In this document: in pieces, positions 1 through 64,000 of the stretch
Layout: each line of letters starts with the position of its first letter
Numbering within the stretch: position 1 is the first letter of the stretch
Notes under the pieces: model-generated
The model's database searches: none
Seen by the model: only the letters and a program-made list of their open reading frames with translations
Told to the model about the DNA's origin: nothing
From: a virus
Strand: one strand, 5' to 3'
Length of the DNA stretch: 64,000 bases
Virus record (IMG/VR): IMGVR_UViG_3300025030_000039
Coordinates: 188,878-252,877 of that record
Program-made: the position numbers and the translations under genes

Positions 1-488
1 TGATGCATTTGTTCCTTAAGATTTAATAATTTTGTATTTTTTCTTATAGAATTTTTTGTCCATTCAATTAATTTTAGAATTGCCTGTACAAGATCATTTA
101 AATCTGATGTATCAACCCATAAATTTCCTAATGCATCAATAAGTTTAAATGCAAATCCATATTTACTCAAATGAATAGTTATAACAGCATTTGCATTCAT
201 TTTAAATATTCTGGTTACTGCATCTGCTATAGTTCTTTCATCATTGATAACTTTAGAACAAATTAATATAGAACCTTTTTTCTTTTTAGGATAATCTTTA
301 GCAACTTCATTATTAATATTAGGCATCCAAATTATAAAATCATAATCAGGAACAAGATTTAAAGCATTTTGTAAATCATCTAAACTTCCACCGTTAACTT
401 TATGTGTTACTAAAAGGTCAGATAATTTATTAACAATTGAAGATTCTCTAGCATCACCAAAATTACCACCAACAATTAATTTTTTCAT
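1..488 (-). CDS. hypothetical protein, partial; ATG at 488-486, 3' end runs off the window start
   Basis: Open minus-strand frame (MKKLIVGGNFGDARESS...) from 488 to position 1 with no stop. The ATG overlaps the stop of the next gene in an ATGA-type junction. Confidence 0.35.
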   Translation of the reverse strand, partial: MKKLIVGGNFGDARESSIVNKLSDLLVTHKVNGGSLDDLQNALNLVPDYDFIIWMPNINNEVAKDYPKKKKGSILICSKVINDERTIADAVTRIFKMNANAVITIHLSKYGFAFKLIDALGNLWVDTSDLNDLVQAILKLIEWTKNSIRKNTKLLNLKEQMH

Positions 489-1025
489 TTATAATATTCC
501 TTTATCTTTTATACGTTCTGCAGCTACAACACTTATTAACCAATTTAATTGCATGCTTTTTATATTATATTTAATACAAAAATCATCTCCAAATTCTTTT
601 TGAAAATGATATAAATCACTATATTTTCTTATTTCATCAAGAATAGTAATTACTTCTCCTAATGTAATTCCATTTTTTATAAATTTAGAATCTTTAGTTA
701 ATGAAATTGGATTAAATTTACCTGCATATAAATTAAATTTATTTTTAATAGCATCTTCTTCTAATTCCTTTAATTTAATTAAACCATCTTCAGTTATTTC
801 TCTTAAGTGTGCAATACCTAATTTTGTTAATGATCCATGAGGTGTTGCGAAAAATGGAATTGAAAACATTTTTTCCCCATTAAATTGTCCCCATGAACCA
901 TCGGGACTTTCACCAACTATTCTTCCAATTACTTCACCCCACATACAAGGATATCCAAGTTCGTATTTTTTAATACTATCTTTTTTAATATCTATAAATC
1001 CAATTAAAGCCAATATATCCATCAT
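489..1025 (-). CDS. hypothetical protein (178 aa)
   Basis: Track ORF co-oriented and tightly packed with neighbours. No recognisable motif. Confidence 0.45.
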   Translation of the reverse strand: MMDILALIGFIDIKKDSIKKYELGYPCMWGEVIGRIVGESPDGSWGQFNGEKMFSIPFFATPHGSLTKLGIAHLREITEDGLIKLKELEEDAIKNKFNLYAGKFNPISLTKDSKFIKNGITLGEVITILDEIRKYSDLYHFQKEFGDDFCIKYNIKSMQLNWLISVVAAERIKDKGIL

Positions 1026-1267
1026 AATTTAAAATTTTGAATTAGTTTTAATTGTTCTTCTGTAATAACTATTGCATTTCCGAAATGTTGTTCAATTTCT
1101 GCAACTGATTCATCTAATTTATATTCAATATAATCATCAAAATCTTCAAATTCATCTATATCAAATTCTTCATCTTCAATTGAAAATGTAAATTTTTCAA
1201 TAGGACTTATATTATTATTTTTAACATTTTCCGGATATACTGATATCATATAAAACACTTTTACCAT
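1022..1267 (-). CDS. small acidic hypothetical protein (81 aa; D/E-rich)
   Basis: Track ORF with a 4-nt overlap to the downstream gene. Strongly acidic composition. Confidence 0.4.
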   Translation of the reverse strand: MVKVFYMISVYPENVKNNNISPIEKFTFSIEDEEFDIDEFEDFDDYIEYKLDESVAEIEQHFGNAIVITEEQLKLIQNFKL

Positions 1268-1361
1268 ATAATAAATATTTTAAATAAAGGTAAATATAAT
1301 AATTTAGATTCATAAATAAAAAAGGGAATCTTTATTCAAAATTCCCTTTAACTTTTTATTT

Positions 1362-1769
1362 TTACATAAAAGAAGATTGTGTTTCTTCTTTATCTATATT
1401 TTTATTTTTAATAATACTATTTATAATTTTTTTTTCTTCTAATTCTCTATTAGATTTTTTTCTAATACCATCAAAAGTTTGATATGGTGATACATCATCT
1501 CTTACTTTTCTATCTTTAGGATATTTATAATCTACATCTTTATGTGCATTAGAACTTCCACCTAATTTATCATCCCAAAACTTTTTAAAATCACTAAGGT
1601 TAGAATTAAAATATCTTATTTTACTTAAAATATCTTTATTTTCTAATCTAACATTTTCGTCTCCTTCTACTCTAAATTCTTCATATAATTTTTCAGTCTC
1701 TATTGCAGATAGACTATCTATAATCGACAATATGCGATTATAATCATTAAACTCAATTAGATTTTCCAT
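1362..1769 (-). CDS. hypothetical protein (135 aa)
   Basis: Track ORF, the last gene of the minus block before the divergent promoter region. Confidence 0.4.
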   Translation of the reverse strand: MENLIEFNDYNRILSIIDSLSAIETEKLYEEFRVEGDENVRLENKDILSKIRYFNSNLSDFKKFWDDKLGGSSNAHKDVDYKYPKDRKVRDDVSPYQTFDGIRKKSNRELEEKKIINSIIKNKNIDKEETQSSFM

Positions 1770-1780
1770 ATATTATTTTT

Positions 1781-1802
1781 AAAACTTTTTTATTATATTT
1801 AC
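1781..1802 (+). promoter_or_regulatory. conserved promoter-like motif, class A (AAAACTTTTTTATTATATTTAC), ~20 nt upstream of the ATG at 1823
   Basis: Near-identical 22-mers recur at 28761, 33451 and 43346, each 15-30 nt before the first ATG of a plus-strand gene run. This copy sits in the divergent intergenic region 1770-1822. Confidence 0.45.
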
Positions 1803-1822
1803 CCTTATTTAATTATATATTT

Positions 1823-2206
1823 ATGGAAATTAAATTAACCAACGAAGAATCAGAAGAATATTTCTATAACGCATTAAGTAATGGCGGATTATCACTTTTA
1901 GAAAATTCTGGTATTATTTTATCTTACGATAAAGATCAATATAAATTAGCAGCAGAGAAATTAACAGATTCATGTTTTGAAGATGTTTTAATGCAAATTT
2001 TAATAGATGGAAATAAATTATCTTTTATTGATTTAGAAGGTGATGGAGAATATTCAAGAGAAGTAACATTAGAACTTGTGCATCAAAGAGTCAATAAAAT
2101 GCCTCAAAAACATTTATTAGATTTAGTACAAGAAAATGATGATGCAATAACAGCAGATGTTTTGTTGCAAAGTGTTTTATACGACGGTGAAATAATATTT
2201 GGATAA
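1823..2206 (+). CDS. hypothetical protein (127 aa)
   Basis: First ORF after the class A promoter motif. Overlaps the next ORF by 8 nt. Confidence 0.45.
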   Translation: MEIKLTNEESEEYFYNALSNGGLSLLENSGIILSYDKDQYKLAAEKLTDSCFEDVLMQILIDGNKLSFIDLEGDGEYSREVTLELVHQRVNKMPQKHLLDLVQENDDAITADVLLQSVLYDGEIIFG

Positions 2207-2663
2207 AATGAAAAGAATTATTTTAGTAGATGATAATCATTATAAAGGCTGGGATGTTTTATTTAAACATATAATTAAAGACATTTATGGTGATTTAGTA
2301 GAATATAGTTATGTTGATTTTTTAAATAAAACAGAAAGTCAAATACATGTTGAATTAGATAAATTATTTAGAAGTGCAAATGAAGATACAATATTTATTT
2401 TAGATAATCAACTTGGACTATCTTTAACTGGATTAGATTATTTAAAACTTTATAAAATTAATGCTATATTAAATACTGCTGATAGTATTGGATTTGAAGC
2501 AGCTAAAAATGGAGCTTTATTTTATATGATGAAAGATAATCCTTCTAATCCAATGAGTAATGAAGAATTAAAAAATATGATGATTTTATTTCATAAAACT
2601 ATAATTAAACATTTTAGATTTATTCCAGAATTAATATGGCTAGTTTACAATAAATTAAATTAA
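2199..2663 (+). CDS. hypothetical protein with possible CheY-like receiver fold
   Basis: N-terminal RIILVDDN acidic pair, a later ILDNQLG stretch and YMMKDNP give a weak resemblance to response-regulator receiver domains. Not confirmed. Confidence 0.4.
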   Translation: MDKMKRIILVDDNHYKGWDVLFKHIIKDIYGDLVEYSYVDFLNKTESQIHVELDKLFRSANEDTIFILDNQLGLSLTGLDYLKLYKINAILNTADSIGFEAAKNGALFYMMKDNPSNPMSNEELKNMMILFHKTIIKHFRFIPELIWLVYNKLN

Positions 2664-2668
2664 GTATT

Positions 2669-3076
2669 ATGAAAATGTATATACCTGAAATAGGAAATAA
2701 AATTCAATTATTAAATGATTGGAGTTTTAATCTTTATCCTGAACGAAGAAATGATTCTTTAATTGATTTATTAAATAAAAAATTTTCATATAATTGGTTA
2801 TATGAAGAAGTTGATGGTGAATCGAAAGCTGTTTATGTATTAATTGAATCTACTTTAGCAGATGATATTTATAATAAAATATGGCGTATTAAAAATCCCG
2901 ATTTTCATGATGAAAGAATTAAATTATTTAAAATAGCTCAAAACGATGGATATGTGTTTAAATATTTATTAAGTACTATACATAAAGATTCTATTTTAAC
3001 TATAGATAGAGTTTATATAAGAAAAGGAGCATCAGATTATAGTTCAATATCTTTTAGACTAGATAAAAAAGTATAA
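2669..3076 (+). CDS. hypothetical protein (135 aa)
   Basis: Track ORF in the plus run, followed by a perfect hairpin. Confidence 0.45.
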   Translation: MKMYIPEIGNKIQLLNDWSFNLYPERRNDSLIDLLNKKFSYNWLYEEVDGESKAVYVLIESTLADDIYNKIWRIKNPDFHDERIKLFKIAQNDGYVFKYLLSTIHKDSILTIDRVYIRKGASDYSSISFRLDKKV

Positions 3077-3119
3077 TTGATATAAATTATCAAACAAAAC
3101 AAACATTTCAAACAATAAA

Positions 3120-3149
3120 ATCATCTAATTTTGCCCAAAATTAGATGAT
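3120..3149 (+). terminator. perfect 13-bp stem hairpin (ATCATCTAATTTT-GCCC-AAAATTAGATGAT)
   Basis: Seen directly in the intergenic region after the 2669-3076 gene. There is no strong U-run after it on the plus strand, so the terminator function is tentative. Confidence 0.35.
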
Positions 3150-3192
3150 GTTAATAAAATAGAATTTAGTTTAATTAATTAAAAATATTATT

Positions 3193-3633
3193 ATGATGAC
3201 GTCTTATTATTCAGAACAAGAACTTCAAAATTATATTAGTGTAAAAGATAAAGATCTTAATACTTTATTTCAAGAATTACGAAAATTAATTCCAGATAGA
3301 TATTATTTAAGAGAATCTAGTGTAACTCTTAAAAATTTCTTTAGAGTTAAAAAGAAAGAACTTACTTTTTATAGCCTATTATTTAGATATGGAAATGATA
3401 ATGATTTTGAATGTCAAAATATAAATTTTGAAGTTACAGGTTCAAAATCTTCAATAAATATTAGTGTTGAAAAATCATACATTATGTCAATGTTTTACGG
3501 TCTAATAAACGGTTATAGTCACGCAATAAATAAAAATAAACAAAAAGTAAACATTAAGCAATATCTTCATAAAAATATTAAGCAAGAAAAAGAATTAAAA
3601 CGAAATATTTATGAAAACATTATTGTCGAATAA
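3193..3633 (+). CDS. hypothetical protein (146 aa)
   Basis: Track ORF. Confidence 0.45.
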   Translation: MMTSYYSEQELQNYISVKDKDLNTLFQELRKLIPDRYYLRESSVTLKNFFRVKKKELTFYSLLFRYGNDNDFECQNINFEVTGSKSSINISVEKSYIMSMFYGLINGYSHAINKNKQKVNIKQYLHKNIKQEKELKRNIYENIIVE

Positions 3634-3916
3634 CGATATAAAAAATTTAAACGATTTAGGATTTAAATTAAATATAACATCTAATTCAATAAAATATTTT
3701 ATTTATAAAGTAAGATATAATTATTTTATTGAATTAGATGTGCATGAAACAGAATCATCGATTTTAATAAAGGTTTCAAACAGATATGAAGATAAAAATT
3801 TTACCATATTTAATGGCACTTTTCAATCTATTGATTCATTAAAATATGTTTTATCAATAAGTAATATTGAAGATTGTGAATTAAAACAAAAATGTATAAC
3901 AAGTATTAAATACTAG
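3611..3916 (+). CDS. hypothetical protein (101 aa); ends with TAG
   Basis: Track ORF overlapping the upstream gene by 23 nt. Its stop codon is TAG, which argues against global TAG recoding. Confidence 0.4.
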   Translation: MKTLLSNNDIKNLNDLGFKLNITSNSIKYFIYKVRYNYFIELDVHETESSILIKVSNRYEDKNFTIFNGTFQSIDSLKYVLSISNIEDCELKQKCITSIKY

Positions 3917-3917
3917 A

Positions 3918-4199
3918 ATGAAAACATATTTTTTACAAAACATTACAAAAAAATGGAATAAAATCTCAAATAAATATGGTAATGATCCTTTATTTGTTAC
4001 TGCTATATTTTTTCCATTAGTTATCGTAGCATCTATATCATTTATGATAAGTATATTTTATAGTCATAGATTTTTCTGTGACTTTTTTGGCTGGCATAGA
4101 AGTAAAGATATTCTTATTAATAATTCTACTAAAACAGGTCACTGTGCTAGATGTGGAATGCAAAATTTAACAAAAGATTCAAACAATAATTGGTATTAA
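3918..4199 (+). CDS. small membrane protein (one hydrophobic helix, Cys/His-rich tail)
   Basis: Track ORF with a FFPLVIVASISFMISIF hydrophobic segment. Confidence 0.4.
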   Translation: MKTYFLQNITKKWNKISNKYGNDPLFVTAIFFPLVIVASISFMISIFYSHRFFCDFFGWHRSKDILINNSTKTGHCARCGMQNLTKDSNNNWY

Positions 4200-4471
4200 A
4201 CATGGAAGATTATCATTTAAAAAATAAAAAAATACTTACTATTGCTAAAAATATTTTTGGCGATATAGTTAAAAATGCTTATATAGCTTATTTTGATAAA
4301 GATTTAATTTCAGGATTGGTTTCATCTTATAAAAAATTAAAAGATGATAGTATATTATTACCTTACGATAGTGATGATATTGTATTAGAATTTAGTAATG
4401 GAAATTTAGTTAAATTTTCTAATTCTGAATGGGCTAGTATATCTAAAATTGAAACATTAAATATAATTTAA
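4190..4471 (+). CDS. hypothetical protein (93 aa)
   Basis: Track ORF. Confidence 0.4.
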   Translation: MVLNMEDYHLKNKKILTIAKNIFGDIVKNAYIAYFDKDLISGLVSSYKKLKDDSILLPYDSDDIVLEFSNGNLVKFSNSEWASISKIETLNII

Positions 4472-4672
4472 ATGGACGAAACACCAATTTCAGTTTTATT
4501 AAAACAGATTAAATTTTATAATCAATTTATCAATTCGCTTACAACAAAAGAAGGTATTGATGAAAATGCTTCTCAAAAGAAGTTAAATAAATTGATAAAA
4601 GAATGTAAAATAAAAATAAAAGAGTTTAAAAGAGCAATTAAAATTTTAAAAGAATATGAAATTAAAAGTTGA
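4472..4672 (+). CDS. hypothetical protein (66 aa)
   Basis: Track ORF. Confidence 0.35.
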   Translation: MDETPISVLLKQIKFYNQFINSLTTKEGIDENASQKKLNKLIKECKIKIKEFKRAIKILKEYEIKS

Positions 4673-4910
4673 ATTTAACGATGCTATTAAAGGTAATTTA
4701 TCAGCTAAAAAACTTTTTATTATAACGTTAGTTGACGAAGAAGATACATCTAATACTTTATGGTTAGCAAATGATGAAAATGAATTACACGATCTTGCAA
4801 AACAAAATATCGATGATGGAATTTTCGGAACAAAAGAAGAATTTAATAAAGCCTTTAAAGAAGACTGGGGAAGAATTATTTTATATAAAGAAATAGGAAG
4901 TATTTGTTAA
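4656..4910 (+). CDS. hypothetical protein (84 aa)
   Basis: Track ORF, the last of the plus run. Convergent with the minus gene at 4907. Confidence 0.4.
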   Translation: MKLKVEFNDAIKGNLSAKKLFIITLVDEEDTSNTLWLANDENELHDLAKQNIDDGIFGTKEEFNKAFKEDWGRIILYKEIGSIC

Positions 4911-5233
4911 TTTTCTTTTTCTAAGAGAGCATAGTATTCTTTACAATGATCACATTGTATTTTACATTTAGACTGTCCTTCTATATCGCATTGGCAATAA
5001 AATTTTCTATTTATTCCTAAAATACAAAATTTAAATTCTTGTAAATTATTTTTAATTAAAAAATATCTATAAGATATTTCTTCTAACACTATTTTAAAAT
5101 AATTTTGTTTTTTATCCATTTTTACACCAATAAAATCCAGGAAAATACGATTCTTCCGTTTCATAATTCCAATCATCATCCCAATAATAGTATTCACTAC
5201 ATATTGGACAATTTCCATTATCATAATCTTCAA
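4907..5233 (-). CDS. Cys-rich hypothetical protein (108 aa; CQCD...CKIQCDHC)
   Basis: Track ORF with putative zinc-binding Cys clusters at the C-terminus. Confidence 0.4.
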   Translation of the reverse strand: MKIMIMEIVQYVVNTIIGMMIGIMKRKNRIFLDFIGVKMDKKQNYFKIVLEEISYRYFLIKNNLQEFKFCILGINRKFYCQCDIEGQSKCKIQCDHCKEYYALLEKEN

Positions 5234-5278
5234 CCAAAAATTTATGTTTACAGTTAGGACATTCTATTTCATTCATAA

Positions 5279-5509
5279 TCAAATGGACATTACAACATAA
5301 CCTTCTTCTATTCCAAATTGACCACCTTCTAAAATATAATTAACAGTTCTAGCCATCATTCTTCCTGTATATTGTTCACCATTCCATTCTTTTAAAATAA
5401 GTGTATCTCCATTTTGAAAATTACGATCATTCTTTCTTACTTCAAATGTTTTATGACACATAAACATTTCCTGAAAATATTTAGAAGTAGTTTTTAATTC
5501 GTGTATCAT
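5279..5509 (-). CDS. ASCH/DUF3850-like protein (PUA-like fold)
   Basis: HELKTxxxYFQ...KTFEVRKNDRNFQ.GDTL.L.E......YTGR...V.YIL.GG.FG..EGY.VMSI is the characteristic DUF3850/ASCH signature, recalled from memory. Confidence 0.6.
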   Translation of the reverse strand: MIHELKTTSKYFQEMFMCHKTFEVRKNDRNFQNGDTLILKEWNGEQYTGRMMARTVNYILEGGQFGIEEGYVVMSI

Positions 5510-5510
5510 G

Positions 5511-5753
5511 TTATATTTTATTTTGTTCTCTTATATTTTGTTCAAGTTCAAGCATTCCTGAAAAACAATCTCTTATATATGAATGTAATTTACCTAATTC
5601 ATATCCATATACAACATCATCTTTCTCTCCGTTACATAAATCTCTAATTGTATCGCCATGCATTTCAAACATTCGTCTATAATGCTCTATCTGCTCGAAT
5701 TGATCATTTGTTATATATATTTTAGTTTCTTTCTTTTTACTTTTATTTTTCAT
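5511..5753 (-). CDS. hypothetical protein (80 aa)
   Basis: Track ORF with a 2-nt gap to the ASCH gene. Confidence 0.4.
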   Translation of the reverse strand: MKNKSKKKETKIYITNDQFEQIEHYRRMFEMHGDTIRDLCNGEKDDVVYGYELGKLHSYIRDCFSGMLELEQNIREQNKI

Positions 5754-6087
5754 ATATTTTCAAATTTTGTTAATTTTTAAAATAAAATAGTCAGAGGTTT
5801 CAGGTATTTCTCCTTAATAATAGACATTTGCAACTGCTATTAAATGTACTTGACTATTTTATTATTTAAAAATAACTATTGGATTATTATTACGCCGTAC
5901 GGGAAATGTAGAGCTTTCGGCACTCTCCTGGAATCATTTTCAGATCTCGCCACTAATAATAGTTTATTTCCACTCCAATAGTTATTCAGTTTCGCCCCCT
6001 GTATAGATAGTTTATACTCTATCAGATGCCCATGGTCAGCCATAGCTCTTTTTGATTATATCTAAATTGTTAGAAAGGGAGCCACCT

Positions 6088-6576
6088 CTATTTATCTTTT
6101 AAAAATTTTTCTAATAAATCTAACATTTCTTCAATTGACCAATTTTTATTTATAAATTTATAACTTCCGTCTTCAGTATCTTCAAATGCAGGATAAATAT
6201 AATACTTATGAATAACTGACACATGATCTTTAGGCTGTATATTAACGCAATAACCTGTATCTTTACAAAGAGCTTCAATTTTTTTATCTAGTTCTTTACA
6301 TTTTTTTCGGCTTTCGGCTTTTTGCCAAAAATTTATAAATGGAATATATTTACCTTCTTCCCATAAAGGATAAGTAATAAAATTTTCAGATATAAATGGA
6401 ATTAATTTTTCAATTTGTTTATGTATTTTATTTTGTGCATTTGAATTTTTAATTAAATCATCTTTAATTTCACCTAAATCTTCAAATATATGATTAGGTA
6501 AATTTGAATAATTATTTTTTAAATATTCAATTACACTAATTAAATTTGTTCTTTCATTTTTCATTTCATTTTTCAT
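6088..6576 (-). CDS. hypothetical protein (162 aa)
   Basis: Track ORF. Confidence 0.45.
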   Translation of the reverse strand: MKNEMKNERTNLISVIEYLKNNYSNLPNHIFEDLGEIKDDLIKNSNAQNKIHKQIEKLIPFISENFITYPLWEEGKYIPFINFWQKAESRKKCKELDKKIEALCKDTGYCVNIQPKDHVSVIHKYYIYPAFEDTEDGSYKFINKNWSIEEMLDLLEKFLKDK

Positions 6577-6751
6577 TTAAAAAGTTATCATAAATTTCTA
6601 AATATTTTTCACTAACACCTTCTATACTATACGGCAAAAAACTTTTATCATATTTTTTCCAATGATTCCAATATTTTTTAACTTGTTCTTCTAATTTAAT
6701 ATCTTTATCATTAACTTTTCTATGTAAAGACGTGAAAATTATTCCTGACAT
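6566..6751 (-). CDS. hypothetical protein, C-terminal part of a frame interrupted by an in-frame TAG
   Basis: Track ORF. Its frame continues upstream through a single TAG (6821-6823) to an ATG at 6976. Confidence 0.4.
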   Translation of the reverse strand: MSGIIFTSLHRKVNDKDIKLEEQVKKYWNHWKKYDKSFLPYSIEGVSEKYLEIYDNFLNEK

Positions 6752-6823
6752 ATCATCAGCGTGAACAATCCCAATAGTATTAAAATATTTATGTAAATTA
6801 CTTTCTTTATTCCATAATCCCTA

Positions 6824-6976
6824 ATTATTTCTAATAGCTGTTCCAAAACCATGATGAATAGTTGAAATAGCATCTGTTTCATTGTTTTCAGCAAATCTTT
6901 TTAATTCAGTTATATCTGTATTTTTTATTAAAGCGTCTAAACTTTCTTCTAAATTTTTAGGTTTAATTTCTTTCAT
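6824..6976 (-). CDS. N-terminal 51-codon segment, in frame with 6566-6751 across a single TAG
   Basis: ATG at 6976-6974 overlaps the TGA of the upstream gene (ATGA). The frame (positions congruent to 1 mod 3) is identical to that of 6566-6751 and is interrupted only by TAG at 6823-6821. Confidence 0.3.
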
Positions 6977-7404
6977 AATATGTTCTTTAATTTTTCATTT
7001 CGTATACAGTTTATATTATCACATTGATGTTTTCCTGGTCTAACTAAAGTTAATTTTTCTCCACAATCTCCACATGCATAAATTAATTCTAGTTCTGAAT
7101 CAGCATTAATTATCGTAATTTCTTTTAATAAGTTTTTATTTCTTTGTAAATCTTCTTCTAATCTTTTAATATATGTAGTCATCCTATCAATTATATAATT
7201 AATTAGTAAATTATCATTTATTAAATTTTTATCAGATGTTGGATATGCAAAATGAAATTTATTACTATATTTATTGATATAGTAATAAATTTCATTTGAG
7301 CATTTTATAATTTTAGTTCCACCGTCTCTTATAGTATCGATAAAGGTTACACTAAAAAATTTACCACCTTTTATTACATATTTTTTAATTAATTCTTCTT
7401 CCAT
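6973..7404 (-). CDS. hypothetical protein with C-terminal Zn-ribbon (CGDCG...CDNINC)
   Basis: Track ORF. Confidence 0.45.
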   Translation of the reverse strand: MEEELIKKYVIKGGKFFSVTFIDTIRDGGTKIIKCSNEIYYYINKYSNKFHFAYPTSDKNLINDNLLINYIIDRMTTYIKRLEEDLQRNKNLLKEITIINADSELELIYACGDCGEKLTLVRPGKHQCDNINCIRNEKLKNIL

Positions 7405-7406
7405 AA

Positions 7407-7775
7407 TTATCTATCTACTTCTATTATAGCATCCGGATGTTCTATACATGCATTTAAATATTTTTCAATCCATGGAACGAAATGAATATATAATCCCCAT
7501 CCATTAGATGCATTAAATTGTTCATAAAATTCAGGTCTAGTTTTCATATCTTCTAAACCATTAGTAAGAGGTTCTATTAATTCGCTAGCTTTGGTTATAT
7601 TAATTTCTTCAGGCCTCCATAAATGATAATATATTCCAGCCTCAGCTGCCATTTTTCCTAAATTATGTGTAATGTTTTGACCAAAATATATTTCATAATC
7701 TTCATATACACTATGACAATGATCACATTCTTTTTTAACTTTTTCTTTACTCTTTAAACTTACATCTAAACTCAT
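7407..7775 (-). CDS. hypothetical protein (122 aa; N-terminal CDHCH)
   Basis: Track ORF. Confidence 0.45.
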   Translation of the reverse strand: MSLDVSLKSKEKVKKECDHCHSVYEDYEIYFGQNITHNLGKMAAEAGIYYHLWRPEEINITKASELIEPLTNGLEDMKTRPEFYEQFNASNGWGLYIHFVPWIEKYLNACIEHPDAIIEVDR

Positions 7776-7784
7776 AAAATATTT

Positions 7785-8069
7785 TTAATTATACAATAAT
7801 TCAGTAAGATTATATTCTAATTTATTTCTTTTTTCTAAATCTTTAATAGCTTGTTCAAATCTTTCAGCTGTTAATTCTTTTAAAGATGAAATCATAAACC
7901 TTTGTGTTATAGTAGTAAATACTTCATAACTACCATCGTTATATTTTCTTATATTGATTCCATCTTTAATATACTCTGTTATTTCTTCATTCATTATTTG
8001 TCCTTTCTTTTTCTTTCTTTTTTTTGTATTGTTCAAATTGTAATGCATCAAATAAATATTCAACACCAA
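7785..8069 (-). CDS. hypothetical protein, possibly the 3' half of a frameshifted gene
   Basis: Overlaps 7987-8298 by 83 nt in an adjacent frame. The overlap contains a T8/A8 homopolymer at 8018-8025. Confidence 0.35.
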   Translation of the reverse strand: MVLNIYLMHYNLNNTKKRKKKKGQIMNEEITEYIKDGINIRKYNDGSYEVFTTITQRFMISSLKELTAERFEQAIKDLEKRNKLEYNLTELLYN

Positions 8070-8298
8070 ACCATCCGTATAAATCTCTTAATTTATAATT
8101 AAATTTATGAAACTTTAATATTTCATCAATAGTTAATTCAGGTAAATCTCTTTCAATACATCCTTTAAATGAATCAAATCTTGATTTAAAAGATTCATAT
8201 TCTCCAACTCCTGATATTAAATATCCATCTCTAGTTTTTCTTATTAAATTTACAAAATCTTCTAAAGACTCTAAATTATCAAAATATTTATTATCCAT
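7987..8298 (-). CDS. hypothetical protein, possibly the 5' half of a frameshifted gene
   Basis: Track ORF. See the A8 tract in the overlap with 7785-8069. Confidence 0.4.
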   Translation of the reverse strand: MDNKYFDNLESLEDFVNLIRKTRDGYLISGVGEYESFKSRFDSFKGCIERDLPELTIDEILKFHKFNYKLRDLYGWFGVEYLFDALQFEQYKKKKEKERTNNE

Positions 8299-8299
8299 A

Positions 8300-8494
8300 T
8301 TAATATGTTATTTTTCCTAAATTAATTAACTCATCTAAAATATTATCTAAGTATAAATCTAAATGTTCTTTAATTCGTTCTTTTAAATAAAAATTTTGTT
8401 CTTCAAGATTTGCATTATTCCAATTATCTTCATTTACATCTACTTTTATTATTAGTTCATTAAATTTAACTTTTATTTTAAGTTCTTTTTCCAT
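8300..8494 (-). CDS. hypothetical protein (64 aa)
   Basis: Track ORF with a 1-nt gap to the downstream gene. Confidence 0.35.
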   Translation of the reverse strand: MEKELKIKVKFNELIIKVDVNEDNWNNANLEEQNFYLKERIKEHLDLYLDNILDELINLGKITY

Positions 8495-8620
8495 TTTTTA
8501 AATAAGTTTTTTGATATTTTCGTAATTTAATTTTAGATTTAGTACCATCTGCATTAATAACTAAGCAATATTTTTCTATAAAATATACAATATTAGATTT
8601 ACATTTTTCAAATTCTGTCA

Positions 8621-9163
8621 TTATATTATTATTAAAGGTATATTTTCATTTAATTTTGATGCGTCATATCCTATATTAGTTGAATCATTACCAGTTACAC
8701 ATTTTATAGGTCTTTCATGAAATAAATACACTGATTTAACTGCAGCTGCTATTAAAAAATATTCTCGCTCAGATAATGTTTCTTTTAAATTTATAAAATC
8801 TGTATTAATCATTAATTGATAATTTTTATCAGATTTAATATCGTAACCTATTAAAATGCAATGATGTAATTTACCTTTATATTTATTAAACCATTCATCA
8901 TAAGATAATGAATTTTCCAATAGATATTTTTTAGCAATATCTGCATTATATTTTTTCATTTCTTCTAATGTAATTCCTTTTATGTAAAATTTACCAACTC
9001 CATCAAATGAATATTCTAAACCACCATTCCATATAACTTCATAAAATACTTCATCTTTATTATGTCCTATTGTTCCATATATTTTATCTGATTGCATATT
9101 AACGAAAGCATCAGTAACTTTCTTCATATATGATTCATATTCAATTTGAAATTCATTTTTCAT
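8621..9163 (-). CDS. hypothetical protein (180 aa)
   Basis: Track ORF. Confidence 0.45.
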   Translation of the reverse strand: MKNEFQIEYESYMKKVTDAFVNMQSDKIYGTIGHNKDEVFYEVIWNGGLEYSFDGVGKFYIKGITLEEMKKYNADIAKKYLLENSLSYDEWFNKYKGKLHHCILIGYDIKSDKNYQLMINTDFINLKETLSEREYFLIAAAVKSVYLFHERPIKCVTGNDSTNIGYDASKLNENIPLIII

Positions 9164-9172
9164 TTTTAAAAA

Positions 9173-9493
9173 TTAATTTAAATTAAAAAATTTATTATCA
9201 TCTTTTGAATCATAAAATGTTCTACTATCTATACCTGTATATTTTTTAATTATTTCGTAAAGTTCATTTCCTAATGCAGTAGCTTTATCTTCATCGATAA
9301 GATTATTATGATAAGCAATATTAAAAAGTGTATGTCTAAATAATACTGTAGCATTCATTAATGCATCATCTTTATATTTATCAGGAACTATTCCAACTTC
9401 CTCTGTTTTTACTTCAAATCCTAATATAATATCTGCCCAAGTATCTAAACTGTCTTGGAATTCTTTCTGTATTTCTTTAATTTGTTCTTTCAT
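9173..9493 (-). CDS. hypothetical protein (106 aa)
   Basis: Track ORF. Confidence 0.45.
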   Translation of the reverse strand: MKEQIKEIQKEFQDSLDTWADIILGFEVKTEEVGIVPDKYKDDALMNATVLFRHTLFNIAYHNNLIDEDKATALGNELYEIIKKYTGIDSRTFYDSKDDNKFFNLN

Positions 9494-9795
9494 TATTTTT
9501 AAGTTAAATTATTGTCCCTTCTTTATATGCTTTATCTAAATATTCGTCATATATTTCTAATAAATATTTCTTTACTTTTCCTATTAATTCTATTTTTTTT
9601 ATTTCAGACAATTTTTCTATTTCTTCCATAATCTAAGTTTTTTAGAATTTATAAACTGTGTTTTTTTATGTTCTAAATATTGAATATCTGTTATCATATC
9701 ATGTATTGCACTATCATCTTTAAAACGAGTATAACAATAAATTATAAATGCATCTTTTGCAAGTTCAATTTGTTTATTTAATCTTTCCATTTATT

Positions 9796-10011
9796 TTAAT
9801 TTGTAAAGTATTCATTACAATGTTTACATTTATAATGTGTTAATTCAATTCCTTTCATTTCTTCAGTGCATACTGGACAATTAGTTATTCTTTTTGGATA
9901 TGAATTCAAAATATTATTACAATTAATAAGCATTTCAGCTAATTTCTTTTTAGACAATTTCATATACATTGTCATTTTTTCTTCTTGTGTTTGTTCTATT
10001 GTTTGTAGCAT
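9796..10011 (-). CDS. small Zn-ribbon protein (CPVC...CKHC)
   Basis: Track ORF with two CxxC pairs. Confidence 0.4.
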   Translation of the reverse strand: MLQTIEQTQEEKMTMYMKLSKKKLAEMLINCNNILNSYPKRITNCPVCTEEMKGIELTHYKCKHCNEYFTN

Positions 10012-10032
10012 ATTTTTATTTATTATTTTTAT

Positions 10033-10437
10033 TCATCCAAAATCAATTACACCATCAGGATATTTTTCCCAAAATTCTTTTAATCTTTTATATGAATTAT
10101 ATTTTAATTTTTTTTCTTCTTCATCACTATCAAATATTGTATTTTTAAATGATACAAGATCTTTATTATCTTCTAACCATTTAAAACATTCTATTTTAGA
10201 ATAAATAACATCTAATGTATATTCGCCATTGGAAACTTCTCTTTTTGATGTTCTAAATAAATCATGATATTCAGTTTTATTTAAAGTTTCAATTTCAGAA
10301 ATTCTTTGATCAATTTGAAATATTTCTATATCATCTAAATATGTTTCAAAATTTTCGCATTTATCCAATTTATCATAAAGTTCTTTATACTCTTCGTATA
10401 ATACTTTATCTTTATAAAACCGAGTGTGTAATCCCAT
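10033..10437 (-). CDS. hypothetical protein (134 aa)
   Basis: Track ORF. Confidence 0.45.
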   Translation of the reverse strand: MGLHTRFYKDKVLYEEYKELYDKLDKCENFETYLDDIEIFQIDQRISEIETLNKTEYHDLFRTSKREVSNGEYTLDVIYSKIECFKWLEDNKDLVSFKNTIFDSDEEEKKLKYNSYKRLKEFWEKYPDGVIDFG

Positions 10438-10441
10438 AATA

Positions 10442-10750
10442 TTAGTCTATATCAGGTATTATATCATATCTTCCATTAATTATTCCTTCTTCATCAATAT
10501 ATATTTTAGTATCGAATCCTCGTCCAAATCCACTTCTATATCCTTGTAATTTAAGCATATATTTCATGCATTCATCTGAATGACAATCGGCTCTACATAT
10601 TAAATAATTATATTGTTTAGTTTCTATAAAATCTCCTTTTCTCCAATTTTCTAATTCACATTCTAAATCTTTTGTTTGAGATTCTATTTCACTTATTTTA
10701 CCACAATATGGACATTTCATTTCCATATAAATACTATCAAACATTCCCAT
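10442..10750 (-). CDS. Zn-ribbon hypothetical protein (CPYC...C..C)
   Basis: Track ORF. Confidence 0.45.
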   Translation of the reverse strand: MGMFDSIYMEMKCPYCGKISEIESQTKDLECELENWRKGDFIETKQYNYLICRADCHSDECMKYMLKLQGYRSGFGRGFDTKIYIDEEGIINGRYDIIPDID

Positions 10751-10752
10751 AA

Positions 10753-10989
10753 TTATAATCTAAAAGTTCTTAAACTATTCATTATCTCTTTAATTGTTTC
10801 TGGATTTGATCTAAGATGAGTTTTTACTCTTCTTTTAGAAATAAGTTTTCTTGTATTATTTAAAATTATAAATTTATTTGCATAAAACATCATAAGTTCT
10901 TCAATATAATTAGGCACATGAATTTTAATACTATTTATTTCGTTAAATTCATTTATTGCTTTAGTTGCATTTAAAATATTATTTTCCAT
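10753..10989 (-). CDS. hypothetical protein (78 aa)
   Basis: Track ORF. Confidence 0.4.
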   Translation of the reverse strand: MENNILNATKAINEFNEINSIKIHVPNYIEELMMFYANKFIILNNTRKLISKRRVKTHLRSNPETIKEIMNSLRTFRL

Positions 10990-11066
10990 ATATTTAATTT
11001 TAATTATAGCAAATATAATTAATTAGTTTATAATTTAAAAATAATCCTTAATAATTTATAGCTTAT

Positions 11067-11636
11067 TTATTTTATAATTTCATCTATAACTCCTAATCTA
11101 AGGGCTTGTTTACTATTCATAGTCCAATCAATTTTATGAGTGTAAATTTTCTTAAGTTGTTTTTTAGATATTTTAGTTTTTTCAAGAGTTATTTTCTCAA
11201 GAAGTTTTTGTAATCTTTTTGTTTCATAAAACTCTTCTTCCATATCTTTAGCTTTACCCCAGAAACCATTACTTATTTGATGATATAATGGTGTTGATAA
11301 TTCATAACCAAATCTCTTATGTCCATTTATTAATATCATAAATCCGCACGACATAGCACAACCTGTAACAATAGTATAAATAGGTGTTTTACTTGTATTC
11401 ATTATAGATAATAAACCAAAACATTGATATACCATTCCTCCATAAGAATCAATATAAATTTTAATTGGTTTACGTTTATATTTAACATAATCTATTGCAT
11501 ATACTTTGGTAAGACGATCGTCTTCTTCATTAATTTCAATTATTCTTTCAGTTAATTTACCTATTGATTCTTGATCAACTTGCTTATTAAAATACAAATT
11601 TCTACCTGTTGGAATTTCTAATTTATTTTCTGCCAT
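11067..11636 (-). CDS. clpP: ClpP-family serine protease (S14), possibly a phage prohead or ATP-dependent protease subunit
   Basis: IYIDSYGGMVYQCFGLLSIM...TIVTGCAMSCGFMIL holds the nucleophilic Ser. The His is in LYHQISNGFWGKA and the Asp in DWTMNSKQALRLGVIDEII. Order and spacing match the ClpP catalytic triad. Confidence 0.8.
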   Translation of the reverse strand: MAENKLEIPTGRNLYFNKQVDQESIGKLTERIIEINEEDDRLTKVYAIDYVKYKRKPIKIYIDSYGGMVYQCFGLLSIMNTSKTPIYTIVTGCAMSCGFMILINGHKRFGYELSTPLYHQISNGFWGKAKDMEEEFYETKRLQKLLEKITLEKTKISKKQLKKIYTHKIDWTMNSKQALRLGVIDEIIK

Positions 11637-11814
11637 AAAATTTTAAATTTATTATTTTATGGAAAATTAATATTTTGTTTAAATAAAATTTAATTAATTT
11701 AATCTTTATTTCAACATTAAATATTTTTTTAATTTTTTTAACATTGATTGTCCTAAGGCATTCATATTTAATTAATTATATATTATTATTTATATATTTA
11801 TGTTAGCAACAATA

Positions 11815-12183
11815 CTACAAACCGTACTTCGATTTAAGTTTTTCTAATTGCTCCAACTCAATCTTTTTAATTCTTTCCTTTTCTTGTCTATCTCGTTCAT
11901 CTTGTCTTTTTTGGTATTCAATTTCTTCTTGTTCACACGCTTGTTTGTATTCATTTTCAGAAATTAGACCCAAATCAACAAGTGGATGGTCGGTATTATC
12001 TTTACTATATTGGTTTATATTCACTTCATTTTTTGTGTATCCAAATCCTTCTGTAATATCATTAACAACCAATACTGTAAATGTGTTATCTGTAAATTTT
12101 AACCATAAATCGCCACAATCTAATTTCAAATCAGAGATTGTTTTTCCTTTCAATTCATTGATATTCTGTATTTCATTTTTCAT
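11815..12183 (-). CDS. hypothetical protein with a C-terminal charged coiled-coil (122 aa)
   Basis: Track ORF flanked by an 11-bp inverted repeat, TGTTAGCAACA at 11801-11811 and TGTTGCTAACA at 12215-12225. Confidence 0.45.
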   Translation of the reverse strand: MKNEIQNINELKGKTISDLKLDCGDLWLKFTDNTFTVLVVNDITEGFGYTKNEVNINQYSKDNTDHPLVDLGLISENEYKQACEQEEIEYQKRQDERDRQEKERIKKIELEQLEKLKSKYGL

Positions 12184-12237
12184 ATTATATAAATTAATCG
12201 TTTATAATCCGTACTGTTGCTAACACATTGTATATGT

Positions 12238-12310
12238 CGGTTTTGCCAATTGGCTTTTGTGCTTTTGTGCTTTGACTGAGAGTATGTGCGTGGCAAAACC
12301 GAACACATAC
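12238..12310 (-). other. GC-richer structured element with nested inverted repeats
   Basis: CGGTTTTGCCA (12238-12248) is the perfect reverse complement of TGGCAAAACCG (12291-12301). GTATGTG (12282-12288) and CACATAC (12304-12310) enclose the second arm. A CTTTTGTG tandem lies between them. The region is non-coding. Confidence 0.35.
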
Positions 12311-12340
12311 AACCATTCGTTATAAGTAATAAAATAAAAA

Positions 12341-12505
12341 CTACTTACTACTATTAATATCCTTAATCAAAATTTGAATTTCTTCATTTTTATTTTCTAA
12401 CTCTTTTTCAAATGCTTTTTGAAACTCAAACTTTTGTTCTTCACTTAACTCATTCAAATTTTGAATGTTAGTTTGTCTAATTTCTGCTTTAATTTTCTTT
12501 TCCAT
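12341..12505 (-). CDS. small hypothetical protein (54 aa, charged and helical), below the track cutoff
   Basis: Hand translation gives MEKKIKAEIRQTNIQNLNELSEEQKFEFQKAFEKELENKNEEIQILIKDINSSK with a TAG stop. It lies about 20 nt downstream of a minus-strand promoter-like motif. Confidence 0.35.
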   Translation of the reverse strand: MEKKIKAEIRQTNIQNLNELSEEQKFEFQKAFEKELENKNEEIQILIKDINSSK

Positions 12506-12522
12506 AATTTTACTGTTTTTAT

Positions 12523-12549
12523 TTTACATACTTATAACAACAAATATAA
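12523..12549 (-). promoter_or_regulatory. promoter-like motif on the minus strand, early-block variant (TTTGTTGTTATAAGTATGTAAAAT)
   Basis: The reverse complement is TTTGTTGTTATAAGTATGTAAAAT, about 20 nt before the ATG at 12505. The same motif recurs at 12900-12928, 15146-15173 and 18110-18135, and is related to the plus-strand TTTGTTATTATATTTA motif. Confidence 0.4.
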
Positions 12550-12589
12550 AACATTGCTGATGTAGTTTCTATTTATATTATACGTTTAA

Positions 12590-12655
12590 TTTCAAGTTTT
12601 GTTTCATTTATTTACATTCATGTTGCAACTTTTTATATTTGTAATCGTTATAGAT
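12590..12655 (-). repeat. ~65-bp element, inverted copy of 21940-22006
   Basis: The reverse complement of 12596-12643 matches 21951-21998 at 44 of 48 positions (ACAAATATAAAAAGTTGCAACATGAATGTAAATAAATGAAACAAAACT). Similarity extends a few bases on both sides. Confidence 0.55.
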
Positions 12656-12662
12656 AATAAAA

Positions 12663-12881
12663 TTAAAAATAGTCATGACTATCTATAAATAACTCCTTAT
12701 ATGTTTCATCAGTAAAAGAAAATCCTCTACCATCAACCGTCATTTCTACAACTTGCATCACTTTTAAGTAATTAATTATTGTGTCAAGTTCGTCTTCTAA
12801 TTCTTTACCTATTTTAAACATACTCATAGCTGCCATTATCTCACCAAGTCTTTCAATATTTTCTTTTACTTTCTCATCCAT
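12663..12881 (-). CDS. hypothetical protein (72 aa)
   Basis: Track ORF with a promoter-like motif 20 nt upstream, at 12900-12928. Confidence 0.4.
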   Translation of the reverse strand: MDEKVKENIERLGEIMAAMSMFKIGKELEDELDTIINYLKVMQVVEMTVDGRGFSFTDETYKELFIDSHDYF

Positions 12882-12899
12882 ATTAATTAGTATTTTTAA

Positions 12900-12928
12900 T
12901 TTTACATATCTATAACAACAAATATAAG
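12900..12928 (-). promoter_or_regulatory. promoter-like motif on the minus strand (TTTGTTGTTATAGATATGTAAAAT)
   Basis: Same family as 12523-12549. It sits immediately upstream of the gene starting at 12881. Confidence 0.4.
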
Positions 12929-12998
12929 AAATAAATCTTACTTTGTCTATTTTTTAATGAAAAGATTTACTTCTCATATTTGCAACCGTTAGGCATAA

Positions 12999-13190
12999 TT
13001 ATACTCTACCACTAAGGTAGTATTCTATTTCACTCTTACTAAAATCATCGGGCTTGTTTTTATAGTACTCCCTTAATTTTCCTTCGTGAACACCTTGTTC
13101 AAATGCCCATTTCATATCATCTAATGAATAACTACGCCTAACAAAGTATAAACGTAATGTTTTCAGTTTTTCAATCAATCTTTTTATCAT
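12999..13190 (-). CDS. hypothetical protein (63 aa)
   Basis: Track ORF. Confidence 0.4.
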   Translation of the reverse strand: MIKRLIEKLKTLRLYFVRRSYSLDDMKWAFEQGVHEGKLREYYKNKPDDFSKSEIEYYLSGRV

Positions 13191-13256
13191 ATTATTAAAT
13201 TTTGTATTTCAAATTAAGTTCAGTTAAACACTACGTTTATACTCAACTGTTATGGT

Positions 13257-13430
13257 TCATGCTAATCGCACAATTTGACGTTCATCTACTTGTGAAAAAC
13301 AATTTTCATTATATGGTTGTCCATCGTACCAAAATGAACTACAGTCCCATCTCGCAACATTCCATCCTTCGTAACTAAAATTATTAGGGCTAAATAAGTA
13401 TACCCAATAGTAACCTTCTTTTCTTTCCAT
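13257..13430 (-). CDS. small Trp/Tyr-rich hypothetical protein (57 aa), below the track cutoff
   Basis: Hand translation gives MERKEGYYWVYLFSPNNFSYEGWNVARWDCSSFWYDGQPYNENCFSQVDERQIVRLA. It looks more protein-like than the overlapping track ORF 13286-13573, which runs into a GC-richer non-coding stretch. Confidence 0.35.
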   Translation of the reverse strand: MERKEGYYWVYLFSPNNFSYEGWNVARWDCSSFWYDGQPYNENCFSQVDERQIVRLA

Positions 13431-13563
13431 TTTATTTTTATTTTAAGTTTAACAATCTGATTAATAAAGCACGAAACCATAACATTTGCTATATGTAACA
13501 CGGCTGAAAAGTCCGTACTATTTTGAGAATGTCTGCTATGCCGTGCTACACATATCATTTTCG

Positions 13564-13755
13564 TTATGAACAATGCTTAACGTCTGCCAACGCTATGTCA
13601 TGTCCACATTTTTTACATTTACCAACCATAATTAAGTGGTCGAAAGCATTGTTCATAACACCAAATAAATGAAATTTCTCTATTTCATCTATTGTCGGTA
13701 GTGCTTTTATTGTTACTTCTATACCACTTGGCAATTTTACTTTCATATTTTTCAT
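13564..13755 (-). CDS. hypothetical protein (63 aa; CKKCGH Zn-ribbon-like)
   Basis: Track ORF. Confidence 0.4.
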   Translation of the reverse strand: MKNMKVKLPSGIEVTIKALPTIDEIEKFHLFGVMNNAFDHLIMVGKCKKCGHDIALADVKHCS

Positions 13756-13913
13756 AGTCTATACCCATAGAACAAACCTTTCGCTTCGCAACACTAACAT
13801 CAGATATATTCAATTTTTTATTTGTATTATCCAAAGTTTCTTCTAAAATTTTACTCTTTTCCATTTTATTAAATTTTGTGTTAGAACTACGTATATGTAA
13901 TCATTATAGCCAA

Positions 13914-14264
13914 TTAAAGCACTGAATCATAATTGCTGCCTCTATCATCATAATCCCATTTAGAATCAAGCTCATAATATTCTTTTTTTGATTGTTGGTA
14001 TTCGATTCCTTTTTGCAATTCTTTAATTTGAGAATTAAGTTTATCTATTTTATTTTGCCTTTGCTCTGAAATGTATTTTTGTGCATCATTAACTGTTTTG
14101 AAAAATTTGTCGGAAGTCATAGATAAGCATATTCTCCAATTATACTCCGTACCAGCACTACGCAAAGACCTGACAAATGCGTAACTATCGGTTAATTTGA
14201 CGCAATCTCTTTCCCATATTCTAACTAAATCATCCTTTACAATATAAACTTTAAAAAACTCCAT
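13914..14264 (-). CDS. hypothetical protein (116 aa)
   Basis: Track ORF. Confidence 0.45.
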   Translation of the reverse strand: MEFFKVYIVKDDLVRIWERDCVKLTDSYAFVRSLRSAGTEYNWRICLSMTSDKFFKTVNDAQKYISEQRQNKIDKLNSQIKELQKGIEYQQSKKEYYELDSKWDYDDRGSNYDSVL

Positions 14265-14418
14265 ATCTATAAAATTAACTGACTATAACCCGTGGTATGG
14301 TTAGTTGCCGTGTTAGTACTAAATTTAAGCGTTACTACCCGCTTGTAATTTTCTGTAATTTGATAGGAAAGTAGCCCGCAATCGGCAACTAACCATACAA
14401 CCAACGTTATGATTAATT

Positions 14419-14598
14419 TTACTCAACCACTTCAAAGTCACCAACATTAATTGGGTGATATACACCCAACCCCTGACATATTGTAAATGTTCCATCTTCA
14501 TTAAATCCTTGATATGGCTCATCCTCTTCAAATATATCACCACTTTTAAATGTTGTCATATACCCCTCATAATCTTTTAGTAATTTAATTTTTTTCAT
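14419..14598 (-). CDS. small hypothetical protein (59 aa), below the track cutoff
   Basis: Hand translation gives MKKIKLLKDYEGYMTTFKSGDIFEEDEPYQGFNEDGTFTICQGLGVYHPINVGDFEVVE. It is preferred over the overlapping junk-like track ORF 14325-14543. Confidence 0.35.
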   Translation of the reverse strand: MKKIKLLKDYEGYMTTFKSGDIFEEDEPYQGFNEDGTFTICQGLGVYHPINVGDFEVVE

Positions 14599-14680
14599 AT
14601 TTTAATATTTAAGTAAAAAACTAACCATAACAAGGTGTATAAAACATAACCTAATTACAAATTTTAAATTAACCACGGAA

Positions 14681-14935
14681 CTATAATAGGTTATGTTTCA
14701 TACACCTAACCGTTAGCGGTAATTTAATAACAGTATTTTGAGCATCTTCATAGCTTTCAAATATCTTATTACATCTTGGACAAGAACAACAACCGTCAAC
14801 AACGGGTATAGCAAATAATTTTACTAAGTCAAATCGTAATTTTCCACATATTTCTCCTGTCATTTTTATATAATCAAGATTATCGTTATCAATTTTTACA
14901 TCACTTAATAATAAGTGTACTTCTTGTTCTGTCAT
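14681..14935 (-). CDS. hypothetical protein with CCSCPRC Zn-ribbon (84 aa)
   Basis: Track ORF. Its 3' end overlaps a CTAACGGTTAGG operator-like motif. Confidence 0.4.
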   Translation of the reverse strand: MTEQEVHLLLSDVKIDNDNLDYIKMTGEICGKLRFDLVKLFAIPVVDGCCSCPRCNKIFESYEDAQNTVIKLPLTVRCMKHNLL

Positions 14936-15290
14936 ATTTATAAATTTATTAGTTATTACTATTAATTCCGAACTGAGTATATCTGAGTGTCGTTATATGC
15001 AATAAAAATTATTTTTTGGATATTTTATATAACATTATAAATCCTATTAAAAAGTGATGGATGTTGTACAATTTGCCATTTCTATCAACTTCGCTACAAA
15101 AATATCCAAATCCTATTACAAATGGCAAAATCTTTATATTCATAATTTTTACAGTTTATAACAACAAATATAAGCAATTATTTTCATTACTTCCAAAATA
15201 AATGTTGTTTGTTAATATTAATTTTGTTCTTTTAATTAAGTTTCTACTAATTTTACTCAAATGTATATACCTGCAGACGTTAGCTGCCAT

Positions 15291-15482
15291 TTAAGGAAGC
15301 TCTGTAATAACATAGTTAATAGCCATGTTTATTTCTGTTTCAATTTTAAATCTATACCCATTAAGCTCATAAACATTTTCATCTTTCATTTTTTCTAAAC
15401 TAAACTTTTGCAATAGTTCATAAATCTGCGAAAGTGTAAGATTATTCACGTTGGCTTTTATGTTTAAGTTTATTGTCATCAT
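15291..15482 (-). CDS. hypothetical protein (63 aa)
   Basis: Track ORF. Its 3' end lies in a ~60-bp repeat shared with the 3' end of 16344-16550. Confidence 0.4.
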   Translation of the reverse strand: MMTINLNIKANVNNLTLSQIYELLQKFSLEKMKDENVYELNGYRFKIETEINMAINYVITELP

Positions 15483-15585
15483 AATAAAAAATGGTAGCTA
15501 ACATGATATATAAGCCATACAATGTTAAGGTTTATACTAATTTGATAGTGTCGGGTATGACTTATATACCCATTGTTAGAGTGCA

Positions 15586-15780
15586 TTATCTAAACACTCC
15601 TAAAAAATCTTTTAAGCAACTTTCGTTACATACGTAAAATATTTTATTTCCCTTAAAATAACATTCTGGCACTTTCATTGCTTTATGCTTTTTAATTTGT
15701 TTTTTACAACTTTCACAATTAACGCACTCTAACAAAGTATTAGCGTTATTGCCTTTCTTGCTTTCTGATAAGTTTTCCAC
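15586..15780 (-). CDS. Cys-rich hypothetical protein (64 aa; CVNCESC...C..C)
   Basis: Track ORF. Confidence 0.4.
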   Translation of the reverse strand: MENLSESKKGNNANTLLECVNCESCKKQIKKHKAMKVPECYFKGNKIFYVCNESCLKDFLGVFR

Positions 15781-15847
15781 ATTTTATATTTTAATGTTGT
15801 TAATAATTGTTTGTGATTGCGTTAACTCCAATACTCGACCATTAGGT

Positions 15848-16036
15848 TCAATCATTAATTTGTTTTGAATCTTCTATCATATTTTTGATTCGTTCTTTGA
15901 ATCTATGTTCGTATTCCTTATCAACTTCACCCAAGTCAGTTGTTTCAAGATATTTTTTAGGTAATCCTTTACCCATAGTTTCCTTGAGTTTATTTTGAAA
16001 ATACTCAAGTTCTTCGTTTGTGTTTTTATTTTCCAT
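15848..16036 (-). CDS. hypothetical protein (62 aa, charged)
   Basis: Track ORF. Preferred over the overlapping 15877-16077 frame, which has a junk-like composition. Confidence 0.4.
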   Translation of the reverse strand: MENKNTNEELEYFQNKLKETMGKGLPKKYLETTDLGEVDKEYEHRFKERIKNMIEDSKQIND

Positions 16037-16343
16037 ATTTTATATTTTTTTACAAAGGTAAAACAAATTAATGACAAAACCTAACAAATGATAAACAACA
16101 TTAAAACATTCGTTTATCTGCAACCGTTATAAAACAGTTTGCTTAAAAAAGTTTTCCACATTTTATACATCTAACCAAATAAGCACCAACCTCAAACTTT
16201 TCAAATTCGTGTTTGCAAACAGATTTTATAACAGGTATATCCAATTGCTTTTTTTGTTTTCTAAATAAACATTTTCACAATTTTTTCATCTTGTATTTCA
16301 ATTTAATTTTTACTAATTTTACGCAACTATATACCTGCAGCCT

Positions 16344-16550
16344 TTATAGTGCATTAAGGAAGTCCTCAGCATCCTTCACACTAAAGCATTTTGTGAATTT
16401 ACCTGTATTTTCATTCAACACTATTACAAAATCAACTGCTCCGTAATTAAATGCCAATTTAGTTGCTTCAATATCAAACACACATAAAGCATTATACTTT
16501 GGTATTACGGGTTGACAATCTGAATATTTTTTATCTAAAATTCTTAACAT
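16344..16550 (-). CDS. hypothetical protein (68 aa)
   Basis: Track ORF. Confidence 0.4.
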   Translation of the reverse strand: MLRILDKKYSDCQPVIPKYNALCVFDIEATKLAFNYGAVDFVIVLNENTGKFTKCFSVKDAEDFLNAL

Positions 16551-16876
16551 AGTTTTAAGTATTAACTTACTATAACAATGTGTATATGTAATGCAGCCAA
16601 TAAGTTAATTGTAAATTGAAAGTATATGCAAGACAAACCGACATCATACCGCCAGCCATTATAGCCAATTAAAAAGTAACACCATTATCATATCCAACCT
16701 CTATTGATATATTTTCAATTTCAGTATTTAATATTTGTGCTATCTTTTCTTTTAGTTCGATTATCTTGGTTACATCAATCATTACATCTTTGTAAACAGA
16801 AATTGAAATTAGTTCTTTTTCATTCATATTATCTAAGCAAACATTCTCATATACTTAACCATTATAGATAATGAAA

Positions 16877-17167
16877 TTAAATATCCTTAAAAAGTCTTCT
16901 TGGTGCTACTAATCTTCTACCATCATCACATTTAATAATATATTCACCATCAGGTTCTATAACAGTATCTAAAACATTATAAATATTACCAACTGTTATT
17001 GGAAAATTTGGGTTTGGATTTTCCGTACATAGAACTTGTTTAAGCATAAACTTATTATTAAATGTTCCATAAATATCTGAATTAACTATTTTAATTTCAC
17101 TATCTATAGCATCAGATATATGTAATTTTTCATCTTTTTTCATAATACTATTTTTATTAGTTAACAA
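16877..17167 (-). CDS. hypothetical protein (96 aa)
   Basis: Track ORF. Confidence 0.45.
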   Translation of the reverse strand: MLTNKNSIMKKDEKLHISDAIDSEIKIVNSDIYGTFNNKFMLKQVLCTENPNPNFPITVGNIYNVLDTVIEPDGEYIIKCDDGRRLVAPRRLFKDI

Positions 17168-17173
17168 AACAAC

Positions 17174-17587
17174 TTAATACGCCTTGTTATGTTTGTACGC
17201 CCTTGTTTGATTATAGAGCATTTTCAATTCGATATGCTTTTCAATATCAATGTTTCTTTGTCCTATAAAATCGAGCAATCTAATAAATACGTCTGCAATT
17301 TCATCTTCAAAAGTATCCTTTACCTGAGTTCTGAAAATTTCCTCAAACTTTATCATATCGTTTTCTTTTGCTGCCAAATCTAAATCTTCTCGAATAGTTT
17401 TGCCGTCAATAATAAATTCAGCATCATCAATTTTGGCATATTGTCCTTTTCTATCAGCTTCCAAAGCCTCAGATAATTCAGAAACCATAAGCATTAATAA
17501 AGTACCTGTTTCTCTTGGTTCGTCCCAAAAACCCTTTGCCTTTGCTCTTTCATGAAAATGTTTTGCTAATTCGTTTAAATTATTCAT
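17174..17587 (-). CDS. mazG: MazG-like all-alpha nucleoside triphosphate pyrophosphohydrolase
   Basis: The EExxE core LMLMVSELSEALEADRKG and a downstream acidic/aromatic helix are typical of phage MazG-like NTP-PPases. The gene is locally GC-richer. Confidence 0.7.
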   Translation of the reverse strand: MNNLNELAKHFHERAKAKGFWDEPRETGTLLMLMVSELSEALEADRKGQYAKIDDAEFIIDGKTIREDLDLAAKENDMIKFEEIFRTQVKDTFEDEIADVFIRLLDFIGQRNIDIEKHIELKMLYNQTRAYKHNKAY

Positions 17588-17609
17588 ATTATTTTATCTT
17601 TTAAGTTTT

Positions 17610-18026
17610 TTAAAAATTTATTACAGACAGATCTAAATAATATTGTGGATCTGCATAGTCTTGAATTTCAGAAACTAATCCATTAAATTTCATTTTAAAA
17701 TCTCTATTTATATTTATAAGGTAAACAATTCTTCCATGTGGTTTTATGGAATACCTATCTCCTTCGATATTTTCAACTGAGCGATTTTGCATTAAAACAT
17801 ATCCACCAATTGTTAATGCAATATCATCAATCATTTTTTCTTTATCCCCAATTTCTTCATGCCAAGGTATTGCAACTAAATCTAAATCTCTATTCATTGA
17901 GCCATGCACAATAATATTATATCCATATTTTAAACCTATTTCTTTTATTATTTCAAAGTAAAATGAATATAAATTTGGTTTAGCATGAATTGGTTTAATG
18001 TCTGTTATAGGATTTGTTGTATTCAA
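17610..18026 (-). CDS. hypothetical protein with possible minimal nucleotidyltransferase motif
   Basis: IIVHGSMNRDLDLV resembles the GS...[DE]hD core of the pol-beta nucleotidyltransferase superfamily. The match is weak. Confidence 0.4.
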   Translation of the reverse strand: MNTTNPITDIKPIHAKPNLYSFYFEIIKEIGLKYGYNIIVHGSMNRDLDLVAIPWHEEIGDKEKMIDDIALTIGGYVLMQNRSVENIEGDRYSIKPHGRIVYLININRDFKMKFNGLVSEIQDYADPQYYLDLSVINF

Positions 18027-18109
18027 ATATTTATTAAATAAAATTTTATTATTAAATTATATAACCAAAATTAATTATGTTTATAATTTAATCAATTTTT
18101 ATATTTTTA

Positions 18110-18135
18110 ATTTTACATACTTATAACAACTATTT
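18110..18135 (-). promoter_or_regulatory. promoter-like motif on the minus strand (TAGTTGTTATAAGTATGTAAAAT)
   Basis: Same family as 12523-12549. About 85 nt upstream of the gene starting at 18026. Confidence 0.35.
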
Positions 18136-18213
18136 TTACACTTAATCGTTAGTAACAATATAAAAATAAAGTTTGTAGAATAACCGATACAGACTCAATA
18201 TTATTAAAAGAAT

Positions 18214-18645
18214 TTAAATAAAATCATATTTCATAATTATCTTATTATCGATTTCTTTAACAACAGTCCATCCCATTTTTAAATGATATTCTTTTGCAAA
18301 AACTGTATCTAAAAATATAGTTTTATATCCTAATAATTTTGCATATTCAAATCTTTTTTCAGTTAACATCAATCCATATCCATTACCTCTATATTCTGGT
18401 TCAACCCATAACAATAAATTCCAGGGAGATATAGTCCTATCTATTTCATTAATAGTATCAAATAATCCACAACCTATAGGTTTATCATCTATTATCAATA
18501 CATAACAAACTGAATCAGATTCATTATTTAAATACCTTCTAATCTCACTTAAACTATATTCATCATCAACTTGCCAACGTTCTTTCATAATAGATGAAAC
18601 ATAATTAATATACATGTGAGTTAATTTTTCTATTTTAATTTCCAT
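18214..18645 (-). CDS. GNAT-family N-acetyltransferase
   Basis: VLIIDDKPIGCGLF and the WVEPEYRGNGYG (R/QxxGxG/A) acetyl-CoA-binding motif, followed by YAKLLGYKTIFLDT. Confidence 0.7.
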   Translation of the reverse strand: MEIKIEKLTHMYINYVSSIMKERWQVDDEYSLSEIRRYLNNESDSVCYVLIIDDKPIGCGLFDTINEIDRTISPWNLLLWVEPEYRGNGYGLMLTEKRFEYAKLLGYKTIFLDTVFAKEYHLKMGWTVVKEIDNKIIMKYDFI

Positions 18646-20066
18646 TCAAATTTATAATTGCCTGTTCCAAAACATCTATAATATCCCTTATCATGCATTA
18701 TCTCCACTTCAGTCATCAAGGAATCTGCTCCTTCTTTTACCAATTTATCTTTACGATATTTAAACCTATTCTCCCTAATTCCATCTACTACCCACCAATA
18801 ATTCAAACCAGTATGCACTATATATTCAAACCCTAATTTTGTATATAAATTATCTTGCTCATCAACCGTCCAATCACAATCTGCATAACTTACTACTCGT
18901 TCAGGTTTATACTCTTTAATAAAATATTTAAATAAACGACTGGCTCCACCAACAACCGAAGTATTTAATTTATTAGCAAACCGTAAAAGCTCCCATTCAT
19001 TTTCTTTAGCAACTTGATTTAAATTTTTACGTAAGGATCCGAAGGTCATTAATGATACTAACTCACCTTCATAATATAAACCTAATTTAATAGCAGCATT
19101 AGTATTGCCCTGTAAATGGTTCCTATTTAAAAATTCTCTACTATCACCAGAATTAACGGTTTTAATTACACATTTTCTAGCATACACTTTATCAGTAGAT
19201 AAATTTAATAAATTCTTTATTCTTGATTTTACTATATCTCTTTTGTTATACCAAACATCTTCCCATATATGTATTAAATTAATTCCCAATTCTTTGCATC
19301 TATTACTTTTATCTATATGATATTCTTTAGGTTTATTAAATTCATTATGCCAATATACTCCATTATGTTCAAATGCTATATTTTTATCTTCAATATAAAT
19401 ATCAAGTTCTCTATTTTTTAATTCTTTTTTAGAATTAATTCTAAATGGTTTTAAATAAATGTCTTTTATCCAATCTATTAATTCTATTTCAGAATTACTT
19501 TTTCCGTGATTAGGATTACATTTTAAACATGGATTAATATTTATATTTATTCTTCTATATAATAATTGAGAATCTATTATTGATATACTTTTACATTCAA
19601 CACATTCTATTTTTATTTTTTGTTGATCATCCCATTCTATTATTTTAATTTTATCTTTTAATTTTTCTTTAGCAAAAGGAAAATAATATTTATCTTTAAA
19701 ATAATTTGATTGTGTTATATGTTGTACTCCATATCTTTTTAGAACTGTTATTCTTGTTCTTTTTTCTTTTAAAACTATTGCACATTTTCTACTACAGCTA
19801 GAAGAATAACCAGGCATTATACCCATAAATTTAGATGAAGGTATTTTATTACCACATACTTCACATTTTGGAATTTCAGTTTTATCATGTAATGCATGAT
19901 AAAGTTTTTCTTTAAAAGACGTTAATTTTAGATTATTATTTATAGAATATTTTTCTATTTCTAATAATAGATTAGGATAATTATTTTTAAAAAATTCAAT
20001 TCTAGTAGTACTAGATGTAAGTTTTCCGTTTTTTATTAATATTTTATTTAAATCATTTGATAACAT
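18630..20066 (-). CDS. three-part fusion protein: N-terminal Cys clusters, DUF559/Vsr-like (PD-(D/E)XK-type) endonuclease core, C-terminal GNAT-like fold
   Basis: CEVCGNKIP...CSRKC Zn-ribbon-like clusters. ELDIYIEDKNIAFEHNGVYWHN....LGINLIHIWEDVW matches the DUF559 and very-short-patch-repair-like nuclease pattern. The C-terminal GLYYEGELVSLMTFGS...ELLRFA...VVGGASRLFKYFI...YTKLGF looks acyltransferase-like. Confidence 0.5.
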   Translation of the reverse strand: MLSNDLNKILIKNGKLTSSTTRIEFFKNNYPNLLLEIEKYSINNNLKLTSFKEKLYHALHDKTEIPKCEVCGNKIPSSKFMGIMPGYSSSCSRKCAIVLKEKRTRITVLKRYGVQHITQSNYFKDKYYFPFAKEKLKDKIKIIEWDDQQKIKIECVECKSISIIDSQLLYRRINININPCLKCNPNHGKSNSEIELIDWIKDIYLKPFRINSKKELKNRELDIYIEDKNIAFEHNGVYWHNEFNKPKEYHIDKSNRCKELGINLIHIWEDVWYNKRDIVKSRIKNLLNLSTDKVYARKCVIKTVNSGDSREFLNRNHLQGNTNAAIKLGLYYEGELVSLMTFGSLRKNLNQVAKENEWELLRFANKLNTSVVGGASRLFKYFIKEYKPERVVSYADCDWTVDEQDNLYTKLGFEYIVHTGLNYWWVVDGIRENRFKYRKDKLVKEGADSLMTEVEIMHDKGYYRCFGTGNYKFEWKLK

Positions 20067-20104
20067 TTAATTATATGGTTAATTATTATTATGTTTAATA
20101 AAAT

Positions 20105-20983
20105 TTAAACATAATCACCTTCCTGTATTTCAGGTAACTCTCCCATCTTATTTCTATACAATAATGTAATCATCGGTAAATTTACCCATCTTAAATCCTT
20201 CTCAACTAATTGATTTTTAATACGTTCAAGAATGTCCCTGTCACTTCCCCGAGGTTCGCTGCGTACTGGTGAAGTAAGAAATTGCTCTCTTACATTTCTA
20301 TATCTTAAATCCTTAAATTCCTTCAAATCCCAACAAAATGTTGAATGCCAACTTTCTGTTATATGAGAAATATTATTCCCCCCTATATGTTTAACAACTC
20401 CTCTTTCTGGTCTACAATATGTATCTGTTCCTGTTTTATATCTTTTTATTATAGCTGTCGAAGAAAAGAATTTTGCTTTAGGATATCTAGTTATTGCCTT
20501 AGCCATATATTCTAGATGGTTAGGAAGCCATATATCATCGTGATCTAAACGACAAATAAAATTTACACCATCCCTTACTGCTTTATCAATAGCTATATTT
20601 GCAGCAACATCAGACCCTGAATGCCAAAGATCTGCCCCCCTGAATCGGATCCTTTCACCTGGCAGTTCCAGATTTTCATATACGATTTTTGAGTATTCGA
20701 ATGATTCAACTAAAGGCTTGATTTCATTATCACTTTCATAGTCATCACCCATTAGATAAATTTTGTAGTTTTGGTATGATTGGTTTTTGATAGATTGAAG
20801 AGCTTCTTGTAATCTCATAGGAGTAGTACCATCGCTTCTTTTATAGGTAGCAACTATAATACCAAATCTTATATTTGTTCTGTGTTCTATTTTTTTGAAT
20901 TTATCTATTTTATCCGATAAATCATTTTGTTTATTTTGATCTTCTTGATTAAAATTTTGAAAATTTTCTAATAAGGTGTCCAT
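20105..20983 (-). CDS. family 2 glycosyltransferase (GT-A fold)
   Basis: FGIIVATYKR, the QSYQNYKIYLMGDDYE acidic motif and the DHDD DxD-type motif. Confidence 0.7.
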   Translation of the reverse strand: MDTLLENFQNFNQEDQNKQNDLSDKIDKFKKIEHRTNIRFGIIVATYKRSDGTTPMRLQEALQSIKNQSYQNYKIYLMGDDYESDNEIKPLVESFEYSKIVYENLELPGERIRFRGADLWHSGSDVAANIAIDKAVRDGVNFICRLDHDDIWLPNHLEYMAKAITRYPKAKFFSSTAIIKRYKTGTDTYCRPERGVVKHIGGNNISHITESWHSTFCWDLKEFKDLRYRNVREQFLTSPVRSEPRGSDRDILERIKNQLVEKDLRWVNLPMITLLYRNKMGELPEIQEGDYV

Positions 20984-21363
20984 AAAAATATTATTTGAAT
21001 ATATATTTGGAATTTTAATTTTATTTTAAACTTTTTTATTATATTTAAATTTAATAATATTTAGTTATATGAATCAAAATTTAAAAATATTAATAAAATG
21101 AGAACAATAAAGGCACAGAAGACTTAATTACTGGTATAATTATTGAAATGAAAAACGAAGACAACTTTGAAAGAAAAGCTGCACAGCGAATAATCGAAGC
21201 ACTAACAGATGAAAATAATTTGAATATACCCCCAGTTATCGTTTCAATTTGCGATGGTCTTTTGTTTGAATGTACTGATAGAGAAACAATACATAACGAA
21301 TGATGCGTTTATTCTCGTTGCCGTATTAGGAGCAGAAATTATTAACCATAAAATAAACACAAT

Positions 21364-21591
21364 ATGAAAAAAGGAACTTCAAATAAGCAGAAAGCAGGCA
21401 ATAGAATTAAACGCAATGTTATAAAATTGTTGCCCGACCGGAGAATTTATGATGAATACACATTTATAATTGGAAGTATGCAACACGGAACATCCTACAT
21501 GGGTAAATCGGACGAAACTATAAAACACCACGACAATATAATCGCATGGCTTAAAAAACGTAGAGAGGAGTTTAAGGGCAATGTTTTATAA
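21364..21591 (+). CDS. hypothetical basic protein (75 aa)
   Basis: Track ORF in a locally GC-richer stretch. Confidence 0.35.
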   Translation: MKKGTSNKQKAGNRIKRNVIKLLPDRRIYDEYTFIIGSMQHGTSYMGKSDETIKHHDNIIAWLKKRREEFKGNVL

Positions 21592-21664
21592 CGGACGGCG
21601 GTTGGCTTTCGTTGCCGATGCTCGATTAACGACAAATGATTATTAATAGTAAAAATTTAAAATT

Positions 21665-21892
21665 ATGCAGACAGATTCTAAAAACCAAATAGGCAATGAA
21701 GCTAATACCATGTTATGTGAAGTGTATTTTGTAAAAAAAGGTAAAAAGTTTATGAAAGGACATGGATATAGCACATTAAAAGGATATAAATTTAGTTGGA
21801 CTTTCAATAAAAACGAAGCAAGAAAAATGGAATATAGCACAGCAAATAGTTTAGCAATTTCAAGCGGTGGTGTATTGAAACAACAACTATAA
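21665..21892 (+). CDS. hypothetical protein (75 aa)
   Basis: Track ORF. Preferred over the antisense 21643-21900 frame, which is F/L-rich and junk-like. Confidence 0.35.
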   Translation: MQTDSKNQIGNEANTMLCEVYFVKKGKKFMKGHGYSTLKGYKFSWTFNKNEARKMEYSTANSLAISSGGVLKQQL

Positions 21893-21939
21893 ATGGTCAA
21901 TTAGTAGAAATTCCACGCTACGACCCTCTTTATTATTGT

Positions 21940-22006
21940 GGCTAACGGTTGCAAATATAAAACGTTGCAACATGAATGTAATTAAATGAAACAAAACTTG
22001 AAAAAA
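21940..22006 (+). repeat. ~65-bp element, inverted copy of 12590-12655; contains CTAACGGTTGC and GTTGCAAC
   Basis: GGCTAACGGTTGCAAATATAAAACGTTGCAACATGAATGTAATTAAATGAAACAAAACTTGAAA. It lies about 90 nt upstream of the RlmN-like gene. Confidence 0.55.
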
Positions 22007-22090
22007 TGCTCGAATAACCACGGATGCCCAACTGTTTTATACCATATGTTAGCGGTAGTGATTTTTTAACTTATTAATATTTAACGATTT

Positions 22091-22978
22091 ATGAAAACAA
22101 AAAGATTTGATAGTTCAGAAGGTAATGTTTGGAAATATGTATTTGACTTTGAAAATGCAGTTGCCGAAGCGGTACTTTACAAATATGAAAACTTTTACAA
22201 AAGGACTGTACTTTGCGTGAGTGTGCAAAGTGGATGCCCTGTTGGTTGCAAATTTTGCGGAACTGGCAAAAAGTTTATTAGAAACCTTACAAACTTAGAA
22301 ATAGTTGCACAGGTTAAACATTGCTTAAAAGACATGAATATTGAAAATGTTAATTCGGCTAGTGATCGTTTCCAAATAATGTTTATGAGTATGGGTGAAC
22401 CTACTTTAAATATTGATAATGTAATAACGGCAATAAAGGATTTAAACAACTTATATCCAAATGCTGAATTACTTATTTCAACTATGGGGGCAAAAAACAA
22501 TACCGCTTTTGAAAAACTGTTAAAAGTAAGTATTGAAATACAAAAGGTTGGTTTGCAATTTTCAGTACATGAAGCATTTGAAGAAAAAAGAAACCAATTA
22601 ATATCATTTAAAAATAAATTGAATTTACGTGAAATGCGTGATTTTGGCATTGAGTGGAATAGGCAAACAAAACGCCCTGTATATGTGAATTATTGCATTG
22701 GAGAAACAAACCAAAGCAATGAAGAGATGGATAGGCTTAAAGACTTATTTAGCCCTGCTCTTTTCAATTTTACATTTTCGGTTATTTGCTCTTCTGATGA
22801 AAACATGAAAGATAAAGGATATAGAGAACTGAACAAGATAAACACAATTACTTCATCATTTGTTGAATGTGGTTATAATGTTCGAGTTTTCGACCCTGCT
22901 GGTCAAGATGATATTGGGGGCGGGTGCGGACAATTATGGTATGTACAAAACTGGATGCGTGACCATCATTACCGCTAA
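22091..22978 (+). CDS. RlmN/Cfr-family radical SAM RNA methyltransferase-like protein
   Basis: SVQSGCPVGCKFCGTG is the CX3CX2C radical-SAM motif in an RlmN-like context. FMSMGEPTLN and the C-terminal DIGGGCGQLWY resemble the conserved RlmN/Cfr Cys motifs. Confidence 0.8.
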   Translation: MKTKRFDSSEGNVWKYVFDFENAVAEAVLYKYENFYKRTVLCVSVQSGCPVGCKFCGTGKKFIRNLTNLEIVAQVKHCLKDMNIENVNSASDRFQIMFMSMGEPTLNIDNVITAIKDLNNLYPNAELLISTMGAKNNTAFEKLLKVSIEIQKVGLQFSVHEAFEEKRNQLISFKNKLNLREMRDFGIEWNRQTKRPVYVNYCIGETNQSNEEMDRLKDLFSPALFNFTFSVICSSDENMKDKGYRELNKINTITSSFVECGYNVRVFDPAGQDDIGGGCGQLWYVQNWMRDHHYR

Positions 22979-23095
22979 CATAAATATATAAATAATAATA
23001 TATAATTAATTAAATATGAATGCCTTAGGACAATCAATGTTAATAAAATTTAAAAAATATTTAATGTTGAAAAATTATTTAATTTTATAAAATAA

Positions 23096-23746
23096 ATGGA
23101 ATATAACGATAAAAATGGATTAGAATTAATAGCTGAATTAGCTAAAGTTAGTACTGATAAGCTAATGAATTTAACTATTTTAATACTAAGTAGTAATAAA
23201 TTGACTTCTATACCAAAAGAGATAGGATTACTTACTAATTTAAGAGAATTACGTTTATCCAATAATGAATTAACATCTGTACCAAAAGAGATAGGAAATT
23301 TGGTAAATTTACAACATTTACATTTAAATAGTAATAAATTAACTTCTATACCATTAGAAATATTTAATCTTATAAAATTAACTAAATTATTATTATATAG
23401 TAATAAATTGACTTCTATACCAAAAGAGATAGGAAATTTAATAAATTTACAGCGTTTATTTTTAAGTTATAATGCATTGACTTCATTACCTAAAGAGATA
23501 GGAAATTTGGTAAATTTATGTGAATTACTATATACAAATACTAAGATGGTTTCAATACCTATTGAGTTAGTTAAGTTAAATGTTTTTCCAAAGTTAGATT
23601 TATCAGAATTAACTCTGCCGTTATGGGCTGAATTATTTCAAGAAGATAAATTTAAAGTTATTAAGCATAAAGATTTTCCAAAAGATTTAAGAAATCATCC
23701 ATGGTTTATTGATGTAGCTTATGCAGATGATTTTGGACTTATTTAA
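23096..23746 (+). CDS. leucine-rich repeat protein (bacterial-type LRR)
   Basis: At least six tandem 23-aa repeats of the form L(T)SIPKEIGNLVNLQ.L.L..N. Confidence 0.8.
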   Translation: MEYNDKNGLELIAELAKVSTDKLMNLTILILSSNKLTSIPKEIGLLTNLRELRLSNNELTSVPKEIGNLVNLQHLHLNSNKLTSIPLEIFNLIKLTKLLLYSNKLTSIPKEIGNLINLQRLFLSYNALTSLPKEIGNLVNLCELLYTNTKMVSIPIELVKLNVFPKLDLSELTLPLWAELFQEDKFKVIKHKDFPKDLRNHPWFIDVAYADDFGLI

Positions 23747-23758
23747 AAATATTATAAT

Positions 23759-24016
23759 ATGATAATGAAAGTAATAAATGATCAAAGACCGATATTTAAT
23801 GGCCAATTTATAGCATTTGTAACAGGTTTAAAAAGTATTAATACATATCCAAAATATTTGAGAATTGGTGAAGTTATAGATGCAAAAGATTATGTAATTA
23901 AAGAATTAGTAAATAGTAAAATATGGAAAGTATATCCATCTAATATTATTACTACTGGTGATGATGGTATAGTTCAAGGTGTTGCATCACAAATAGTTTT
24001 CACAGAAAAATTATAA
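23759..24016 (+). CDS. hypothetical protein (85 aa)
   Basis: Track ORF. Confidence 0.4.
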   Translation: MIMKVINDQRPIFNGQFIAFVTGLKSINTYPKYLRIGEVIDAKDYVIKELVNSKIWKVYPSNIITTGDDGIVQGVASQIVFTEKL

Positions 24017-24023
24017 ATTAAAA

Positions 24024-24296
24024 ATGGAAAATATTGTTTTATTAACAGAAGAAAAAGAATTTTTATATTCAAAGATTGAGTATATTAAAAAGAAGAATTT
24101 ACAAAATAAAAATTTAGATATATACAATTTTCTTAAAAATGAAGAAGATGAGGTTGTATCTGAAGATTTATTTATAAAAATTCTTAATTGTTTAGAGTAT
24201 ACATTTAAGAAAAAGTTAAAAGGTTTAGACAAGCCTATAAAGAAAGAAGTATTTGAATCTTTATTAAATAAGGTTCCTAAAATATGGAAAGAATAA
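24024..24296 (+). CDS. hypothetical protein (90 aa)
   Basis: Track ORF. Preferred over the antisense 24011-24232. Confidence 0.4.
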   Translation: MENIVLLTEEKEFLYSKIEYIKKKNLQNKNLDIYNFLKNEEDEVVSEDLFIKILNCLEYTFKKKLKGLDKPIKKEVFESLLNKVPKIWKE

Positions 24297-25445
24297 TTAT
24301 TCTATATTTGGATAATTAAAAAGTTTATTTTGATAGTTTTTAAGAATAAGATTTCCATTTTCATCTTTACCTTGATAGTATTCAGGAAGAATAGGAATTT
24401 TACCTCCTCCACCTGGAGCATCAATTACAAAGGTAGGTATAGCATAGCCTGAAGTATTACCTCTAAGATTAAACATTATTTCTATTCCTTTTTCGATTGA
24501 GGTTCTAAAATGTTCTGAACCTAGAATTGGATCACATTGATATAAATAGTACGGTCTAACTCTAACTTTAAGTAATTCATGAAATAATTTTTTAAGAATT
24601 AATGAGTCATCATTAATTCCTTTAAGTAATACCGTTTGAGATCCTAATGGAATTCCAGCATTTGCTAATAAGTTGCAAGCTTGTTTTACTTCAGGAGTAA
24701 TTTCATCTGGATGAGTAAAATGTATACTCATAAAAAGAGGATGATATTTTTGTAGAATATTTATTAGTTTTTTGTTTATTCTTTGTGGAAGTATAACTGG
24801 AACTTTGGTTCCAATTCTTATTATTTCAATATGTTTGATATTTCTAATAGTTGATAATAAATAATCAAGTTGTGAATCAGGTAAAGTTAATGGATCACCG
24901 CCAGAAATTATTACATCTCTTATTTCAGTATGTTCTCGCAAATAATTAAAAGCAGATTCCCAATTATTTAAATTTTTTTCTTTTGCTACAATATGAGAAC
25001 GTGTACAATATCTACAATATGTTGCACAAAAATCTGTTGCTAAAAATAAAACTCTATCTGGATATCGATGTATAATATTAGGTACCGGATTATCTTCATT
25101 TTCATTTAATGGATCTGATAATTCACCCTCATTTATATAATATTCATTTACAATCGGAATAACGCTTTTTCTTAATGATTGCAATGAATTATTTTTATCT
25201 ATTAAGCTAGAATAATAAGGTGTTATTCTTATAGGTAATGAATCTTTATTATTATCATTTATAGATTTTTCATTATCATTTAAATTAAAAAAATCATTTA
25301 ATTGTTTAATGTTTGTAATACTATTTTTTATTTGCCATCGCCAGTCATTCCACTGTTCTTTTGATGTATTAGGAAAATTTTCTTTTAAATATTCTATTGA
25401 TTTTTCACTAGGTTCTATAAGTGAGATATCATCATTTTTGTCCAT
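24297..25445 (-). CDS. KamA-family radical SAM aminomutase-like protein (lysine 2,3-aminomutase / EpmB family)
   Basis: N-terminal WNDWRWQIKN, LATDFCATYCRYCTRS (CX3CX2C in the KamA context) and C-terminal GGGGK. Confidence 0.8.
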   Translation of the reverse strand: MDKNDDISLIEPSEKSIEYLKENFPNTSKEQWNDWRWQIKNSITNIKQLNDFFNLNDNEKSINDNNKDSLPIRITPYYSSLIDKNNSLQSLRKSVIPIVNEYYINEGELSDPLNENEDNPVPNIIHRYPDRVLFLATDFCATYCRYCTRSHIVAKEKNLNNWESAFNYLREHTEIRDVIISGGDPLTLPDSQLDYLLSTIRNIKHIEIIRIGTKVPVILPQRINKKLINILQKYHPLFMSIHFTHPDEITPEVKQACNLLANAGIPLGSQTVLLKGINDDSLILKKLFHELLKVRVRPYYLYQCDPILGSEHFRTSIEKGIEIMFNLRGNTSGYAIPTFVIDAPGGGGKIPILPEYYQGKDENGNLILKNYQNKLFNYPNIE

Positions 25446-25579
25446 TTTAATTTTATTTTAAACATTGTAAATTGTATTTTATTTATTCACTTTTTTAAAA
25501 TAATTTTATAGGATATGCATAAAATGTTTTAATTATAAAAAATGTTCGGGTGATATATAAAAAAAATAATGTTTAAGTT

Positions 25580-27031
25580 ATGAGTTTACTAAATTTTAAT
25601 GATTATAGATATAAAAGACTAGAAAAAGAAACTATTATAGACAAAAGAGTTATAATGGAACAAGCAGAATATGTTGCTGCTTTAAATGAAGCTTTTGCAT
25701 CTAAAAATATTATGCGTATGATTGCTTTAGCTGATAGACAGTCCCAAAAAGCATGGTACAGTTCGTTCGTAAAAGACTTTTATAAAGTTTATAATATTAG
25801 TATTGACAAAGTTAAAGATGAAGATTTTAAAGAAGCTAATGTTGAAGATTTTTTTAGAGGTGGAAAATTATATAAAGATGAAGTTAGATCTGAATTAAAA
25901 GGTAAATTTCCAATTGATAAAAGATATTTAGCTATATGTATTAATAGAGATAAAGATAATACTTTAGAAAGAGCAGCAAAAGAAGATTTAGAAACTCTAA
26001 ACAAATATTTAAAAGAAGTTGGATTTGATCTTAAAAAAGAAGTTCCAGAATTATTAAAAGCTGCTAGCGATAATCCAGCTAAATTTAAAACTGTACTTTC
26101 ACAAAAGTTAAAAGAAAAAAATGTTGATGATATAGCATTTAAAAAAATACATAATGTATTTACAGAATATGATAATATTAGAAAAATAGAAATTCCAGTA
26201 ATTACATCTATTATAATCGGTGGACATGCAGTATATCATGGTTTTGAACCTTCAACTACTGAAGTTAGAGAAAAAAGAGAAATAGCACTTCCAGTTCCTA
26301 CGATGTGGAGAGAAGATAGATATGGTGTATTACATTCACCAACATTAATTCATAGATATGTTCCAATTGATCAAGTTACAAATCTTAAAATTTTTAAATC
26401 AGTTTCTCAACCTACGATTGAAGCAGCTACTGATACTGTATATTATGTTGATGTTGATGAATTATCAGCAAAATATGATATGGGTACAAAAATGAGTGAT
26501 AGAAAAATAGCAAAATCTGGTAGCCCATTCTTTATGAGTAATGAAGAAATTAAAGCAGAAACAAAACGTTTAATGTTGCTTAAAACAAAACATAAAATAG
26601 ATACACATGCAATGACTGCTTTATATCTATTCTGCATTAAAAGATTTACTATGGAAATGGCTAAAGATTCTTTTAAAATGGATAATGTAGAATTTACTAT
26701 TGGAAGTCAAAAAATTACTTCAGGAATTAAAATATTAGATCATTTTAATACACTTTTAAAAGAATATCAAAAAGTTAATTCAGCATATAGTGATTTCTTA
26801 AAAAATATTACTCCTGCTGATGAAGATTTAATTACAAATAAACTTACTTCTAAATTTTCATTAGATGCAAAACAACAAGCTATCAGCGATCAATTATCTG
26901 GTTATATTGAACAGATATTAGGATTCAGACAAAAAGCTTTAGACATGTATAGTCAAATGCAACAAATAGGAATTACTTTTACTAAAGATGAAATTAAACA
27001 ACTTTCACCTTCATTAGAATTAGGAAAATAA
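25580..27031 (+). CDS. hypothetical protein (483 aa), the largest ORFan in the window
   Basis: Track ORF followed by a strong terminator hairpin. Confidence 0.5.
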   Translation: MSLLNFNDYRYKRLEKETIIDKRVIMEQAEYVAALNEAFASKNIMRMIALADRQSQKAWYSSFVKDFYKVYNISIDKVKDEDFKEANVEDFFRGGKLYKDEVRSELKGKFPIDKRYLAICINRDKDNTLERAAKEDLETLNKYLKEVGFDLKKEVPELLKAASDNPAKFKTVLSQKLKEKNVDDIAFKKIHNVFTEYDNIRKIEIPVITSIIIGGHAVYHGFEPSTTEVREKREIALPVPTMWREDRYGVLHSPTLIHRYVPIDQVTNLKIFKSVSQPTIEAATDTVYYVDVDELSAKYDMGTKMSDRKIAKSGSPFFMSNEEIKAETKRLMLLKTKHKIDTHAMTALYLFCIKRFTMEMAKDSFKMDNVEFTIGSQKITSGIKILDHFNTLLKEYQKVNSAYSDFLKNITPADEDLITNKLTSKFSLDAKQQAISDQLSGYIEQILGFRQKALDMYSQMQQIGITFTKDEIKQLSPSLELGK

Positions 27032-27036
27032 ATTAT

Positions 27037-27068
27037 AAAAAAGGAACTAAAATTTAGTTCCTTTTTAG
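27037..27068 (+). terminator. rho-independent-type terminator (AAAAAGGAACTAAA/TTTAGTTCCTTTTT palindrome)
   Basis: Perfect palindrome flanked by an A-tract and a T-tract, immediately after the stop of 25580-27031. Confidence 0.55.
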
Positions 27069-27109
27069 TTTGGTATAATTTTTGATGTATAACTCTTAAA
27101 ATAAATTTT

Positions 27110-27694
27110 ATGAAAACTTTCTTATTAACAATAGTATTATGTTTTATTTCCATTTTATCTTTTTCTCAATATCAAGATTATGAAAATAGAATTAAAAAAT
27201 TTCATCATCATAATCACTATTATTCTTATTATGATTATCCAAATTATAATTATGAATTATATAGTTATTATGTTAAATCTTGTAATTTTGAAATAATTAT
27301 TTCATTTAATTCGAATACATATTATAAATATTATGTGTATGATAGAAAGTATAATAATTATTGGAGCTTATTTAATTATAACTACAATGTTAATTGTTCT
27401 AACTATAGTAATCTCAGATCTAATAATAATATATCAATACAAACAAACAAACCACAAGTAGTAAATAATACAAAGCCTATTATTTATAATAAACCTTCAT
27501 CAACGAACATCTCTGTTAATAGAAAGCCTTATTATAATAGTACCTATAATAACAAATCATCTAATACTACGTATAATAAAAATAATTATAGTAAGCCTGT
27601 AACAGAATCAGGTAAATTTCATGGAACACGAAATACGAATCACGGAATAAAAACTCAAAAAATTAACAAAACAGTAATTAACCATCGTCATTAA
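27110..27694 (+). CDS. secreted Tyr/Asn/His-rich low-complexity protein
   Basis: N-terminal signal peptide (MKTFLLTIVLCFISILSFSQ), then HHHNHYYSYYDYPNYNY... low-complexity sequence. Confidence 0.45.
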   Translation: MKTFLLTIVLCFISILSFSQYQDYENRIKKFHHHNHYYSYYDYPNYNYELYSYYVKSCNFEIIISFNSNTYYKYYVYDRKYNNYWSLFNYNYNVNCSNYSNLRSNNNISIQTNKPQVVNNTKPIIYNKPSSTNISVNRKPYYNSTYNNKSSNTTYNKNNYSKPVTESGKFHGTRNTNHGIKTQKINKTVINHRH

Positions 27695-28145
27695 AAAATA
27701 AAAATTATATAAAATCTAAACAATTTTTTACGGATTACTAATCACGGAATAAACTGTCAAAATTAATTAATTTCCATATAAATGAAAATACTATAAATTG
27801 TATAAAAACATTAAATGTAAATTATAAAGCTAGAAATAGCTGAATAATAAATTTATGATTAATAATCTTAATAACTACAAAAATTCTAATAACCACAAAA
27901 CAAATAAAGTTAATTACAAAACAAAATTAAAAATACGTTAATCTTTCTATTTTAAATTTTAATACCATTTTATTAAATTTAAGTAAATATAATAATTTTG
28001 TAAATATTAAAAAATATTTGAATATACATATTTTTAATGCATTGGGATTTTTTATTAACAATTTTGGCCGCCTATTGTTAATAAAAAAACTACAAAATTT
28101 ATAGAATTCTATATATAAATTATAATATAAATTACTTTAATTTTT

Positions 28146-28742
28146 ATGTTAGCAATAGCTCCACCTAATAAAAAAGAGATTATAAACTATTCTAATTGGT
28201 TAGAAAAAAGAAAAATACCTTTTCATATACTTAATGAATATGATAATATAAATAGTTATTCTATGCTTATGTTATGTGGAGGTCCTGATATAGGAAAAAA
28301 TAAATTAAGAGATGAATTAGAAATAAAATGGTTTAATGATGCTTATAGAAAAATTCCTGTAATTGGAATTTGTAGAGGATTACAATTAGTTAATATTATT
28401 CTTAATGGTACTCTTTATGAAGATTTATCTGATGAATTAATAATGCATTCGACTGATAAAAATTCTATTTCTAATGAACCTTCTTCAAATTTAAATTCAA
28501 GTTTTCATAATATTATATACAATAATTTTAAAATTGAAGTTAATTCTAGACATCATCAGGGAATTAAAGTATTAGGTGAAGGATTAAAACCTTTAGCATA
28601 TAGTGAAGGAGATAATTTAATAGAAATGATTAAAGGATTTAAATCTTTATTTGTACAATGGCACCCTGAAAGAGAAGAAGTATATGAAATGCCAGCAGAA
28701 AGAATCGTATCATTGTGGATAGAAAAGTTTATGTTACTTTAA
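28146..28742 (+). CDS. class I glutamine amidotransferase-like protein, peptidase C26 / gamma-glutamyl hydrolase type
   Basis: MLMLCGGPD, the GICRGLQ catalytic Cys elbow, SRHHQG and VQWHPE His/Glu motifs. Confidence 0.7.
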   Translation: MLAIAPPNKKEIINYSNWLEKRKIPFHILNEYDNINSYSMLMLCGGPDIGKNKLRDELEIKWFNDAYRKIPVIGICRGLQLVNIILNGTLYEDLSDELIMHSTDKNSISNEPSSNLNSSFHNIIYNNFKIEVNSRHHQGIKVLGEGLKPLAYSEGDNLIEMIKGFKSLFVQWHPEREEVYEMPAERIVSLWIEKFMLL

Positions 28743-28760
28743 TTCTAAATTTTTATTTTT

Positions 28761-28782
28761 AAAACTTTTTTATTATATTTAC
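28761..28782 (+). promoter_or_regulatory. class A promoter-like motif (AAAACTTTTTTATTATATTTAC)
   Basis: Identical core to 1781-1802. It sits 18 nt before the ATG at 28800. Confidence 0.45.
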
Positions 28783-28799
28783 TTTTAAAATAAAAAAAT

Positions 28800-29606
28800 A
28801 TGCTGCCTGATAATATTTTTGATTCTCCTGAAAATCCATTATATCTTACACAAAATTCATTTTATATTCCGTTAACATGTACTAGGGAATCTGAAAAAGC
28901 TAAATTATTGACATGGAGAATAAAAGATAAAACTAAATCTATTTGGGTTCCTGATAGTGTAATAGAAGAAAAATTAAAAAATCCATCATTTTTACCAGAA
29001 AGTTATAATACTTATAAATTAAAAAGTTATTTTTATTCCAGAATAGAACAAAGTATTAATCCAAACGAAAAAGGATTTTTTAGTGAAGTTGCAAAAGGTT
29101 TATCAATTATTATAAAATTAGAAAAAGAAAAACAAGAAAAACAAAAATTAAATCTTTTTATAAAACGATGTAAATCATTATTAAATTTATTTGATATAAA
29201 TATTAATGATTATGATAAAAATTTTATTTATACTTCAGCTGGATTAATGACATATTCATTGGAATTTAATCGCCTAATGCCAGGTTTAAATTTATCTTTA
29301 ACAATTCCGAATAAAGTTACAACTGAAGCAACATTTATTACCGGCTTTTGGAATAAATTTCAAATTGATGGATATATTAATAGTAATAGTTTATTAGGAA
29401 TTTTACTTGCATATGATGCGTATAGAACAGATTTACCTGAAGAATATAGAGTTAAATTATTAAAAATGTATAATAATAAAATATTAACTCATGATAAAAC
29501 ATTTGAATTTTCTGATGATCATTCCGTATATAAAAATGGTTTAGAAGAAAGACAAATCATTTATATCTTACTATCAATACTAAAAATATTAAATATTCAA
29601 ACTTAA
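28800..29606 (+). CDS. hypothetical protein (268 aa)
   Basis: Track ORF. Confidence 0.45.
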   Translation: MLPDNIFDSPENPLYLTQNSFYIPLTCTRESEKAKLLTWRIKDKTKSIWVPDSVIEEKLKNPSFLPESYNTYKLKSYFYSRIEQSINPNEKGFFSEVAKGLSIIIKLEKEKQEKQKLNLFIKRCKSLLNLFDININDYDKNFIYTSAGLMTYSLEFNRLMPGLNLSLTIPNKVTTEATFITGFWNKFQIDGYINSNSLLGILLAYDAYRTDLPEEYRVKLLKMYNNKILTHDKTFEFSDDHSVYKNGLEERQIIYILLSILKILNIQT

Positions 29607-29609
29607 ATT

Positions 29610-30071
29610 ATGAAAATTAACGAAATTATAAAAAATATACTTGAATTTATTATCTTATCAAGTAAATGGTTATTAATACCATTCTATTTAAAGTTATTTT
29701 GGACGTTAATAAAATTAATGTATCATTTTATTTATCAAGGTGAAATAAGTAATGAAGATATAATATCTACTTTAGAAGATATAGATATTGTTATGATTGC
29801 AAATCTTGTAAAAATGATTATAGTTGGAAGTTATAATTCATTTGTATATAAATTAAATAATTTAGAATCTGAACATATTACATCAGGTGGATTAAAAATA
29901 AAAATGGCAACATCTATAATAGGCGTATCATCTATTTATTTATTACAAACTTTCATTAATGTTACAAATATTTCACAAGATATAATTATTAAGCAGATAT
30001 TAATATTTGGAGCATTTATTATTGGAGCATTAGTTTTAGCAATCATAAATTATTTATATTCAAAACATTAA
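29610..30071 (+). CDS. membrane protein (multiple TM segments)
   Basis: Track ORF with several hydrophobic stretches. Confidence 0.45.
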   Translation: MKINEIIKNILEFIILSSKWLLIPFYLKLFWTLIKLMYHFIYQGEISNEDIISTLEDIDIVMIANLVKMIIVGSYNSFVYKLNNLESEHITSGGLKIKMATSIIGVSSIYLLQTFINVTNISQDIIIKQILIFGAFIIGALVLAIINYLYSKH

Positions 30072-30072
30072 T

Positions 30073-30246
30073 ATGCTAAGACGAGAATTTAAGCCTGGTG
30101 AAAAAGTAATATTAGATGAAAAATATGCTAATAGTTCTATAGTTGAAGTAGTTAGTCAAACTCCTAAAAAATTATATACTATGGTAAAATCAGAAACTTC
30201 TGAATGGGAAGTAATGACAATTAGACTTACTTCAATAAATAAATAG
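30073..30246 (+). CDS. small hypothetical protein (57 aa), below the track cutoff
   Basis: Hand translation gives MLRREFKPGEKVILDEKYANSSIVEVVSQTPKKLYTMVKSETSEWEVMTIRLTSINK. It starts 2 nt after the upstream stop. Confidence 0.3.
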   Translation: MLRREFKPGEKVILDEKYANSSIVEVVSQTPKKLYTMVKSETSEWEVMTIRLTSINK

Positions 30247-30406
30247 TTTCAGATATTCCTAATGTATCGTTATTAAAAAATCCATCTACAATAGATTTAT
30301 TTATATCTTCTTTTAAAGAAAAATTATCATTAATAATATTTAAATCTTTGGATATTGAACAACTATAATTTAAAATAATAATAAAAATTAAAATTAATCG
30401 CATCAT
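30227..30406 (-). CDS. small lipoprotein (59 aa), below the track cutoff
   Basis: Hand translation gives MMRLILIFIIILNYSCSISKD..., a signal peptide plus lipobox Cys. It overlaps the previous small ORF convergently by 20 nt. Confidence 0.35.
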   Translation of the reverse strand: MMRLILIFIIILNYSCSISKDLNIINDNFSLKEDINKSIVDGFFNNDTLGISETIYLLK

Positions 30407-30511
30407 ATTTTTATTTTATATATAACTCATTTTTATTTAAAACGATGATACGCATATTAATTAATTATTAATTATTCGTTAAATATATAGTATATAAAAT
30501 AAATAATAATT

Positions 30512-30853
30512 ATGGATACTTTAAAAACTTATCAAGACTATAATAAAGAATTAGATGAACAGGAAATAGAAAAATCGTTAGTTAATGCAAAATCTATTAC
30601 TGAAAAATTAATGTCTAAATTACATAAAATAGCTGAAGATATAGTTAAAAATAAATCAAAAAAACCTTTAAAAGAATCTAAAGAACAAGATAAAACTATA
30701 AAGCAAGTTAATAAAGTTATTAATGAATGGTTAATAGGACTTGGTTATGGTACTGGTGCTGGATATCCAATACTTTATGATTATGGAAATTTAGCTAAAA
30801 ACTATGCACAAAATCAAATTAAAGAACCAAGAGACGGTGAAGAAAAAGAATAA
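30512..30853 (+). CDS. hypothetical protein (113 aa)
   Basis: Track ORF. Confidence 0.4.
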   Translation: MDTLKTYQDYNKELDEQEIEKSLVNAKSITEKLMSKLHKIAEDIVKNKSKKPLKESKEQDKTIKQVNKVINEWLIGLGYGTGAGYPILYDYGNLAKNYAQNQIKEPRDGEEKE

Positions 30854-31153
30854 TTAATTTAATTCATAAGAAATTTTATTTATAATTTTATAATTTAAAT
30901 CATAAAATATTTCAGTTATATGAAAATTAAATATTTCTATTTCTTTAAATTCCCCTATATCAAATTGAATTCCACCATCTCTCATTGGAAACACATTTAC
31001 TTGTGTTATAAATATAATATTTGATAAAGATTCTAAAAGTATTATTGCCGATTCAATTGATTGTATAGTTGTTTTTTCTGCATCATAAGTATCCCAATTC
31101 TTTTCTAAATCTAGAAAAGATAAAATTGTTTTATTTAATTCTTTTTTATTCAT
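30854..31153 (-). CDS. hypothetical protein (99 aa)
   Basis: Track ORF. Confidence 0.4.
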   Translation of the reverse strand: MNKKELNKTILSFLDLEKNWDTYDAEKTTIQSIESAIILLESLSNIIFITQVNVFPMRDGGIQFDIGEFKEIEIFNFHITEIFYDLNYKIINKISYELN

Positions 31154-31977
31154 TAGTAATGTAAATTTAAATACAAATTATTTTGATCATCTTTATAATA
31201 AATCGGAGAAAAAATTGGTGAATATTGATCTTTGGTATCATTTAACTCTTCTTCTGTATATTTATTTAATTTAGAAACATCTAAGTTTGGATATTCTTCC
31301 TTATCATTATATTCTCCGTCCATTTTTTCATTATGTTCTAATGCATTATAATATTGTTCTCCTTTTTTACAAATTACTGCCCATCCTTTAGATCTAAATC
31401 CTTGTGGATATGGTTTTAACTCTCCTGTTCTTGGATTTTTATCACAACACATTCCAGTAATATCATTACCATTATAATATGAATCGGGTATTCTTTGTAC
31501 AAACAATTTCGCAGTACTTGGTATGTTATGTTTTTCTATAAATTTTAAAAGATTATCTATTGTGCATAAATGTTTATTTGTAAAATAGTCTGATTCAACT
31601 TCATTTCTAGTTGGTTTAAACCACCCCATTTTTTCATCAATTAATCTTTTATATCTTGAAATATAATCTATTATTTCAGAAGGTAACCATTGTTTATTAT
31701 CTTGTCTTGATAAATGCTCATATGCTTCTATAATTTTATATTCATCTCTTTTTTGACAATCAATAACTATATTAATTTTTAATGACTCATCTGAACACCA
31801 AACTCTGATGTTATGAATTATTTTAAATTCATCATGTTCTTTTTTATAGATTAATTTATCTCTAGATGGATATTCCCAAGTACCTGTAACATTATAATGT
31901 CCGTTTTCTTTTACTTTACATGCAGAAGTAAAAAAAGAAATAAAATTTTCATCTAAATATTTTTTTACATTTATCAT
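31153..31977 (-). CDS. hypothetical protein (274 aa)
   Basis: Track ORF. Confidence 0.45.
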   Translation of the reverse strand: MINVKKYLDENFISFFTSACKVKENGHYNVTGTWEYPSRDKLIYKKEHDEFKIIHNIRVWCSDESLKINIVIDCQKRDEYKIIEAYEHLSRQDNKQWLPSEIIDYISRYKRLIDEKMGWFKPTRNEVESDYFTNKHLCTIDNLLKFIEKHNIPSTAKLFVQRIPDSYYNGNDITGMCCDKNPRTGELKPYPQGFRSKGWAVICKKGEQYYNALEHNEKMDGEYNDKEEYPNLDVSKLNKYTEEELNDTKDQYSPIFSPIYYKDDQNNLYLNLHY

Positions 31978-32750
31978 AGTTCAATTATTTTTTTAGGATT
32001 ATATCCTGAAAATTCTAAATTATATCCCTGATAACCGTATTGATTACATGTTAATATAGTATTATTTATTTTTACATCTTCTATATTTCTATGGGAATGA
32101 CCATATATCCAATAATCTATATTATTATCAGCTATAATATCATAATTTTCTGATACAAAAGCATTACTAATAATACTTGATTTATAATCAGGATGGACAA
32201 CTAATTTAGTCGGTAAATGATGTGTAACTACAACAGTTTTCGTATTTTTATTATCTTTTAATGCATTAACTATAAAAAATTTAGCATCTAAATGTAATGA
32301 ATTAAAATCTTTATATGATAATGTATATTTTCCTTTTTTGATATGATTAAAGTCCATTACATTTCTTTCAATATAAAAAGATTCATATTCATTAATATGA
32401 GACCATAATGTTGAAAAAATAAATTGAACTCCTTTATAATCAATTGAGACATTATTTACTAAATGAATATTATCTCTAATATCTTCATTTAAAAATGGCT
32501 GTGAAATTTTATTTAAATCACTTAAGTAATAATATTCATGATTGCCAGGAACAATAAAAATTTTATCAAAATACATTGATAAATGATCAAAAATAGGATC
32601 ATTATAATGTAACTTGTCCATTTTAGTGATATCACCGGCTAATATTAAAACTTCACCACTAGGAACAATTATTGAATTAATGTTTTGAGATATAAATTCA
32701 TAATTTATCATTCTCTCTAAATGAAGATCTGATAAATATTGTATCTTCAT
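31974..32750 (-). CDS. calcineurin-like metallophosphoesterase
   Basis: All the phosphoesterase motifs are present in order: SDLHLE, AGDIT, PGNHEY, VVVTHH and GHSH. Confidence 0.75.
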   Translation of the reverse strand: MKIQYLSDLHLERMINYEFISQNINSIIVPSGEVLILAGDITKMDKLHYNDPIFDHLSMYFDKIFIVPGNHEYYYLSDLNKISQPFLNEDIRDNIHLVNNVSIDYKGVQFIFSTLWSHINEYESFYIERNVMDFNHIKKGKYTLSYKDFNSLHLDAKFFIVNALKDNKNTKTVVVTHHLPTKLVVHPDYKSSIISNAFVSENYDIIADNNIDYWIYGHSHRNIEDVKINNTILTCNQYGYQGYNLEFSGYNPKKIIEL

Positions 32751-33037
32751 TTAAATGAATTATAATGTTCCTTTTTAAATGTTATGAATGATAATTTTTC
32801 ATCAACACATTTTTCACAAACTTGAGCAGTCCATTTTTCTTCATCATTATGTTCGCTGTAATATCCCCAATAAGCAGAAAGATTCATATAAGAAAATTCA
32901 TAAGTTTTTTCTCCATTATCTACTCTTAAATCATTTTCAATAACACCTTCATTAACTTTGCAGCTTTTGCCACAAATATCACATAATATATCTATAACTA
33001 CTTCTTGCTTTTTTAATTGTACTTGTTTAATTTCCAT
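32747..33037 (-). CDS. Zn-ribbon hypothetical protein (CDICGKSC...CEKC)
   Basis: Track ORF. Confidence 0.4.
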   Translation of the reverse strand: MEIKQVQLKKQEVVIDILCDICGKSCKVNEGVIENDLRVDNGEKTYEFSYMNLSAYWGYYSEHNDEEKWTAQVCEKCVDEKLSFITFKKEHYNSFK

Positions 33038-33326
33038 TTATTAATAATTTTAAATATATTTGTAAATCTGCACACATTTCATAATCCTGACATTCAGCTA
33101 AAATAGTTATTGATTCTTTTAATTTATTTATTTTTTCTTCTAATGATATTTCTTGTGATTTAATAAATGACATTGGATCAATCATCATTTCTAAATAAAA
33201 CCCTTTAGCTTTTTGAATACTTTTTTGTTGTTGTTTATTTAAATGAGCATTTAATTTTTGCTGAATTTCATTATTAACTAAAATATTATTTAGTTCATTG
33301 TCATTACTATAATTTGGAATATACAT
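33027..33326 (-). CDS. hypothetical protein (99 aa)
   Basis: Track ORF. Confidence 0.4.
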   Translation of the reverse strand: MYIPNYSNDNELNNILVNNEIQQKLNAHLNKQQQKSIQKAKGFYLEMMIDPMSFIKSQEISLEEKINKLKESITILAECQDYEMCADLQIYLKLLINGN

Positions 33327-33450
33327 AAGAATAAAATTTGAAATTTATATTTTTGAATTATATGTAAATTTAATAAAAAAGTTTAAAAAATAAAAAAATT
33401 TTAATACATTCTTTTTCAAAAAATTATTTGATAACTAATATTTTAAATTT

Positions 33451-33472
33451 AAAACTTTATTATTATATTTAC
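33451..33472 (+). promoter_or_regulatory. class A promoter-like motif (AAAACTTTATTATTATATTTAC)
   Basis: One mismatch to the 1781 and 28761 copies. It sits 20 nt before the ATG at 33493, at the start of the 33.5-40.3 kb plus run. Confidence 0.45.
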
Positions 33473-33492
33473 TTTTAATTATATAAAAATTA

Positions 33493-33888
33493 ATGAAAAC
33501 CTTAAAAACAATAGGTAGAATAATATCAATAAATTGCAATGCTGAACTTGATAACGGAGAAATATTATCTTTAAATTTAAGTAATAAAGATTTGATTTCT
33601 TGTCCAGGAGTTGATAGCATACATACAGTAAGTTCATTAATTGGTCATTTAATTGGAACTCCTATTGAACAATTTGTTATTAAAAATCCTATAGAATCTC
33701 AACTTATTAAAGATGTAAAAAATAAATTAGTAGAAGTTCATTCTCGTACATCTATTATTCATTTAACTAAAGGTGTTAAAGTTGATCTTTATACTATAAA
33801 AGGATTTAAACAACACACTTATAAATATGATTCATATCAAGATGCATATGATGATTTAGAATATTGTCGCAAATATTTAAACAATTAA
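33493..33888 (+). CDS. hypothetical protein (131 aa)
   Basis: Track ORF. Confidence 0.45.
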   Translation: MKTLKTIGRIISINCNAELDNGEILSLNLSNKDLISCPGVDSIHTVSSLIGHLIGTPIEQFVIKNPIESQLIKDVKNKLVEVHSRTSIIHLTKGVKVDLYTIKGFKQHTYKYDSYQDAYDDLEYCRKYLNN

Positions 33889-34232
33889 TTATGATGAGTA
33901 TATCTGAAAAACAAAGATTTAAAATCAGTATAATTGATTTTATCGTTGAAAATGGAAAACATGAAGTTGGAAAAGATAAGTTAGGAAATACTGTATGTTT
34001 AGGAGATTTAGTAAAATATAATAATGAAGATAATTGGTTTATCGTTTATCGTTATGGAAATATACTTTTAAAACAAGTAGGAATGATCGCTATGATTGGA
34101 AGTATACATTTTGTAAGTGGAGATTTTTCTAATGTTGAAAAACAAAATGCTTTTGCCTCTGGAGTTGATTGGCTTGCTATTGGTTATGAAGATGAACCAT
34201 TTTATGAAAAGGTAAAACATTTAGTTAAATAA
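33864..34232 (+). CDS. hypothetical protein (122 aa)
   Basis: Track ORF. Confidence 0.4.
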   Translation: MSQIFKQLIMMSISEKQRFKISIIDFIVENGKHEVGKDKLGNTVCLGDLVKYNNEDNWFIVYRYGNILLKQVGMIAMIGSIHFVSGDFSNVEKQNAFASGVDWLAIGYEDEPFYEKVKHLVK

Positions 34233-34235
34233 TAT

Positions 34236-34538
34236 ATGATACAAAAATTCAGAAAGAAACCAGTTGAGATTGAAGCAATCCAATGGAACGGAAACTCAAA
34301 CAGAATGGAAATTGAACAATTTGTTGGAAGAGAATTAAAAACAGAATTAGAAAGTGAAACGGCTTATGTTGCTGGGAAAGGTGCTCCAATTTTTAGTTTA
34401 TTAATCGAAACAAAAGAAGGAGTAATGAAAGCATTTAGAAGTGATTGGATTATTAAAGAGCCTTTTCCAACTGGCGATAGAGATTTTTATCCTTGTAAAA
34501 ATAATATTTTTAAAAATACTTATGATGTAATTAAATAA
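34236..34538 (+). CDS. hypothetical protein (100 aa)
   Basis: Track ORF. Confidence 0.4.
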   Translation: MIQKFRKKPVEIEAIQWNGNSNRMEIEQFVGRELKTELESETAYVAGKGAPIFSLLIETKEGVMKAFRSDWIIKEPFPTGDRDFYPCKNNIFKNTYDVIK

Positions 34539-34697
34539 ATTATGAAATCATTTATTTTTGTAGGATTAATAATTATTGCTAATGCTTATAATCCAGCATT
34601 TGTAGAATCTAATGAATCTACATTTTTATTACTTTTTATATTTAGCTTTATTTATGAAATAAGATTAGATTATTTAAAATATAAAAAAAAATAAATT

Positions 34698-35054
34698 ATG
34701 AAAACATTTTATATAAATGGTATAACTATAGAATTAGATGAAACTAAAACTTATTTAGATTTTTATTTAATTAAAGGAGAACCACAATTAAAATCAATAG
34801 ATTTTGAAAAGATGCTACAATATGCGTCTGAAGATAAATTAAAAATTGATGCAGAATTTAAAACACTTTTAGAATATTTAAAAAGATGGACAGTAGAAGC
34901 TCCTAGAAAAAGAGGTTATCGTCAAATGAAAAGAGATGGAATGATTGTATTAAGTGGTGAATATTTCTTTGAAAATGATGAAGGAGAAGAGATAATTAAT
35001 AATTTGGAAAATACTGGAATTTTAACTGAATATTTACTCGAAAAATTATATTAA
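34698..35054 (+). CDS. hypothetical protein (118 aa)
   Basis: Track ORF. Confidence 0.4.
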   Translation: MKTFYINGITIELDETKTYLDFYLIKGEPQLKSIDFEKMLQYASEDKLKIDAEFKTLLEYLKRWTVEAPRKRGYRQMKRDGMIVLSGEYFFENDEGEEIINNLENTGILTEYLLEKLY

Positions 35055-35657
35055 ATGGAACATCTAATTGATGGAGAAAAAGCATATCCTATTTATAAAT
35101 TAACTGCTAAATGGGAACAAGACGGAGAACATGACCCAGAATATCCAATTTTTCATAAAGGATTAAAGGAAGGTAGAGTTCATAATTCAACAGGATTTTC
35201 GTATATGTTTAAAGTTGAACAAACAGATGCTGAATTAACGATATTTTCAAGTAATTGGTGGACAAATCATTATAATAAAATTGATAAATACGATAAAGTT
35301 CCTTTATCAGAAAAACATGTAGATAATTTAGTTATTGAATTTAAATTGATTGAATATGAAACTTGGTATTTAACATGGTTTCAACATCAAACTTTCGATA
35401 ATGGCCAAACTAATGAAGAGGTTTTAAGAAGTTTTGAAAAATTTGTAAGAAGAAAAGAAGATTTAAATCATAAAAACAGTCATTGGGGAGGTGATAGAAA
35501 TTTTGATAATGATAAACCTTTCTATACATTAATGGGCGCTGAAGATAGATGGAGATGGCATGGATCGGGAAAAAATGGAAAACCTGATGAACACAGTCCA
35601 GCTCCGTGTAGATGTAAATATTGTAAAGAACAAGGTGTAATAAGAATAGCACATTAA
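35055..35657 (+). CDS. hypothetical protein (200 aa; Trp-rich, C-terminal CRCKYC)
   Basis: Track ORF. Confidence 0.45.
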   Translation: MEHLIDGEKAYPIYKLTAKWEQDGEHDPEYPIFHKGLKEGRVHNSTGFSYMFKVEQTDAELTIFSSNWWTNHYNKIDKYDKVPLSEKHVDNLVIEFKLIEYETWYLTWFQHQTFDNGQTNEEVLRSFEKFVRRKEDLNHKNSHWGGDRNFDNDKPFYTLMGAEDRWRWHGSGKNGKPDEHSPAPCRCKYCKEQGVIRIAH

Positions 35658-35658
35658 T

Positions 35659-36225
35659 ATGTTAAACATTTCTAAAAAACGAAAATTTCCTTTTAATGAA
35701 TTAAAAGATGGTTGGACTGTTACTGATAAGTATTTTATATACGAAATACGTAAAAAATATATTGGAAATTTTCTTAATACATGGTTTATTGGAGATAAAA
35801 TACAAGCATCTAATTTAGAACGTAATAAAGTTAAATTTAAAAATGGAGAATTAAGAGATTTCATTATAAAAGATGAATTTATAACAGTTAAAAAGGTTAA
35901 TAAAGATACATCATATAAATTATACAACAGAAAATATAATCCTATTTCTATAACAATAATGTGCCCTACTGGCGCCAAATTCAAGCAGAATGATAATGGA
36001 GAATATTTATATGAAATGAAAGCTCAAATTCATTCTGTTGATGATTCATCTTTTAGAATATGGTGGGCTTATTACTATAATAATAAAAATACATTTAAAG
36101 AATTAGAAATAATACGATTAAAATTAATGAAATGGATAAGTTCTCAATCTATTATTGATGGTAAAGATTTTTTACTTAAATGTCTTGAATTAGGTGCAGC
36201 AAAAGAAAGTATCGATTACAATTAA
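35659..36225 (+). CDS. hypothetical protein (188 aa)
   Basis: Track ORF. Confidence 0.45.
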   Translation: MLNISKKRKFPFNELKDGWTVTDKYFIYEIRKKYIGNFLNTWFIGDKIQASNLERNKVKFKNGELRDFIIKDEFITVKKVNKDTSYKLYNRKYNPISITIMCPTGAKFKQNDNGEYLYEMKAQIHSVDDSSFRIWWAYYYNNKNTFKELEIIRLKLMKWISSQSIIDGKDFLLKCLELGAAKESIDYN

Positions 36226-36235
36226 AAATTAAATT

Positions 36236-36457
36236 ATGGAAACAAAAGTATTAGAATTGAAAAAGTTAGTTTTAGCAGACGCAGTTTCAACAGAAATTCC
36301 AGATGGAAGTTATTCAGGCAATCGGGGAGGTTATGTCGTTACCTTTAGTGTTAAAAATATAACTTATGAGGCTAAATTAAATGTTGGTGTTAAATGTATG
36401 AGCTGTCCTTGTACTGTGAATGTTAAAGATGGTCAAATAACTATCATAGAATATTAA
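36236..36457 (+). CDS. hypothetical protein (73 aa)
   Basis: Track ORF. Confidence 0.35.
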   Translation: METKVLELKKLVLADAVSTEIPDGSYSGNRGGYVVTFSVKNITYEAKLNVGVKCMSCPCTVNVKDGQITIIEY

Positions 36458-36458
36458 A

Positions 36459-37019
36459 ATGGAAAATTTAAAAGAAAAATTAATAGAATTATTTTTAAAA
36501 TCTTGTAATGATTTTAAAATATCAAGAGCAGAAAACTTTCAGAATTTTGATATCCCAAGTGAATCTCGTGTTAAAATTTTAGATTTTTTACCAAAATTCA
36601 TACGTATAGGAGATAAGTTTTTTAAATCTACAAATGAAGTTATTCACAATTATGGATATGGATTTAAATATAATGATAATCCGCCTTTAATGATTGCATC
36701 GTATTTTAATACATATACATATAAATACGGAACATTTTTTCCTCTTATAAGTTATTTATTTTGGGACAATTATATAAATAGAAAAAAAGGAAATAAATTT
36801 GCTACAGATTATGTTAATAAAAATGAAGATGCTTATTATACTGATTGTGAAAATATTTTCAGTAAAACGATTACTATTGAAATGCGTGCTAATTTTATTA
36901 TTCATGGAACATTAGTTTCTAAATTAACAGAAAAAGAATTCATTAATTTACATGATGAATTAACAAATAGTATTAAAAAGCACGATATATTTAAATTAGA
37001 AGAACGATTAAAAGATTAA
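36459..37019 (+). CDS. hypothetical protein (186 aa)
   Basis: Track ORF. Confidence 0.45.
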   Translation: MENLKEKLIELFLKSCNDFKISRAENFQNFDIPSESRVKILDFLPKFIRIGDKFFKSTNEVIHNYGYGFKYNDNPPLMIASYFNTYTYKYGTFFPLISYLFWDNYINRKKGNKFATDYVNKNEDAYYTDCENIFSKTITIEMRANFIIHGTLVSKLTEKEFINLHDELTNSIKKHDIFKLEERLKD

Positions 37020-37022
37020 ATA

Positions 37023-37583
37023 ATGAAAAATCAAACTTTAATTAACATTGCTAAAAGCATTTTAAAAGAATTATTATCTCAATGTACTGAAGAAGAACAA
37101 TTACAATTTAAACGAATGTATTCAAACAATCATTTAGATATGCCCATAAATGAAGTAGTTGATAAAATGAATATTGAAAATATAGATTGGGCAATTTCTC
37201 AATGTGAAAGAACAATTGAAAAGAAAAATAAAATAAAAGAAGAAAATTCTTATAAGCAAAAAGAAATTTGGGAAAACATTTTCAGCGAATTGGAAAATAA
37301 ATGTTTAAATGCTACTACAGTAATAAATCATTTAAATGAAAATTATACAATATTAAAAAATGATTTTAAATCAGAAATAAGTTATAAATTAGAAAAACAA
37401 ATAATTGATGGAGTATGGCGTGATACTACTTATAAAAGTTATATTTCTCCTAAAAAAGCAATTGCAGCATATAATGCGATGCCTTATCATAGTATAGAAC
37501 TAGATAAAAAAAATGATATGCAATTTAGAATAAAAGAAATACATTCAATAATAACAGAAAAAATTTCTGACTTTAAAATTTAA
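37023..37583 (+). CDS. hypothetical protein (186 aa)
   Basis: Track ORF. Confidence 0.45.
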   Translation: MKNQTLINIAKSILKELLSQCTEEEQLQFKRMYSNNHLDMPINEVVDKMNIENIDWAISQCERTIEKKNKIKEENSYKQKEIWENIFSELENKCLNATTVINHLNENYTILKNDFKSEISYKLEKQIIDGVWRDTTYKSYISPKKAIAAYNAMPYHSIELDKKNDMQFRIKEIHSIITEKISDFKI

Positions 37584-37587
37584 TTTT

Positions 37588-38433
37588 ATGGGACGTAACG
37601 ATAGAAATCAAGATTATTCTAAAGAGAATTATAAATTCGCCCAGGTTGATGAAAATATAATTTATCAATTAATAGATCAAAATCCTAAAATTTTTAAAAA
37701 GGGAAAATCTTTAGAAAAATCTTCAACAATTTGGAAAATCAATATTAATGTTAAAAAAGGATATTTAATTTCTATTTTAAATATTATTTGTTCATCTGAT
37801 AGATACAAATGGTTTGATAATTTAAATAATGAAGTAGGAAGCGTTTATTTATATAGAAAAGAATTTAAAAATGTCGAAAAACCTATATTTTATATCATTA
37901 TCTACAGATATGGAATTAGATTTGAATTTTCAGAATTATTTGATGGAACTAGTAACGGTTTGCCTAGAACAAATAGAATTATAACAGATGAAGAAGAAAA
38001 ATTAATGATAAGTAATATTAATAATAATATTAATTTAACTCACATAAAGCATATCATTAATAAATATTCTAAATTTTCTAATAATACTATACTAAATATT
38101 TATGAAGATATACAAATGAATGAAGTATTTAGCTCATTATTTAAATATATTAAAAAGTTTAAATTATATAAAAATATTGATATTAAAAATTTAAAAAATC
38201 TTTTTAATGCTTTTATCATTACATCTGAAGATATTCGTGTAGCTGTGTATGATAATATTAATAACATATTAATAGAATTATTTAAACTAATTGGAGATTA
38301 TTATTATAAATATTTAGAATATTTTATTGATAATGATCCAATTAAATATATCGAATTTATAAAAATTTGCAATAAAAAAATTCGTACAAAATATGAACAT
38401 TTATTTAATGCTGAAGATTTTAGTTTAATTTAA
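37588..38433 (+). CDS. hypothetical protein (281 aa)
   Basis: Track ORF. Confidence 0.45.
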   Translation: MGRNDRNQDYSKENYKFAQVDENIIYQLIDQNPKIFKKGKSLEKSSTIWKININVKKGYLISILNIICSSDRYKWFDNLNNEVGSVYLYRKEFKNVEKPIFYIIIYRYGIRFEFSELFDGTSNGLPRTNRIITDEEEKLMISNINNNINLTHIKHIINKYSKFSNNTILNIYEDIQMNEVFSSLFKYIKKFKLYKNIDIKNLKNLFNAFIITSEDIRVAVYDNINNILIELFKLIGDYYYKYLEYFIDNDPIKYIEFIKICNKKIRTKYEHLFNAEDFSLI

Positions 38434-38441
38434 AAATACTT

Positions 38442-38654
38442 ATGATTAAAAATTTTATTTTAACAGTCTTAACAATAGACTTAAATAGTCCTTACATAAA
38501 ACATGGGAGTTGGATTTTAATGACTATTATTTTTCTTATTGTTTTTGGTTATTTTAACAGTAATAAAAGTAGAGGAATTGATAGTTTATCAAATGGAATA
38601 TTTACAATATTTTGTTATTTAATTTCATGGATAATTTGGTTAATAATTTATTAA
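38442..38654 (+). CDS. small membrane protein (two TM segments)
   Basis: Track ORF, hydrophobic. Confidence 0.35.
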   Translation: MIKNFILTVLTIDLNSPYIKHGSWILMTIIFLIVFGYFNSNKSRGIDSLSNGIFTIFCYLISWIIWLIIY

Positions 38655-38655
38655 T

Positions 38656-39036
38656 ATGAGAAAATTTACAGAAGGCTATATTTTAGAGGAAGATGAATTT
38701 CTTTTAAAGATTTCAGGATCTGGATATCGTGAACATAATGCTAATAAAGGATTTTTAACAAAATTTACGCAAAAAGGAAAAATTCCTTTACCTTTTAAAA
38801 ATTGGCATCCAGACCTTGACATATATGTAGTTAAAGAGGAATTTCGAAAAGGATGGAAAATCGTTGGCTTTAGAGAAGGAATGAGTACAACTTGGGTAAT
38901 ATTAGTTCATCCGAATAATTATACTCTTGAAATTAATATTAGTAATTTTATAAATTTACTTAAAGAAATAACAATTGATAAAGGTGAACTAATAGGAGAA
39001 TTTAGATGGGAAGATCATAATTTAATTCAAAAATAA
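38656..39036 (+). CDS. hypothetical protein (126 aa)
   Basis: Track ORF. Confidence 0.4.
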   Translation: MRKFTEGYILEEDEFLLKISGSGYREHNANKGFLTKFTQKGKIPLPFKNWHPDLDIYVVKEEFRKGWKIVGFREGMSTTWVILVHPNNYTLEINISNFINLLKEITIDKGELIGEFRWEDHNLIQK

Positions 39037-39067
39037 TATTCAAATTTATGCAAATAATTAAAATAAT

Positions 39068-39334
39068 ATGAAAAACCTTTTAAAAATAAAAACACTTCTA
39101 AAAAATATTCCAGAAAAAGTATTATATGATTTTGATTTATTGAAATTATTAAGAGAAGTTCAAATTAATGCTGTAGAAGTATCATTAGAATTAGCGGCTA
39201 AATCAGCTACGACTAAAGATGATCCTAATTCTTATGCCGGAAATACTGGAAGTGAATGTTCTGCTGATATCATAGTTGATACAAAATCAATATTAGATTG
39301 TAGACAAACTTTAATTAATCAAATTTATGAATAG
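39068..39334 (+). CDS. hypothetical protein (88 aa)
   Basis: Track ORF. Confidence 0.35.
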   Translation: MKNLLKIKTLLKNIPEKVLYDFDLLKLLREVQINAVEVSLELAAKSATTKDDPNSYAGNTGSECSADIIVDTKSILDCRQTLINQIYE

Positions 39335-39839
39335 AAATTGGAGTAGAAAAGATCGTCATACTAGAAGAAAAATAAAAGGTATTATTGATAAAATAGAATT
39401 TGCTACTAAAGATATGCCTATAATACTTGAAGTTGTTGCATGTGGTTCTTATAGAAGGCAGTTTGATTATTGTGGTGATTTAAATATGTTATTTAAATTA
39501 TCAAATATTGATAAAGTTGGAGATGTTATTCCTATACTTATAAATAAAATAGGACCTGATGAAATATTAACACATGGAAAAAAGAAATCAAATATTTTAA
39601 TAAATAAAGTTCAAATTGATTTAAATTTCTCAAGTGTTGAATCATGGCCTTATGCTTTATTACATCATACTGGATCAGTCGAAGAAAGTATTAGGTTACG
39701 AAAAGTAGCAAAAAATAAAAATTTAAAACTAAATGAAAAAGGATTATATAATGAAAATGATGAATTAATTAAATTATCTTCAGAAAGAGATATTTATAAT
39801 TATTTAGGTATTGAATATAGAAGTCCAGAAAATAGATAA
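39327..39839 (+). CDS. minimal DNA polymerase X-like nucleotidyltransferase (palm and thumb only, 170 aa)
   Basis: VACGSYRRQFDYCGDLNML matches the Pol-beta GS.RRG...GDxD motif with the second Asp replaced by Asn. IDLNF, LLHHTGS, LNEKGLY and ERDIYNYLGIEYRSPENR match the Pol-beta palm and thumb motifs. The size recalls the ~174-aa minimal Pol X of African swine fever virus. Confidence 0.65.
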   Translation: MNRNWSRKDRHTRRKIKGIIDKIEFATKDMPIILEVVACGSYRRQFDYCGDLNMLFKLSNIDKVGDVIPILINKIGPDEILTHGKKKSNILINKVQIDLNFSSVESWPYALLHHTGSVEESIRLRKVAKNKNLKLNEKGLYNENDELIKLSSERDIYNYLGIEYRSPENR

Positions 39840-40251
39840 AACAATGGAAATTTTAGAAAAGATATTTTTAAGAAAAGCTAAGAAAAAATATTATACAAGT
39901 TTAAGTCCTAATATTGCAATAGAACATATTGTATATAATTTTTTTAATGATGAAATAATTATTCCGTCAGGATATATTAGTGATGAAATTCAGTTTGTAT
40001 TAAATGATTTATATTTTAATTATAAAAATAAAAATGATTTTAAATTTAGAATTATAAATTTTATGTATAAATATCATAAACAAAAAGAAACTAAACTAAA
40101 ATATAATTTAAGTCCTAAAGATAATAAAGTATGGGCATGGAATAAAAAAATGTGGAGAACTACAAAATATTTTTTAGGAATTAAATATTATGTTTATACT
40201 CTTATTAAACATAATCAAAAAGATTTAGAAATTAAATATTCATTTAAATGA
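39811..40251 (+). CDS. hypothetical protein (146 aa)
   Basis: Track ORF, the last of the plus run. Convergent with tnpB. Confidence 0.4.
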   Translation: MNIEVQKIDKTMEILEKIFLRKAKKKYYTSLSPNIAIEHIVYNFFNDEIIIPSGYISDEIQFVLNDLYFNYKNKNDFKFRIINFMYKYHKQKETKLKYNLSPKDNKVWAWNKKMWRTTKYFLGIKYYVYTLIKHNQKDLEIKYSFK

Positions 40252-40350
40252 AAAAAGAAGAAATAATAGGTACTACTGGTAAACTTGTTGATTTATTTAA
40301 AATATAAAATTCAATAAATTAAATAATTAATTATAAAAAAGTATAAATAT

Positions 40351-41673
40351 CTATATTTTGTCTATAAAGACATAATTAAGAACCATACTTTTATGTGAAT
40401 TTTGCTTAAAAACATCAAACTCATGTAAACACTCATCCAATGAAACTCGATATTTCAATCTCGAATTTTTTACAACCTCAATATAAAATCCCTTCCAATC
40501 CTTAAACGATGTAACCATTTCCTTCCATCGGTGTTTCACATCAAAAACTGGATAAAACCCTACCTTGCTTTTCTTTATTCTATACTCGTACCCTCGTCTA
40601 GCAATCTCTATCGACGCATTTACCGCATCAGTATATTCGTATTGCATATTCCCTATAAAACTAGAATACGCTGGATTAACTTCATATAAACCAATACCTA
40701 ATACATTCAATCTTTTAGCCAAATTAGAAATAAATTTATCTCTCTTCCATAAATTTCTATTCTTTCGATTTCCTATTTTATTATGTTTTTGCTCTTTAGT
40801 TAATTTTTGCTTAAACTTCAAATCCTCAATATATACAGTCTTACAACCAAACTGTCTAGCAATCAATGATACAGATTTAGCAATCTCGATCGTTTCAAAA
40901 TTTAATTTATTCTGATAATACTTCATCTTAACAGAATCTGAACTTAATTTTTTACTTAAAATTTTATTAAAAATTAATTTCAAACTAAACTCTTGAGCAT
41001 GAATAACTTTATTATTTTCTAAAACGGAAATTCCAATTGTATCTGGATTCAAATCGATACCTAAATACCTATTTTCATTTAATTGCTTAATCTCTTTATT
41101 CTTAAACTCTTCGAAACTTATATAAACATACTTCATATCAAATCGAACAGAATATGTATATCCATGCTCATTATATTTAACTTCATTTAATTGTTGAAGC
41201 CTAAACAACTCTTTCTTTATATTATTCCTTAAATTAGGTAATTCAAGTTCTATATGTTTAACTTTATTTAACTTAAATATTATTTTATTATTCTCTATAA
41301 TATTCAACTTAAAACTTCTATTTCCTTTTTTTAATACTTCGCCTTGAATATTTAATGGACTCAATCGTTTTAAATCAAATTCTTCTTTAGAAATTTTGTC
41401 TTTTAATCTATTAATAAAATTAAACTTTCCACCAAATACAACTTTAATATCTTCAAACCTCTTCTGCATTGCTTTACCATCCAATATAGCACATTGAACT
41501 AACCAAGAGTTAAGCAAATCAACATTACTTAACTCTTTAGTCAATAATCTTATTTCCTTCTCATTCTTACCCTCGAGAAATCGATTATAACTATACCTTA
41601 CAACATTAGAGTATTGCTTAAGTATAGAAGTTAAATCTTCATCAGTTTTATATGGTAACTTAATTGTTTTCAA
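40351..41673 (-). CDS. tnpB: TnpB-like RuvC-fold nuclease (OrfB; IS605/IS607 accessory protein), zinc-finger-less variant with TTG start
   Basis: RuvC-I is YLGIDLNPDTIGISV. RuvC-II Glu is in KTVYIEDLKF. RuvC-III is VNPAYSS...YTDAVNASIEIARRG. The usual CxxC...CxxC zinc finger between RuvC-II and RuvC-III is absent. The first in-frame codon after two TAA stops that could start translation is TTG at 41673. Confidence 0.8.
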   Translation of the reverse strand: MKTIKLPYKTDEDLTSILKQYSNVVRYSYNRFLEGKNEKEIRLLTKELSNVDLLNSWLVQCAILDGKAMQKRFEDIKVVFGGKFNFINRLKDKISKEEFDLKRLSPLNIQGEVLKKGNRSFKLNIIENNKIIFKLNKVKHIELELPNLRNNIKKELFRLQQLNEVKYNEHGYTYSVRFDMKYVYISFEEFKNKEIKQLNENRYLGIDLNPDTIGISVLENNKVIHAQEFSLKLIFNKILSKKLSSDSVKMKYYQNKLNFETIEIAKSVSLIARQFGCKTVYIEDLKFKQKLTKEQKHNKIGNRKNRNLWKRDKFISNLAKRLNVLGIGLYEVNPAYSSFIGNMQYEYTDAVNASIEIARRGYEYRIKKSKVGFYPVFDVKHRWKEMVTSFKDWKGFYIEVVKNSRLKYRVSLDECLHEFDVFKQNSHKSMVLNYVFIDKI

Positions 41674-41675
41674 TC

Positions 41676-41840
41676 TTATTTATTAATTAATGCTTTTATA
41701 TCTTTATCTTTTATAAAATTCAAACCACCAATCTTTACAAAATTCAACACACCCTTTTCCTTCCAATTATATAAAGTCTGTCTAGTAACATTAAATTCTT
41801 TACATACCTTCGATAGTTTTAATAACTTAAAATCTTCCAT
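41676..41840 (-). CDS. 54-aa MerR-like HTH protein resembling the N-terminus of IS607 TnpA serine recombinase (catalytic domain absent)
   Basis: MEDFKLLKLSKVCKEFNVTRQTLYNWKEKGVLNFVKIGGLNFIKDKDIKALINK matches the IS607 TnpA N-terminal pattern (...TLRRWDREGKL...). Its stop lies 2 nt before the tnpB TTG, in a different frame. Confidence 0.55.
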   Translation of the reverse strand: MEDFKLLKLSKVCKEFNVTRQTLYNWKEKGVLNFVKIGGLNFIKDKDIKALINK

Positions 41841-41968
41841 TGCTTAAAATATTAATTTATTTTATATATCATCAAGCCTTTATAGTTTTATATAAAATTT
41901 AGTTATATTTTTAAATTAAAAACTTTAATATTATATTTAATTATTAAATTTATATAAATTATAACAAA

Positions 41969-42304
41969 TTGATATTAGATAATAATAAAGAATTAACTCA
42001 AAAAGAATGGAATGCTCTTTGTATAATTCATAAATTAACATTAAGACTTGATATTGGTATAAGATTTGACTGGTCAAAATCAATTGATGTTAAACATAAA
42101 AGTATATCACAGATTATTGATGAAAGTGTTTTTTTAAATAAAGAAACTAAAAAAATTATTATAAGTAAATCTAAAAGTTTTTACGGTAACCATGGTAGAA
42201 TATCATGTAATTGGTATAGATGTACTAAATGCAATTCAACAACTATACTGGAACTTGATAAATATTGTTCTAAATGTGGTACAGAATTAATTTGGGAAGA
42301 ATAA
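41969..42304 (+). CDS. Zn-ribbon hypothetical protein (CTKCNS...CSKCG)
   Basis: Track ORF. The promoter-like motif AAAACTTTAATATTATATTTAA is at 41918-41940. Confidence 0.45.
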   Translation: MILDNNKELTQKEWNALCIIHKLTLRLDIGIRFDWSKSIDVKHKSISQIIDESVFLNKETKKIIISKSKSFYGNHGRISCNWYRCTKCNSTTILELDKYCSKCGTELIWEE

Positions 42305-42336
42305 TTACGAAATATATTTACTTAGATTAAAAAATT

Positions 42337-42711
42337 ATGTATATTAAATATATAGAGCAAAAAATTTCATATGCTAGTACAGTTATTGATAATACGTATT
42401 TAATCAATACTTCAGAAATATTTTCAATTAAATGTACTAAAAGAACTGAAGAATATACAAAGCCTGGAGGTTTTTCAGAAGTATATTTAAAAGAGTTTGG
42501 ATTTATTACTATCTATAAAACTGATAAAATGTATCATCAATTTAATTTTACTAGTCATAAAAATACCGATGAATTTATAATGAAATTAGAAGAATATATA
42601 ATTAATAATGAATCAATTGTTAAAGAAATTATAATTGAACACGAAGTAGTAGAAAGACCTAAATTTCCTGATAAAGAAAATTCTAATACATTCGATATAA
42701 AAATAAATTAA
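42337..42711 (+). CDS. hypothetical protein (124 aa)
   Basis: Track ORF. Confidence 0.4.
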   Translation: MYIKYIEQKISYASTVIDNTYLINTSEIFSIKCTKRTEEYTKPGGFSEVYLKEFGFITIYKTDKMYHQFNFTSHKNTDEFIMKLEEYIINNESIVKEIIIEHEVVERPKFPDKENSNTFDIKIN

Positions 42712-42715
42712 ATAA

Positions 42716-43168
42716 ATGGAAGCTTTTGAAAAATTAGAAAAAGTTCTTAATCATATACAAAACGTTCAGAGAATTGCACAAAAACTTGGTATCATTTTAA
42801 TTAAAAAAGGTGAACAAGAATTAGGAAGAAATCTTATAGCAAATGCGCAAATACATGATAATAGTAAATTAAAAGGTATTGAATTTGAACATTTATTTGC
42901 AGGCGATGAATTATTAAATGTTACAATTAAACATCATCATACAACAAATCCTCATCATCCTGAATATTGGGGAGATATTAAAAATATGCCAGATGTTTAT
43001 ATAGCTGAAATGATATGCGATTTTATATCTAGATCTACGGAATTCGGTACAAGTGTTAGAGAATGGATAGAAAAAAATGCAACAAAAAAATATTCATTTG
43101 AAATGACTGATGAAATCGGTATAAAAATAAGTTATTTTATGAATTTAGTTTTAGATAAACCTTTTTGA
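42716..43168 (+). CDS. possible HD-domain phosphohydrolase
   Basis: NHIQNV...IHDNSK (H...HD) followed by His-rich HHHTTNPHHPE and an Asp in MICDF. The pattern is compatible with an HD metal-binding site. The match is weak. Confidence 0.4.
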   Translation: MEAFEKLEKVLNHIQNVQRIAQKLGIILIKKGEQELGRNLIANAQIHDNSKLKGIEFEHLFAGDELLNVTIKHHHTTNPHHPEYWGDIKNMPDVYIAEMICDFISRSTEFGTSVREWIEKNATKKYSFEMTDEIGIKISYFMNLVLDKPF

Positions 43169-43345
43169 AATGATTGAAATAGGAAAAATTTATACTTATA
43201 AGGATGGTAGATCTGTTATAGTTATACAAAAAAGTGATAAACAATTAAGAGCAGAAGTATCAGATGATATAGAAAACAAATGGAATCCATTTTGGATATA
43301 CTATTCTGATTTAATTTTTATACTTTAAATAAAATTTTTAAATTT

Positions 43346-43367
43346 AAAACTTTTTTATTATATTTAC
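43346..43367 (+). promoter_or_regulatory. class A promoter-like motif (AAAACTTTTTTATTATATTTAC)
   Basis: It sits about 30 nt before the ATG at 43399. Confidence 0.45.
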
Positions 43368-43398
43368 ATATTATTTAATTTAAATCTGTTATTATACT

Positions 43399-43740
43399 AT
43401 GCTAAAACCTGAACATATATATTTTCATATTTTAGATTCAGATATAATAGGTCATATAGAAGTCGTTATAACTCCTATTGAAATATTTAATAAAGTTAAG
43501 TTTATTTCAAGCATAAAAACATATCCTGAACTTAAAAATATTTTTAATGAATTAGAATTAGAATTTATTGATTCTTCAAGACTTATTCATAATGGTATTT
43601 TAACAAAAGAAGAATTAAATGATAAAATGCTTTCTTTAGGATTTAAAACAAACGAAGAATTTAAAGAAATAACAGAAAGTTTTTTTGAAATTGAATACGT
43701 TCCAAAATCAATTGAAGAATTAAAAAATTTAATAAAATGA
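43399..43740 (+). CDS. hypothetical protein (113 aa)
   Basis: Track ORF. Confidence 0.4.
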   Translation: MLKPEHIYFHILDSDIIGHIEVVITPIEIFNKVKFISSIKTYPELKNIFNELELEFIDSSRLIHNGILTKEELNDKMLSLGFKTNEEFKEITESFFEIEYVPKSIEELKNLIK

Positions 43741-43970
43741 AAATATTATTTTTACTTTTAAGTATTATTATTTTAACATCTTGTAGTGTATCAACATCAA
43801 AAATTGATGCTAATAAATTTAATACTAATGATATTACATATATAGAAGATACTAGAACTGGTGTATGTTATGCTATAATAGCTGTTCAAAAAGGTGGAAA
43901 TTTTGAACAAAATGGAATTGGATTTACAGAAGTTCCTTGTGATAAAGTAAAAGAATATTTAAATAAATAA
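43737..43970 (+). CDS. lipoprotein (MKILFLLLSIIILTSCS)
   Basis: Signal peptide plus lipobox Cys. Confidence 0.45.
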   Translation: MKILFLLLSIIILTSCSVSTSKIDANKFNTNDITYIEDTRTGVCYAIIAVQKGGNFEQNGIGFTEVPCDKVKEYLNK

Positions 43971-44011
43971 ACAATATTTATTAATCTCATATAAATTTAA
44001 AATAATTACAT

Positions 44012-44452
44012 ATGAAAATTGCTAAAGGTCTTAAAATAAAAAATGAGTTAAAAATAAAATTATCTCATCTTCAATCTCTTTTAATACAACATAATTCTTC
44101 AATCGTTGGATCAACTAATGATTATAATACAGAAGAAGTATTAAAAGAATATATTGAGGTAAGAGATAAACTTATTTTACTTAAAACAAATTTACAAAAG
44201 GCTACTTTACCTATTTATCAAAAAATATTTCGTATTTCTGAATTGAAAGCTACAATTAAAGCGTTAAGAAGTATGAATACAATATCTGGTAAAACAGTTA
44301 ATTCTAGATATGGCGGTAGTGAAGTTATTGAAAATATAGCAACAATTGGTAACTTAGCTGTCGATAAAAAAGTTAAAGATATTGAATTTGAAATTTCAAA
44401 TTTACAAGATGAAATTGATGAATTCAACAATACTACTAATTTTGAATTTTAA
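44012..44452 (+). CDS. coiled-coil hypothetical protein (146 aa)
   Basis: Track ORF. Confidence 0.4.
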   Translation: MKIAKGLKIKNELKIKLSHLQSLLIQHNSSIVGSTNDYNTEEVLKEYIEVRDKLILLKTNLQKATLPIYQKIFRISELKATIKALRSMNTISGKTVNSRYGGSEVIENIATIGNLAVDKKVKDIEFEISNLQDEIDEFNNTTNFEF

Positions 44453-44677
44453 TTTATTATTGGTATAGGGAACAGCGAAAGTGATTAATTATTACATTAC
44501 CCAGCAAGGTAAAACTTAAATTCTGACATTTAGATAACGTTAAAGATAATGAATTCAAAATTTATTCTTTATAATTCAAATATTCAAAATTTAAAATTTA
44601 AAAATCATCTTTGTAAATTTTAATTATTATTAGCTGTTTCCGTTTTTAAAACAAATAAATATATAAATAATAAAATA

Positions 44678-44922
44678 ATGAACAAGATACAGCGATGGAG
44701 TTATCCAAAAGTGTATACTAAATTAAATTTATTGGCTGAGGAAGAAGGTTTCTTTATTAAGCAGGTGAATCCAGCATATACTAGTCAGACTTGTTCAGAA
44801 TGCGGGGAATATAGATAAAGAGAGTCCGTAAAGGTGAGGTTTATTTATGTTCGAGCTGTAAAATAGAGATTAATACAGCATTGAATATTTTGCATAGAGG
44901 AGTATATGGTCCCTCTAATTAA
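44678..44922 (+). pseudogene. tnpB: degraded C-terminal fragment of a second TnpB (retains the zinc finger and RuvC-III motif, with an in-frame stop and a frameshift)
   Basis: Reading across one stop and one frame change gives ...IQRWSYPKVYTKLNLLAEEEGFFIKQVNPAYTSQTCSECG(EYR*) then ...RKGEVYLCSSCKIEINTALNILHRG. This holds the canonical TnpB VNPAYTSQTCSxCG and NxAxNIL.RG motifs. Confidence 0.65.
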
Positions 44923-44985
44923 AAATAATTATAATAAATACAAATTATGCGATTTAAAATATCAAATACTGGCAAAGGAGCATTC

Positions 44986-45016
44986 CTTTTTTCTGTCTCG
45001 TAAAGAAACAGAAAAA
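44986..45016 (+). other. imperfect palindrome / hairpin downstream of the TnpB remnant (TTTTTTCTGTCTCG-TAAA-GAAACAGAAAAA)
   Basis: Seen directly in the sequence. It could be a relic right-end or omega-RNA scaffold, or a terminator. Confidence 0.3.
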
Positions 45017-45026
45017 TAAATGCTTT

Positions 45027-45518
45027 ATGGGAAAAACTTACATTCATATTCAAAAAGCTAAACATGGTTTGGCTTATATTGAATTTAATGATTATTTAGA
45101 ATTAAATAATGAATATTATGAGAAACTAGATCAAATTTATGATTCATTTGGATTGTATTCTAAATATTTACGACATTGTCATAGAAGTGGGGAAACAGAT
45201 TGGTTATTTACAACTCGTATTAAAAAACGAAATAAGATTGCTAATAAAGATATGCAATCACAGTTGAATGATTATTATGGAATTGAAGAAAAGAATTTAA
45301 ACAAATTTAGAGATAAATCACTCAAAGTATTTCAACTTAAAAAGAAATATGGTATACCATCATCTTATAGTTATTTTACTTTTAGTAAAAAATTCTCAAC
45401 ATTTAAAGGAGCTTTAAGAGCTGGAAAATCATCTATTAAAAATAATAGATATTTTGAATTTGAAATATTAGAAAATAATAAAATAATTTATAAAGAAAAT
45501 AAAAATGGAAGAAATTGA
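45027..45518 (+). CDS. hypothetical protein (163 aa)
   Basis: Track ORF. Confidence 0.45.
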   Translation: MGKTYIHIQKAKHGLAYIEFNDYLELNNEYYEKLDQIYDSFGLYSKYLRHCHRSGETDWLFTTRIKKRNKIANKDMQSQLNDYYGIEEKNLNKFRDKSLKVFQLKKKYGIPSSYSYFTFSKKFSTFKGALRAGKSSIKNNRYFEFEILENNKIIYKENKNGRN

Positions 45519-45969
45519 AGATTTAAAATTTGAATCAGAATTAAATAAAAAAAATACTTTAGAGGAAGTAAAAGAGTATTATGAACAAATTTATGCTAAA
45601 AGATTAACTAGTAGTTATACTATTAATATTGGAGGTCCTATATACAATAAATATTTAGTTAACTATTTAAAAAATAAAGTAAAATGGAGTGGTAAAGAAA
45701 TTTTATTTCTTAATACTTTAGTTAATAATTTAGAAGTAAATTTATCTAAAGATAATTTCAAATTACCTGCTATGTTTGTTGAAGGAATTGATCAATTTTT
45801 ATCTCGTCATGAGGGCTTTGGATGCGCTAGTGGTGATAAAATATTTAATATATTTGTGTCATTACAAAATGTAGTTTTATATTTAACAGAATTACAAAAT
45901 GAATTAAAAGCAACAAAAAATAAATTAATTCAATTAGAGACAGAACGAGCAAAAGTACAGATGGTTTAA
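45505..45969 (+). CDS. hypothetical protein (154 aa)
   Basis: Track ORF. Confidence 0.45.
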   Translation: MEEIEDLKFESELNKKNTLEEVKEYYEQIYAKRLTSSYTINIGGPIYNKYLVNYLKNKVKWSGKEILFLNTLVNNLEVNLSKDNFKLPAMFVEGIDQFLSRHEGFGCASGDKIFNIFVSLQNVVLYLTELQNELKATKNKLIQLETERAKVQMV

Positions 45970-46014
45970 TAAAGTACGAATTACGAAAAACGAATACTTA
46001 AAACAGTCAAAATA

Positions 46015-46353
46015 ATGGATGAAAAAGAGTTAAAAGAAAAAATTAAAAATGAATTAGTAGGAGTTGAACTTAAAAAAATAATTCCATCAACTACTAGAGT
46101 GCAAGCTGTTCATCTTAAAATTAATGGTACTAATTATCAAGTTACAGTTTCTCCATTACCTAGATTATGGACCGAAACAGCGGCTTATGAAGCAACAAGA
46201 ACTGGAAGAGTTTTAGATTTTACAAAGTCGTTCTTTAAATTCCAAGGTGATGATATATTTGAAGGTATTAAAGAATTATCTAATTGCTTAAATGGATTAC
46301 CATTTAAAAATGAAAATAATACTAAACCATTATTAGATTTTAAACTAAAATAA
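46015..46353 (+). CDS. hypothetical protein (112 aa)
   Basis: Track ORF. Confidence 0.4.
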   Translation: MDEKELKEKIKNELVGVELKKIIPSTTRVQAVHLKINGTNYQVTVSPLPRLWTETAAYEATRTGRVLDFTKSFFKFQGDDIFEGIKELSNCLNGLPFKNENNTKPLLDFKLK

Positions 46354-46391
46354 ATATGAAAATTTTTAAACGACATACCCTCATAATTAGA

Positions 46392-46422
46392 GGAGAATAA
46401 TTAGTTCCCTATATTATTCTCC
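46392..46422 (+). terminator. perfect 10-bp stem hairpin (GGAGAATAAT-11 nt-ATTATTCTCC) before a rare strong Shine-Dalgarno (AAGGAGG)
   Basis: Seen directly in the sequence. It lies between 46015-46353 and 46446-46727. No U-tract follows, so it may be regulatory rather than a terminator. Confidence 0.35.
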
Positions 46423-46445
46423 AATAACAAAATAAGGAGGATAAT

Positions 46446-46727
46446 ATGAAAAATTACAAAAGAGCTCTAAGAAGAGATCAAAAAAGAACTAAGTATATTA
46501 AACGTTTAAAGATGTTTTATTTTAGTGATTCATGGTTAGTTAATTGTAAATCATGGACTGATGTTGAAAAAGAACATCCAGTAATAGCATATAAATTAAA
46601 AACAATGTCTACGACATGCAGTTGTGAAATGTGTGCTTATTTAAAATATAATAGAACGGAATTTAAACATAAAACAAATAAATTATTAAATGAGTTTGAA
46701 TACAATTACGAAAATTCAGTATTATGA
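46446..46727 (+). CDS. hypothetical protein (93 aa; CSCEMC)
   Basis: Track ORF with an AAGGAGG 7 nt upstream. Confidence 0.45.
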   Translation: MKNYKRALRRDQKRTKYIKRLKMFYFSDSWLVNCKSWTDVEKEHPVIAYKLKTMSTTCSCEMCAYLKYNRTEFKHKTNKLLNEFEYNYENSVL

Positions 46728-46917
46728 TATAGTAACTAAATATAAAAATACTTATCATAATCCTATTAAAATTAAAGCTAATCCAAATGTTTCAGCAGAA
46801 GATATTATGAAATTTGCTTATAAAAATAAATTTATTAATGAAGATGATTTTCATTTTAAAATCAAAATTAATCCTATCACTGAACACCAATATAAAAAAT
46901 TAAGTATGACAAAATGA
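46690..46917 (+). CDS. hypothetical protein (75 aa)
   Basis: Track ORF. Confidence 0.35.
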   Translation: MSLNTITKIQYYDIVTKYKNTYHNPIKIKANPNVSAEDIMKFAYKNKFINEDDFHFKIKINPITEHQYKKLSMTK

Positions 46918-47312
46918 AAAAAATTTTATTTATATTATTAACATTTTCATTTTCATTTATATATGCTCAAGATTATTATAATCCTGATCAAGCAGAAATT
47001 AATGATTTAAAAATGATTATAAAAACATATGAAAAGGAAAATTTATCATTAAAAAATGATTGTAAAGATTTAAATGATAAATTTATTAAAACTATAGATT
47101 CTCTTACATTACAAAATATAGAAACAGTTAAAATGCTAACTAATTTAAAATTTGATTTAAAAGTCATTTATGCTGTAAATAAAGCCAAAATTAAATTTTT
47201 AGAAAACCAAATGAATCTTAGTCATGAATTTTCTATTCGACTTATAGATATAGTTATGCTTGGATTTATTATTGTAATTTTTACATTATTACCAACATCT
47301 AAAAAGAATTAA
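46914..47312 (+). CDS. secreted protein with C-terminal TM anchor (signal peptide ...FSFIYAQ)
   Basis: Signal peptide ending in AQ, then a coiled-coil region and a C-terminal hydrophobic segment. Confidence 0.45.
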   Translation: MKKILFILLTFSFSFIYAQDYYNPDQAEINDLKMIIKTYEKENLSLKNDCKDLNDKFIKTIDSLTLQNIETVKMLTNLKFDLKVIYAVNKAKIKFLENQMNLSHEFSIRLIDIVMLGFIIVIFTLLPTSKKN

Positions 47313-47321
47313 ATTTTAAAA

Positions 47322-47368
47322 TTACTTTAAATCTTATTTTTATTTTAAACCCTTTGTTATTATATTTA
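47322..47368 (+). repeat. 47-bp direct repeat, copy 1, containing a class B promoter-like motif (CCTTTGTTATTATATTTA)
   Basis: Identical to 47984-48030 (TTACTTTAAATCTTATTTTTATTTTAAACCCTTTGTTATTATATTTA). Confidence 0.6.
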
Positions 47369-47388
47369 TTTTAAATAATAATAATTAT

Positions 47389-47958
47389 ATGGAAACTTTA
47401 AGATTAAATAGATATTCAGTATGGTCAAAATATGTTAGAACATTTTGGGGAATTAAAGATGAATCCACATTATCTGATATATGCTCGTATCGAGCATATA
47501 GTATTTTACCTGCTATTTTATTACCATTTACTATAACATCTTATATTATATGGGAATTATTTAGATATATTTTGGATGGAAAACATAGTTATAAAAATGA
47601 TAATGGTTTAAATGTAATATGGTTAATTTTTGTACCATTTATTTTATCATGTATATTAACGTTCGTTGAAAATAAAGATCATATAAGTCTTAATATGGTT
47701 TTAAATATTGATAAATTAACATTTTATATTTTAAGTTATTTTGCTTCTCCTATTATTGGAATTCTTATATTATTAATATTAATAGCATTTCTTGCAATGC
47801 TTATGGGAATATATAAGTTAGGTGAAATAATTATTGAAATAATTAAAGATCTTTTTAAATCAAAAAATGAAACAACTAAAGTGAAGAAACCTACATTATT
47901 AGGCGAATTTCATAAAAGTTTAAAAGAAAAATATTGTACAAAAATAGAATGGTTTTAA
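47389..47958 (+). CDS. integral membrane protein (about 4 TM segments)
   Basis: Track ORF flanked by identical 47-bp direct repeats. Confidence 0.45.
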   Translation: METLRLNRYSVWSKYVRTFWGIKDESTLSDICSYRAYSILPAILLPFTITSYIIWELFRYILDGKHSYKNDNGLNVIWLIFVPFILSCILTFVENKDHISLNMVLNIDKLTFYILSYFASPIIGILILLILIAFLAMLMGIYKLGEIIIEIIKDLFKSKNETTKVKKPTLLGEFHKSLKEKYCTKIEWF

Positions 47959-47983
47959 GTAAGAAAATAATATCGATTATTAA

Positions 47984-48030
47984 TTACTTTAAATCTTATT
48001 TTTATTTTAAACCCTTTGTTATTATATTTA
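47984..48030 (+). repeat. 47-bp direct repeat, copy 2, containing a class B promoter-like motif
   Basis: Identical to 47322-47368. It sits about 28 nt before the ATG at 48056. Confidence 0.6.
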
Positions 48031-48055
48031 CCTATAATTATTAAAATAAATTTTT

Positions 48056-48370
48056 ATGAAAAACTGGCCATTTACAGAAGAAATAGGGCAAGGTCCTAGA
48101 AGTATTATCAGACAAGATATTATGCAGTTACCAAATGTTAAAAATTGTATGACAAAGGACGATACAATTACTATTGTAGATTCTTTTAATGTTAAACATC
48201 CAGATGAAAAACATTCTGTAAATATCCCGCTTGTTGAAGATATCATTAAAAATTATTCTAAAGGTGCTGGGTTTGTTATTGAATCAATGACATCAAAAAG
48301 AGTTCAAATTAAAAATACCGATACTTATCATTTGATTTATACAATACACAATTTTGATAAAATAAAGTAA
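48056..48370 (+). CDS. hypothetical protein (104 aa)
   Basis: Track ORF. Confidence 0.4.
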   Translation: MKNWPFTEEIGQGPRSIIRQDIMQLPNVKNCMTKDDTITIVDSFNVKHPDEKHSVNIPLVEDIIKNYSKGAGFVIESMTSKRVQIKNTDTYHLIYTIHNFDKIK

Positions 48371-48371
48371 A

Positions 48372-48935
48372 ATGAATTTTACCAATTTTAATAAAAGAAT
48401 TTTTTCAAAATACCCTGGTATCAATTGGATTGGTACTAGTGGTACATTGAAAATTGATGAAAAGAGAATGGTAACTATTACTATAAATGATCCTGCAATT
48501 CATCAACATTATACTTCATATAAATGTGAAATTAAAAATATTTTACTCGGTAATAGTATAGCATTTAAATCTTTTAATTTTAATGAACATTTAGTTATTG
48601 ATGATAATAGAAAATCAGACAGTAATGGTATTAAATTAATTTCTTATGTTAAAATTGATTGGTATAATGCTCCTAAAAATGAAACACAAATTGCTGATAT
48701 TATTTTTAATTGGATTAATCAATATAAAATAGTTGAAGATAAAAAGAAATTTATTGTTTTAACTGATGAAGGAACTACAATGTCTCCTAATGGGAAAGAT
48801 GTTGAAAATTTACAAGTTTTAGCAATATTAGAATCAAAAGATAAAGAATTAGCGGAACTTGAATTTAAGCATGATTATAAAAAAATGCTAAAAGACGGTA
48901 AATGGAAAAACTATAAAATTCACGAATTAATTTAA
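48372..48935 (+). CDS. hypothetical protein (187 aa)
   Basis: Track ORF. Confidence 0.45.
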   Translation: MNFTNFNKRIFSKYPGINWIGTSGTLKIDEKRMVTITINDPAIHQHYTSYKCEIKNILLGNSIAFKSFNFNEHLVIDDNRKSDSNGIKLISYVKIDWYNAPKNETQIADIIFNWINQYKIVEDKKKFIVLTDEGTTMSPNGKDVENLQVLAILESKDKELAELEFKHDYKKMLKDGKWKNYKIHELI

Positions 48936-48937
48936 TT

Positions 48938-49663
48938 ATGTTAATTGTATCTAATTTTCACGACTATTATGATACATCTATGGGAATCCATGGAATAGAT
49001 AAAACTATTGTTTATAATAGAAAAACCGAAGAAATAAAAAAATTTCATATAGACTTAGAAAAAAAATTACCACATATTTCAAAAGGATATAGTATCCGTT
49101 TTAATAGTACTGTTACTAAAGATAAACCTAATATGATTCCTTACATTATCGGGTTTTGTGGTAAATCTTATGTTGTATATAAAAAATCTTGGTATGAAGA
49201 ATATCCCACTGAAAATTTTGAATTCATATATGATTATGAAGAAATAAAAAAAATATTACTTAATAATAAAGAAAGATATGATTTAAATAAACATACAGAA
49301 TTACAATTAGCTGAAGCCTATAAGTTTTATCATAATAAACCTTTATTTAAAAATGTATTTTTAGAGTTAAAAACACCGATCTTTTCATATGAACTTCATA
49401 AACAATTTATAATAAATCCAAAACTTTTAGATTACCAATTTTTTAAAGTTTTTGATCCATTTACAACATTTCAAGAAATACAAATGTTTATAGGTGGTGT
49501 ATTAACTAATCCCGAAAAAAATTATATTCAAATTGATGAAAAATATCGTCAAGCACAAAGAGGTTTAGATAAAACATCTTTCAGACAACAAGCTCCAGGT
49601 AAAAAGAAAGAACAAAGAAAAATTAATAAAGAACGTAAACGTAAAACTAATGAAAACAAATAA
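48938..49663 (+). CDS. hypothetical protein with a very basic C-terminal tail (241 aa)
   Basis: Track ORF. The last ~30 residues are K/R-rich. Confidence 0.45.
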   Translation: MLIVSNFHDYYDTSMGIHGIDKTIVYNRKTEEIKKFHIDLEKKLPHISKGYSIRFNSTVTKDKPNMIPYIIGFCGKSYVVYKKSWYEEYPTENFEFIYDYEEIKKILLNNKERYDLNKHTELQLAEAYKFYHNKPLFKNVFLELKTPIFSYELHKQFIINPKLLDYQFFKVFDPFTTFQEIQMFIGGVLTNPEKNYIQIDEKYRQAQRGLDKTSFRQQAPGKKKEQRKINKERKRKTNENK

Positions 49664-49991
49664 ATTAGTACTCTTATATATTTCAATATCTTTACTATTT
49701 TCATGCGCTTCTAATAATACTACCGATAAAAAATATGAACCTGAACCTGAATTTAAAAATAGTGAATATCCTATTATAAAGTGGGTATTAATATCTTCAC
49801 AAAATAAAGGTTATCTTATAACTTTAGATGAAAATGAAAAATATTTTTTTATATGGCCTGAAGGACCTGTATTTAACTATAATACTGAAGAGGAAGTATC
49901 ACCTCATAAATATTTAGAGTTATCTGATATGATACAAGACTTTAAAAATAAATCAAAAATAAAAGAAATTAAAAAACTTTATAATGATTAA
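49650..49991 (+). CDS. lipoprotein (MKTNKLVLLYISISLLFSCAS)
   Basis: Signal peptide plus lipobox Cys. Confidence 0.45.
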   Translation: MKTNKLVLLYISISLLFSCASNNTTDKKYEPEPEFKNSEYPIIKWVLISSQNKGYLITLDENEKYFFIWPEGPVFNYNTEEEVSPHKYLELSDMIQDFKNKSKIKEIKKLYND

Positions 49992-50274
49992 AGTATATTT
50001 AAATTCAAATTTTATAATAGACTCTATTAATCAAAATTTAACTGGTGAGTTAACTCATGTAGCAAATATTGATATATTAGATTTGGAAAAAGCCTTTTAT
50101 TTAACACAAAATTTAACAGATTCTTGGATTAAAAATAAAGAAATTGTTCCTGTTATTAATGAACTTCAAAGATCAATATCTGCTGGAGATGTATTTGAAT
50201 ATGCAGATACTTTTTATTTTATTGATATGATAAGATTTAAAGAAATAGAAGTAGATAAATCTAAAATTAAATAA
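49984..50274 (+). CDS. hypothetical protein (96 aa)
   Basis: Track ORF. Confidence 0.4.
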   Translation: MIKVYLNSNFIIDSINQNLTGELTHVANIDILDLEKAFYLTQNLTDSWIKNKEIVPVINELQRSISAGDVFEYADTFYFIDMIRFKEIEVDKSKIK

Positions 50275-50275
50275 T

Positions 50276-50674
50276 ATGAATCGAAAAATTGATAAAGATA
50301 TTTTCAAAAAAAATATTAGTGATAGTGCAAAAATTATAAGAACATTAATTGAAAAAGCAATTAATTCTCACGAAATAACTATTGATGAACATGAAAAAAT
50401 TACTCATTTAGCAACTGCTGATGGATTAATTGATAATCATGAAAAAGCATTACTTGCACAATTAAACGATTTAATTAATGATAAAACGATTAAATTTGTT
50501 AAAAGTAAAGAAGCTGTTTTAAAAGAAAAAACCTCTTTAACAAAAGATGAAATAAAAATTTTATTAAACGATGAGTTTATAATTTTTGAAAAGAAATGGC
50601 ATGGTGTTATGAATGGTTCAGATCTACAAACTTTAGCGCAATTTATTATGCAAATAAATGAAAAATTAAAATAA
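50276..50674 (+). CDS. hypothetical protein (132 aa)
   Basis: Track ORF. Confidence 0.4.
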   Translation: MNRKIDKDIFKKNISDSAKIIRTLIEKAINSHEITIDEHEKITHLATADGLIDNHEKALLAQLNDLINDKTIKFVKSKEAVLKEKTSLTKDEIKILLNDEFIIFEKKWHGVMNGSDLQTLAQFIMQINEKLK

Positions 50675-50850
50675 TGGCTTGTTTAGAAGAAGGTACAGTT
50701 AGTGGAAAACCATTAACTAAAAAAGAAAGTATAGAACAATTAATAAGGTTATATGAATATAACTATAATTGTGCATGTCGCGATAATGATTCTATTAAAA
50801 TAGAATATTATTCAGAACAATTAAAAAAACAAAAAGAAAAATTGAAATAA
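50674..50850 (+). CDS. small hypothetical protein (58 aa), below the track cutoff
   Basis: Hand translation gives MACLEEGTVSGKPLTKKESIEQLIRLYEYNYNCACRDNDSIKIEYYSEQLKKQKEKLK. It has TAATG overlaps at both ends. Confidence 0.4.
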   Translation: MACLEEGTVSGKPLTKKESIEQLIRLYEYNYNCACRDNDSIKIEYYSEQLKKQKEKLK

Positions 50851-51029
50851 TGGCTAAAAAAACAGCATCAAATAATTCAGTTATAAAATATTGTCCTTAT
50901 TGTAAAAATCCATTACAAGACAATACTAAACTAGCGCAAGGAATAAAAGAATGCACTGTATGTGATGCAAGATTTTTAATTATAACAACTACAGTACCGA
51001 AAAAAGAAATAGAAAATAATGAATTATGA
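50850..51029 (+). CDS. small Zn-ribbon protein (59 aa), below the track cutoff
   Basis: Hand translation gives MAKKTASNNSVIKYCPYCKNPLQDNTKLAQGIKECTVCDARFLIITTTVPKKEIENNEL. It has an ATGA overlap with the next gene. Confidence 0.4.
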   Translation: MAKKTASNNSVIKYCPYCKNPLQDNTKLAQGIKECTVCDARFLIITTTVPKKEIENNEL

Positions 51030-51421
51030 TAATTGAAGACTATATTAAACAATTAATTAAAATTGAAGTTATAGAAAATTCTGACGATTTCGGTTATTAT
51101 CCTTTTCATCTTTGGAGTGAAAATAAAGATGGTACTAATGATTTAAATTCATTATTATTAGGAGGAGATGTTTTAAGTTGTTATAAAAGATTTAAATCTT
51201 ATATAGTTAAAAATGCAAAAACTATTTATATGTCAGTTGACTTTCCTGCTGTCGAAGATAATGCGAGAGATTTTGTTGCTGTATTTTCTTATGTTAATGG
51301 GGAAGTTAATTGTATAGCAATACCGTATAACATAAAAAATGGAGAAGTTTTTCCTATCATAAAAGAAGGAAAATTTATAAATCTAATTTTAAATCAATTA
51401 AATGCTGTTATAAATAATTGA
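51026..51421 (+). CDS. hypothetical protein (131 aa)
   Basis: Track ORF. Confidence 0.4.
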   Translation: MIIEDYIKQLIKIEVIENSDDFGYYPFHLWSENKDGTNDLNSLLLGGDVLSCYKRFKSYIVKNAKTIYMSVDFPAVEDNARDFVAVFSYVNGEVNCIAIPYNIKNGEVFPIIKEGKFINLILNQLNAVINN

Positions 51422-51447
51422 ATTCATTAATTACGAATTACGAATTA

Positions 51448-51482
51448 CGATATCTGTTCTTATTAAAGGCAGATATCGTTGT
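51448..51482 (+). terminator. hairpin with 9-bp stem (CGATATCTG / CAGATATCG) after an ACGAATTACGA tandem motif
   Basis: Seen directly after the stop of 51026-51421. Followed by TTGTTT. Confidence 0.45.
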
Positions 51483-51749
51483 TTATACAAACTTTAAAAT
51501 AGTATTGTAAAATTCTATTTAAAATATTTTTTTCTTAAAATATTTGTTAATATATTTATTTAATAATTAATATTAATACAATAACATGGTACATTCATAT
51601 AAAAATTACAAATCTAGTTTAAAGATAAGTATTAAAAATAATAAATCCAATACTTAATTAAAAACAATATTACCGATTTTTATATTAATATCTTTGTTAT
51701 TAAATTTACCTATTAATTTAAAATATTTATTAACTTTAATTTTTTAATC

Positions 51750-52631
51750 ATGTCAAACAAAAACAAGCAAACTGGTGCAAAAAAGAATTTAAACGAAAAT
51801 GATAATTCTGATGCCCAAACTGTTGCTACTGATGTAGTTAACAATGTAGAAAACAAAGAAGAAGCTGTCGAAAATAACGAAGAAGTTGTTGTAGAAGATA
51901 TGCAAATTCCTGAAATTCCTACTGCTGAAAAAGCAAAGAAAAGAATTATTAAACCTTTAGTAAAAGGTATTGGTTTTAATGATTTTGGAACATGGTTCAC
52001 TCGTCCACGAAAAGATGGTGATAAAGATGTTAATGGAAAAGATATTCCAACAGACAGAGTATTTGTTCTTTCATTAGAGCCACATGACATCGCTAAAATG
52101 GATTTACCTGCAGCTCCACTTATTTATGATCCAGCAGGAAAAGATGATTCCGGTAATGCTATTTTAATTGCTTACAAAGTTCCTCAATTCAGAAATTCTG
52201 AAGGTGGTGTAGCGTTCAAAAATGCTGAAAACAAAACAGAAACTCATCATCAGTATAAACAAATTACTACTTTAGTAGAAGATTTGAACGAAACTACTGA
52301 AGTAAGAAGAGGCTGGGTTGGTTATACTAAACTTCCACTTTCTCAAACTGATTTGGAAACTATCGCAAAAGAAAAAGAAGTTAAAGAAGCAGCAGCTAAA
52401 AAGAAAGCTGAAGAAGCAGCAGCCAAAAAAGTAGAAAGAGAAGCAGCAGCTAAAAAGAAAGCCGAAGAAGCAGCAGCTAAAAAGGAAGAAGCCGATAAAA
52501 AAGCAGCAGTAGATGCAATTAACAAAGCTCAAGCTGCAACACAAACTGAAGGTCAGAGTGTTGAAAATCCTGAAGTAGCTATTGATGGTGCTCCAGCAAA
52601 AGTAAAGAAAAATCAAGAAGCAACTGTATAG
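51750..52631 (+). CDS. Ala/Lys/Glu-rich protein with an internal 9-aa (27-bp) tandem repeat; GC-richer than its surroundings
   Basis: Track ORF with four tandem EAAAKKKAE-type units at 52386-52493. The antisense track ORFs here are artefacts of the repeat. Confidence 0.55.
   Translation: MSNKNKQTGAKKNLNENDNSDAQTVATDVVNNVENKEEAVENNEEVVVEDMQIPEIPTAEKAKKRIIKPLVKGIGFNDFGTWFTRPRKDGDKDVNGKDIPTDRVFVLSLEPHDIAKMDLPAAPLIYDPAGKDDSGNAILIAYKVPQFRNSEGGVAFKNAENKTETHHQYKQITTLVEDLNETTEVRRGWVGYTKLPLSQTDLETIAKEKEVKEAAAKKKAEEAAAKKVEREAAAKKKAEEAAAKKEEADKKAAVDAINKAQAATQTEGQSVENPEVAIDGAPAKVKKNQEATV
52386..52493 (+). repeat. 4 x 27-bp tandem repeat (GAAGCAGCAGCTAAAAAGAAAGCTGAA), coding
   Basis: Four consecutive 27-mers with 1-5 substitutions each. 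Confidence 0.8.
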
Positions 52632-52648
52632 TTACTTTTTAAAATTTT

Positions 52649-52679
52649 AAAAGAGGAATATTAATATTCCTCTTTTTTT
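52649..52679 (+). terminator. rho-independent terminator (AAAGAGGAATATT-A-AATATTCCTCTTT then TTTTTG)
   Basis: Perfect 13-bp stem followed by a U-run, 18 nt after the stop at 52631. Confidence 0.65.
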
Positions 52680-52785
52680 GTTTACATTTTGGACCAGTCT
52701 TTTCAATTAAAATAATTAAATTTTACCGGTAAAACTTATTAACATTTACAAAAAATTAATGTTAATAAATTTATTTTTTGCATTA

Positions 52786-52810
52786 AATATTTGTTATTAT
52801 TTTTATATTA
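52786..52810 (+). promoter_or_regulatory. class C promoter-like motif (AATATTTGTTATTATTTTTATATTA) upstream of the sigma factor gene
   Basis: A ~30-bp block identical to 53723-53747. It sits about 40 nt before the ATG at 52852. Confidence 0.45.
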
Positions 52811-52851
52811 ATAAAATTAAATAATACAATAAACTAAAAAATTACAAAGCT

Positions 52852-53685
52852 ATGGATTTAAGTTATGACCGCAGAATTTTACTAAATTATTCGAAAGAAA
52901 TAGAAAAAAGATTATTAACACAAGCAGAGGAAATTGAATGCTCATACATTATTCAAAATTCTCAACCTTGTGATCCAAGAAGAATTAGTGCTATTCAAAA
53001 ACTCGTAAAACATAATTTACGATATGGATTATCAGTTGCAAAACAATATCAGAATCAGGGACTCCCCTTACCTGATTTAATTAATGAAGCAAGTATTGGA
53101 TTAATCAAAGCAGCTGAACGATTTGATTATAGTACACATAAAACTAAATTTATAACATGTGCTGTTTCATGGATAAAACAATGCATCAAAGATGCACTAT
53201 GTGAACACGCAAGAACTGTAAGATTACCTAGACAGATTCATAATTATAAAAATGAATTTGAAAAACTTAAAAATAAACAAATAGCTGCAAATGGAGTTTA
53301 TGATATTGAAACAATTGCAGAAGAAATGATTGTACCAAAAAGAATAGTACATGATTTAGAAAAAATAACTCAATTTGGTGTATCATTAGATGAACCTGTA
53401 ATGGGAGAAGATGATGGACAAAGAACAAGATTAGATACTTATATTCCCGAATCTGAAAAAAATAATGATGAAAATGAAGATATCAAAAGAAAAATAAAAT
53501 ATGGATTGTCATTTTTAAAAGAAAGAGATCAAAATATTATGAAAGATGCATATGGTATAGATAGAGAATATGCATTAAGTATTGAAGATGTCGCAATAAA
53601 ACATGATTTAACTGAAGTAATGATTAGAAAAATAATGAGAGATTCATTAGATATGTTAAAATATCTTATTAATAAGAAAAAATAA
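52852..53685 (+). CDS. sigma-70 family RNA polymerase sigma factor
   Basis: Region 2 is unmistakable: LVKHNLRYGLSVAKQYQNQGLPLPDLINEASIGLIKAAERFDYSTHKTKFITCAVSWIKQCIKDAL...ARTVRLP. A region 4-like HTH (LSIEDVAIKHDLTEVMIRKIMRDSLDMLK) sits at the C-terminus. Confidence 0.85.
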   Translation: MDLSYDRRILLNYSKEIEKRLLTQAEEIECSYIIQNSQPCDPRRISAIQKLVKHNLRYGLSVAKQYQNQGLPLPDLINEASIGLIKAAERFDYSTHKTKFITCAVSWIKQCIKDALCEHARTVRLPRQIHNYKNEFEKLKNKQIAANGVYDIETIAEEMIVPKRIVHDLEKITQFGVSLDEPVMGEDDGQRTRLDTYIPESEKNNDENEDIKRKIKYGLSFLKERDQNIMKDAYGIDREYALSIEDVAIKHDLTEVMIRKIMRDSLDMLKYLINKKK

Positions 53686-53722
53686 TCTTTTTTAAGTAAG
53701 AATAAATAATTTTATCTTATAA

Positions 53723-53747
53723 ATATTTGTTATTATTTTTATATTAA
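53723..53747 (+). promoter_or_regulatory. class C promoter-like motif, second copy
   Basis: Identical to 52786-52810. It sits 15 nt before the ATG at 53763. Confidence 0.45.
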
Positions 53748-53762
53748 ATAAAAAATTAATCT

Positions 53763-53960
53763 ATGTTTCCTACTAATTTTAAAAACAAAAAGATATCAAT
53801 AATATTTAAAATATTATTTTTTATTTCTATATTTGTAACTATAAGTTATAGAATCATAATGCCTGAATTTATAATAATATCAAATGATATCTATTTATGG
53901 TTATTTTGTTTAACTTCAATAACATTATTTTTTATAACATACTCATTTAAAACAAATTAA
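53763..53960 (+). CDS. small membrane protein (two TM segments)
   Basis: Track ORF, hydrophobic. Confidence 0.35.
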   Translation: MFPTNFKNKKISIIFKILFFISIFVTISYRIIMPEFIIISNDIYLWLFCLTSITLFFITYSFKTN

Positions 53961-54007
53961 TACGAAAATAACACTTAATCAATTTATAAATTTAAAACAA
54001 TTTAATT

Positions 54008-54223
54008 ATGAAAAGAACATTTATTTATTTAGTAGCTATTTTAATGATAGCAGGTTGCTGCAACCCAAATGAAGCAAATTCACCATGTACTCCTGGTGAT
54101 ACAATACAAGTTTCTAATAGTGAATCTGAAAACTTAGATGAAACTATTAAAGAAGGTGAATCTGAAAATATCGATTCAGTAAGTAATGATGGCTATGCAG
54201 CCGATGAAAAATATTCAGAATGA
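54008..54223 (+). CDS. acidic lipoprotein (MKRTFIYLVAILMIAGCC)
   Basis: Signal peptide plus lipobox Cys, then an acidic S/E-rich sequence. Confidence 0.4.
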   Translation: MKRTFIYLVAILMIAGCCNPNEANSPCTPGDTIQVSNSESENLDETIKEGESENIDSVSNDGYAADEKYSE

Positions 54224-54435
54224 AAAATATTTGGACAATATTAATAATAGGAGCATATATTATATATGTTACATCAGCATTTTCATCTACTGCATCATTA
54301 CCAGTATCTTCACCTGTTAAAATTGTATCAAGTATTGATTTTACAGTTTATAAGATAATAGATGGTTCAAATGTAGTCTATATTACTTGTTCAACTTCAG
54401 ATAATATTAATGTATCAATGGCTGTTGTTAAATAA
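54220..54435 (+). CDS. secreted or membrane small protein (71 aa)
   Basis: Track ORF with an N-terminal hydrophobic segment. Confidence 0.35.
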   Translation: MKNIWTILIIGAYIIYVTSAFSSTASLPVSSPVKIVSSIDFTVYKIIDGSNVVYITCSTSDNINVSMAVVK

Positions 54436-54443
54436 TTACATTA

Positions 54444-54476
54444 AAAAGAATCATAAATTTATGGTTCTTTTTTTGT
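54444..54476 (+). terminator. rho-independent terminator (AAAGAATCATAAA/TTTATGGTTCTTT then TTTTG)
   Basis: 13-bp stem with one G-U pair, followed by a U-run, 9 nt after the stop at 54435. Confidence 0.55.
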
Positions 54477-54674
54477 CTGTAATTTTTTATAATCAAAATT
54501 ATTTTGATAACAGGATATTTTTATAATAGGGATATTAAAAATTTAATCCCTTTGTATATTCCGGTAATACTTGGTATACGCGATATTCAGGATAATAATA
54601 CCTTATATCCAATAATTACATTAACCCTAGTTAAATATTGTATAAAAATACTTTAGATAAAAATTTTTATTTTT

Positions 54675-54695
54675 AAACCTTTGTTATTAAATTTA
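54675..54695 (+). promoter_or_regulatory. class B promoter-like motif (AAACCTTTGTTATTAAATTTA) with no protein-coding gene downstream
   Basis: Same family as 47347 and 48009. The next ~430 nt lack any ORF longer than 25 codons. Confidence 0.4.
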
Positions 54696-54699
54696 TAAA

Positions 54700-55032
54700 A
54701 TTAAAAATTATAAAATAGTTCATTGAAATGAAACATTTGTGATCCTAACGGTTGGTATTTTAATATAATAAGTATTAAAATATGATACAATATGAAAATA
54801 TTGGACAGTGCGAAACTGAATGAGTTAGGCAATATAAACATCAAATTGATTTTGCTGTGGATGAATATTGAAGCTGTTGACTGTCATGAAAAGATAAATG
54901 ATAAAAATTGCTTACACACCTAATTGTAATATTGGGTATGATTTTTAATTTTTAATAATTATCGCTAAAGTGTAAATGTTCCATATACTATGTATTAAGG
55001 TCGTTTAGCGATAGTTATTTTTATTAATTTTG
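54700..55032 (+). ncRNA. candidate non-coding RNA (~330 nt) between a promoter-like motif and a hairpin/T-run
   Basis: An ORF-free interval bounded upstream by the class B motif. Downstream is a 10-bp perfect inverted repeat, TATCGCTAAA (54960-54969) and TTTAGCGATA (55004-55013), followed by TTATTTTTATTAATTTT. It contains a CCTAACGGTTGG operator-like motif at 54744-54755. Confidence 0.3.
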
Positions 55033-55127
55033 AAATTTTATTATGAAAAATTTGAAGAATTATCAGAAGCTGAGAAGGAATTAAGAAGTTTAATATATGC
55101 ACTTTATTTGAAATAAAATACAAAAAT

Positions 55128-55502
55128 ATGGAAAAATTAAAAGATCTGGAAAAATTAAAAGATTTTATAACAGAAGATGATTTGAATAAATTTAAAGAAG
55201 GTGTAATTGAAACAGCAAGAGAAAATCTTAGAAGAGATAAACAATTATTACCTATTATTCATTTTTTATTCATTAAAGATAATAAATTAGCAGTTGCATT
55301 AATGCCAGTAAATGATTTTATGATTAATGATCAAACAAAAGATATAATGGTTCACTTAGTTAAAAAAACTATTGATGAATTTAATGTATTTGCATTAATT
55401 ATGATACAAGAAGCATGGCTCAGTTCTATTAATATTAATGAAAAAGATACATATCAAGGAAGGCCTTCAGAAGATCCAAATCGTAATTTTCAAATATGCT
55501 AA
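55128..55502 (+). CDS. hypothetical protein (124 aa)
   Basis: Track ORF. Confidence 0.4.
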   Translation: MEKLKDLEKLKDFITEDDLNKFKEGVIETARENLRRDKQLLPIIHFLFIKDNKLAVALMPVNDFMINDQTKDIMVHLVKKTIDEFNVFALIMIQEAWLSSININEKDTYQGRPSEDPNRNFQIC

Positions 55503-55551
55503 AACAAAATCCTGGATTAAATTAAATACTTTAAAATTTATTTTTATCTTT

Positions 55552-55573
55552 GGCCTTTTGTTATTATATTTAT
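55552..55573 (+). promoter_or_regulatory. class B promoter-like motif (GGCCTTTTGTTATTATATTTAT)
   Basis: It sits about 28 nt before the ATG at 55602. Confidence 0.45.
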
Positions 55574-55601
55574 TTAATTAAATTTAAAATTAATTCTAAA
55601 C

Positions 55602-56540
55602 ATGCCAAAGATATTAATGAATTTGGAACAAGCTTTAGATGTATTTAAACATATAATAGCAATAACTGGAGATCAAAATTTTCATTTAGCAGGATCAGCA
55701 AGAAGAGGTAAAAAAGAAAATTTAAAAGATTTAGATATAATCTATTTAGGAGATGAAATTCCTGATATAGAAAATGCTATTTATGTTGCAGATGGACCAT
55801 CATTAAAAAGAATTAAATTAAGATATGAATTTTCAAAAGGAATATTTGATTATGTTTCTATGGATATTCATATTGCGAATAAATTAAATTTCGGTTCTAC
55901 TCTTTTATATTTTACAGGTTCTCGGGAATTTAATATTAATATGAGAAAAAATGCTATGTCTAAAGGATGGAAACTCAATAGACATGGATTGTTTAATCAA
56001 AATAATGAATTAATAGCGGCTGAAAATGAAATAGATATTTTTTCAGCATTAGAAATTCCTTTTGTTAATCCTGTAGATAGAACAATATTTAAATCTGAAC
56101 AAGATGAAGAAAATCAAAAATTAATAAATACTATACGTCAATTAGCAATATTTCATGCTATTGAAGGTGATCATTATCGATCATCAGCATATTTTAAAGC
56201 ATCTTCATCATTACAAGAAATTGGTAATATCAAAAAATCAAAAGAAAATAACGAACTTATTTGTATAGATAATGTTGGAAATTCAATAGCAGCTAAAATC
56301 ATCGAATTTTTTGATACGGGTAAAATACATAAATTAGAAAAATTAAAAGAAACATATCCAGTTGATGTAGAAGGATTATTAAGTTTAGAAGGAGTTGGAT
56401 ACAAAAGCTTATTTAAATTTTATAAATTATTAGGAATAGAAACACTTGATGATTTAAAGAAAGCATGTAAAGAAAATAAAATAGCAAATCTTCAAGGATT
56501 TGGATTATCATCTCAAGAAAAAATATTAAATCAACTATGA
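55602..56540 (+). CDS. DNA polymerase X-like protein with apparently permuted domain order (palm and thumb first, then 8-kDa/HhH fingers)
   Basis: The N-terminal half has the Pol-beta motifs HLAGSARRGKKENLKDLDII (GS.RRG...D.D), LLYFTGSREFNINMRKNAMSKGWKLNRHGLF and ENEIDIFSALEIPFVNP. The C-terminal half holds IDNVGNSIAAKIIEFFDTGKIHKLEKL and LEGVGYKSLFKFYKLLGIETLDDL, helix-hairpin-helix motifs like the Pol-beta 8-kDa and fingers domains. Confidence 0.65.
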   Translation: MPKILMNLEQALDVFKHIIAITGDQNFHLAGSARRGKKENLKDLDIIYLGDEIPDIENAIYVADGPSLKRIKLRYEFSKGIFDYVSMDIHIANKLNFGSTLLYFTGSREFNINMRKNAMSKGWKLNRHGLFNQNNELIAAENEIDIFSALEIPFVNPVDRTIFKSEQDEENQKLINTIRQLAIFHAIEGDHYRSSAYFKASSSLQEIGNIKKSKENNELICIDNVGNSIAAKIIEFFDTGKIHKLEKLKETYPVDVEGLLSLEGVGYKSLFKFYKLLGIETLDDLKKACKENKIANLQGFGLSSQEKILNQL

Positions 56541-56621
56541 CAGAATTTGAAATTATATTAAAACTTTTAGTTGTAATTGCGATTGTATTATGTTTAAGAT
56601 TAAAAATTAAAAAATCTACAA

Positions 56622-56822
56622 ATGAAAAAATGGGAAGAGATATTGAATAAAAAATTTCCTAACGAAGCTTTTGATAATGAATTAACAGCAATTCAAACTT
56701 ATTTATTAATAGCAGATTTAGATGAAGATGGAATTCCTACAAAGGACGAAATAAGAACATATTTAATTGAAATATTTGAAAAAGCATTTGAAAATAAATT
56801 TATGAATTGGGATAAAGTTTGA
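56622..56822 (+). CDS. hypothetical protein (66 aa)
   Basis: Track ORF. Confidence 0.35.
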   Translation: MKKWEEILNKKFPNEAFDNELTAIQTYLLIADLDEDGIPTKDEIRTYLIEIFEKAFENKFMNWDKV

Positions 56823-56826
56823 AGTT

Positions 56827-57183
56827 ATGACAGATACACAATTTACTAATTGGATAATAGATGAAGGAAAAGCAGCATTTGAATGGTATAATAATAAGCC
56901 ACAAGTTATAAAAGATTTAGTTAGAGCATATCCTTATTGTTTTGAATATATTATAAAAGAAAATGCTCCATATTCAATATCAGCGCCAGGCACTATTGTA
57001 AATATAGAATCTTATAGAGAAGATGAAACTGTTAGAGTATCATTTCCAACAAATAAACTAACAGAATCTGCTAAATTACATCTTATAGAATTATGTACCA
57101 AACACAATAAACCATTTCCTGCTGATAATATAATACAAGTAGTTATTATAGAACCTAAATATTTATTAAAAATTGAAAAATGA
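56827..57183 (+). CDS. hypothetical protein (118 aa)
   Basis: Track ORF. Confidence 0.4.
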   Translation: MTDTQFTNWIIDEGKAAFEWYNNKPQVIKDLVRAYPYCFEYIIKENAPYSISAPGTIVNIESYREDETVRVSFPTNKLTESAKLHLIELCTKHNKPFPADNIIQVVIIEPKYLLKIEK

Positions 57184-57383
57184 GCGACAAAAATAAAGAA
57201 ATTTATCAAATAGATACAGTAGATCATAGATTAGATTGTACAGGATATCAAGAAAGTAATTGTTGTGGAGCATTTATAGATTCAGATATTGATTTATGTC
57301 ACGATTGTAAAGAGCATGCTGATACAAGATGTACAGATTGTGATGAAAGTGAAGGTTGTCCAAATAAAAAATATTTCTCATGA
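57180..57383 (+). CDS. small acidic Cys-rich protein (67 aa; 10 Cys in the C-terminal 45 residues)
   Basis: Track ORF with CTGYQESNCCGAFIDSDIDLCHDCKEHADTRCTDCDESEGC. Confidence 0.4.
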   Translation: MSDKNKEIYQIDTVDHRLDCTGYQESNCCGAFIDSDIDLCHDCKEHADTRCTDCDESEGCPNKKYFS

Positions 57384-57916
57384 GTAATGAAATTAATATG
57401 ATTCCTATATTAGAAGGAAAAGGAATACAAGAATCAATATATGGGTTTGCTTCTTCTGAAAACTTTACTATTGAAGAATTATCTGAATCGCTTGTAAATT
57501 TTTTTATAGAAAAAAATATTACTAATTCAATAAATAATCTTATTCTGTTTCATGGTAAAATAGAAGATGCCACTACTAAAAATTTTAGTGTCATACCGTT
57601 AGCATTTCCAGGCAAAATAGATGATATTAAAACTGCTTTAATTGATTCTCCATTTAAATATATTTGTATTATCAGAATAAGAGAACAAGATACTTATATT
57701 AAAATCGGTACTATTTTTCAAATTGAAGAAAACAAAAAGAAATTTAATGCTATTTCTTTATCTGAAGTTTACGATTTAGATACAATTCCAGCCTTTATAG
57801 GTTTGTATATTGGAGAAGACAAAAAATCTAGAATTATAGAATTAATTAAAAAAGATAAAAATTGGATAATTAATCATAATTCAACAATAGAAGACTTAAC
57901 TAAACTATTAATTTGA
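57380..57916 (+). CDS. hypothetical protein (178 aa)
   Basis: Track ORF. Confidence 0.45.
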   Translation: MSNEINMIPILEGKGIQESIYGFASSENFTIEELSESLVNFFIEKNITNSINNLILFHGKIEDATTKNFSVIPLAFPGKIDDIKTALIDSPFKYICIIRIREQDTYIKIGTIFQIEENKKKFNAISLSEVYDLDTIPAFIGLYIGEDKKSRIIELIKKDKNWIINHNSTIEDLTKLLI

Positions 57917-57917
57917 T

Positions 57918-58172
57918 ATGGCTAGATTTAGTTTAAGAAATCAAAATAAAATCGAAAAAACTTTTGGATATGATTTTTTACAATGTTTGTTATCTTCATT
58001 AAAAAAGACTTTTGAAATTAATATAATAGAAGAACATACATATGAAAATGAAAAATATAAAATAATTCATTCTCATAATGTTCAAAAAAATTCAGATAGT
58101 TTTTTCGAGTTGTACATCATAAGTAAAACTTATGATGTATTTAATTTGGCTTATAAATCAACATGTGGTTAA
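57918..58172 (+). CDS. hypothetical protein (84 aa)
   Basis: Track ORF. Confidence 0.35.
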   Translation: MARFSLRNQNKIEKTFGYDFLQCLLSSLKKTFEINIIEEHTYENEKYKIIHSHNVQKNSDSFFELYIISKTYDVFNLAYKSTCG

Positions 58173-58542
58173 TATTATGGAAGCTTTTTATTTTTTTTTA
58201 TTTTTAGTATTTGTTTATTTATTTATAACTCTCTCACTTAAATATATTCATTATAATCAACAAAAAGATTATAATGAATATAAACGTATGATGGATGATA
58301 TCTATAAAGGTCTACAAAGTGAATTACTCAAGCGCCAACAAAAACAATATCCTAAAATTTTAAATGATAATGATAGAGAAAAAATTTATAATATTTATAA
58401 GCATTTTGTATTAAATACAGGTAATGAACAAGAAGTAGCTAAAATGCATTTAAATAAATTTCTAACTAAACATAAAATAACTCTAAATCAATTTTTAAAT
58501 GAATATAAAATACACGGAAAAGAAAAAATACTTAATAACTAA
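58132..58542 (+). CDS. membrane-anchored hypothetical protein (136 aa)
   Basis: Track ORF with an N-terminal hydrophobic helix. Confidence 0.4.
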   Translation: MMYLIWLINQHVVNIMEAFYFFLFLVFVYLFITLSLKYIHYNQQKDYNEYKRMMDDIYKGLQSELLKRQQKQYPKILNDNDREKIYNIYKHFVLNTGNEQEVAKMHLNKFLTKHKITLNQFLNEYKIHGKEKILNN

Positions 58543-58732
58543 AAAAGATTTAATTCAAATTTCTGGATTAATTATTTGCTTTTTAATAGGATATCTTTCT
58601 AGTAATAAATCTATAATAAAAGGAATTATAATGTCTTTATGTTATGGATTGTTAATGTTTTTGATAATATTTATTATAAAATTATACCAAAGAAAACAAA
58701 AACGTGATTTTTTCAAAAATATAAAATACTAA
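58499..58732 (+). CDS. small membrane protein (two TM segments)
   Basis: Track ORF. Confidence 0.35.
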   Translation: MNIKYTEKKKYLITKKDLIQISGLIICFLIGYLSSNKSIIKGIIMSLCYGLLMFLIIFIIKLYQRKQKRDFFKNIKY

Positions 58733-58899
58733 AACTTATGGAATATAAAGAATTTATAGATAAATGGCTGACCAAAAATTCAAATGAAAATAAAATTGAA
58801 TTTATTAATGATACAATAAAATTATGTAGAACAACAATTGATAAAAAAATATTATCGTTAATAGAATCAGGTGATTTAGAAATTGGCAAACAAACATAA

Positions 58900-59109
58900 A
58901 TGGAAAAATGTACTAGATGTGGTAAATGTTGCTTAGCTGCACCGTGTTGTTTAATTCCAATAGGAAAAGAAGTATATGAAAAAAAGGATGGTAAAAAAAT
59001 ACATAAATGTAAATTTTTTACATTCGATAAAAATCTTGCAAAATGCAGAGCATATAAATTAGTAAATAATGGAGGATTTTGTACATCTTCTATAAAAATA
59101 AAAGTTTAA
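58900..59109 (+). CDS. YkgJ/UPF0153-type CxxCxxCC putative Fe-S or zinc-chelating protein
   Basis: CTRCGKCCLAAPCC matches the CxxCGxCC signature of the UPF0153 family. There are additional Cys downstream. Confidence 0.5.
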   Translation: MEKCTRCGKCCLAAPCCLIPIGKEVYEKKDGKKIHKCKFFTFDKNLAKCRAYKLVNNGGFCTSSIKIKV

Positions 59110-59181
59110 ATACTTTAAATAAAATTTTTTCTATAATTTAAAAGTTATTATATTTATATAACGATTAAATAATTATAAAAT

Positions 59182-59958
59182 ATGCTAATAGATTTAACTT
59201 TAAAATGTAACGAACAATGTACTCATTGTATGGTAGATGCTCTTCCGACAGGTAAACATATGGAAGAAAAAACATTCATAGATTTATGTGGTTTCTTATT
59301 TATAATTAAACCTCCTATTGTTCAAATAAGCGGTGGTGAATTTACTCTTCATACTAATTTTTATGAGTATATTCAAAGATTAACTAATATGCTTCCAGAA
59401 AGTATGTTTTTACTTGAAAGCAATGGTTCATTTATAAATGATAAAGATAAAGTCAAAAAATTAAAAGATTTATTATCTATAAAAAATGTATATGGGCTTC
59501 AAATTAGAACTCATGAAAAATACTATCCAAACTTTGAAAATACAATGAAGAATCAAATGATTTTAAAATCATTACATCCTAAAGTTATGTTTTTCTCAGA
59601 TGGTATAGATGAGTTAGTTCCTATAGGAAGAGCAAAAACTAATTATCCAGATAACATAGCAACTAGAAGACCTCAGTGTTCAAATGTATTTTTATTAATT
59701 AAACAACCTGCTGCTAAAATAACTTCATTTAAAGAATTAATATTTACGTTACAAAGAAATGGAATATTCTGTAAACCTATGATTGATATCGAAGGAAATA
59801 TTAGAGCTGGTGAAACTCCATTTTGTCAAAAGTTTGGACATATTACCGATTCTTTAGATACTTTGTTCAATAATATTAAGAAAAGTGTACCGTGTGATGC
59901 TTGCGGATTAGTTAAAAATTACAAGCCTATAGAAAAATCTATTATATTCTCAGTTTAA
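59182..59958 (+). CDS. radical SAM protein (small, 4Fe-4S CX3CX2C plus SGGE motif), with extra C-terminal Cys residues
   Basis: LTLKCNEQCTHC is CX3CX2C. The QISGGEFTLH glycine-rich SAM-binding motif is typical of the activating-enzyme/QueE-like radical SAM subfamily. Five more Cys lie in the C-terminal third, ending in CDACG. Confidence 0.65.
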   Translation: MLIDLTLKCNEQCTHCMVDALPTGKHMEEKTFIDLCGFLFIIKPPIVQISGGEFTLHTNFYEYIQRLTNMLPESMFLLESNGSFINDKDKVKKLKDLLSIKNVYGLQIRTHEKYYPNFENTMKNQMILKSLHPKVMFFSDGIDELVPIGRAKTNYPDNIATRRPQCSNVFLLIKQPAAKITSFKELIFTLQRNGIFCKPMIDIEGNIRAGETPFCQKFGHITDSLDTLFNNIKKSVPCDACGLVKNYKPIEKSIIFSV

Positions 59959-59994
59959 GTTTAATTAAATACTTTATTAAACATTTTTAAATCT

Positions 59995-60016
59995 GGTCCT
60001 TTGTTATTAAATTTAT
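59995..60016 (+). promoter_or_regulatory. class B promoter-like motif (GGTCCTTTGTTATTAAATTTAT)
   Basis: It sits about 60 nt before the ATG at 60077. Confidence 0.4.
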
Positions 60017-60076
60017 ACTATAATTAAATTTTTATAAACATATTAATTACAAATAATTAAAAAATAAAATTTCTAT

Positions 60077-60472
60077 ATGGAAAATACAGAACAAAGTGTA
60101 AATTTATCATGGGTATATGATATTATGCATAGTAATGGAAATGTTGATATAAATTGTAAAGAAGTTTATACTCAATTATTTAATTTTGCATCAATGCTTT
60201 CTAAATCATCGGCATTTGCAGTAAAAGCACATCATGTATTTAGTTTTTTAAATGGAAAATCATCTTTTGATATTAAACAAGATGTTCAATTAATTCCAAA
60301 ATTTGGTACCAAACCTGAATTTGCAATATATCAAATAAATAAAGGTGAATATGAACTTAGAAAAGAAGGTACAATTATTCTTAAAGGTTTAAATGAAGGT
60401 TTAGCAAGAAAAATATTTAATGATATCAGAGTAGCAAGTGAACCAGAAATTCAGAAAAAATTTAAAGCATAA
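60077..60472 (+). CDS. hypothetical protein (131 aa)
   Basis: Track ORF. Confidence 0.45.
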   Translation: MENTEQSVNLSWVYDIMHSNGNVDINCKEVYTQLFNFASMLSKSSAFAVKAHHVFSFLNGKSSFDIKQDVQLIPKFGTKPEFAIYQINKGEYELRKEGTIILKGLNEGLARKIFNDIRVASEPEIQKKFKA

Positions 60473-60704
60473 TTATATGAATCACTTAAAGGAAAAAATA
60501 CTAAATGACTTTAAAGTTAATCCATATTCATTATGGGCTAAAAAGTTTGATAGTGAACTTCATATTCCACATCAAATGAAAAAGGGAGATGGTACTTTAT
60601 GTGGTTCATCATCAGCATTATTAGGCAATAATTATGCACCTCATAAAAAAGATTTACCAATATGTAATAAATGCTTAGAAATAAAATATAATGAACATAA
60701 ATAA
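60438..60704 (+). CDS. hypothetical protein (88 aa; C-terminal CNKC)
   Basis: Track ORF. Confidence 0.35.
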   Translation: MNQKFRKNLKHNYMNHLKEKILNDFKVNPYSLWAKKFDSELHIPHQMKKGDGTLCGSSSALLGNNYAPHKKDLPICNKCLEIKYNEHK

Positions 60705-61005
60705 ATATACTGGAATAGCTTCTGCTAATGGATTAGAATGTATAACTCCATATGATGAAAAAACATTTGGAATGGCTATAGTAAGAGCAGAAGCAAATGA
60801 TCAAAGGCATTCAGTCGCATTCACTATAGAATTAGAAGAACCTATGTATGATGCACTCCAGGAAATGATAAATGAAGGAGATGCAGAAGTTGCTTTAATA
60901 GCTATAAAAAATGCATCAGGCATACAATTTCCATCAAATAAATTCAAACCATATTCTAAAAATTGGGATATTATACCAAATACAAAATTAGATCCTCATG
61001 CTTAA
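60691..61005 (+). CDS. hypothetical protein (104 aa)
   Basis: Track ORF. Confidence 0.4.
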   Translation: MNINKYTGIASANGLECITPYDEKTFGMAIVRAEANDQRHSVAFTIELEEPMYDALQEMINEGDAEVALIAIKNASGIQFPSNKFKPYSKNWDIIPNTKLDPHA

Positions 61006-61501
61006 TTTGAATCAATATCAAAAAGGTAATTTGGAAGTTGTTAATAACTTCCTTAGTTATAAAAAAGAAAGAATAATTCAATCTTTTAAACCGTTTACAT
61101 TAGAAGAAATAAAAAATTATAATCATTCTAACAATAGAAATGATTATAAAGATTTAAAACGTAGATTAAAAGAAGAAGAAAGTAATTTCAAAAGTTGTAA
61201 AAAACTATTAATATCATTAGCTTGTAATAGTGTTAAAGATAATTATAATGCAAGAGTAGGTTCAGGTAATGGTTTTGAATTTAAAAATTTAAAAGACTAT
61301 TCCGTACATGATATTAATGATATGCTAAAAGACATTCTTTTAAAACAAAAAAATATTATCGATTGTACAAATTATACGGATAAATATTTTGTCTTTTATG
61401 ATACTGGCTTTAGAGGTCTAGGAGGTTATTCTTATGGGATAACTATGATTAAAAAAGAAGATATTGATAAGCCTTTTACAAAACATGTAACATTTAATTA
61501 A
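60998..61501 (+). CDS. hypothetical protein (167 aa)
   Basis: Track ORF. Confidence 0.45.
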   Translation: MLNLNQYQKGNLEVVNNFLSYKKERIIQSFKPFTLEEIKNYNHSNNRNDYKDLKRRLKEEESNFKSCKKLLISLACNSVKDNYNARVGSGNGFEFKNLKDYSVHDINDMLKDILLKQKNIIDCTNYTDKYFVFYDTGFRGLGGYSYGITMIKKEDIDKPFTKHVTFN

Positions 61502-61813
61502 ATGATTAAAGTAGATAGCATAGTTATTATTCAATATCTTAATAATAACTTTATTCAAACTAAAAAAATTATATCTACAGAACATTTATTATTTGTAAAA
61601 GCAAATTATAAAACATACATTTCACTTCCAAAAAAAGAACAAGACAAATTCAAAAGAGAAAATAAAATTGAATTAGAACCTTATTATGAAATTCCTGAAG
61701 TATCGCCAATGGGATCACCTATGATGAATTCTAAAATTGGCGATATTTGTGAAATGTATTTATCTGAAAATCAAGGAGGATATCATTACTTTAAAATCTT
61801 AAATATACAATGA
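61502..61813 (+). CDS. hypothetical protein (103 aa)
   Basis: Track ORF. Confidence 0.4.
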   Translation: MIKVDSIVIIQYLNNNFIQTKKIISTEHLLFVKANYKTYISLPKKEQDKFKRENKIELEPYYEIPEVSPMGSPMMNSKIGDICEMYLSENQGGYHYFKILNIQ

Positions 61814-62262
61814 AAACTTTATTATTAGATATAGATTATACAATGGCTCACGAACAGGAGCCAAGACCATTCTTAAAAGAATTTTTACTCACATTAAAAG
61901 AACAATACAACTTAGTTATTTATACAGGAGGTACTTCTAGTAGAGTAACAGACTTTCTAAGAATACTTTATCATAAATTAGAAATAAAAGATAGAGAATT
62001 TATACATGATTTACAAATTACAGCATTACATAGAGGTAATTGTGATTTAATTGAATATCCTACTTCTAGCTGTTCTTCAATTTATATTAAATGCTTAAAG
62101 AAAGCATCTGAAATATTAAATATTCCAGTTGAAGATCTTACTCTTATTGATGATACAGTTCATTGTGAAGACCCTTATATTAAACAAATTATTCAGGCTG
62201 AAGGATTCTATGGACAAGAAAATGATGATTATTTACAAAGACTTTTAAAACAATTAATATGA
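61810..62262 (+). CDS. HAD-superfamily phosphatase-like protein
   Basis: LLLDIDYTM is the DxDxT motif I. VIYTGGTSS is the motif II Ser/Thr. LIDDT is the motif IV DD. Confidence 0.55.
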   Translation: MKTLLLDIDYTMAHEQEPRPFLKEFLLTLKEQYNLVIYTGGTSSRVTDFLRILYHKLEIKDREFIHDLQITALHRGNCDLIEYPTSSCSSIYIKCLKKASEILNIPVEDLTLIDDTVHCEDPYIKQIIQAEGFYGQENDDYLQRLLKQLI

Positions 62263-62822
62263 TAAAAGTATTATATGCTGGAATGGCAGATGATATTCTT
62301 TTACCTTTATTACTAATTCCGACTTTTAATGAACTATTTGTAATATGTGAATTTGATATCGCATTTGCAAAAAATAGAAGTTGGAAAGGTCAAAAGGATG
62401 ATATCAAACAAATTTTATTTAATGGTAATAATGAAAATTCTCATCATAGAGATATCTATTTATTATATTATAAAGATACACCTATTTTTAATTTAGATGA
62501 ACCTTGTATTATAATCGATGAAAAAGATATTGATAATTGTTGGACATTAATATTTTCATACAATAATAAAATAAGAAAATTAATTTATTATCATCATACA
62601 AATTTTTTAACCGAATGGGATAAAAGTATTACTGATATTAATCATGTCTTAAGTGTAGGTGCACCCTTTCCAATTGATGATAAAATACTAAATAAAATGG
62701 TAAAAGAAAGATGTACATTAGATTGTTTATATTACGATCAATTTACAGTAAATAAAAATACTAAAAAAGTTAATCTAATGGATAGATTAATTTACATTAA
62801 TAATATTAAAGAATTATTATGA
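62259..62822 (+). CDS. hypothetical protein (187 aa)
   Basis: Track ORF. Confidence 0.45.
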   Translation: MIKVLYAGMADDILLPLLLIPTFNELFVICEFDIAFAKNRSWKGQKDDIKQILFNGNNENSHHRDIYLLYYKDTPIFNLDEPCIIIDEKDIDNCWTLIFSYNNKIRKLIYYHHTNFLTEWDKSITDINHVLSVGAPFPIDDKILNKMVKERCTLDCLYYDQFTVNKNTKKVNLMDRLIYINNIKELL

Positions 62823-63124
62823 GCTTAATTACGCATGAAATTTTAGTTACCAAAGGATTTAAAGAAGAAACAACACAAGTTCCCGTAATGACCATGAAAT
62901 GGTCATGGAAAAAGTTTAAGTTTATCCCTGATGAAAAATTATGCATACCAGGTCCTATTCTATCTACTTATAAAAAAGGAATTTTAACTATTCATACAGA
63001 ATCCGTAGCAGCAGGCGATTTTGCTTTGTATATAAAAGTAGGAGATGATAAACCAAGAAGATTTGATGAAATGGAAGAAAGACATTTAGAAGGTTTAATA
63101 GAGGGATTATGCTTAAATGGATAA
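62819..63124 (+). CDS. hypothetical protein (101 aa)
   Basis: Track ORF. Confidence 0.4.
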   Translation: MSLITHEILVTKGFKEETTQVPVMTMKWSWKKFKFIPDEKLCIPGPILSTYKKGILTIHTESVAAGDFALYIKVGDDKPRRFDEMEERHLEGLIEGLCLNG

Positions 63125-63279
63125 TAAAGTCAAAATAACAACAATAACTGAAGTAGAAGGACATATTGATGTATATTCAGAAGCTATTCCTTCTAATGTC
63201 AACGTTACATATTTTAATGAATGTGGTGTTTATGAAGGTTATGTTGTAACATATTCTTATATAGATAAAAATAAATTAA

Positions 63280-63810
63280 ATGAACATAGCGGTTAAAGAT
63301 TTAAAATTAGGTGATACTTTTGAATTTGATTTTACATTAAAATACAATATCAAAATTAATAAAGATAAAGGGTTTAAACCTCTTTTAGAATTTAAAGGAA
63401 TTAATTTTGAAGGTTTATGGAATGTAATAAAAATAGGACCTTCTTACAAACATTGCAAACAAAATAAAACAAAATTAATTATTTATACTAGTAAAAGATT
63501 TGGATTACAAGAAGTATTTGCAATTTCTAGAAATAAAAATGTATTTCAAAATGCCGGACTTATTACTCTGGTCTTAGATAGAAACATTCAGAATCCTATA
63601 ATGACAGATTCTGATAAATTACATGAGTATCTAGGATATACATCATATTTAAAAGATGTAATATTTAATAAAAATCGTGCAGATAAAATGAGTCTAGATG
63701 AATTTATAATTTTGTGTAATGATTTAATTAAAGCAACTAAAAAAATGAAAAAAGACATAAACCAGAATTACCCTTATGTTGACTTTTCAAAAAATTATAT
63801 GCAGATTTAA
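63280..63810 (+). CDS. hypothetical protein (176 aa)
   Basis: Track ORF. Confidence 0.45.
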   Translation: MNIAVKDLKLGDTFEFDFTLKYNIKINKDKGFKPLLEFKGINFEGLWNVIKIGPSYKHCKQNKTKLIIYTSKRFGLQEVFAISRNKNVFQNAGLITLVLDRNIQNPIMTDSDKLHEYLGYTSYLKDVIFNKNRADKMSLDEFIILCNDLIKATKKMKKDINQNYPYVDFSKNYMQI

Positions 63811-63868
63811 TCAAGCATAAAGCATGAATCAATTACATTGAATAAAATGAAGAATTAAGAAATGAAAA

Positions 63869-64000
63869 TTAATCAGGAATAATTATCAAATTTGGATTTG
63901 GATTAACTACTAAAAAATTTTCACATTCTTCCTTTGTCCCAATAAAACACTCAATTATTTCTTCATTATTAAGGCTTAAATCTAAAATTTTGTATAACAT
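63869..64000 (-). CDS. 3' end of a minus-strand ORF running off the window end (partial)
   Basis: Minus-strand open frame from 64000 down to a TAA at 63871-63869 (...LDLSLNNEEIIECFIGTKEECENFLVVNPNPNLIIIPD*). The true start may lie beyond the window. Confidence 0.25.
   Translation of the reverse strand: MLYKILDLSLNNEEIIECFIGTKEECENFLVVNPNPNLIIIPD

Follow-up and report, generated by a model that had tools for sequence, protein, structure and literature searches.

The stretch of phage DNA analysed here (64,000 nucleotides, referred to below as the window) carries the 3′ end of an IS607-type tnpB gene, and this relic is very probably all that is left of a third, now dead copy of an IS607-type tnpB/ωRNA element, of which two intact copies, B and C, lie in the same genome. 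In the reconstruction that we favour, the element would have been inserted at the site, or copied there by recombination-based homing, as a working gene. It would then have evolved under coding constraint, and a recent deletion of ~900 bp on the 5′ side, together with slippage indels, would have destroyed it. Today the relic is most likely non-functional DNA that would be transcribed by read-through only.

Results

Source genome and locus

The window was 100% identical over positions 43400–46400 to LR756500.1, an uncultured phage assembly of 462,018 bp without annotation; window positions are the positions of that record minus 388,073. The G+C content of the window and of the phage is 24%. At 55486 the window lacks 123 nt of the record (443560–443682), and the two are otherwise identical over the compared stretches. 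A literature search for the accession LR756500.1 returned no paper. The locus and the copies compared are as follows.

44452/45027: intergenic site holding the relic, between two phage genes
44647–44955, + strand: relic proper, with the last part (codons ~299–392) of an IS607-type tnpB and a ~33-nt right-end tail (blastn, three-way alignment with B and C, tblastn)
44923–44955, + strand: right-end tail shared with copy B only, probable right-end boundary (one pairwise comparison of AT-rich sequence)
Record 335589–334411: copy B, intact paralog of 392 aa, complete ORF (tblastn/blastn of the whole phage genome)
Record 329881–328676, − strand: copy C, intact paralog of 401 aa, complete ORF (same searches)

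Both flanking genes lie on the relic's strand (+), and the downstream one starts at 45027. A search of the phage collection for relatives sharing the locus gave the LR756500.1 record alone, and IMG/VR queried with both flanking proteins gave either nothing or ~30%-identical homologs without synteny. These searches thus brought up no close relative of the phage, with the site either empty or intact. Elsewhere in the window, a radical-SAM, lysine-2,3-aminomutase-like gene (24297–25445, − strand; PF04055 and PF12544) and a gene whose 478-aa product weakly matches REase_MTES_1575 and the Mom family (18630–20066, − strand) are candidates for phage auxiliary or DNA-modification functions.

The relic is a truncated and frameshifted TnpB

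An earlier note on this DNA had proposed a degraded TnpB copy here, and the TnpB peptide strings that it quoted are present. The relic corresponds to residues 299–392 of 392, with tblastn covering residues 299–351 and 355–392 of copy B. The joined relic peptide matched Pfam PF07282 (Cas12f1-like TNB, formerly OrfB_Zn_ribbon) with an E value of 1.6e-12 (47.8 bits against a cut-off of 26.3) and PHROG 506 ‘transposase’ with an E value of 1.5e-12. Moreover, a profile of 36 family members matched the relic's two frames between 44647 and 44922 with E values of 1.1e-25 and 6.6e-11. Chance resemblance to TnpB is excluded. The same profile found no match upstream of the relic, and blastn, tblastn and profile searches detected no TnpB similarity 5′ of 44647 in any frame; compared with the intact paralogs, everything 5′ of about 44647 (codon ~299) is missing, in agreement with the proposal that all upstream domains are gone. 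The damage and the leftover reading frames are listed below.

44678–44818, + strand: residual 46-codon ORF (frame A), which begins at a Met inside the ancestral gene, runs to the first CxxC and ends at a frameshift-made TAA; translation MNKIQRWSYPKVYTKLNLLAEEEGFFIKQVNPAYTSQTCSECGEYR and stop
44804–44807, + strand: +1 G insertion in a G run (GGGG in the relic, GGG in copy B)
44826–44827, + strand: +1 C insertion in the loop of the Zn-finger hairpin (alignment with paralogs)
44827–44922, + strand: last reading frame, RKGEVYLCSSCKIEINTALNILHRGVYGPSN and stop, which contains the second CxxC and ends at the gene's original stop codon
44871–44872, + strand: junction of a 12-nt deletion that removed the D-A-D-Y codons (third RuvC catalytic Asp) and the H7/H8 tip

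The in-frame TAA and the frame break of the earlier note are therefore real in the sequence, but the TAA (44816–44818) arises from the +1 G shift at 44804–44807 and not from a point mutation, and a second +1 insertion and the 12-nt deletion have to be added to the single frameshift described. Likewise, the zinc finger was said to be retained. The codons of both CxxC motifs do survive (CSEC and CSSC), but the two +1 insertions split them into different frames, so that the CxxC...CxxC finger is not in one frame. The RuvC D-E-D triad is absent: the regions of D225 and E291 are missing, and the codons of D373 and D375, both invariant in this TnpB family, are deleted. The relic has neither a full-length ORF of ~350–450 aa, as in its paralogs of 392 and 401 aa, nor the N-terminal WED/REC part. 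Because WED/REC and RuvC-I/II are gone, the finger is frame-split and the RuvC-III aspartate is deleted, the relic is unable to make a nuclease.

Intact sister copies and the timing of decay

Copies B and C lie ~100 kb from the relic, outside the window, and both carry the family-invariant residues D225, E291 and D373/D375. At the DNA level, the relic is 88% identical to them (blastn; record 334696–334377 in B and 328983–328699 in C). The homology runs from ~44647 to 44926 against copy C and to ~44955 against copy B, and nowhere beyond. The genes flanking the relic, B and C are not homologous, and segmental duplication as the origin of the relic is ruled out by these unrelated flanks.

Relative to B and C, the relic branch carries 14 substitutions, nine of which are synonymous third-position changes (P = 0.017 against neutrality). 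This argues that the relic diverged mostly while it was still a functional gene with its coding frame under selection, and that the decay is recent.

Copy C has changes of its own. Of the five changes specific to its lineage within the last 94 codons, four alter the amino acid, among them CxxCG to CxxCA and Y to C. In addition, it has lost B's stop codon and right-end tail, the divergence beginning at the stop, and its ORF is nine codons longer. It looks as if copy C were beginning to decay.

The TnpB family and its IS607 arrangement

At E ≤ 0.001, 603 relatives of copy B were found in the database, and the best 120 of these 603 are about 366–430 aa long; the closest relatives among the matches listed share ~60% amino-acid identity with it. 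In three of the closest relatives (L255, L258 and L259), tnpB lies directly behind, and overlaps by 8 nt, the gene for a 197–198-aa serine recombinase TnpA (PF00239 and HTH), which identifies the IS607 arrangement. TnpA-less derivatives among the relatives retain a ~100-nt left end. At the relic, positions 44440–44660 showed no similarity to the relatives' conserved left-end motif. A search of the phage genome for an intact TnpA found none; it holds HTH fragments only, at places other than the relic, B or C.

This TnpB family is common in phage contigs of IMG/VR, where 86 stretches were confirmed as relatives by tblastn and 80 loci were kept, often with several copies per contig. Such same-contig copies lose their likeness 5–65 nt past the stop codon, indicating that the right end lies just behind the gene. 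The likeness between the relic and copy B stops 34–38 nt past the stop, a position in keeping with that range. Of the whole relic, the right-end tail has diverged most from copy B, and the terminal motif AGTAAT(T)ATA of B and relatives is altered in it.

Several features of the relatives were recorded in passing. Five diverged TnpB copies (L013, L015, L016, L059 and L067), about 88% identical to each other where compared, have an in-frame TGA at tnpB codon 373/374, in the DAD[x]NA motif, and a C-terminus that is normal beyond it, which suggests that TGA may be read as an amino acid in these phages or their hosts. Four bacterial and archaeal contigs (L130, L118, L121 and L134) match the C-terminal 55–105 residues only, at 56–61% identity, and in L130 the sequence upstream of the match is unrelated; 3′-terminal relics of this family thus seem to recur in other genomes. 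In L256 (1–802, − strand), an IS607 TnpA-TnpB element adjoins a family-B DNA polymerase gene with an intein-splicing domain.

A covarying scaffold lies inside the coding sequence

In this family, the ωRNA-like scaffold is made up of covarying helices that lie within the final ~250 nt of the ORF; in copies B and C, this segment folds as a series of hairpins. RNAalifold on B, C and eight relatives gave nine helices. In this subfamily of 10, 93.8% of cells were paired, against 37–43% with the partners slid, and compensatory changes were present in 17 of 68 pairs; none of 500 shuffles reached the observed values. Among 95 wider relatives, whose alignment was fitted to the covariance model and therefore favours these figures, 81.6% of cells were paired (39–45% slid) and 27 of 33 pairs covaried. 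A plain MAFFT alignment of the broad family let RNAalifold recover the last hairpin only, so that the subfamily and model-guided alignments were needed. The helices that can be followed in the relic are given below.

44679–44797, + strand: helix H1 (44679–44685 with 44791–44797), enclosing the central H2–H4 (RNAalifold consensus, pair counts)
44809–44850, + strand: ‘Zn-finger hairpin’ H5/H6 (9-bp core, 44809–44817 with 44842–44850), with compensatory changes, intact in the relic
44857–44894, + strand: helix H7 (44857–44865 with 44886–44894), outer stem kept with one U-A changed to U-G, inner H8 deleted
44895–44917, + strand: terminal hairpin H9, AGAGGAG...CCCUCU, the same as in the intact copies
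44956–44975, + strand: putative guide, should the relic make an ωRNA; its position follows from the right-end boundary

In the hairpin between the CxxC motifs, amino-acid changes follow the pairing across relatives: its arms are AUAGAUAAA/UUUAUUUAU in copy B, UUCAUAAAG/CUUUAUGAA in L253, CAUUUGUA/UACGAAUG in L075 and GCAUUGA/UCAGUGC in L262. H9 is 98.6% paired across the 95 relatives, with six of its seven pairs covarying. Compared with copy B, the relic keeps all 49 pairs of H1, H4–H7 and H9 (among them 7/7 in H1 and 14/14 in H4), and the five pairs of H8 are lost to the 12-nt deletion.

A covariance model for the final 146 nt, constructed from the eight non-phage relatives only, gave 123.6 bits for copy B, 117.6 bits for copy C and 74.2 bits (E = 2e-13) for the relic, with no other match in the 462 kb. 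Rfam gave no gathering-threshold match in the window and no relevant match at E ≤ 10 in the relic or copy B; RAGATH-18 and other ωRNA-type families of Rfam likewise gave no match for these two.

A second TnpB family without zinc finger

The earlier note had further held that the relic differs in subtype from an intact TnpB copy, and that the phage lineage therefore acquired at least two TnpB families. This view gained support from the following gene.

40351–41673, − strand: 440-aa TnpB-like gene of the PF27229 family (hhalign of its RuvC half to the family profile)

Its alignment to the TnpB family profile had a probability of 92.7% (E = 4e-7). The gene is intact and keeps D, E and D (GIDLN, IEDLK and DAVNAS), with a short linker in place of the Zn finger; it has a second copy in the phage genome and more than 1,500 relatives carrying PF27229. 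Both families are RuvC-type TnpB relatives linked to IS607, the 440-aa gene by way of a neighbouring ORF derived from TnpA, but PF27229 is separate and lacks the Zn finger, and blastn found no DNA similarity between the 440-aa gene and the relic. As the 440-aa gene is a Zn-finger-less TnpB relative, and the Zn-finger family is present intact as B and C, the phage carries two TnpB families.

Directly upstream of the 440-aa gene lies a 54-aa HTH-only ORF (41676–41840, − strand; PF12728, E = 2e-6) that shares 52% identity with the DNA-binding domain at the N-terminus of the IS607 serine recombinase TnpA. The pair of HTH ORF and Zn-finger-less gene occurs again at record 367401–368870, and a third TnpA remnant, more complete but broken, lies at record 382779–383144. 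It appears that the recombinase catalytic domain was lost and the HTH kept beside the 440-aa TnpB-like gene.

Flanking repeats lie outside the element

An inverted pair and a palindrome near the relic had been put forward as possible remnants of the transposon ends or of the ωRNA scaffold. Both exist.

44468–44641: inverted pair GGGAACAGC (44468–44476) and GCTGTTTCC (44633–44641), 8/9 complementary, with 156 nt of AT-rich filler between, outside the homology to B and C
44977–45026 (or 44976–45029), + strand: extended hairpin around the palindrome (44988–44999 with 45005–45016, 11/12 complementary), in flanking phage DNA just before the gene starting at 45027

They are mildly unusual: of 200-nt segments drawn at random from the phage genome, 4.5% contain a comparable inverted repeat with G+C in it, and the folding z values are −3.2 for the inverted-pair region and −4.2 for the palindrome hairpin. 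Their assignment to the element was not borne out, because both lie outside the homology at 44647–44955; the scaffold, in turn, lies inside the relic. The inverted pair and its filler were rejected as a left end, having no similarity to IS607 left ends, and the 9-mers of the pair are found almost only at the relic locus. The palindrome, which does not resemble those left ends either, was rejected as a repeated phage motif or a right-end hairpin: the 462-kb genome contains it only once, and it is missing behind copies B and C. The extended hairpin pairs AGGAGCAU with AUGCUUU, setting an AGGAG against the bases directly in front of the ATG at 45027. The simplest reading assigns this hairpin to the downstream phage gene, as a possible structure for translational control or termination.

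Discussion

Remnant or guide RNA

The intactness of the scaffold is the counterpoint to a dead remnant. The 5′ breakpoint at 44647 falls ~32 nt before the first helix, and the indels avoid stems or shorten a hairpin tip, the two insertions lying in a junction and a loop. One could therefore suppose that the relic is a guide-RNA gene without a nuclease of its own, whose ωRNA is bound and processed in trans by the TnpB of B and C. This would provide the phage with a third guide, formed by the ~20 nt that follow 44955 and aimed at genomes with an uninterrupted 44452/45027 site, for example those of competing phages. We consider this unlikely. The relic does span the whole covarying scaffold and little else, every helix except H8 is intact, the covariance model still gives it 74 bits, and its location on the strand of both flanking genes makes transcription likely. 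Furthermore, protein-less ωRNA elements that need TnpB in trans are discussed for IS200/IS605 in a preprint (bioRxiv 10.1101/2023.03.14.532601).

On the other hand, the coding frame was selected until recently, so that an intact structure may only mean youth; H8 is lost, and the right-end tail is the most diverged part against copy B. A promoter and terminator scan at the relic gave fewer promoter-like sites than shuffled sequence and no terminator, and when the guides predicted for the relic and for copies B and C were compared with the phage genome, no target off their own loci was found. What speaks for a guide RNA is thus the structural integrity together with a conceptual precedent, and on these the idea seems doubtful. 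With one genome and 14 substitutions, the retained scaffold fits selection for an RNA function and recent decay equally well; the substitution pattern favours recency.

Small gene or assembly artefact

Very improbable is a functional small protein that merely resembles TnpB, encoded by the 46-aa ORF at 44678–44818 or a 37-aa ORF at 44906–45019, a case that the earlier note itself had raised. Both ORFs have ATG starts, but the similarity to B and C continues past the ORF stop, in shifted frames and in DNA that stays 88% alike, the 46-aa product would contain half a Zn finger, and the best 120 of the 603 matches listed include no small-protein homologs. Just as hard to credit is an assembly or sequencing artefact, with homopolymer-error frameshifts and a 5′ mis-join among tnpB copies: one indel does fall in a G run, LR756500.1 is a metagenomic assembly and a 123-nt indel separates window and GenBank record elsewhere, but 14 differing sites and the 12-nt deletion against both other copies mark a distinct locus, window and record agree exactly over 43400–46400, and a mis-join does not explain unique flanks on both sides.

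Comparison with known systems

As the remnant of a tnpB/ωRNA element, the relic is best compared with IS607-family TnpB proteins, of which guide-RNA systems are known: ISFba1 TnpB with a reRNA derived from RAGATH-18 (Cell Res 2024, PMC11061315) and IStron TnpB (bioRxiv 10.1101/2023.11.20.567912). The likeness consists of a ~390-aa TnpB with a RuvC domain and a CxxC...CxxC finger, a probable right end shortly after the gene and, in the closest relatives, a position of tnpB directly behind a serine-recombinase TnpA. In contrast to ISFba1, whose scaffold is wholly downstream of the ORF (PMC11061315), only ~30–60 nt follow the stop codon in the relic's clade and the covarying helices are inside the ORF. 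The relic itself further differs from IS607 systems as a truncated pseudogene in a phage without intact TnpA and with no RAGATH-18 match.

The ISDra2 TnpB-ωRNA of IS200/IS605 (Karvelis 2021, PMC8612924) resembles the relic's family in that the scaffold overlaps the tnpB 3′ end and the nuclease has the same fold (PDB 8bf8/8h1j match, E = 3e-9); a guide in the relic's family would also, as in ISDra2, lie behind the right end. However, the IS200/IS605 partner is a Y1 transposase, whereas that of the relic's clade is a serine recombinase, and the relic's family is nearer to solved Cas12f-like chains (8j3r and 7wju, E ~ 1e-22) than to ISDra2. PATE-like elements (Meers et al., bioRxiv 10.1101/2023.03.14.532601) resemble the relic, with its probable right end, as DNA that has a right end and an ωRNA region but no nuclease, so that any activity would require TnpB in trans. 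PATEs keep both ends and are mobilisable; the relic, in contrast, has no left end and one damaged helix, and its phage has no intact TnpA.

What the relic means

Truncated IS copies are common, and the relic itself is of little weight; it adds a pseudogene annotation to an unannotated huge-phage record. Of modest wider use is that its IS607-type clade, unlike the RAGATH-18 clade, carries the scaffold inside the coding sequence. No Rfam model covers this clade, and the covariance model from the present analysis could serve to annotate it. Should the relic after all act as a guide RNA, it would illustrate how nuclease and guide can become uncoupled in nature, and would be a step from a selfish transposon to a multi-guide, CRISPR-array-like arrangement. 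Together with copies B and C, the relic shows the TnpB elements of one phage at different degrees of decay, B being intact, C slipping and the relic truncated, in a genome without an intact transposase; this series fits the persistence of TnpB without TnpA.

What the first reader, a model, noticed from the sequence alone, without database searches (positions are those of the whole stretch)
52786..53747. Phage sigma-70-family factor preceded by its own variant of a window-wide promoter-like motif family
A bona fide sigma factor (regions 2 and 4 recognisable) sits between two identical ~30-bp elements (AATATTTGTTATTATTTTTATATTA) just upstream of itself and of the next gene. The same core (TTTGTT[A/G]TTATA..T.TA) recurs 15-60 nt upstream of many genes in three sequence flavours. 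Class A is AAAACTTTTTTATTATATTTAC (1781, 28761, 33451, 43346, 41918). Class B is CCTTTGTTATTA[T/A]ATTTA (47347, 48009, 54675, 55552, 59995). Class C is 52786 and 53723. Minus-strand early-block variants TTTGTTGTTATAAGTATGTAAAAT lie at 12523, 12900, 15146 and 18110. The core resembles an extended -10 (TGnTATTAT) and not a TTGACA/TATAAT pair. The flavours may correspond to temporal classes, one of them read by the phage sigma.
Basis: partly seen in the sequence, partly recalled or inferred. Interest (0 to 1): 0.6.

Follow-up and report, generated by a model that had tools for sequence, protein, structure and literature searches.

The report
Giant-phage sigma factor and promoter families
The window comes from a 462-kb uncultured phage, probably of a Bacteroidota host; the flagged gene is one of four phage sigma factors, and the repeated AT-rich elements are real promoter-like signals that resemble that phylum's -33/-7 promoters, an interesting but not unprecedented case of a phage running its own transcription programme.

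Summary
ORF 52852-53685 is a sigma-70-family protein. Its nearest relatives (35-41% identity) are the short primary sigma factors of Bacteroidales/Prevotella.

An identical 28-mer lies upstream of this gene and upstream of the next gene. It occurs nowhere else in the genome.

The window is part of LR756500.1, an unannotated 462,018-bp phage genome. A position matrix finds 67 sites genome-wide, and 63 of them fall in the 9% of the genome that is intergenic (P about 6e-61). The sites point at the downstream gene, a median of 27 nt from it. They also precede tRNA and tmRNA genes and are conserved at orthologous loci of a diverged relative.

The element runs about -50 to -4: [TACTTTA] - TTTTTA - (A)AC - TTTn - TTAT - TAWATTTA. 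Its geometry fits the Bacteroidota -33/-7 promoter, but both consensus G's are missing. The extended -10 reading fits less well.

Classes A and B occupy different gene blocks. Class C is a unique pair. The minus-strand variants are a separate small family.

Which sigma reads which class is unresolved.

The parts
52852..53685 (+). Sigma-1: sigma-70-family protein of 277 aa, RpoD/sigma-AB-like. It has regions 1.2 to 4.2 and no region 1.1.
   Evidence: The best homologues are 286-288-aa primary sigma factors of Bacteroidales/Prevotella at 35-41% identity. Its DNA-reading residues are changed: Y430C, W433S, R584E, E585V, R586M, Q589K.
52649..52676 (+). Intrinsic-terminator-like hairpin of 12 pairs followed by a T-run. 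It closes the preceding gene and insulates the sigma-1 transcription unit.
52760..52811 (+). Class C element, copy 1, ending 40 nt before the sigma-1 ATG. The core TTATTATTTTTA is at 52794-52805. The 28-mer identical to copy 2 is at 52784-52811. TTTTTG occupies the -33 position and there is no TACTTTA box.
   Evidence: matrix score 23.3, just above threshold.
53696..53747 (+). Class C element, copy 2, ending 15 nt before the ATG of the 65-aa ORF 53763-53960.
47323..47369 (+). Class B promoter-like element: TACTTTA-N7-ATTTTTA-N4-AAACCCTTTG-TTATTATATTTA.
47985..48031 (+). Class B element, 49 nt identical to the copy at 47323.
51513..51559 (+). Class B-like element without an exact TACTTTA box.
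51663..51709 (+). Class B element upstream of ORF 51750-52631.
54650..54696 (+). Class B element. The next called gene is a 43-aa ORF at 54792-54923.
55527..55573 (+). Class B element upstream of the PolX-like gene 55602-56540.
59111..59157 (+). Class B-like element with the TACTTTA box. It was found by the 12-mer seed but scores below the matrix threshold. It lies upstream of the radical-SAM gene 59182-59958.
59970..60016 (+). Class B element.
1290..1336 (-). Class A element, preceded by a hairpin and T-run.
1756..1802 (+). Class A element (ATTTTTAAAACTTTTTTATTATATTTAC), divergent from the copy at 1290-1336.
11009..11055 (-). Class A variant with G at -5 (TAATTATATTTGC).
21002..21048 (+). Class A element.
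27983..28029 (-). Weak class A-like hit lying inside a doubtful 44-aa ORF.
28736..28782 (+). Class A core combined with an upstream (T)ACTTTA box: a hybrid of A and B.
33364..33410 (-). Class A element, the minus-strand half of a divergent promoter pair.
33426..33472 (+). Class A element, the plus-strand half of the divergent pair.
41894..41940 (+). Class A element.
43321..43367 (+). Class A core with a TACTTTA box. It has the highest matrix score in the genome (42.0).
12513..12554 (-). E-family element TGTTTTATATTTGTTGTTATAAGTATGTAAAAT. It contains TATATTTG, an exact match to the host-type -7 consensus.
12891..12932 (-). E-family element.
15137..15178 (-). E-family element.
18102..18143 (-). 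E-family element that lacks the TATATTTG part.
25552..25562 (+). L1-family element (tGATATATAAAA), 17 nt before the ATG of the 483-aa gene 25580-27031. Elsewhere in the genome this family precedes the tail sheath and prohead protease genes.
41860..41870 (-). L1-family element upstream of the 54-aa HTH-like ORF 41676-41840.
43969..43995 (+). L2-family element (AAAC-N15-CATATAAA), 16 nt before the ATG at 44012.
20070..20096 (-). L2-family element (AAAC-N15-CATATAAT), 3 nt before the ATG of the 478-aa gene 18630-20066.
11654..11680 (-). L2-family element upstream of gene 11067-11636.

Best explanation
The repeated elements are the promoters of a 462-kb phage that has no RNA polymerase of its own. 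It uses the host core enzyme together with sigma-70-family factors.

The host probably belongs to the Bacteroidota. The genome has no Shine-Dalgarno sequences, it is A-rich at -3 and -13..-10 upstream of starts, and the two RpoD-like phage sigmas (sigma-1 and sigma-2) derive from that phylum's short primary sigma.

Each A/B/C element is one continuous signal from about -50 to -4:
- an optional TACTTTA box at -50..-44;
- TTTTTA at -35..-30;
- an invariant C at -21, followed by TTT;
- TTAT;
- the box TAWATTTA at -12..-5.
This is the geometry of the Bacteroidota -33/-7 promoter (TTTG, N19-21, TAnnTTTG), with both consensus G's replaced. Transcription would start 3-5 nt after the box.

Class B has the TACTTTA box, G at -17 and T at -4. 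It drives one plus-strand block of about 45 kb of small orphan genes, which includes sigma-1. Class A has C at -4 and drives other blocks, including tRNAs, tmRNA, auxiliary-metabolism genes, sigma-2 and sigma-3. Two other families, L2 (GAAAC-N15-CATATAAT) and L1 (tGATATATAAtAAA), precede genes in the replication and structural region.

Sigma-1 is a separate, terminator-insulated, single-gene unit behind a unique variant of class B (class C).

My preferred mechanism is as follows. The A/B/C family is readable by the host holoenzyme early in infection, and this is how the phage sigma genes are first expressed. The phage sigmas, whose DNA-reading residues are re-tooled, then redirect the core enzyme to the non-host-like families (L1, L2, possibly others).

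Shown: the sites, their statistics, anatomy, block distribution and conservation, and the identity and substitutions of the sigmas.
Inferred: promoter function, the start-site position, the host phylum, and above all which sigma reads which class.
For: Promoter nature:
- 63 of 67 matrix hits are intergenic (P 6e-61). 56 of 63 lie within 130 nt upstream of a same-strand gene, at a median of 27 nt.
- Sites also precede non-coding genes: the tmRNA (34 nt), tRNA-Asn (26 nt) and an intron-containing tRNA (4 nt). This rules out a purely translational role.
- Many sites directly follow a hairpin with a T-run.
- Two contigs from one metagenome (L061, L068) each carry several strong sites. L068 is syntenic with the phage at 38-62% protein identity. 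In both contigs the core is kept upstream of an orthologous gene: the tmRNA in L061 and the gene at 73.1-74.56 kb in L068.

Start-site constraint: genuine start codons lie 3-5 nt after the box. For gene 36521-36835 the next in-frame ATG is at codon 70; genes 115658-115885 and 19710-20333 behave likewise. So TAWATTTA, and not a downstream TATAAT, is the -10-like element.

Bacteroidota-type grammar:
- T-12, A-11, T-8, T-7 and T-6 are kept, the T/A-variable position falls on an 'n' of the consensus, and TTTT lies exactly 19 nt upstream (compared with PMC6847099).
- There are no Shine-Dalgarno sequences, and A is enriched at -3 and at -13..-10 (PMC6847099).
- The nearest relatives of sigma-1 and sigma-2 are the approximately 287-aa primary sigmas of this group.

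No phage RNA polymerase: the large ORFs I screened (about 30, by Pfam) include none; two of the three largest were also compared with PDB. The replication module is T4-like (PolB, UvsW-like helicase, RNR, ThyX). This is the 'group 2' jumbo-phage pattern, which relies on sigma factors (PMC7824862).

Host-readable family:
- Sigma-1 (class C), sigma-2 (class A site at 78735) and sigma-3 (class A site at 20339) all sit behind this family.
- The relative keeps class A, yet no orthologue of sigma-1 or sigma-2 above 42% identity exists among 5.8 billion proteins.

Re-tooled phage sigmas: positions invariant in 178 bacterial homologues (Y430, W433, Q437, E585, R586, Q589) are changed in sigma-1 (C, S, -, V, M, K) and in sigma-2 (-, -, N, -, T, I).

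L1 precedes the tail sheath and prohead protease genes.
Against: - No transcription start has been mapped, and the phage is uncultured.
- The host-type consensus requires G at -5, which is nearly invariant in Flavobacterium (PMC6847099). Here 59 of the 67 sites have A at -5, and the -33 element also lacks its G. Such a systematic departure is what one would expect if a phage sigma, not the host sigma, reads these sites.
- Exact host-type boxes (TAHHTTTG) are hardly enriched between genes (1.4-fold), so no obvious alternative set of early promoters exists apart from the small E family.
- The host phylum is inferred, not shown. A few of sigma-2's homologues carry non-Bacteroidota labels.
- My gene calls come from a simple home-made caller, although they agree with the database calls around sigma-1.
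Confidence: 0.5

Rival explanations
1. The flavours are temporal classes and at least one is read by the phage sigma. For example, host sigma reads class B (early); sigma-1, made from the B block, reads class A; or sigma-1 reads its own class C and so autoregulates. The loss of both consensus G's would make these promoters specific to a phage sigma.
For: - A replaces the nearly invariant G at -5 in 59 of 67 sites, and the -33 G is absent as well (PMC6847099).
- Sigma-1 and sigma-2 have altered region 2.4 and 4.2 recognition residues.
- Classes A and B differ at positions that sigma regions 3.0 and 1.2 normally contact (-17 and -4) and in an upstream box, and they occupy separate gene blocks.
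- Class C is unique to sigma-1 and its neighbour.
Against: - There is a bootstrapping problem. Sigma-1, sigma-2 and sigma-3 all lie behind A/C-type elements, so some member of the family must work without them.
- A, B and C share the same -33/-7 core, so a single reader is the simpler assumption.
- No sigma-1 or sigma-2 orthologue was found, although a relative keeps class A.
- With four phage sigmas and two clearly non-host-like families (L1, L2), there are better candidate targets for them.
Confidence: 0.3
2. The elements are E. coli-style extended -10 promoters (TGnTATTAT) with no -35 element. The rest of the conserved sequence would be spacer or UP-element-like context.
For: In class B and class C, TG sits exactly one base upstream of TATTAT. 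The start-site constraint, no more than 4 nt after the box, is also compatible with a start 7 nt after TATTAT. The E family has TGTTATAAG / TGTTATAGT in the same arrangement.
Against: - Class A, about 40 sites, has T or A in place of the G.
- The hexamer's last position, T-7, which is the most conserved along with A-11 in such promoters, would be the one T/A-variable position.
- Residues H455/E458, which read TG, are absent from sigma-1, sigma-2 and all 178 bacterial homologues.
- A sigma-70 consensus scan gives chance-level counts.
- The downstream ATTTA is as conserved as the supposed hexamer.
Confidence: 0.12
3. The elements are not promoters. They would be intergenic repeats spread by duplication or recombination, RNA-level signals (processing or translation sites), or promoters for an unrecognised phage-encoded polymerase.
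For: Some pairs are nearly identical over 49 nt (47320-47369 and 47982-48031), which looks like recent copying. Several giant ORFs (1801, 1527 and 1501 aa) have no recognisable domains, and a 421-aa ORF carries a DFDGD motif.
Against: - The orientation is strict and the distance to starts narrow.
- The elements also precede tRNA and tmRNA genes.
- There is no inverted-repeat or mobile-element anatomy.
- The core is conserved at orthologous loci of a relative whose coding sequence has diverged to about 50% protein identity.
- The variable distance to the ATG (1-60 nt) argues against a translation signal.
- The phage encodes four sigma factors and has a T4-like replication module, which points to use of the host core polymerase.
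Confidence: 0.06

Closest known systems
Bacteroidota primary-sigma promoters (-33 TTTG / -7 TAnnTTTG, read by sigma-AB)
   Same: The box TAWATTTA keeps T-12, A-11, T-8, T-7 and T-6. The variable base falls on an 'n' of the consensus. A T-run sits 19 nt upstream, where TTTG would be. The inferred start is 3-5 nt after the box. Genes lack Shine-Dalgarno sequences. Sigma-1 and sigma-2 are short, lack region 1.1 and are derived from sigma-AB (PMC6847099, PMC9723704).
   Different: The nearly invariant G at -5 is A in 59 of 67 sites, and the -33 G is missing. The conserved sequence is far longer (-50 to -4), with an invariant C at -21 and an optional TACTTTA box. Exact host-type boxes are not enriched in the phage.
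Phage sigma cascades: Bacillus phage SPO1 (gp28, then gp33/34) and T4 (early, middle, late with gp55). From my own knowledge.
   Same: The phage encodes its own sigma-family proteins. Several promoter families are segregated by gene block and function. The sigma genes lie behind the family most similar to the host consensus. The L1 element (GATATATAAtAAA) before structural genes resembles the T4 late promoter TATAAATA.
   Different: There are four sigma-family proteins, two RpoD-like and two small r2+r4 types. The host grammar is Bacteroidota-type. No timing data exist and no class-to-sigma assignment has been made.
RpoD-like sigma factors of 'group 2' jumbo phages and huge phages (PMC7824862, PMC7162821)
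   Same: The genome has a T4-like replication module (PolB, UvsW-like helicase), no phage RNA polymerase, and phage sigmas close to cellular RpoD that were probably acquired from hosts.
   Different: Sigma-1 is a singleton with no relative above 41% identity. It has lost Y430 and W433, aromatic residues invariant in 176 and 178 of 178 bacterial homologues. To my knowledge no promoter sets have been described for such phages of Bacteroidota.
T4 middle promoters (MotA box TGCTTtA at -30, with sigma appropriation by AsiA). From my own knowledge.
   Same: The class B upstream box TACTTTA matches the MotA box at 6 of 7 positions and sits at a fixed distance from the -10-like box.
   Different: The box is centred at -47, not -30, and the -33 region is still conserved. 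No MotA or AsiA homologue appeared among the 20 B-block proteins screened with Pfam or PHROGs.

Membership tests
Sigma-70 family (sigma-1, window 52852-53685) | Region 2 domain (core binding and -10 recognition) | tested here: met
   Pfam PF04542 at 39.1 bits, above the cut-off of 24.
Sigma-70 family (sigma-1) | Regions 3 and 4 (helix-turn-helix of region 4.2) | tested here: met
   Pfam region 4 scores only 19.6 bits, below the 24.1 cut-off, and region 3 is not reported. However, the RpoD_Cterm profile is matched over positions 1-228 of 238 at 6.6e-40, and PDB SigA/RpoD chains align up to residue 275.
Housekeeping RpoD orthologue (group 1) | Reaches the curated equivalog score; keeps the promoter-melting aromatics Y430/W433 and the -35-reading R584/E585/Q589 | tested here: not met
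   137 bits against a cut-off of 354. Changes are Y430C, W433S, R584E, E585V and Q589K, whereas 176-178 of 178 homologues keep Y, W, E and Q.
Bacteroidota sigma-AB-type primary sigma | Short (about 285 aa), no region 1.1, nearest relatives in that group | tested here: met
   277 aa. The alignment starts at region 1.2. The best hits are 286-288-aa RpoD/SigA of Bacteroidales and Prevotella at 35-41% identity.
Bacteroidota sigma-AB-type primary sigma | Conserved DNA-recognition residues of regions 2.3-2.4 and 4.2 | tested here: not met
   Sigma-1 is a diverged paralogue, not a copy with host specificity.
Bacteroidota -33/-7 promoter | T-12, A-11, T-8, T-7 and T-6 of the -7 box | tested here: met
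   The consensus TAWATTTA is seen in all 67 matrix sites, and the most variable position coincides with an 'n' of the consensus.
Bacteroidota -33/-7 promoter | G at -5 | tested here: not met
   59 of the 67 sites have A at -5 and only a few have G.
Bacteroidota -33/-7 promoter | TTTG located 19-21 nt upstream of the box | tested here: inconclusive
   A conserved TTTT(T)A lies at exactly 19 nt, but without the G. The sigma-1 copy does have TTTTTG there.
Bacteroidota -33/-7 promoter | Transcription start 4-5 nt after the box | not testable with these tools
   Only an upper bound is available. Genuine start codons and a tRNA 5' end lie 3-5 nt after the box.
Extended -10 promoter (TGnTATAAT) | TG one base upstream of the hexamer, an invariant T at -7, and TG-reading sigma residues | tested here: not met
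   G is present only in classes B and C. The would-be T-7 is the T/A-variable base. H455/E458 are absent. The sigma-70 consensus scan gives chance-level counts.
T4-type middle promoter (MotA box) | Box centred at -30 replacing the -35 element, with MotA and AsiA proteins | tested here: not met
   The box lies at -50..-44. No such proteins appeared among the 20 neighbours screened. The proteome was not searched exhaustively.
Phage sigma cascade | Phage sigma genes plus distinct promoter families tied to gene blocks | tested here: met
   Four sigma-family genes. Families A, B/C, L1, L2 and E show block-specific distribution.
Phage sigma cascade | Each class shown to depend on a given sigma and to fire at a given time | not testable with these tools
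   The phage is uncultured and no expression data are available.

The most novel reading that the evidence does not exclude
The phage runs a programme with five readers and five promoter classes: host sigma plus four phage sigmas, acting on families E, A, B/C, L1 and L2. It has deliberately re-coded the Bacteroidota promoter grammar, with G-to-A at -5 and no G at -33, so that most of its promoters are invisible to the host sigma. Those promoters would be read by its own sigma-AB paralogues. One of these, sigma-1, works without the two promoter-melting aromatics (Y430, W433) that are invariant or nearly so in 178 bacterial homologues, and so relies on the extreme AT-richness of TAWATTTA for strand opening.
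Probability: 0.2. Interest if true: 0.65.

Novelty: new member of a known kind. Interest (0 to 1): 0.45.

Why it matters
Almost nothing is known about how giant phages of Bacteroidota organise transcription; work so far concerns crAss-like phages, which carry their own polymerase.

This genome offers a compact, testable system:
- about 120 predicted promoters in four to five families;
- four phage sigma factors;
- a clear comparison with the host's unusual -33/-7 grammar.

If the assignments were worked out, they would show which sigma residues read the G at -5 and the -33 element in sigma-AB-type factors. They would also provide orthogonal promoter and sigma pairs for engineering Bacteroidota.

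As it stands, the finding is a well-supported new example of a classical strategy, phage promoter classes combined with phage sigmas. It is not a new principle.

Tried and rejected
- **Exact-pattern scans for relatives.** I scanned IMG/VR and the metagenome collection with class B and class A patterns. Nearly all hits were single chance matches in AT-rich contigs. Only L061/L045, L068 and L071 proved related.
- **Rfam.** A scan of the whole window at gathering thresholds found nothing. The GC-richer block at 12-23 kb, which has low coding potential, remains unexplained.
- **Sigma-70 consensus promoter scan.** Counts were at chance level.
- **Downstream TATAAT as the real -10 element of class A, with AAAC as its -35.** I rejected this because genuine start codons lie 3-5 nt after the TAWATTTA box. 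The AAAC-N15-CATATAAT pattern does, however, define a separate family, L2.
- **Host-type TAHHTTTG boxes as the main promoter set.** Rejected: enrichment between genes is only 1.4-fold.
- **A phage-encoded RNA polymerase.** No Pfam or PDB hits for the giant ORFs tested. One DFDGD motif occurs in a 421-aa ORF with no family match.
- **Neighbours of sigma-1.** Screened with Pfam and PHROGs for anti-sigma or MotA-like factors; all are orphans.
- **Defining sites from the upstream half alone,** to obtain an unbiased logo of the core. This was too unspecific to be useful, although the same core consensus re-emerged.
- **Alternative genetic codes.** Tested and not needed.
Full report
**Source of the window**

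The window is a piece of GenBank LR756500.1, 'uncultured phage', 462,018 bp, with no annotation. I fetched the whole genome. The window corresponds to genome positions 388,074 onward. It differs from the record only by a 124-bp deletion at window position 55486/55487.

The genome is 23% G+C and uses the standard genetic code. A simple gene caller of my own gave 685 genes covering 91% of the genome. These calls agree with the database calls around the sigma gene.

ORF 52852-53685 is a sigma-70-family protein:
- Pfam region 2 at 6.6e-10 and region 4 at 6.6e-4.
- NCBIfam RpoD_Cterm at 6.6e-40 over almost the whole profile, although far below every curated equivalog cut-off.
- Alignment to SigA/RpoD structures over residues 13-275.

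The identity extends to 28 nt. No third copy exists in the genome.

**The motif family is real and far from chance**

I started from the 12-mer TTATTATATTTA and built a 45-nt position matrix. I refined it with a threshold set above the best score in three shuffled genomes.
- This gives 67 sites, and 63 lie in the 9% of the genome that is intergenic (binomial P 6e-61).
- Of the 63, 56 lie within 130 nt upstream of a same-strand start codon or stable-RNA gene, at a median of 27 nt.
- Sites chosen on the 12-mer alone already show conserved upstream sequence (ATTTTTA ... AAAC TTT), so the long signal is not an artefact of selection.
- The window holds 18 matrix hits plus two sub-threshold copies.

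**Anatomy of the element**

I number the box TAWATTTA as -12 to -5. On that numbering the element reads:
- TTTTTA at -35..-30;
- (A)A(A/C)C ending in a nearly invariant C at -21;
- TTT at -20..-18;
- a class-specific base at -17;
- TTAT;
- TAWATTTA;
- a class-specific base at -4.

Class B has G at -17, usually T at -4, and a TACTTTA box fixed at -50..-44 in 14-16 sites. Class A has T or A at -17 and C at -4, often followed by ATA. A few sites are hybrids, for example window 28736-28782 and 43321-43367.

Class C is a class B core with one substitution (A-9 to T). It lacks the TACTTTA box, and copy 1 has TTTTTG at the -33 position.

**Distribution by gene block**

Class B is confined to one plus-strand block running from genome 435 kb across the record ends to about 8 kb. 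This block holds dense, small, mostly orphan genes, including sigma-1.

Class A lies mainly on the minus strand at 20-122 kb. That region holds about 25 tRNAs, a tmRNA, and PARP, NAPRTase, kinase and vault-like genes, together with sigma-2 and sigma-3. Class A also occurs at 359-431 kb.

**Evidence that these are promoters**

1. They precede stable-RNA genes as well as ORFs. The tmRNA lies 34 nt downstream of a site and tRNA-Asn 26 nt. An intron-containing tRNA has its 5' end 4 nt after a class A-like box.
2. Many directly follow a hairpin with a T-run. One example is the terminator at 52649-52676 in front of sigma-1.
3. They are conserved in a diverged relative.
 - Two contigs from one metagenome (L061, L068) each carry several strong sites.
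 - L068 is syntenic with genome 69.8-75.4 kb at 38-62% protein identity.
 - The core is retained upstream of the orthologous gene in L068 and upstream of the orthologous tmRNA in L061.

**Where transcription must start**

Several genes begin 3-5 nt after the box, and their start codons are credible. For gene 36521-36835 the next in-frame ATG is at codon 70. The start site therefore lies no more than about 4 nt after the A at -5. This identifies TAWATTTA, and not the TATAAT-like sequence that often follows it, as the -10-like element.

**Which promoter grammar?**

I think a Bacteroidota-type -33/-7 promoter fits better, for three reasons.
- **Translation signals.** The genome has essentially no Shine-Dalgarno sequences: fewer than 2% of starts have GGAG or GAGG. 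It shows A enrichment at -3 and at -13..-10, as described for this phylum (PMC6847099).
- **Sigma ancestry.** The nearest relatives of sigma-1 are 286-288-aa primary sigma factors of Bacteroidales and Prevotella, which lack region 1.1. Sigma-2 behaves likewise.
- **Motif geometry.** The host consensus has T-12, A-11, T-8, T-7, T-6 and G-5 nearly invariant, with the start 4-5 nt after the G (PMC6847099). The phage box keeps five of those six. Its one variable base falls on an 'n' of the consensus. A T-run sits exactly 19 nt upstream, where TTTG would be.

Under the extended -10 reading, three things fit badly. The hexamer's key T-7 would be the variable base. Class A would lack the TG. And the TG-reading residues H455/E458 are missing from the phage sigmas and from all 178 homologues examined.

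The fit to the Bacteroidota grammar is not perfect either. G-5 is replaced by A in 59 of 67 sites, and the -33 G is absent. Exact host-type boxes are barely enriched between genes.

Genome-wide there are two more families.
- L2, (C/T)GAAAC-N15-cATATAAT: 30 hits, 26 of them intergenic.
- L1, tGATATATAAtAAA: 23 hits, 20 of them intergenic.

Both families lie mainly in the 122-360 kb region. That region holds the T4-like replication genes (PolB, UvsW-like helicase, RNR, ThyX) and the structural genes. L1 precedes the tail sheath and prohead protease genes. Both families also occur in the window.

The minus-strand 'early block' elements belong to a separate family of about nine members, TGTTTTATA-N4-TTGTTATrG. 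It shares only TTGTTAT with class B. Three of the window's four copies contain an exact host-type box, TATATTTG.

**Four sigma genes**

The phage encodes four sigma-family proteins:
- sigma-1 (window 52852-53685, 277 aa);
- sigma-2 (genome 75544-76380, 278 aa, RpoD-like);
- sigma-3 (genome 18327-18872, 181 aa; regions 2 and 4);
- sigma-4 (genome 145446-146207, 253 aa; ECF-type regions 2 and 4_2).

No RNA polymerase subunit was found among the large ORFs tested. This matches the 'group 2' jumbo-phage pattern, in which phage sigma factors recruit host core enzyme (PMC7824862).

**Sigma residues**

I compared the phage sigmas with 178 bacterial homologues, in which Y430, W433, Q437, E585, R586 and Q589 are invariant or nearly so.
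- Sigma-1 carries C430, S433, E584, V585, M586 and K589.
- Sigma-2 keeps Y430 and W433 but carries N437, G584, T586 and I589.

Neither is a copy of the host factor with unchanged specificity. The loss in sigma-1 of both aromatics that capture and wedge the -11 base is unusual and unexplained.

**How it most likely works**

I am confident (about 0.85) that the A/B/C elements are promoters used by host core polymerase with a sigma-AB-type factor.

Which factor is unresolved. I lean (about 0.5) to the host sigma, for four reasons:
- Sigma-1, sigma-2 and sigma-3 all lie behind A/C-type elements, so the family must be readable before phage sigmas exist.
- The three flavours share one core.
- The relative keeps class A, while no orthologue of sigma-1 or sigma-2 is detectable.
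- L1 and L2 are the families that truly depart from host grammar.

On this view the flavour-specific features (the TACTTTA box, -17 and -4) modulate strength or timing, possibly through additional factors.

**Novelty**

Phage-encoded RpoD-like sigmas in jumbo and huge phages are known (PMC7824862, PMC7162821), and phage promoter classes are classical. This is a new, well-delineated member of that kind. The points of interest are the Bacteroidota-type grammar, the four sigmas and the odd sigma-1.

Noticed in passing
window 55486/55487, inside ORF 55128-55502: The window lacks 124 bp that GenBank LR756500.1 carries at genome 443560-443683. With the extra bases the ORF is 173 aa instead of 124 aa. 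This is either a strain or assembly variant, or an edit.
   Followed up: partly
genome (L001-L003): 75544-76380 (-), 18327-18872 (-), 145446-146207 (-): Three further sigma-70-family genes lie outside the window. One is RpoD-like (278 aa). Two are small region 2 + region 4 types (181 and 253 aa, phrog_1740; the 253-aa one has ECF-type Pfam domains).
   Followed up: yes
L1 is tGATATATAAtAAA, which precedes structural genes genome-wide and resembles the T4 late promoter. L2 is GAAAC-N15-CATATAAT.
   Followed up: partly
window 12000-23000: A G+C-richer block (27-30%) with many short ORFs of very low coding score, and with the E-family elements. Rfam finds nothing. Whether these are tiny early genes or non-coding RNAs is open.
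   Followed up: partly
window 23158-23571: Four to six tandem 69-nt (23-aa) repeats inside ORF 23096-23746, with the peptide motif ..N.LTSIPKEIG.., which looks leucine-rich-repeat-like.
   Followed up: no
window 52345-52521: 27-nt tandem repeats encoding an (AAAKKxEE)n low-complexity tract at the C-terminus of the 293-aa orphan protein just upstream of sigma-1.
   Followed up: no
window about 44678-44818 (L107 1827-1967): A 46-aa called ORF in the otherwise empty gap 44452-45027 has a precomputed Pfam hit to Cas12f1-like_TNB (a TnpB/Cas12f zinc-finger fragment).
   Followed up: no
L003 10652-10909 (genome 110652-110909, minus strand): A tRNA with anticodon CUA, an amber suppressor that ARAGORN calls 'Pyl'. 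Immediately upstream of it lies a tRNA split by an intron of roughly 130 nt. The 5' end of the split tRNA lies 4 nt after a class A-like box.
   Followed up: partly
L002/L003 (genome 61-119 kb): About 25 tRNA genes and a tmRNA (tag GNNAEMRMAA), several of them directly behind class A or L2 elements.
   Followed up: partly
L006 (genome 255-280 kb): Replication and nucleotide-metabolism genes are broken up by selfish elements: inteins in RNR and ThyX, and DUF7487/REase-like insertions next to a split family B DNA polymerase.
   Followed up: no
window about 54548-54575 and genome 5453; genome-wide TTACTAGAGGTACAAACTTT: Two other intergenic repeats unrelated to the promoter families. CCTTTGTATATTCCGG(T)nATACTTGG has two copies. 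A 20-mer is present eight times between genes and never in genes.
   Followed up: no
L061, L045, L068 (contigs Ga0114923_10000431, Ga0209976_10009886, Ga0114923_10000174): Fragments of a related phage. L068 is syntenic with this genome at 38-62% protein identity. The fragments use the same class A promoter core and carry their own tRNA and tmRNA cluster. They are useful for phylogenetic footprinting.
   Followed up: partly
window 55602-56540, 59182-59958, 61810-62262: The few recognisable genes of the class B block: a PolX-like protein (DNA polymerase beta thumb plus HhH domains), a radical-SAM protein, and a NIF/CTD-phosphatase-like protein.
   Followed up: no

What the first reader, a model, noticed from the sequence alone, without database searches (positions are those of the whole stretch)
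54675..55032. ORF-free ~330-nt interval framed by a promoter-like motif and a hairpin/T-run: a candidate phage small RNA
After the class B motif at 54675 there is no ORF longer than about 25 codons for more than 400 nt, which is exceptional in this tightly packed sequence. The interval ends with a 10-bp perfect inverted repeat (54960-54969 / 55004-55013) followed by a T-rich run, and it begins with the CTAACGGTTGG motif. The true terminator of the upstream gene lies further upstream at 54444-54476, so this region appears to be an independent transcription unit.
Basis: seen in the sequence. Interest (0 to 1): 0.55.

Follow-up and report, generated by a model that had tools for sequence, protein, structure and literature searches.

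The report
Promoter-to-hairpin noncoding RNA unit in phage
A 370-base stretch of a 462-kb uncultured phage has the same promoter, Nus-factor (boxA-like) leader box and long-stem hairpin as the phage's tmRNA gene but no believable protein-coding frame, so it is a reasonable but unproven candidate for an untranslated phage RNA of unknown function.

Summary
A repeated promoter-like motif sits at 54661-54698 (67 copies in the 462-kb genome against about 1 in a shuffle). A 16-bp hairpin plus T-run sits at 54954-55032. No + strand frame over 54440-55070 has the phage's coding signature. Two details are wrong. The interval does hold a 43-codon ATG ORF, but its GC3 is 43% against 6-14% in neighbouring genes and it has no homologs. 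CTAACGGTTGG lies at 54745, about 45 nt inside the predicted transcript, and is not a promoter.

New here: an 11-mer GTTCATTGAAA (54718-54728) matches boxA, the NusB/NusE site that protects untranslated RNAs from Rho. Its three other exact copies in the genome lie 5-11 nt upstream of tRNA-Asn, tmRNA and a tRNA-His cluster. Promoter plus boxA in tandem occurs only at tRNA-Asn, tmRNA and here. The tmRNA gene ends in the same unusual hairpin type. A 96-nt four-way-junction domain folds in the top ~1% of windows.

Best reading: a boxA-led untranslated RNA of about 290-330 nt. It may instead be a long leader of gene 55128. There are no homologs, no Rfam match and no expression data, so function is unknown.

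The parts
54443..54478 (+). Terminator-like hairpin plus T-run that closes the upstream gene block (ORF 54220-54435). It marks the 5' boundary of the locus.
   Evidence: Arms 54443-54457 / 54458-54472, 93% complementary, followed by a T-run. The 96-nt window at 54420 folds with z -4.9.
54661..54698 (+). Class B promoter-like motif (genome consensus atATTTTTATaTTtaAAaCTTTtTTATTATATTTAcAT). Its 3' part TAAATTTA (54688-54695) resembles the Bacteroidetes -7 box TAnnTTTG. The inferred transcription start is about 54700-54704.
   Evidence: Scores 35 bits. There are 67 genome sites against about 1 in a shuffle. The median distance to the next ATG is 27 nt. The motif also precedes tRNA-Asn, tmRNA and an intron-bearing tRNA. 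It is conserved in related 35%-GC phage contigs. The transcription start is an inference.
54718..54728 (+). boxA-like element GTTCATTGAAA in the predicted 5' leader. It would be a NusB/NusE-type site.
   Evidence: It is one of only 4 exact GTTCWTTGAAA copies in 462 kb. The other three lie 5-11 nt upstream of mature tRNA-Asn, tmRNA and tRNA-His. The same 11-mer lies 3-8 nt upstream of tmRNA in 10 bacterial genomes. It matches published boxA sequences GYTCTTTAANA and AGTTCTTTGACA.
54745..54830 (+). Predicted four-way-junction RNA domain. The closing helix is CCUAAC (54745-54750) with GUUAGG (54825-54830). It carries three hairpins, one with a GAAA tetraloop.
   Evidence: The 96-nt fold has MFE -21.6 kcal/mol, identical to the centroid and 26% of the ensemble. 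z is -4.4 with 0 of 200 shuffles as good. Only 1.3% of 386 background 96-nt windows reach z <= -4.0, and 0.8% reach that MFE. This is a prediction only; no covariation is available.
54792..54923 (+). 43-codon ATG ORF (MKILDSAKLNELGNINIKLILLWMNIEAVDCHEKINDKNCLHT). Most likely not translated.
   Evidence: GC3 is 43% against 6-14% in 17 neighbouring called genes. The codon log-odds score is -0.34 (genome-wide model) or -0.16 (local model), against +0.2 to +0.6 for 16 of those 17 genes. There is no homolog among 1.84 billion representative proteins. Its AUG lies in a predicted stem. A public gene caller does call it.
54699..54950 (+). Predicted body of the primary transcript. A 13-bp helix joins its 5' end (54699-54711) and 3' end (54938-54950).
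   Evidence: MFE -52.1 kcal/mol. z is -4.5 or -3.6. The minus strand gives z -2.4 to -2.9. Background 252-nt windows have mean z -0.58, sd 1.38 and 5th percentile -3.0. The inverted repeats are I3 and I22.
54954..55032 (+). Long-stem, large-loop hairpin (arms 54954-54969 / 55004-55019, 34 nt between them) followed by the T-rich run 55020-55032. It is the presumed intrinsic terminator and may be leaky.
   Evidence: -17.1 kcal/mol, z -3.3. The T-tail has 9 of 12 T on the + strand but only 2 of 12 on the - strand. The tmRNA gene of the same genome ends in a 16-bp-stem, 32-nt-loop hairpin of -17.2 kcal/mol followed by a T-run. The consensus terminator scan does not call it because its loop exceeds 8 nt.
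55128..55502 (+). Next gene downstream. It encodes 173 aa in LR756500.1 and is frameshifted to 124 aa in this window by a 124-bp deletion. It would be the cargo if the unit is really a 5' leader.
   Evidence: No class B promoter lies between 55032 and 55128. The next one is at 55538-55575, ahead of the PolX-like gene 55602.

Best explanation
The interval is a separate transcription unit for an untranslated RNA. It is built like the phage's own stable-RNA genes.

Proposed sequence of events. A class B phage promoter (54661-54698) starts transcription near 54700. About 20 nt into the transcript lies a boxA-like box (54718-54728). By analogy with rRNA operons and CRISPR arrays, this box recruits host NusB/NusE and the other Nus factors to RNA polymerase, so that Rho does not abort an RNA no ribosome is translating. 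The body (to about 54950) folds into a defined four-way-junction domain (54745-54830) plus further hairpins. The 16-bp hairpin with its U-run (54954-55032) ends most transcripts, giving an RNA of about 330 nt. If the 5' end is trimmed just after boxA, as for tRNA-Asn, tmRNA and tRNA-His, the RNA would be about 290 nt.

Shown: the motifs, their genome-wide associations, the lack of coding signal and the predicted folds. Inferred: promoter activity and start site, Nus binding, termination, processing, and any function of the RNA. That function is unknown. Its co-architecture with the tRNA and tmRNA units hints at a stable RNA rather than an antisense regulator.
For: 1. Promoter. The motif has 67 genome copies against about 1 in a shuffle, sits a median 27 nt upstream of ATGs, also drives tRNA-Asn, tmRNA and an intron-bearing tRNA, and is conserved in related phage contigs.

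2. boxA. The exact 11-mer GTTCWTTGAAA occurs 4 times in 462 kb. Three copies lie 5-11 nt upstream of mature tRNA or tmRNA 5' ends. Under a relaxed boxA pattern, 7 of 9 intergenic sites lie in the stable-RNA cluster in sense orientation and 1 is this site. Class B followed by boxA within 60 nt occurs at 3 of 67 promoters: tRNA-Asn, tmRNA and this one. My own estimate of the chance expectation is about 0.006. The same box lies 3-8 nt upstream of tmRNA in 10 bacterial genomes, with the real -7 promoter box at variable distance upstream, so it is a leader element. It matches published boxA sequences. boxA protects untranslated RNAs from Rho.

3. No coding. No + frame over 54440-55070 scores like a gene. 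The 43-aa ORF has GC3 of 43% against 6-14% in neighbours, a codon score typical of spurious ORFs, and no homolog. No stop-codon recoding rescues a frame.

4. Structure. The 252-nt body has z -3.6 to -4.5 and folds better on the + strand. The 96-nt domain has z -4.2 to -4.4, in the top ~1% of windows.

5. 3' end. The hairpin and + strand-only T-run have the same build and energy as the tmRNA terminator.
Against: - There is no expression data.
- No homolog exists anywhere searched, so conservation and covariation cannot be tested.
- Rfam gives no match even at E <= 10.
- About 1.4 exact copies of the 11-mer are expected by chance in the genome, so this copy alone could be chance. Only its position argues otherwise.
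- The box carries A at position 5, where the classical consensus has T.
- boxA can be partly sequestered in a small predicted hairpin.
- The 3' hairpin has an AU-only base and a 34-nt loop, so termination may be weak.
- Gene 55128 has no class B promoter of its own.
- Other windows in this AT-rich genome fold equally well.
- No target complementarity was found in the phage genome.
Confidence: 0.45

Rival explanations
1. The interval is a long, boxA-protected 5' leader or attenuator of the downstream gene 55128 (and perhaps later genes). Transcription from the class B promoter reads through a leaky or conditional hairpin. boxA keeps Rho off the ~430-nt untranslated leader, or, as at a lambda nut site, makes polymerase resistant to the terminator. 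The structured domain would then be a sensor or regulator-binding site.
For: No class B promoter lies between the hairpin and ATG 55128; the next is at 55538. The base of the hairpin is AU-only and its loop is 34 nt, which is atypical for an efficient intrinsic terminator. boxA elements are known in mRNA leaders such as suhB and in phage nut sites. The layout promoter, boxA, terminator, genes is the lambda early-operon layout (established knowledge).
Against: The other class B plus boxA units in this genome make stable RNAs, not mRNAs. The tmRNA gene, which must end, uses the same hairpin type. No boxB-like hairpin lies next to boxA, and I saw no upstream complement to the GC core of the 5' hairpin arm when reading the sequence. 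No known riboswitch or leader family matches. A one-mismatch copy of a second enriched upstream motif (TAATATATG, near 55089) could give 55128 its own promoter. A variant of the phage carries a frameshifting 124-bp deletion in 55128 while keeping the upstream unit identical.
Confidence: 0.25
2. The interval is an mRNA for the 43-aa protein (54792-54923), with its own promoter and terminator.
For: An ATG-initiated ORF sits neatly between promoter and hairpin. A public gene caller annotates it. Like other genes here it lacks a Shine-Dalgarno sequence and has an A/T-rich upstream region.
Against: GC3 is 43% against 6-14% in 17 neighbouring genes and reaches the maximum (0.429; 99th percentile 0.415) seen in 43-codon windows of real genes. 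Only 0.3% of real-gene windows score as low on codon usage, whereas 26% of spurious ORFs score at least as high. No homolog exists in 1.84 billion representatives. By my own estimate, about 0.2-0.4 ORFs of this length are expected by chance in 690 nt of 24%-GC sequence. The 95-nt leader lies in the upper quartile for this promoter class. The AUG is buried in a predicted stem. boxA otherwise marks untranslated RNAs.
Confidence: 0.08
3. The interval is non-functional spacer or decayed DNA. An orphan or spare promoter copy, a chance 11-mer and a chance inverted repeat lie in a stretch left by gene loss or rearrangement, and any transcript is a by-product.
For: About 1.4 exact 11-mers and 3-6 long-stem, large-loop inverted repeats are expected by chance genome-wide. 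Several other 440-570-nt gaps exist. A 14-nt direct repeat (54431 / 54611) and a nearby 124-bp indel hint at local rearrangement. There is no conservation evidence.
Against: Five independent features coincide in the right order and on one strand: promoter, boxA 21 nt downstream, a top-1% structured domain, a hairpin, and a + strand-only T-run. The same combination recurs at the tmRNA gene. Local GC rises to 33% without a coding signature.
Confidence: 0.17

Closest known systems
boxA-led untranslated transcription units (rRNA operon leaders; CRISPR array leaders, Stringer et al. 2020, PMC7665894; consensus GYTCTTTAANA, Baniulyte et al. 2017, PMC5725501)
   Same: An 11-nt box of the boxA family sits in the transcribed leader just downstream of a promoter, ahead of an RNA that is not translated. 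Variants with G at position 8 are those reported for Bacteroidetes.
   Different: The RNA here is short (about 300 nt) and of unknown kind. The box has A at position 5. Neither Nus binding nor Rho sensitivity has been tested. The element is phage-borne and paired with a phage-specific promoter.
The phage's own tmRNA and tRNA-Asn genes (LR756500.1 c94511-94921 and c87213-87285)
   Same: Both have the class B promoter followed within 6-21 nt by the exact boxA 11-mer. The tmRNA gene also ends in a 16-bp-stem, ~32-nt-loop hairpin plus T-run of the same energy.
   Different: The body is not a tRNA or tmRNA: ARAGORN and Rfam are negative. It also lacks the G-rich 5' end seen at the tRNA-Asn, tmRNA and tRNA-His 5' ends, which lie 5-11 nt after the box.
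Lambda-type nut sites (boxA + boxB) controlling read-through of early terminators
   Same: The order is promoter, boxA, terminator, downstream genes. Host Nus factors are implied.
   Different: No boxB hairpin lies within about 10 nt of boxA. No N-like protein was identified. The 230-nt structured body has no counterpart in nut.
Phage-encoded small or noncoding RNAs found by transcriptomics in jumbo phages (e.g. phiKZ dRNA-seq and Grad-seq studies, PMC8244752 and PMC8545117; found, not read in detail)
   Same: A phage-encoded RNA without coding capacity in a very large phage genome.
   Different: Those were detected experimentally. This one is only predicted, shares no sequence with them, and is distinguished by the boxA leader.

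Membership tests
boxA (NusB/NusE-binding antitermination element) | 11-12-nt RNA-sense sequence matching the boxA consensus (GYTCTTTAANA in gamma-proteobacteria; G(T/C)TCTTTGACA in Bacteroidetes) | tested here: met
   GTTCATTGAAA matches 9 of 11 positions of GYTCTTTAANA, or 10 of 11 if the Bacteroidetes G at position 8 is allowed. The one further deviation is T5 to A. The identical variant precedes tmRNA in Flavobacteriales, Bacteroidales and Bacteroidetes genomes and precedes the phage tRNA-Asn.
boxA (NusB/NusE-binding antitermination element) | Lies in the transcribed leader, downstream of the promoter and upstream of an untranslated RNA | tested here: met
   The box starts 21 nt after the end of the class B motif. 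In bacteria the -7 promoter box lies 4-50 nt upstream of it. No coding signal follows. The transcription start itself is inferred.
boxA (NusB/NusE-binding antitermination element) | Binds NusB/NusE and confers resistance to Rho-dependent termination | not testable with these tools
   This needs EMSA, ChIP or reporter assays in the unknown host.
Intrinsic (Rho-independent) terminator | Stable stem-loop immediately followed by a U-tract on the transcribed strand | tested here: met
   16-bp stem, -17.1 kcal/mol, z -3.3. 9 of 12 bases after it are T on the + strand, against 2 of 12 on the - strand.
Intrinsic (Rho-independent) terminator | Short loop (3-8 nt) and G+C-rich stem base next to the U-tract | tested here: not met
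   The loop is 34 nt and the nine pairs nearest the U-tract are A-U or G-U. The consensus scan does not call it. The phage tmRNA terminator shares these departures.
Stand-alone bacterial or phage sRNA / stable ncRNA | Own promoter and own 3' end with no translated ORF in between | tested here: met
   All by sequence inference only.
Stand-alone bacterial or phage sRNA / stable ncRNA | Detectable discrete transcript | not testable with these tools
   No transcriptome data are available.
Stand-alone bacterial or phage sRNA / stable ncRNA | Conserved sequence or structure with covariation, or membership of a curated RNA family | tested here: not met
   Rfam finds nothing at gathering thresholds, and nothing credible at E <= 10. 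No homologous locus was found in phage, IMG/VR, metagenome or protein-anchored searches. All six contigs carrying the locus are near-identical.
Small protein-coding gene (43 aa) | Codon usage and GC3 like the genome's genes; homologs; accessible start codon | tested here: not met
   GC3 is 43% against 6-14%. The codon score is -0.34 or -0.16 against about +0.4. There is no homolog. The AUG lies in a predicted stem.
Lambda-type nut site | boxB hairpin a few nt downstream of boxA, and a cognate N-like antiterminator | tested here: not met
   The only hairpin at boxA is formed by boxA itself (UUCAU/AUGAA). The GAAA-tetraloop hairpin lies about 59 nt downstream. No Arg-rich N-like ORF lies nearby.
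tRNA / tmRNA | Cloverleaf or tmRNA covariance-model match | tested here: not met
   ARAGORN finds 0 genes in the window. Rfam gives no tRNA or tmRNA hit here, while it finds 27 tRNAs and the tmRNA elsewhere in the genome.

The most novel reading that the evidence does not exclude
Huge phages of this lineage, probably infecting Bacteroidota, place host-type boxA elements behind their own promoters to drive a set of stable RNAs. Besides tRNAs and tmRNA, this set would include at least one new structured RNA of about 300 nt (this locus) that belongs to no known family. Two further unnamed boxA-led RNAs may exist elsewhere in the genome. The new RNA would be a Nus-dependent, phage-specific stable RNA, co-regulated with the phage's translation-related RNAs.
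Probability: 0.3. Interest if true: 0.6.

Novelty: new member of a known kind. Interest (0 to 1): 0.4.

Why it matters
If real, this would be one of few noncoding RNAs proposed for an uncultured huge phage. It would also be one where sequence alone gives a mechanistic handle: a host Nus-factor site coupled to a phage promoter.

It offers a simple, testable rule for finding untranslated RNAs in such genomes, namely class B promoter plus boxA. It also suggests that these phages borrow the host's rRNA-type antitermination machinery for their own tRNA, tmRNA and unknown RNAs.

The promoter and boxA features also point to a Bacteroidota-like host for a phage whose host is unrecorded.

If it is only a leader or a spacer, the finding is ordinary.

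Tried and rejected
- **Known RNA families.** Rfam on the whole window at gathering thresholds, and on 54300-55300 at E <= 10, gave nothing credible. The only hits were DapZ (17 bits) over the upstream terminator and mir-367 (15.8 bits) over the hairpin. ARAGORN found no tRNA or tmRNA.
- **Recoded or frameshifted gene.** All six frames carry many TAA stops. Treating TAG or TGA as sense gives no long ORF. Genome-wide there are 0 in-frame TGAs with coding-like flanks and only 3 TAGs. A frame with coding-like GC3 (17%) carries five in-frame TGAs before its TAA and has a non-coding codon score of -0.07.
- **Comparative genomics.**
  - The window is a variant of LR756500.1, and all public copies are identical across the locus.
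  - The downstream 173-aa protein and the 43-aa ORF have no homologs.
  - PolX-like relatives at 44% and 39% identity are not syntenic.
  - Sigma-factor relatives reach at most 40% identity and lack the promoter motif.
  - Related phages sharing the class B promoter were found in IMG/VR, but the pieces obtainable carry no homolog of this region.
  - The single metagenome scan for the promoter plus boxA tandem returned 44 hits, none from a relative.
- **CTAACGGTTGG as a promoter.** Rejected. It has 5 sites genome-wide and belongs to a small family (TAACGGTTGCAAATAT) found near gene ends at 12-22 kb of the window.
- **GTTCWTTGAAA as a promoter.** Rejected in favour of a leader element, because in bacteria the -7 promoter box lies at variable distance upstream of it.
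- **Antisense target search.** No match was better than E = 0.46 within the phage genome.
- **Sigma-70 consensus promoter scan.** Uninformative in this AT-rich DNA: 26 sites found against 22.9 expected.
- **Promoter for gene 55128.** K-mer searches gave only low-complexity matches plus one weak copy of a second enriched motif.
Full report
**Source and context.**
The window is a variant of LR756500.1, an unannotated 462,018-bp 'uncultured phage' genome. Window position 1 corresponds to genome 388,074. The window is 100% identical to that record around the finding, apart from a 124-bp deletion at 55486/55487. The genome has 24% G+C. The standard genetic code fits it: treating TAG or TGA as sense barely lengthens ORFs. 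A genome-wide test found no in-frame TGA, and only three in-frame TAGs, flanked by coding-like sequence on both sides. The phage carries 26 tRNAs, including one with a CUA anticodon, and a tmRNA. All lie at 61-119 kb on the minus strand.

**Checking the observation.**
A short-word BLAST of the intergenic region against the window showed that 54661-54696 recurs many times.
- Aligned copies give a 38-nt motif, atATTTTTATaTTtaAAaCTTTtTTATTATATTTAcAT.
- A weight matrix finds 67 sites in the genome against about 1 in a shuffle.
- These sites sit a median 27 nt (interquartile range 19-51) upstream of an ATG ORF on the same strand.
- The same motif, with an almost invariant core CTTTTTTATTATATTTACAC, precedes genes in related 35%-GC phage contigs from IMG/VR.
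- It is therefore a promoter-like element of this phage lineage. Its 3' end (TAnnTTTA) resembles the Bacteroidetes -7 box (my knowledge; compare).
It folds at -17.1 kcal/mol. Nine of the next 12 bases are T on the + strand only.
- The upstream terminator (54443-54472 plus T-run) is also there.

Three details of the finding are wrong or overstated.
- A 43-codon ATG ORF (54792-54923, + strand) and a 47-codon TTG ORF (54701-54844, - strand) lie inside the 'ORF-free' interval.
- Other gaps of 440-574 nt exist in the window.
- CTAACGGTTGG lies at 54745-54755, about 45 nt inside the predicted transcript. It has only five sites at one mismatch or fewer in the genome and belongs to a small repeat family near gene ends at 12-22 kb of the window. 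It is not a promoter.

**Is anything translated?**
- I trained a codon log-odds model on the phage's long ORFs. Real-gene 43-codon windows score +0.43 +/- 0.21. Spurious ORFs of 38-50 codons score -0.55 +/- 0.41.
- The 43-aa ORF scores -0.34. Only 0.3% of real windows score that low.
- With a model trained only on the local + strand block it scores -0.16. Sixteen of the seventeen neighbouring called genes score +0.20 to +0.61; the 65-aa gene at 53763 scores -0.03.
- Its GC3 is 43%, against 6-14% in those neighbours.
- No + strand frame anywhere in 54440-55070 reaches a gene-like score.
- The ORF product has no homolog among 1.84 billion representative proteins.
- By my own estimate, about 0.2-0.4 ATG ORFs of this length are expected by chance in 690 nt of this composition.
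- The interval is therefore effectively non-coding, even though a public gene caller annotates the ORF.

**The new element: a boxA-like box.**
- Among class B promoters with no ORF close by, one precedes tRNA-Asn, one precedes the tmRNA and one precedes a tRNA with a long insertion. The promoter therefore also drives stable RNAs.
- The leaders of tRNA-Asn and tmRNA share with this locus the 11-mer GTTCWTTGAAA.
- That exact 11-mer occurs four times in 462 kb, against about 1.4 expected by my own estimate. Three copies lie 8, 5 and 11 nt upstream of mature tRNA-Asn, tmRNA and the tRNA-His cluster. The fourth is at window 54718-54728.
- A relaxed pattern gives nine intergenic sites against 2.9 expected. 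Seven are in the stable-RNA cluster in sense orientation, and one is this locus.
- A class B promoter followed within 60 nt by the exact box occurs at 3 of 67 promoters: tRNA-Asn, tmRNA and this locus. My own estimate of the chance expectation is about 0.006.
- Searches outside the genome found the same box 4 nt upstream of tmRNA in other phage contigs.
- It also lies 3-8 nt upstream of tmRNA in ten bacterial genomes: three Flavobacteriales, one Bacteroidales, one Bacteroidetes, four Melainabacteria/Gastranaerophilales/Vampirovibrio, and one unclassified bacterium. In those genomes the Bacteroidetes -7 promoter box sits at variable distance further upstream. The box is therefore part of the transcribed leader.
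- It matches boxA, the NusB/NusE site. The gamma-proteobacterial consensus is GYTCTTTAANA (PMC5725501). The Bacteroidetes boxA sequences reported upstream of CRISPR arrays are AGTTCTTTGACA and CGCTCTTTGACA (PMC7665894 supplementary file 4).
- That paper shows that boxA protects long untranslated transcripts from Rho.
- I found no paper that links boxA with tmRNA leaders.

**Structure.**
- The predicted primary transcript body (54699-54950) folds at -52.1 kcal/mol with z -4.5, or -3.6 in my own run. The minus strand gives -2.4 to -2.9.
- Eighty background 252-nt windows have mean z -0.58, sd 1.38 and 5th percentile -3.0. The phage tmRNA scores -3.1 in the same test.
- A 13-bp helix joins the two ends of the body (54699-54711 with 54938-54950).
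- The best-defined part is a 96-nt four-way junction at 54740-54835. Its MFE equals the centroid, it holds 26% of the ensemble, z is -4.4, and 0 of 200 shuffles fold as well.
- Only 1.3% of 386 background 96-nt windows reach z <= -4.0, and two of the five windows that do cover the neighbouring upstream terminator.
The AUG of the 43-aa ORF lies in the stem of the second hairpin.
- These are single-sequence predictions with no covariation support.

**The 3' end.**
- The hairpin departs from textbook terminators. Its loop is 34 nt and its base is AU-only, so the consensus scan does not call it.
- The tmRNA gene, the other long class B plus boxA unit, ends in a 16-bp stem with a 32-nt loop, -17.2 kcal/mol, followed by a T-run.
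- Hairpins of this build are about three-fold enriched in the genome: 15 against 3-6 in shuffles. This one has the strongest T-tail.

**What it most likely is.**
Five features occur in the right order and on one strand, and together they reproduce the architecture of the phage's tmRNA and tRNA-Asn units: promoter, boxA 21 nt downstream, non-coding structured body, long hairpin, and + strand U-run. I therefore favour a boxA-led untranslated RNA of about 290-330 nt (confidence 0.45).

The main rival (0.25) is that the same RNA is a long leader of gene 55128.
- That gene has no class B promoter of its own. The next one is at 55538, ahead of the PolX-like gene.
- The hairpin may be leaky.
- Against the leader model: the tmRNA analogy holds; no boxB or antiterminator pairing is evident; a one-mismatch copy of a second enriched upstream motif lies about 30 nt before ATG 55128; and one phage variant carries a frameshifting deletion in 55128 while the upstream unit is unchanged.

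An mRNA for the 43-aa peptide (0.08) and a non-functional spacer (0.17) remain possible.

**Limits.**
- No close relative of this region exists in any collection I could search.
- Rfam is negative.
- No complementarity to the phage genome suggests a target.
- Promoter activity, transcription start, Nus binding, termination efficiency and function are all inferences.

**Verdict.**
This is a plausible candidate noncoding RNA, better supported than when first flagged, with a mechanistic hook in boxA. It remains unverified and of unknown function. I class it as a new member of a known kind, with interest 0.4.

Noticed in passing
window 55486/55487 (gene 55128-55502): The window lacks 124 bp that are present in LR756500.1. 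This frameshifts a 173-aa gene to 124 aa. A JGI 429-kb contig carries the short form. A Logan contig (L083) ends exactly at the breakpoint, which suggests both alleles coexist in natural populations.
   Followed up: partly
window 55602-56540: The PolX-like protein appears to have a permuted domain order. An N-terminal nucleotidyltransferase-like motif is followed by the thumb (residues 100-160), then HHH_8 (170-241) and HHH_5 (257-312). Only two full-length relatives were found (44% and 39% identity), one of them on a 348-kb phage-like contig.
   Followed up: partly
window 55538-55575: A further class B promoter copy (30.8 bits) lies 28 nt upstream of the PolX-like gene. In all there are 18 class B copies in the window.
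   Followed up: yes
window 21943-22005 (+) and about 12590-12655 (-); also 12976-12992 (-), 14706-14716, 16120-16130 (-): A ~65-nt repeat (TAACGGTTGCAAATATAAAACGTTGCAACATGAATGTAATTAAATGAAACAAAACTTGAAA) occurs on both strands downstream of gene ends. Shorter TAACGGTTGC copies also occur. A perfect palindrome CTAACCGTTAG abuts a hairpin with 14-bp arms and a 45-nt loop. The function is unknown; it could be a regulator-binding site or part of another promoter class.
   Followed up: partly
window ~12300-12550 (+), ~13500-13750 (-), ~7100-7350 (both strands): These 252-nt windows fold far better than shuffles (z -5.8, -4.6, -4.0). The first two lie in ORF-poor stretches. A 96-nt window at 7230 reaches z -7.4.
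   Followed up: no
window 55030-55116: A 28-codon TTG ORF (LKFYYEKFEELSEAEKELRSLIYALYLK) lies between the hairpin and gene 55128. Its codon score is gene-like (+0.40), unlike the 43-aa ORF.
   Followed up: no
window 54431-54444 and 54611-54624: An exact 14-nt direct repeat AATAATTACATTAA brackets the upstream terminator and a 150-nt, slightly G+C-richer stretch. It may be a rearrangement scar.
   Followed up: no
LR756500.1 (L091/L092): c94511-94921, c87213-87285, c118738-118821, c65559-65639; bacterial loci L221-L230: boxA-like boxes lie 5-28 nt upstream of phage tRNA and tmRNA genes. They also lie 3-8 nt upstream of tmRNA genes in Bacteroidota and Melainabacteria genomes. I found no paper describing boxA in tmRNA leaders.
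   Followed up: partly
LR756500.1 about 83650-84110 (-), about 108100-108340 (-), 4104-4200 (+): Three further candidate unnamed RNAs lie outside the window. Two are G+C-richer stretches behind a class B promoter and/or a boxA-like box, and Rfam does not recognise them. The third is a ~100-nt promoter-to-terminator unit without an ORF.
   Followed up: no
LR756500.1 c110652-110720; in-frame TAGs at 394896 (-), 318061 (-), 63334 (-): The phage encodes a tRNA with a CUA anticodon (amber suppressor). Three in-frame TAG codons have coding-like flanks on both sides, which hints at limited TAG read-through or recoding. A tRNA after promoter 110947 (-) carries a ~170-nt insertion.
   Followed up: partly
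genome-wide; window ~55089: A second motif, (T)GATATATAA, is enriched 8-16-fold upstream of 158 genes that lack a class B promoter. It may be another promoter class.
   Followed up: partly
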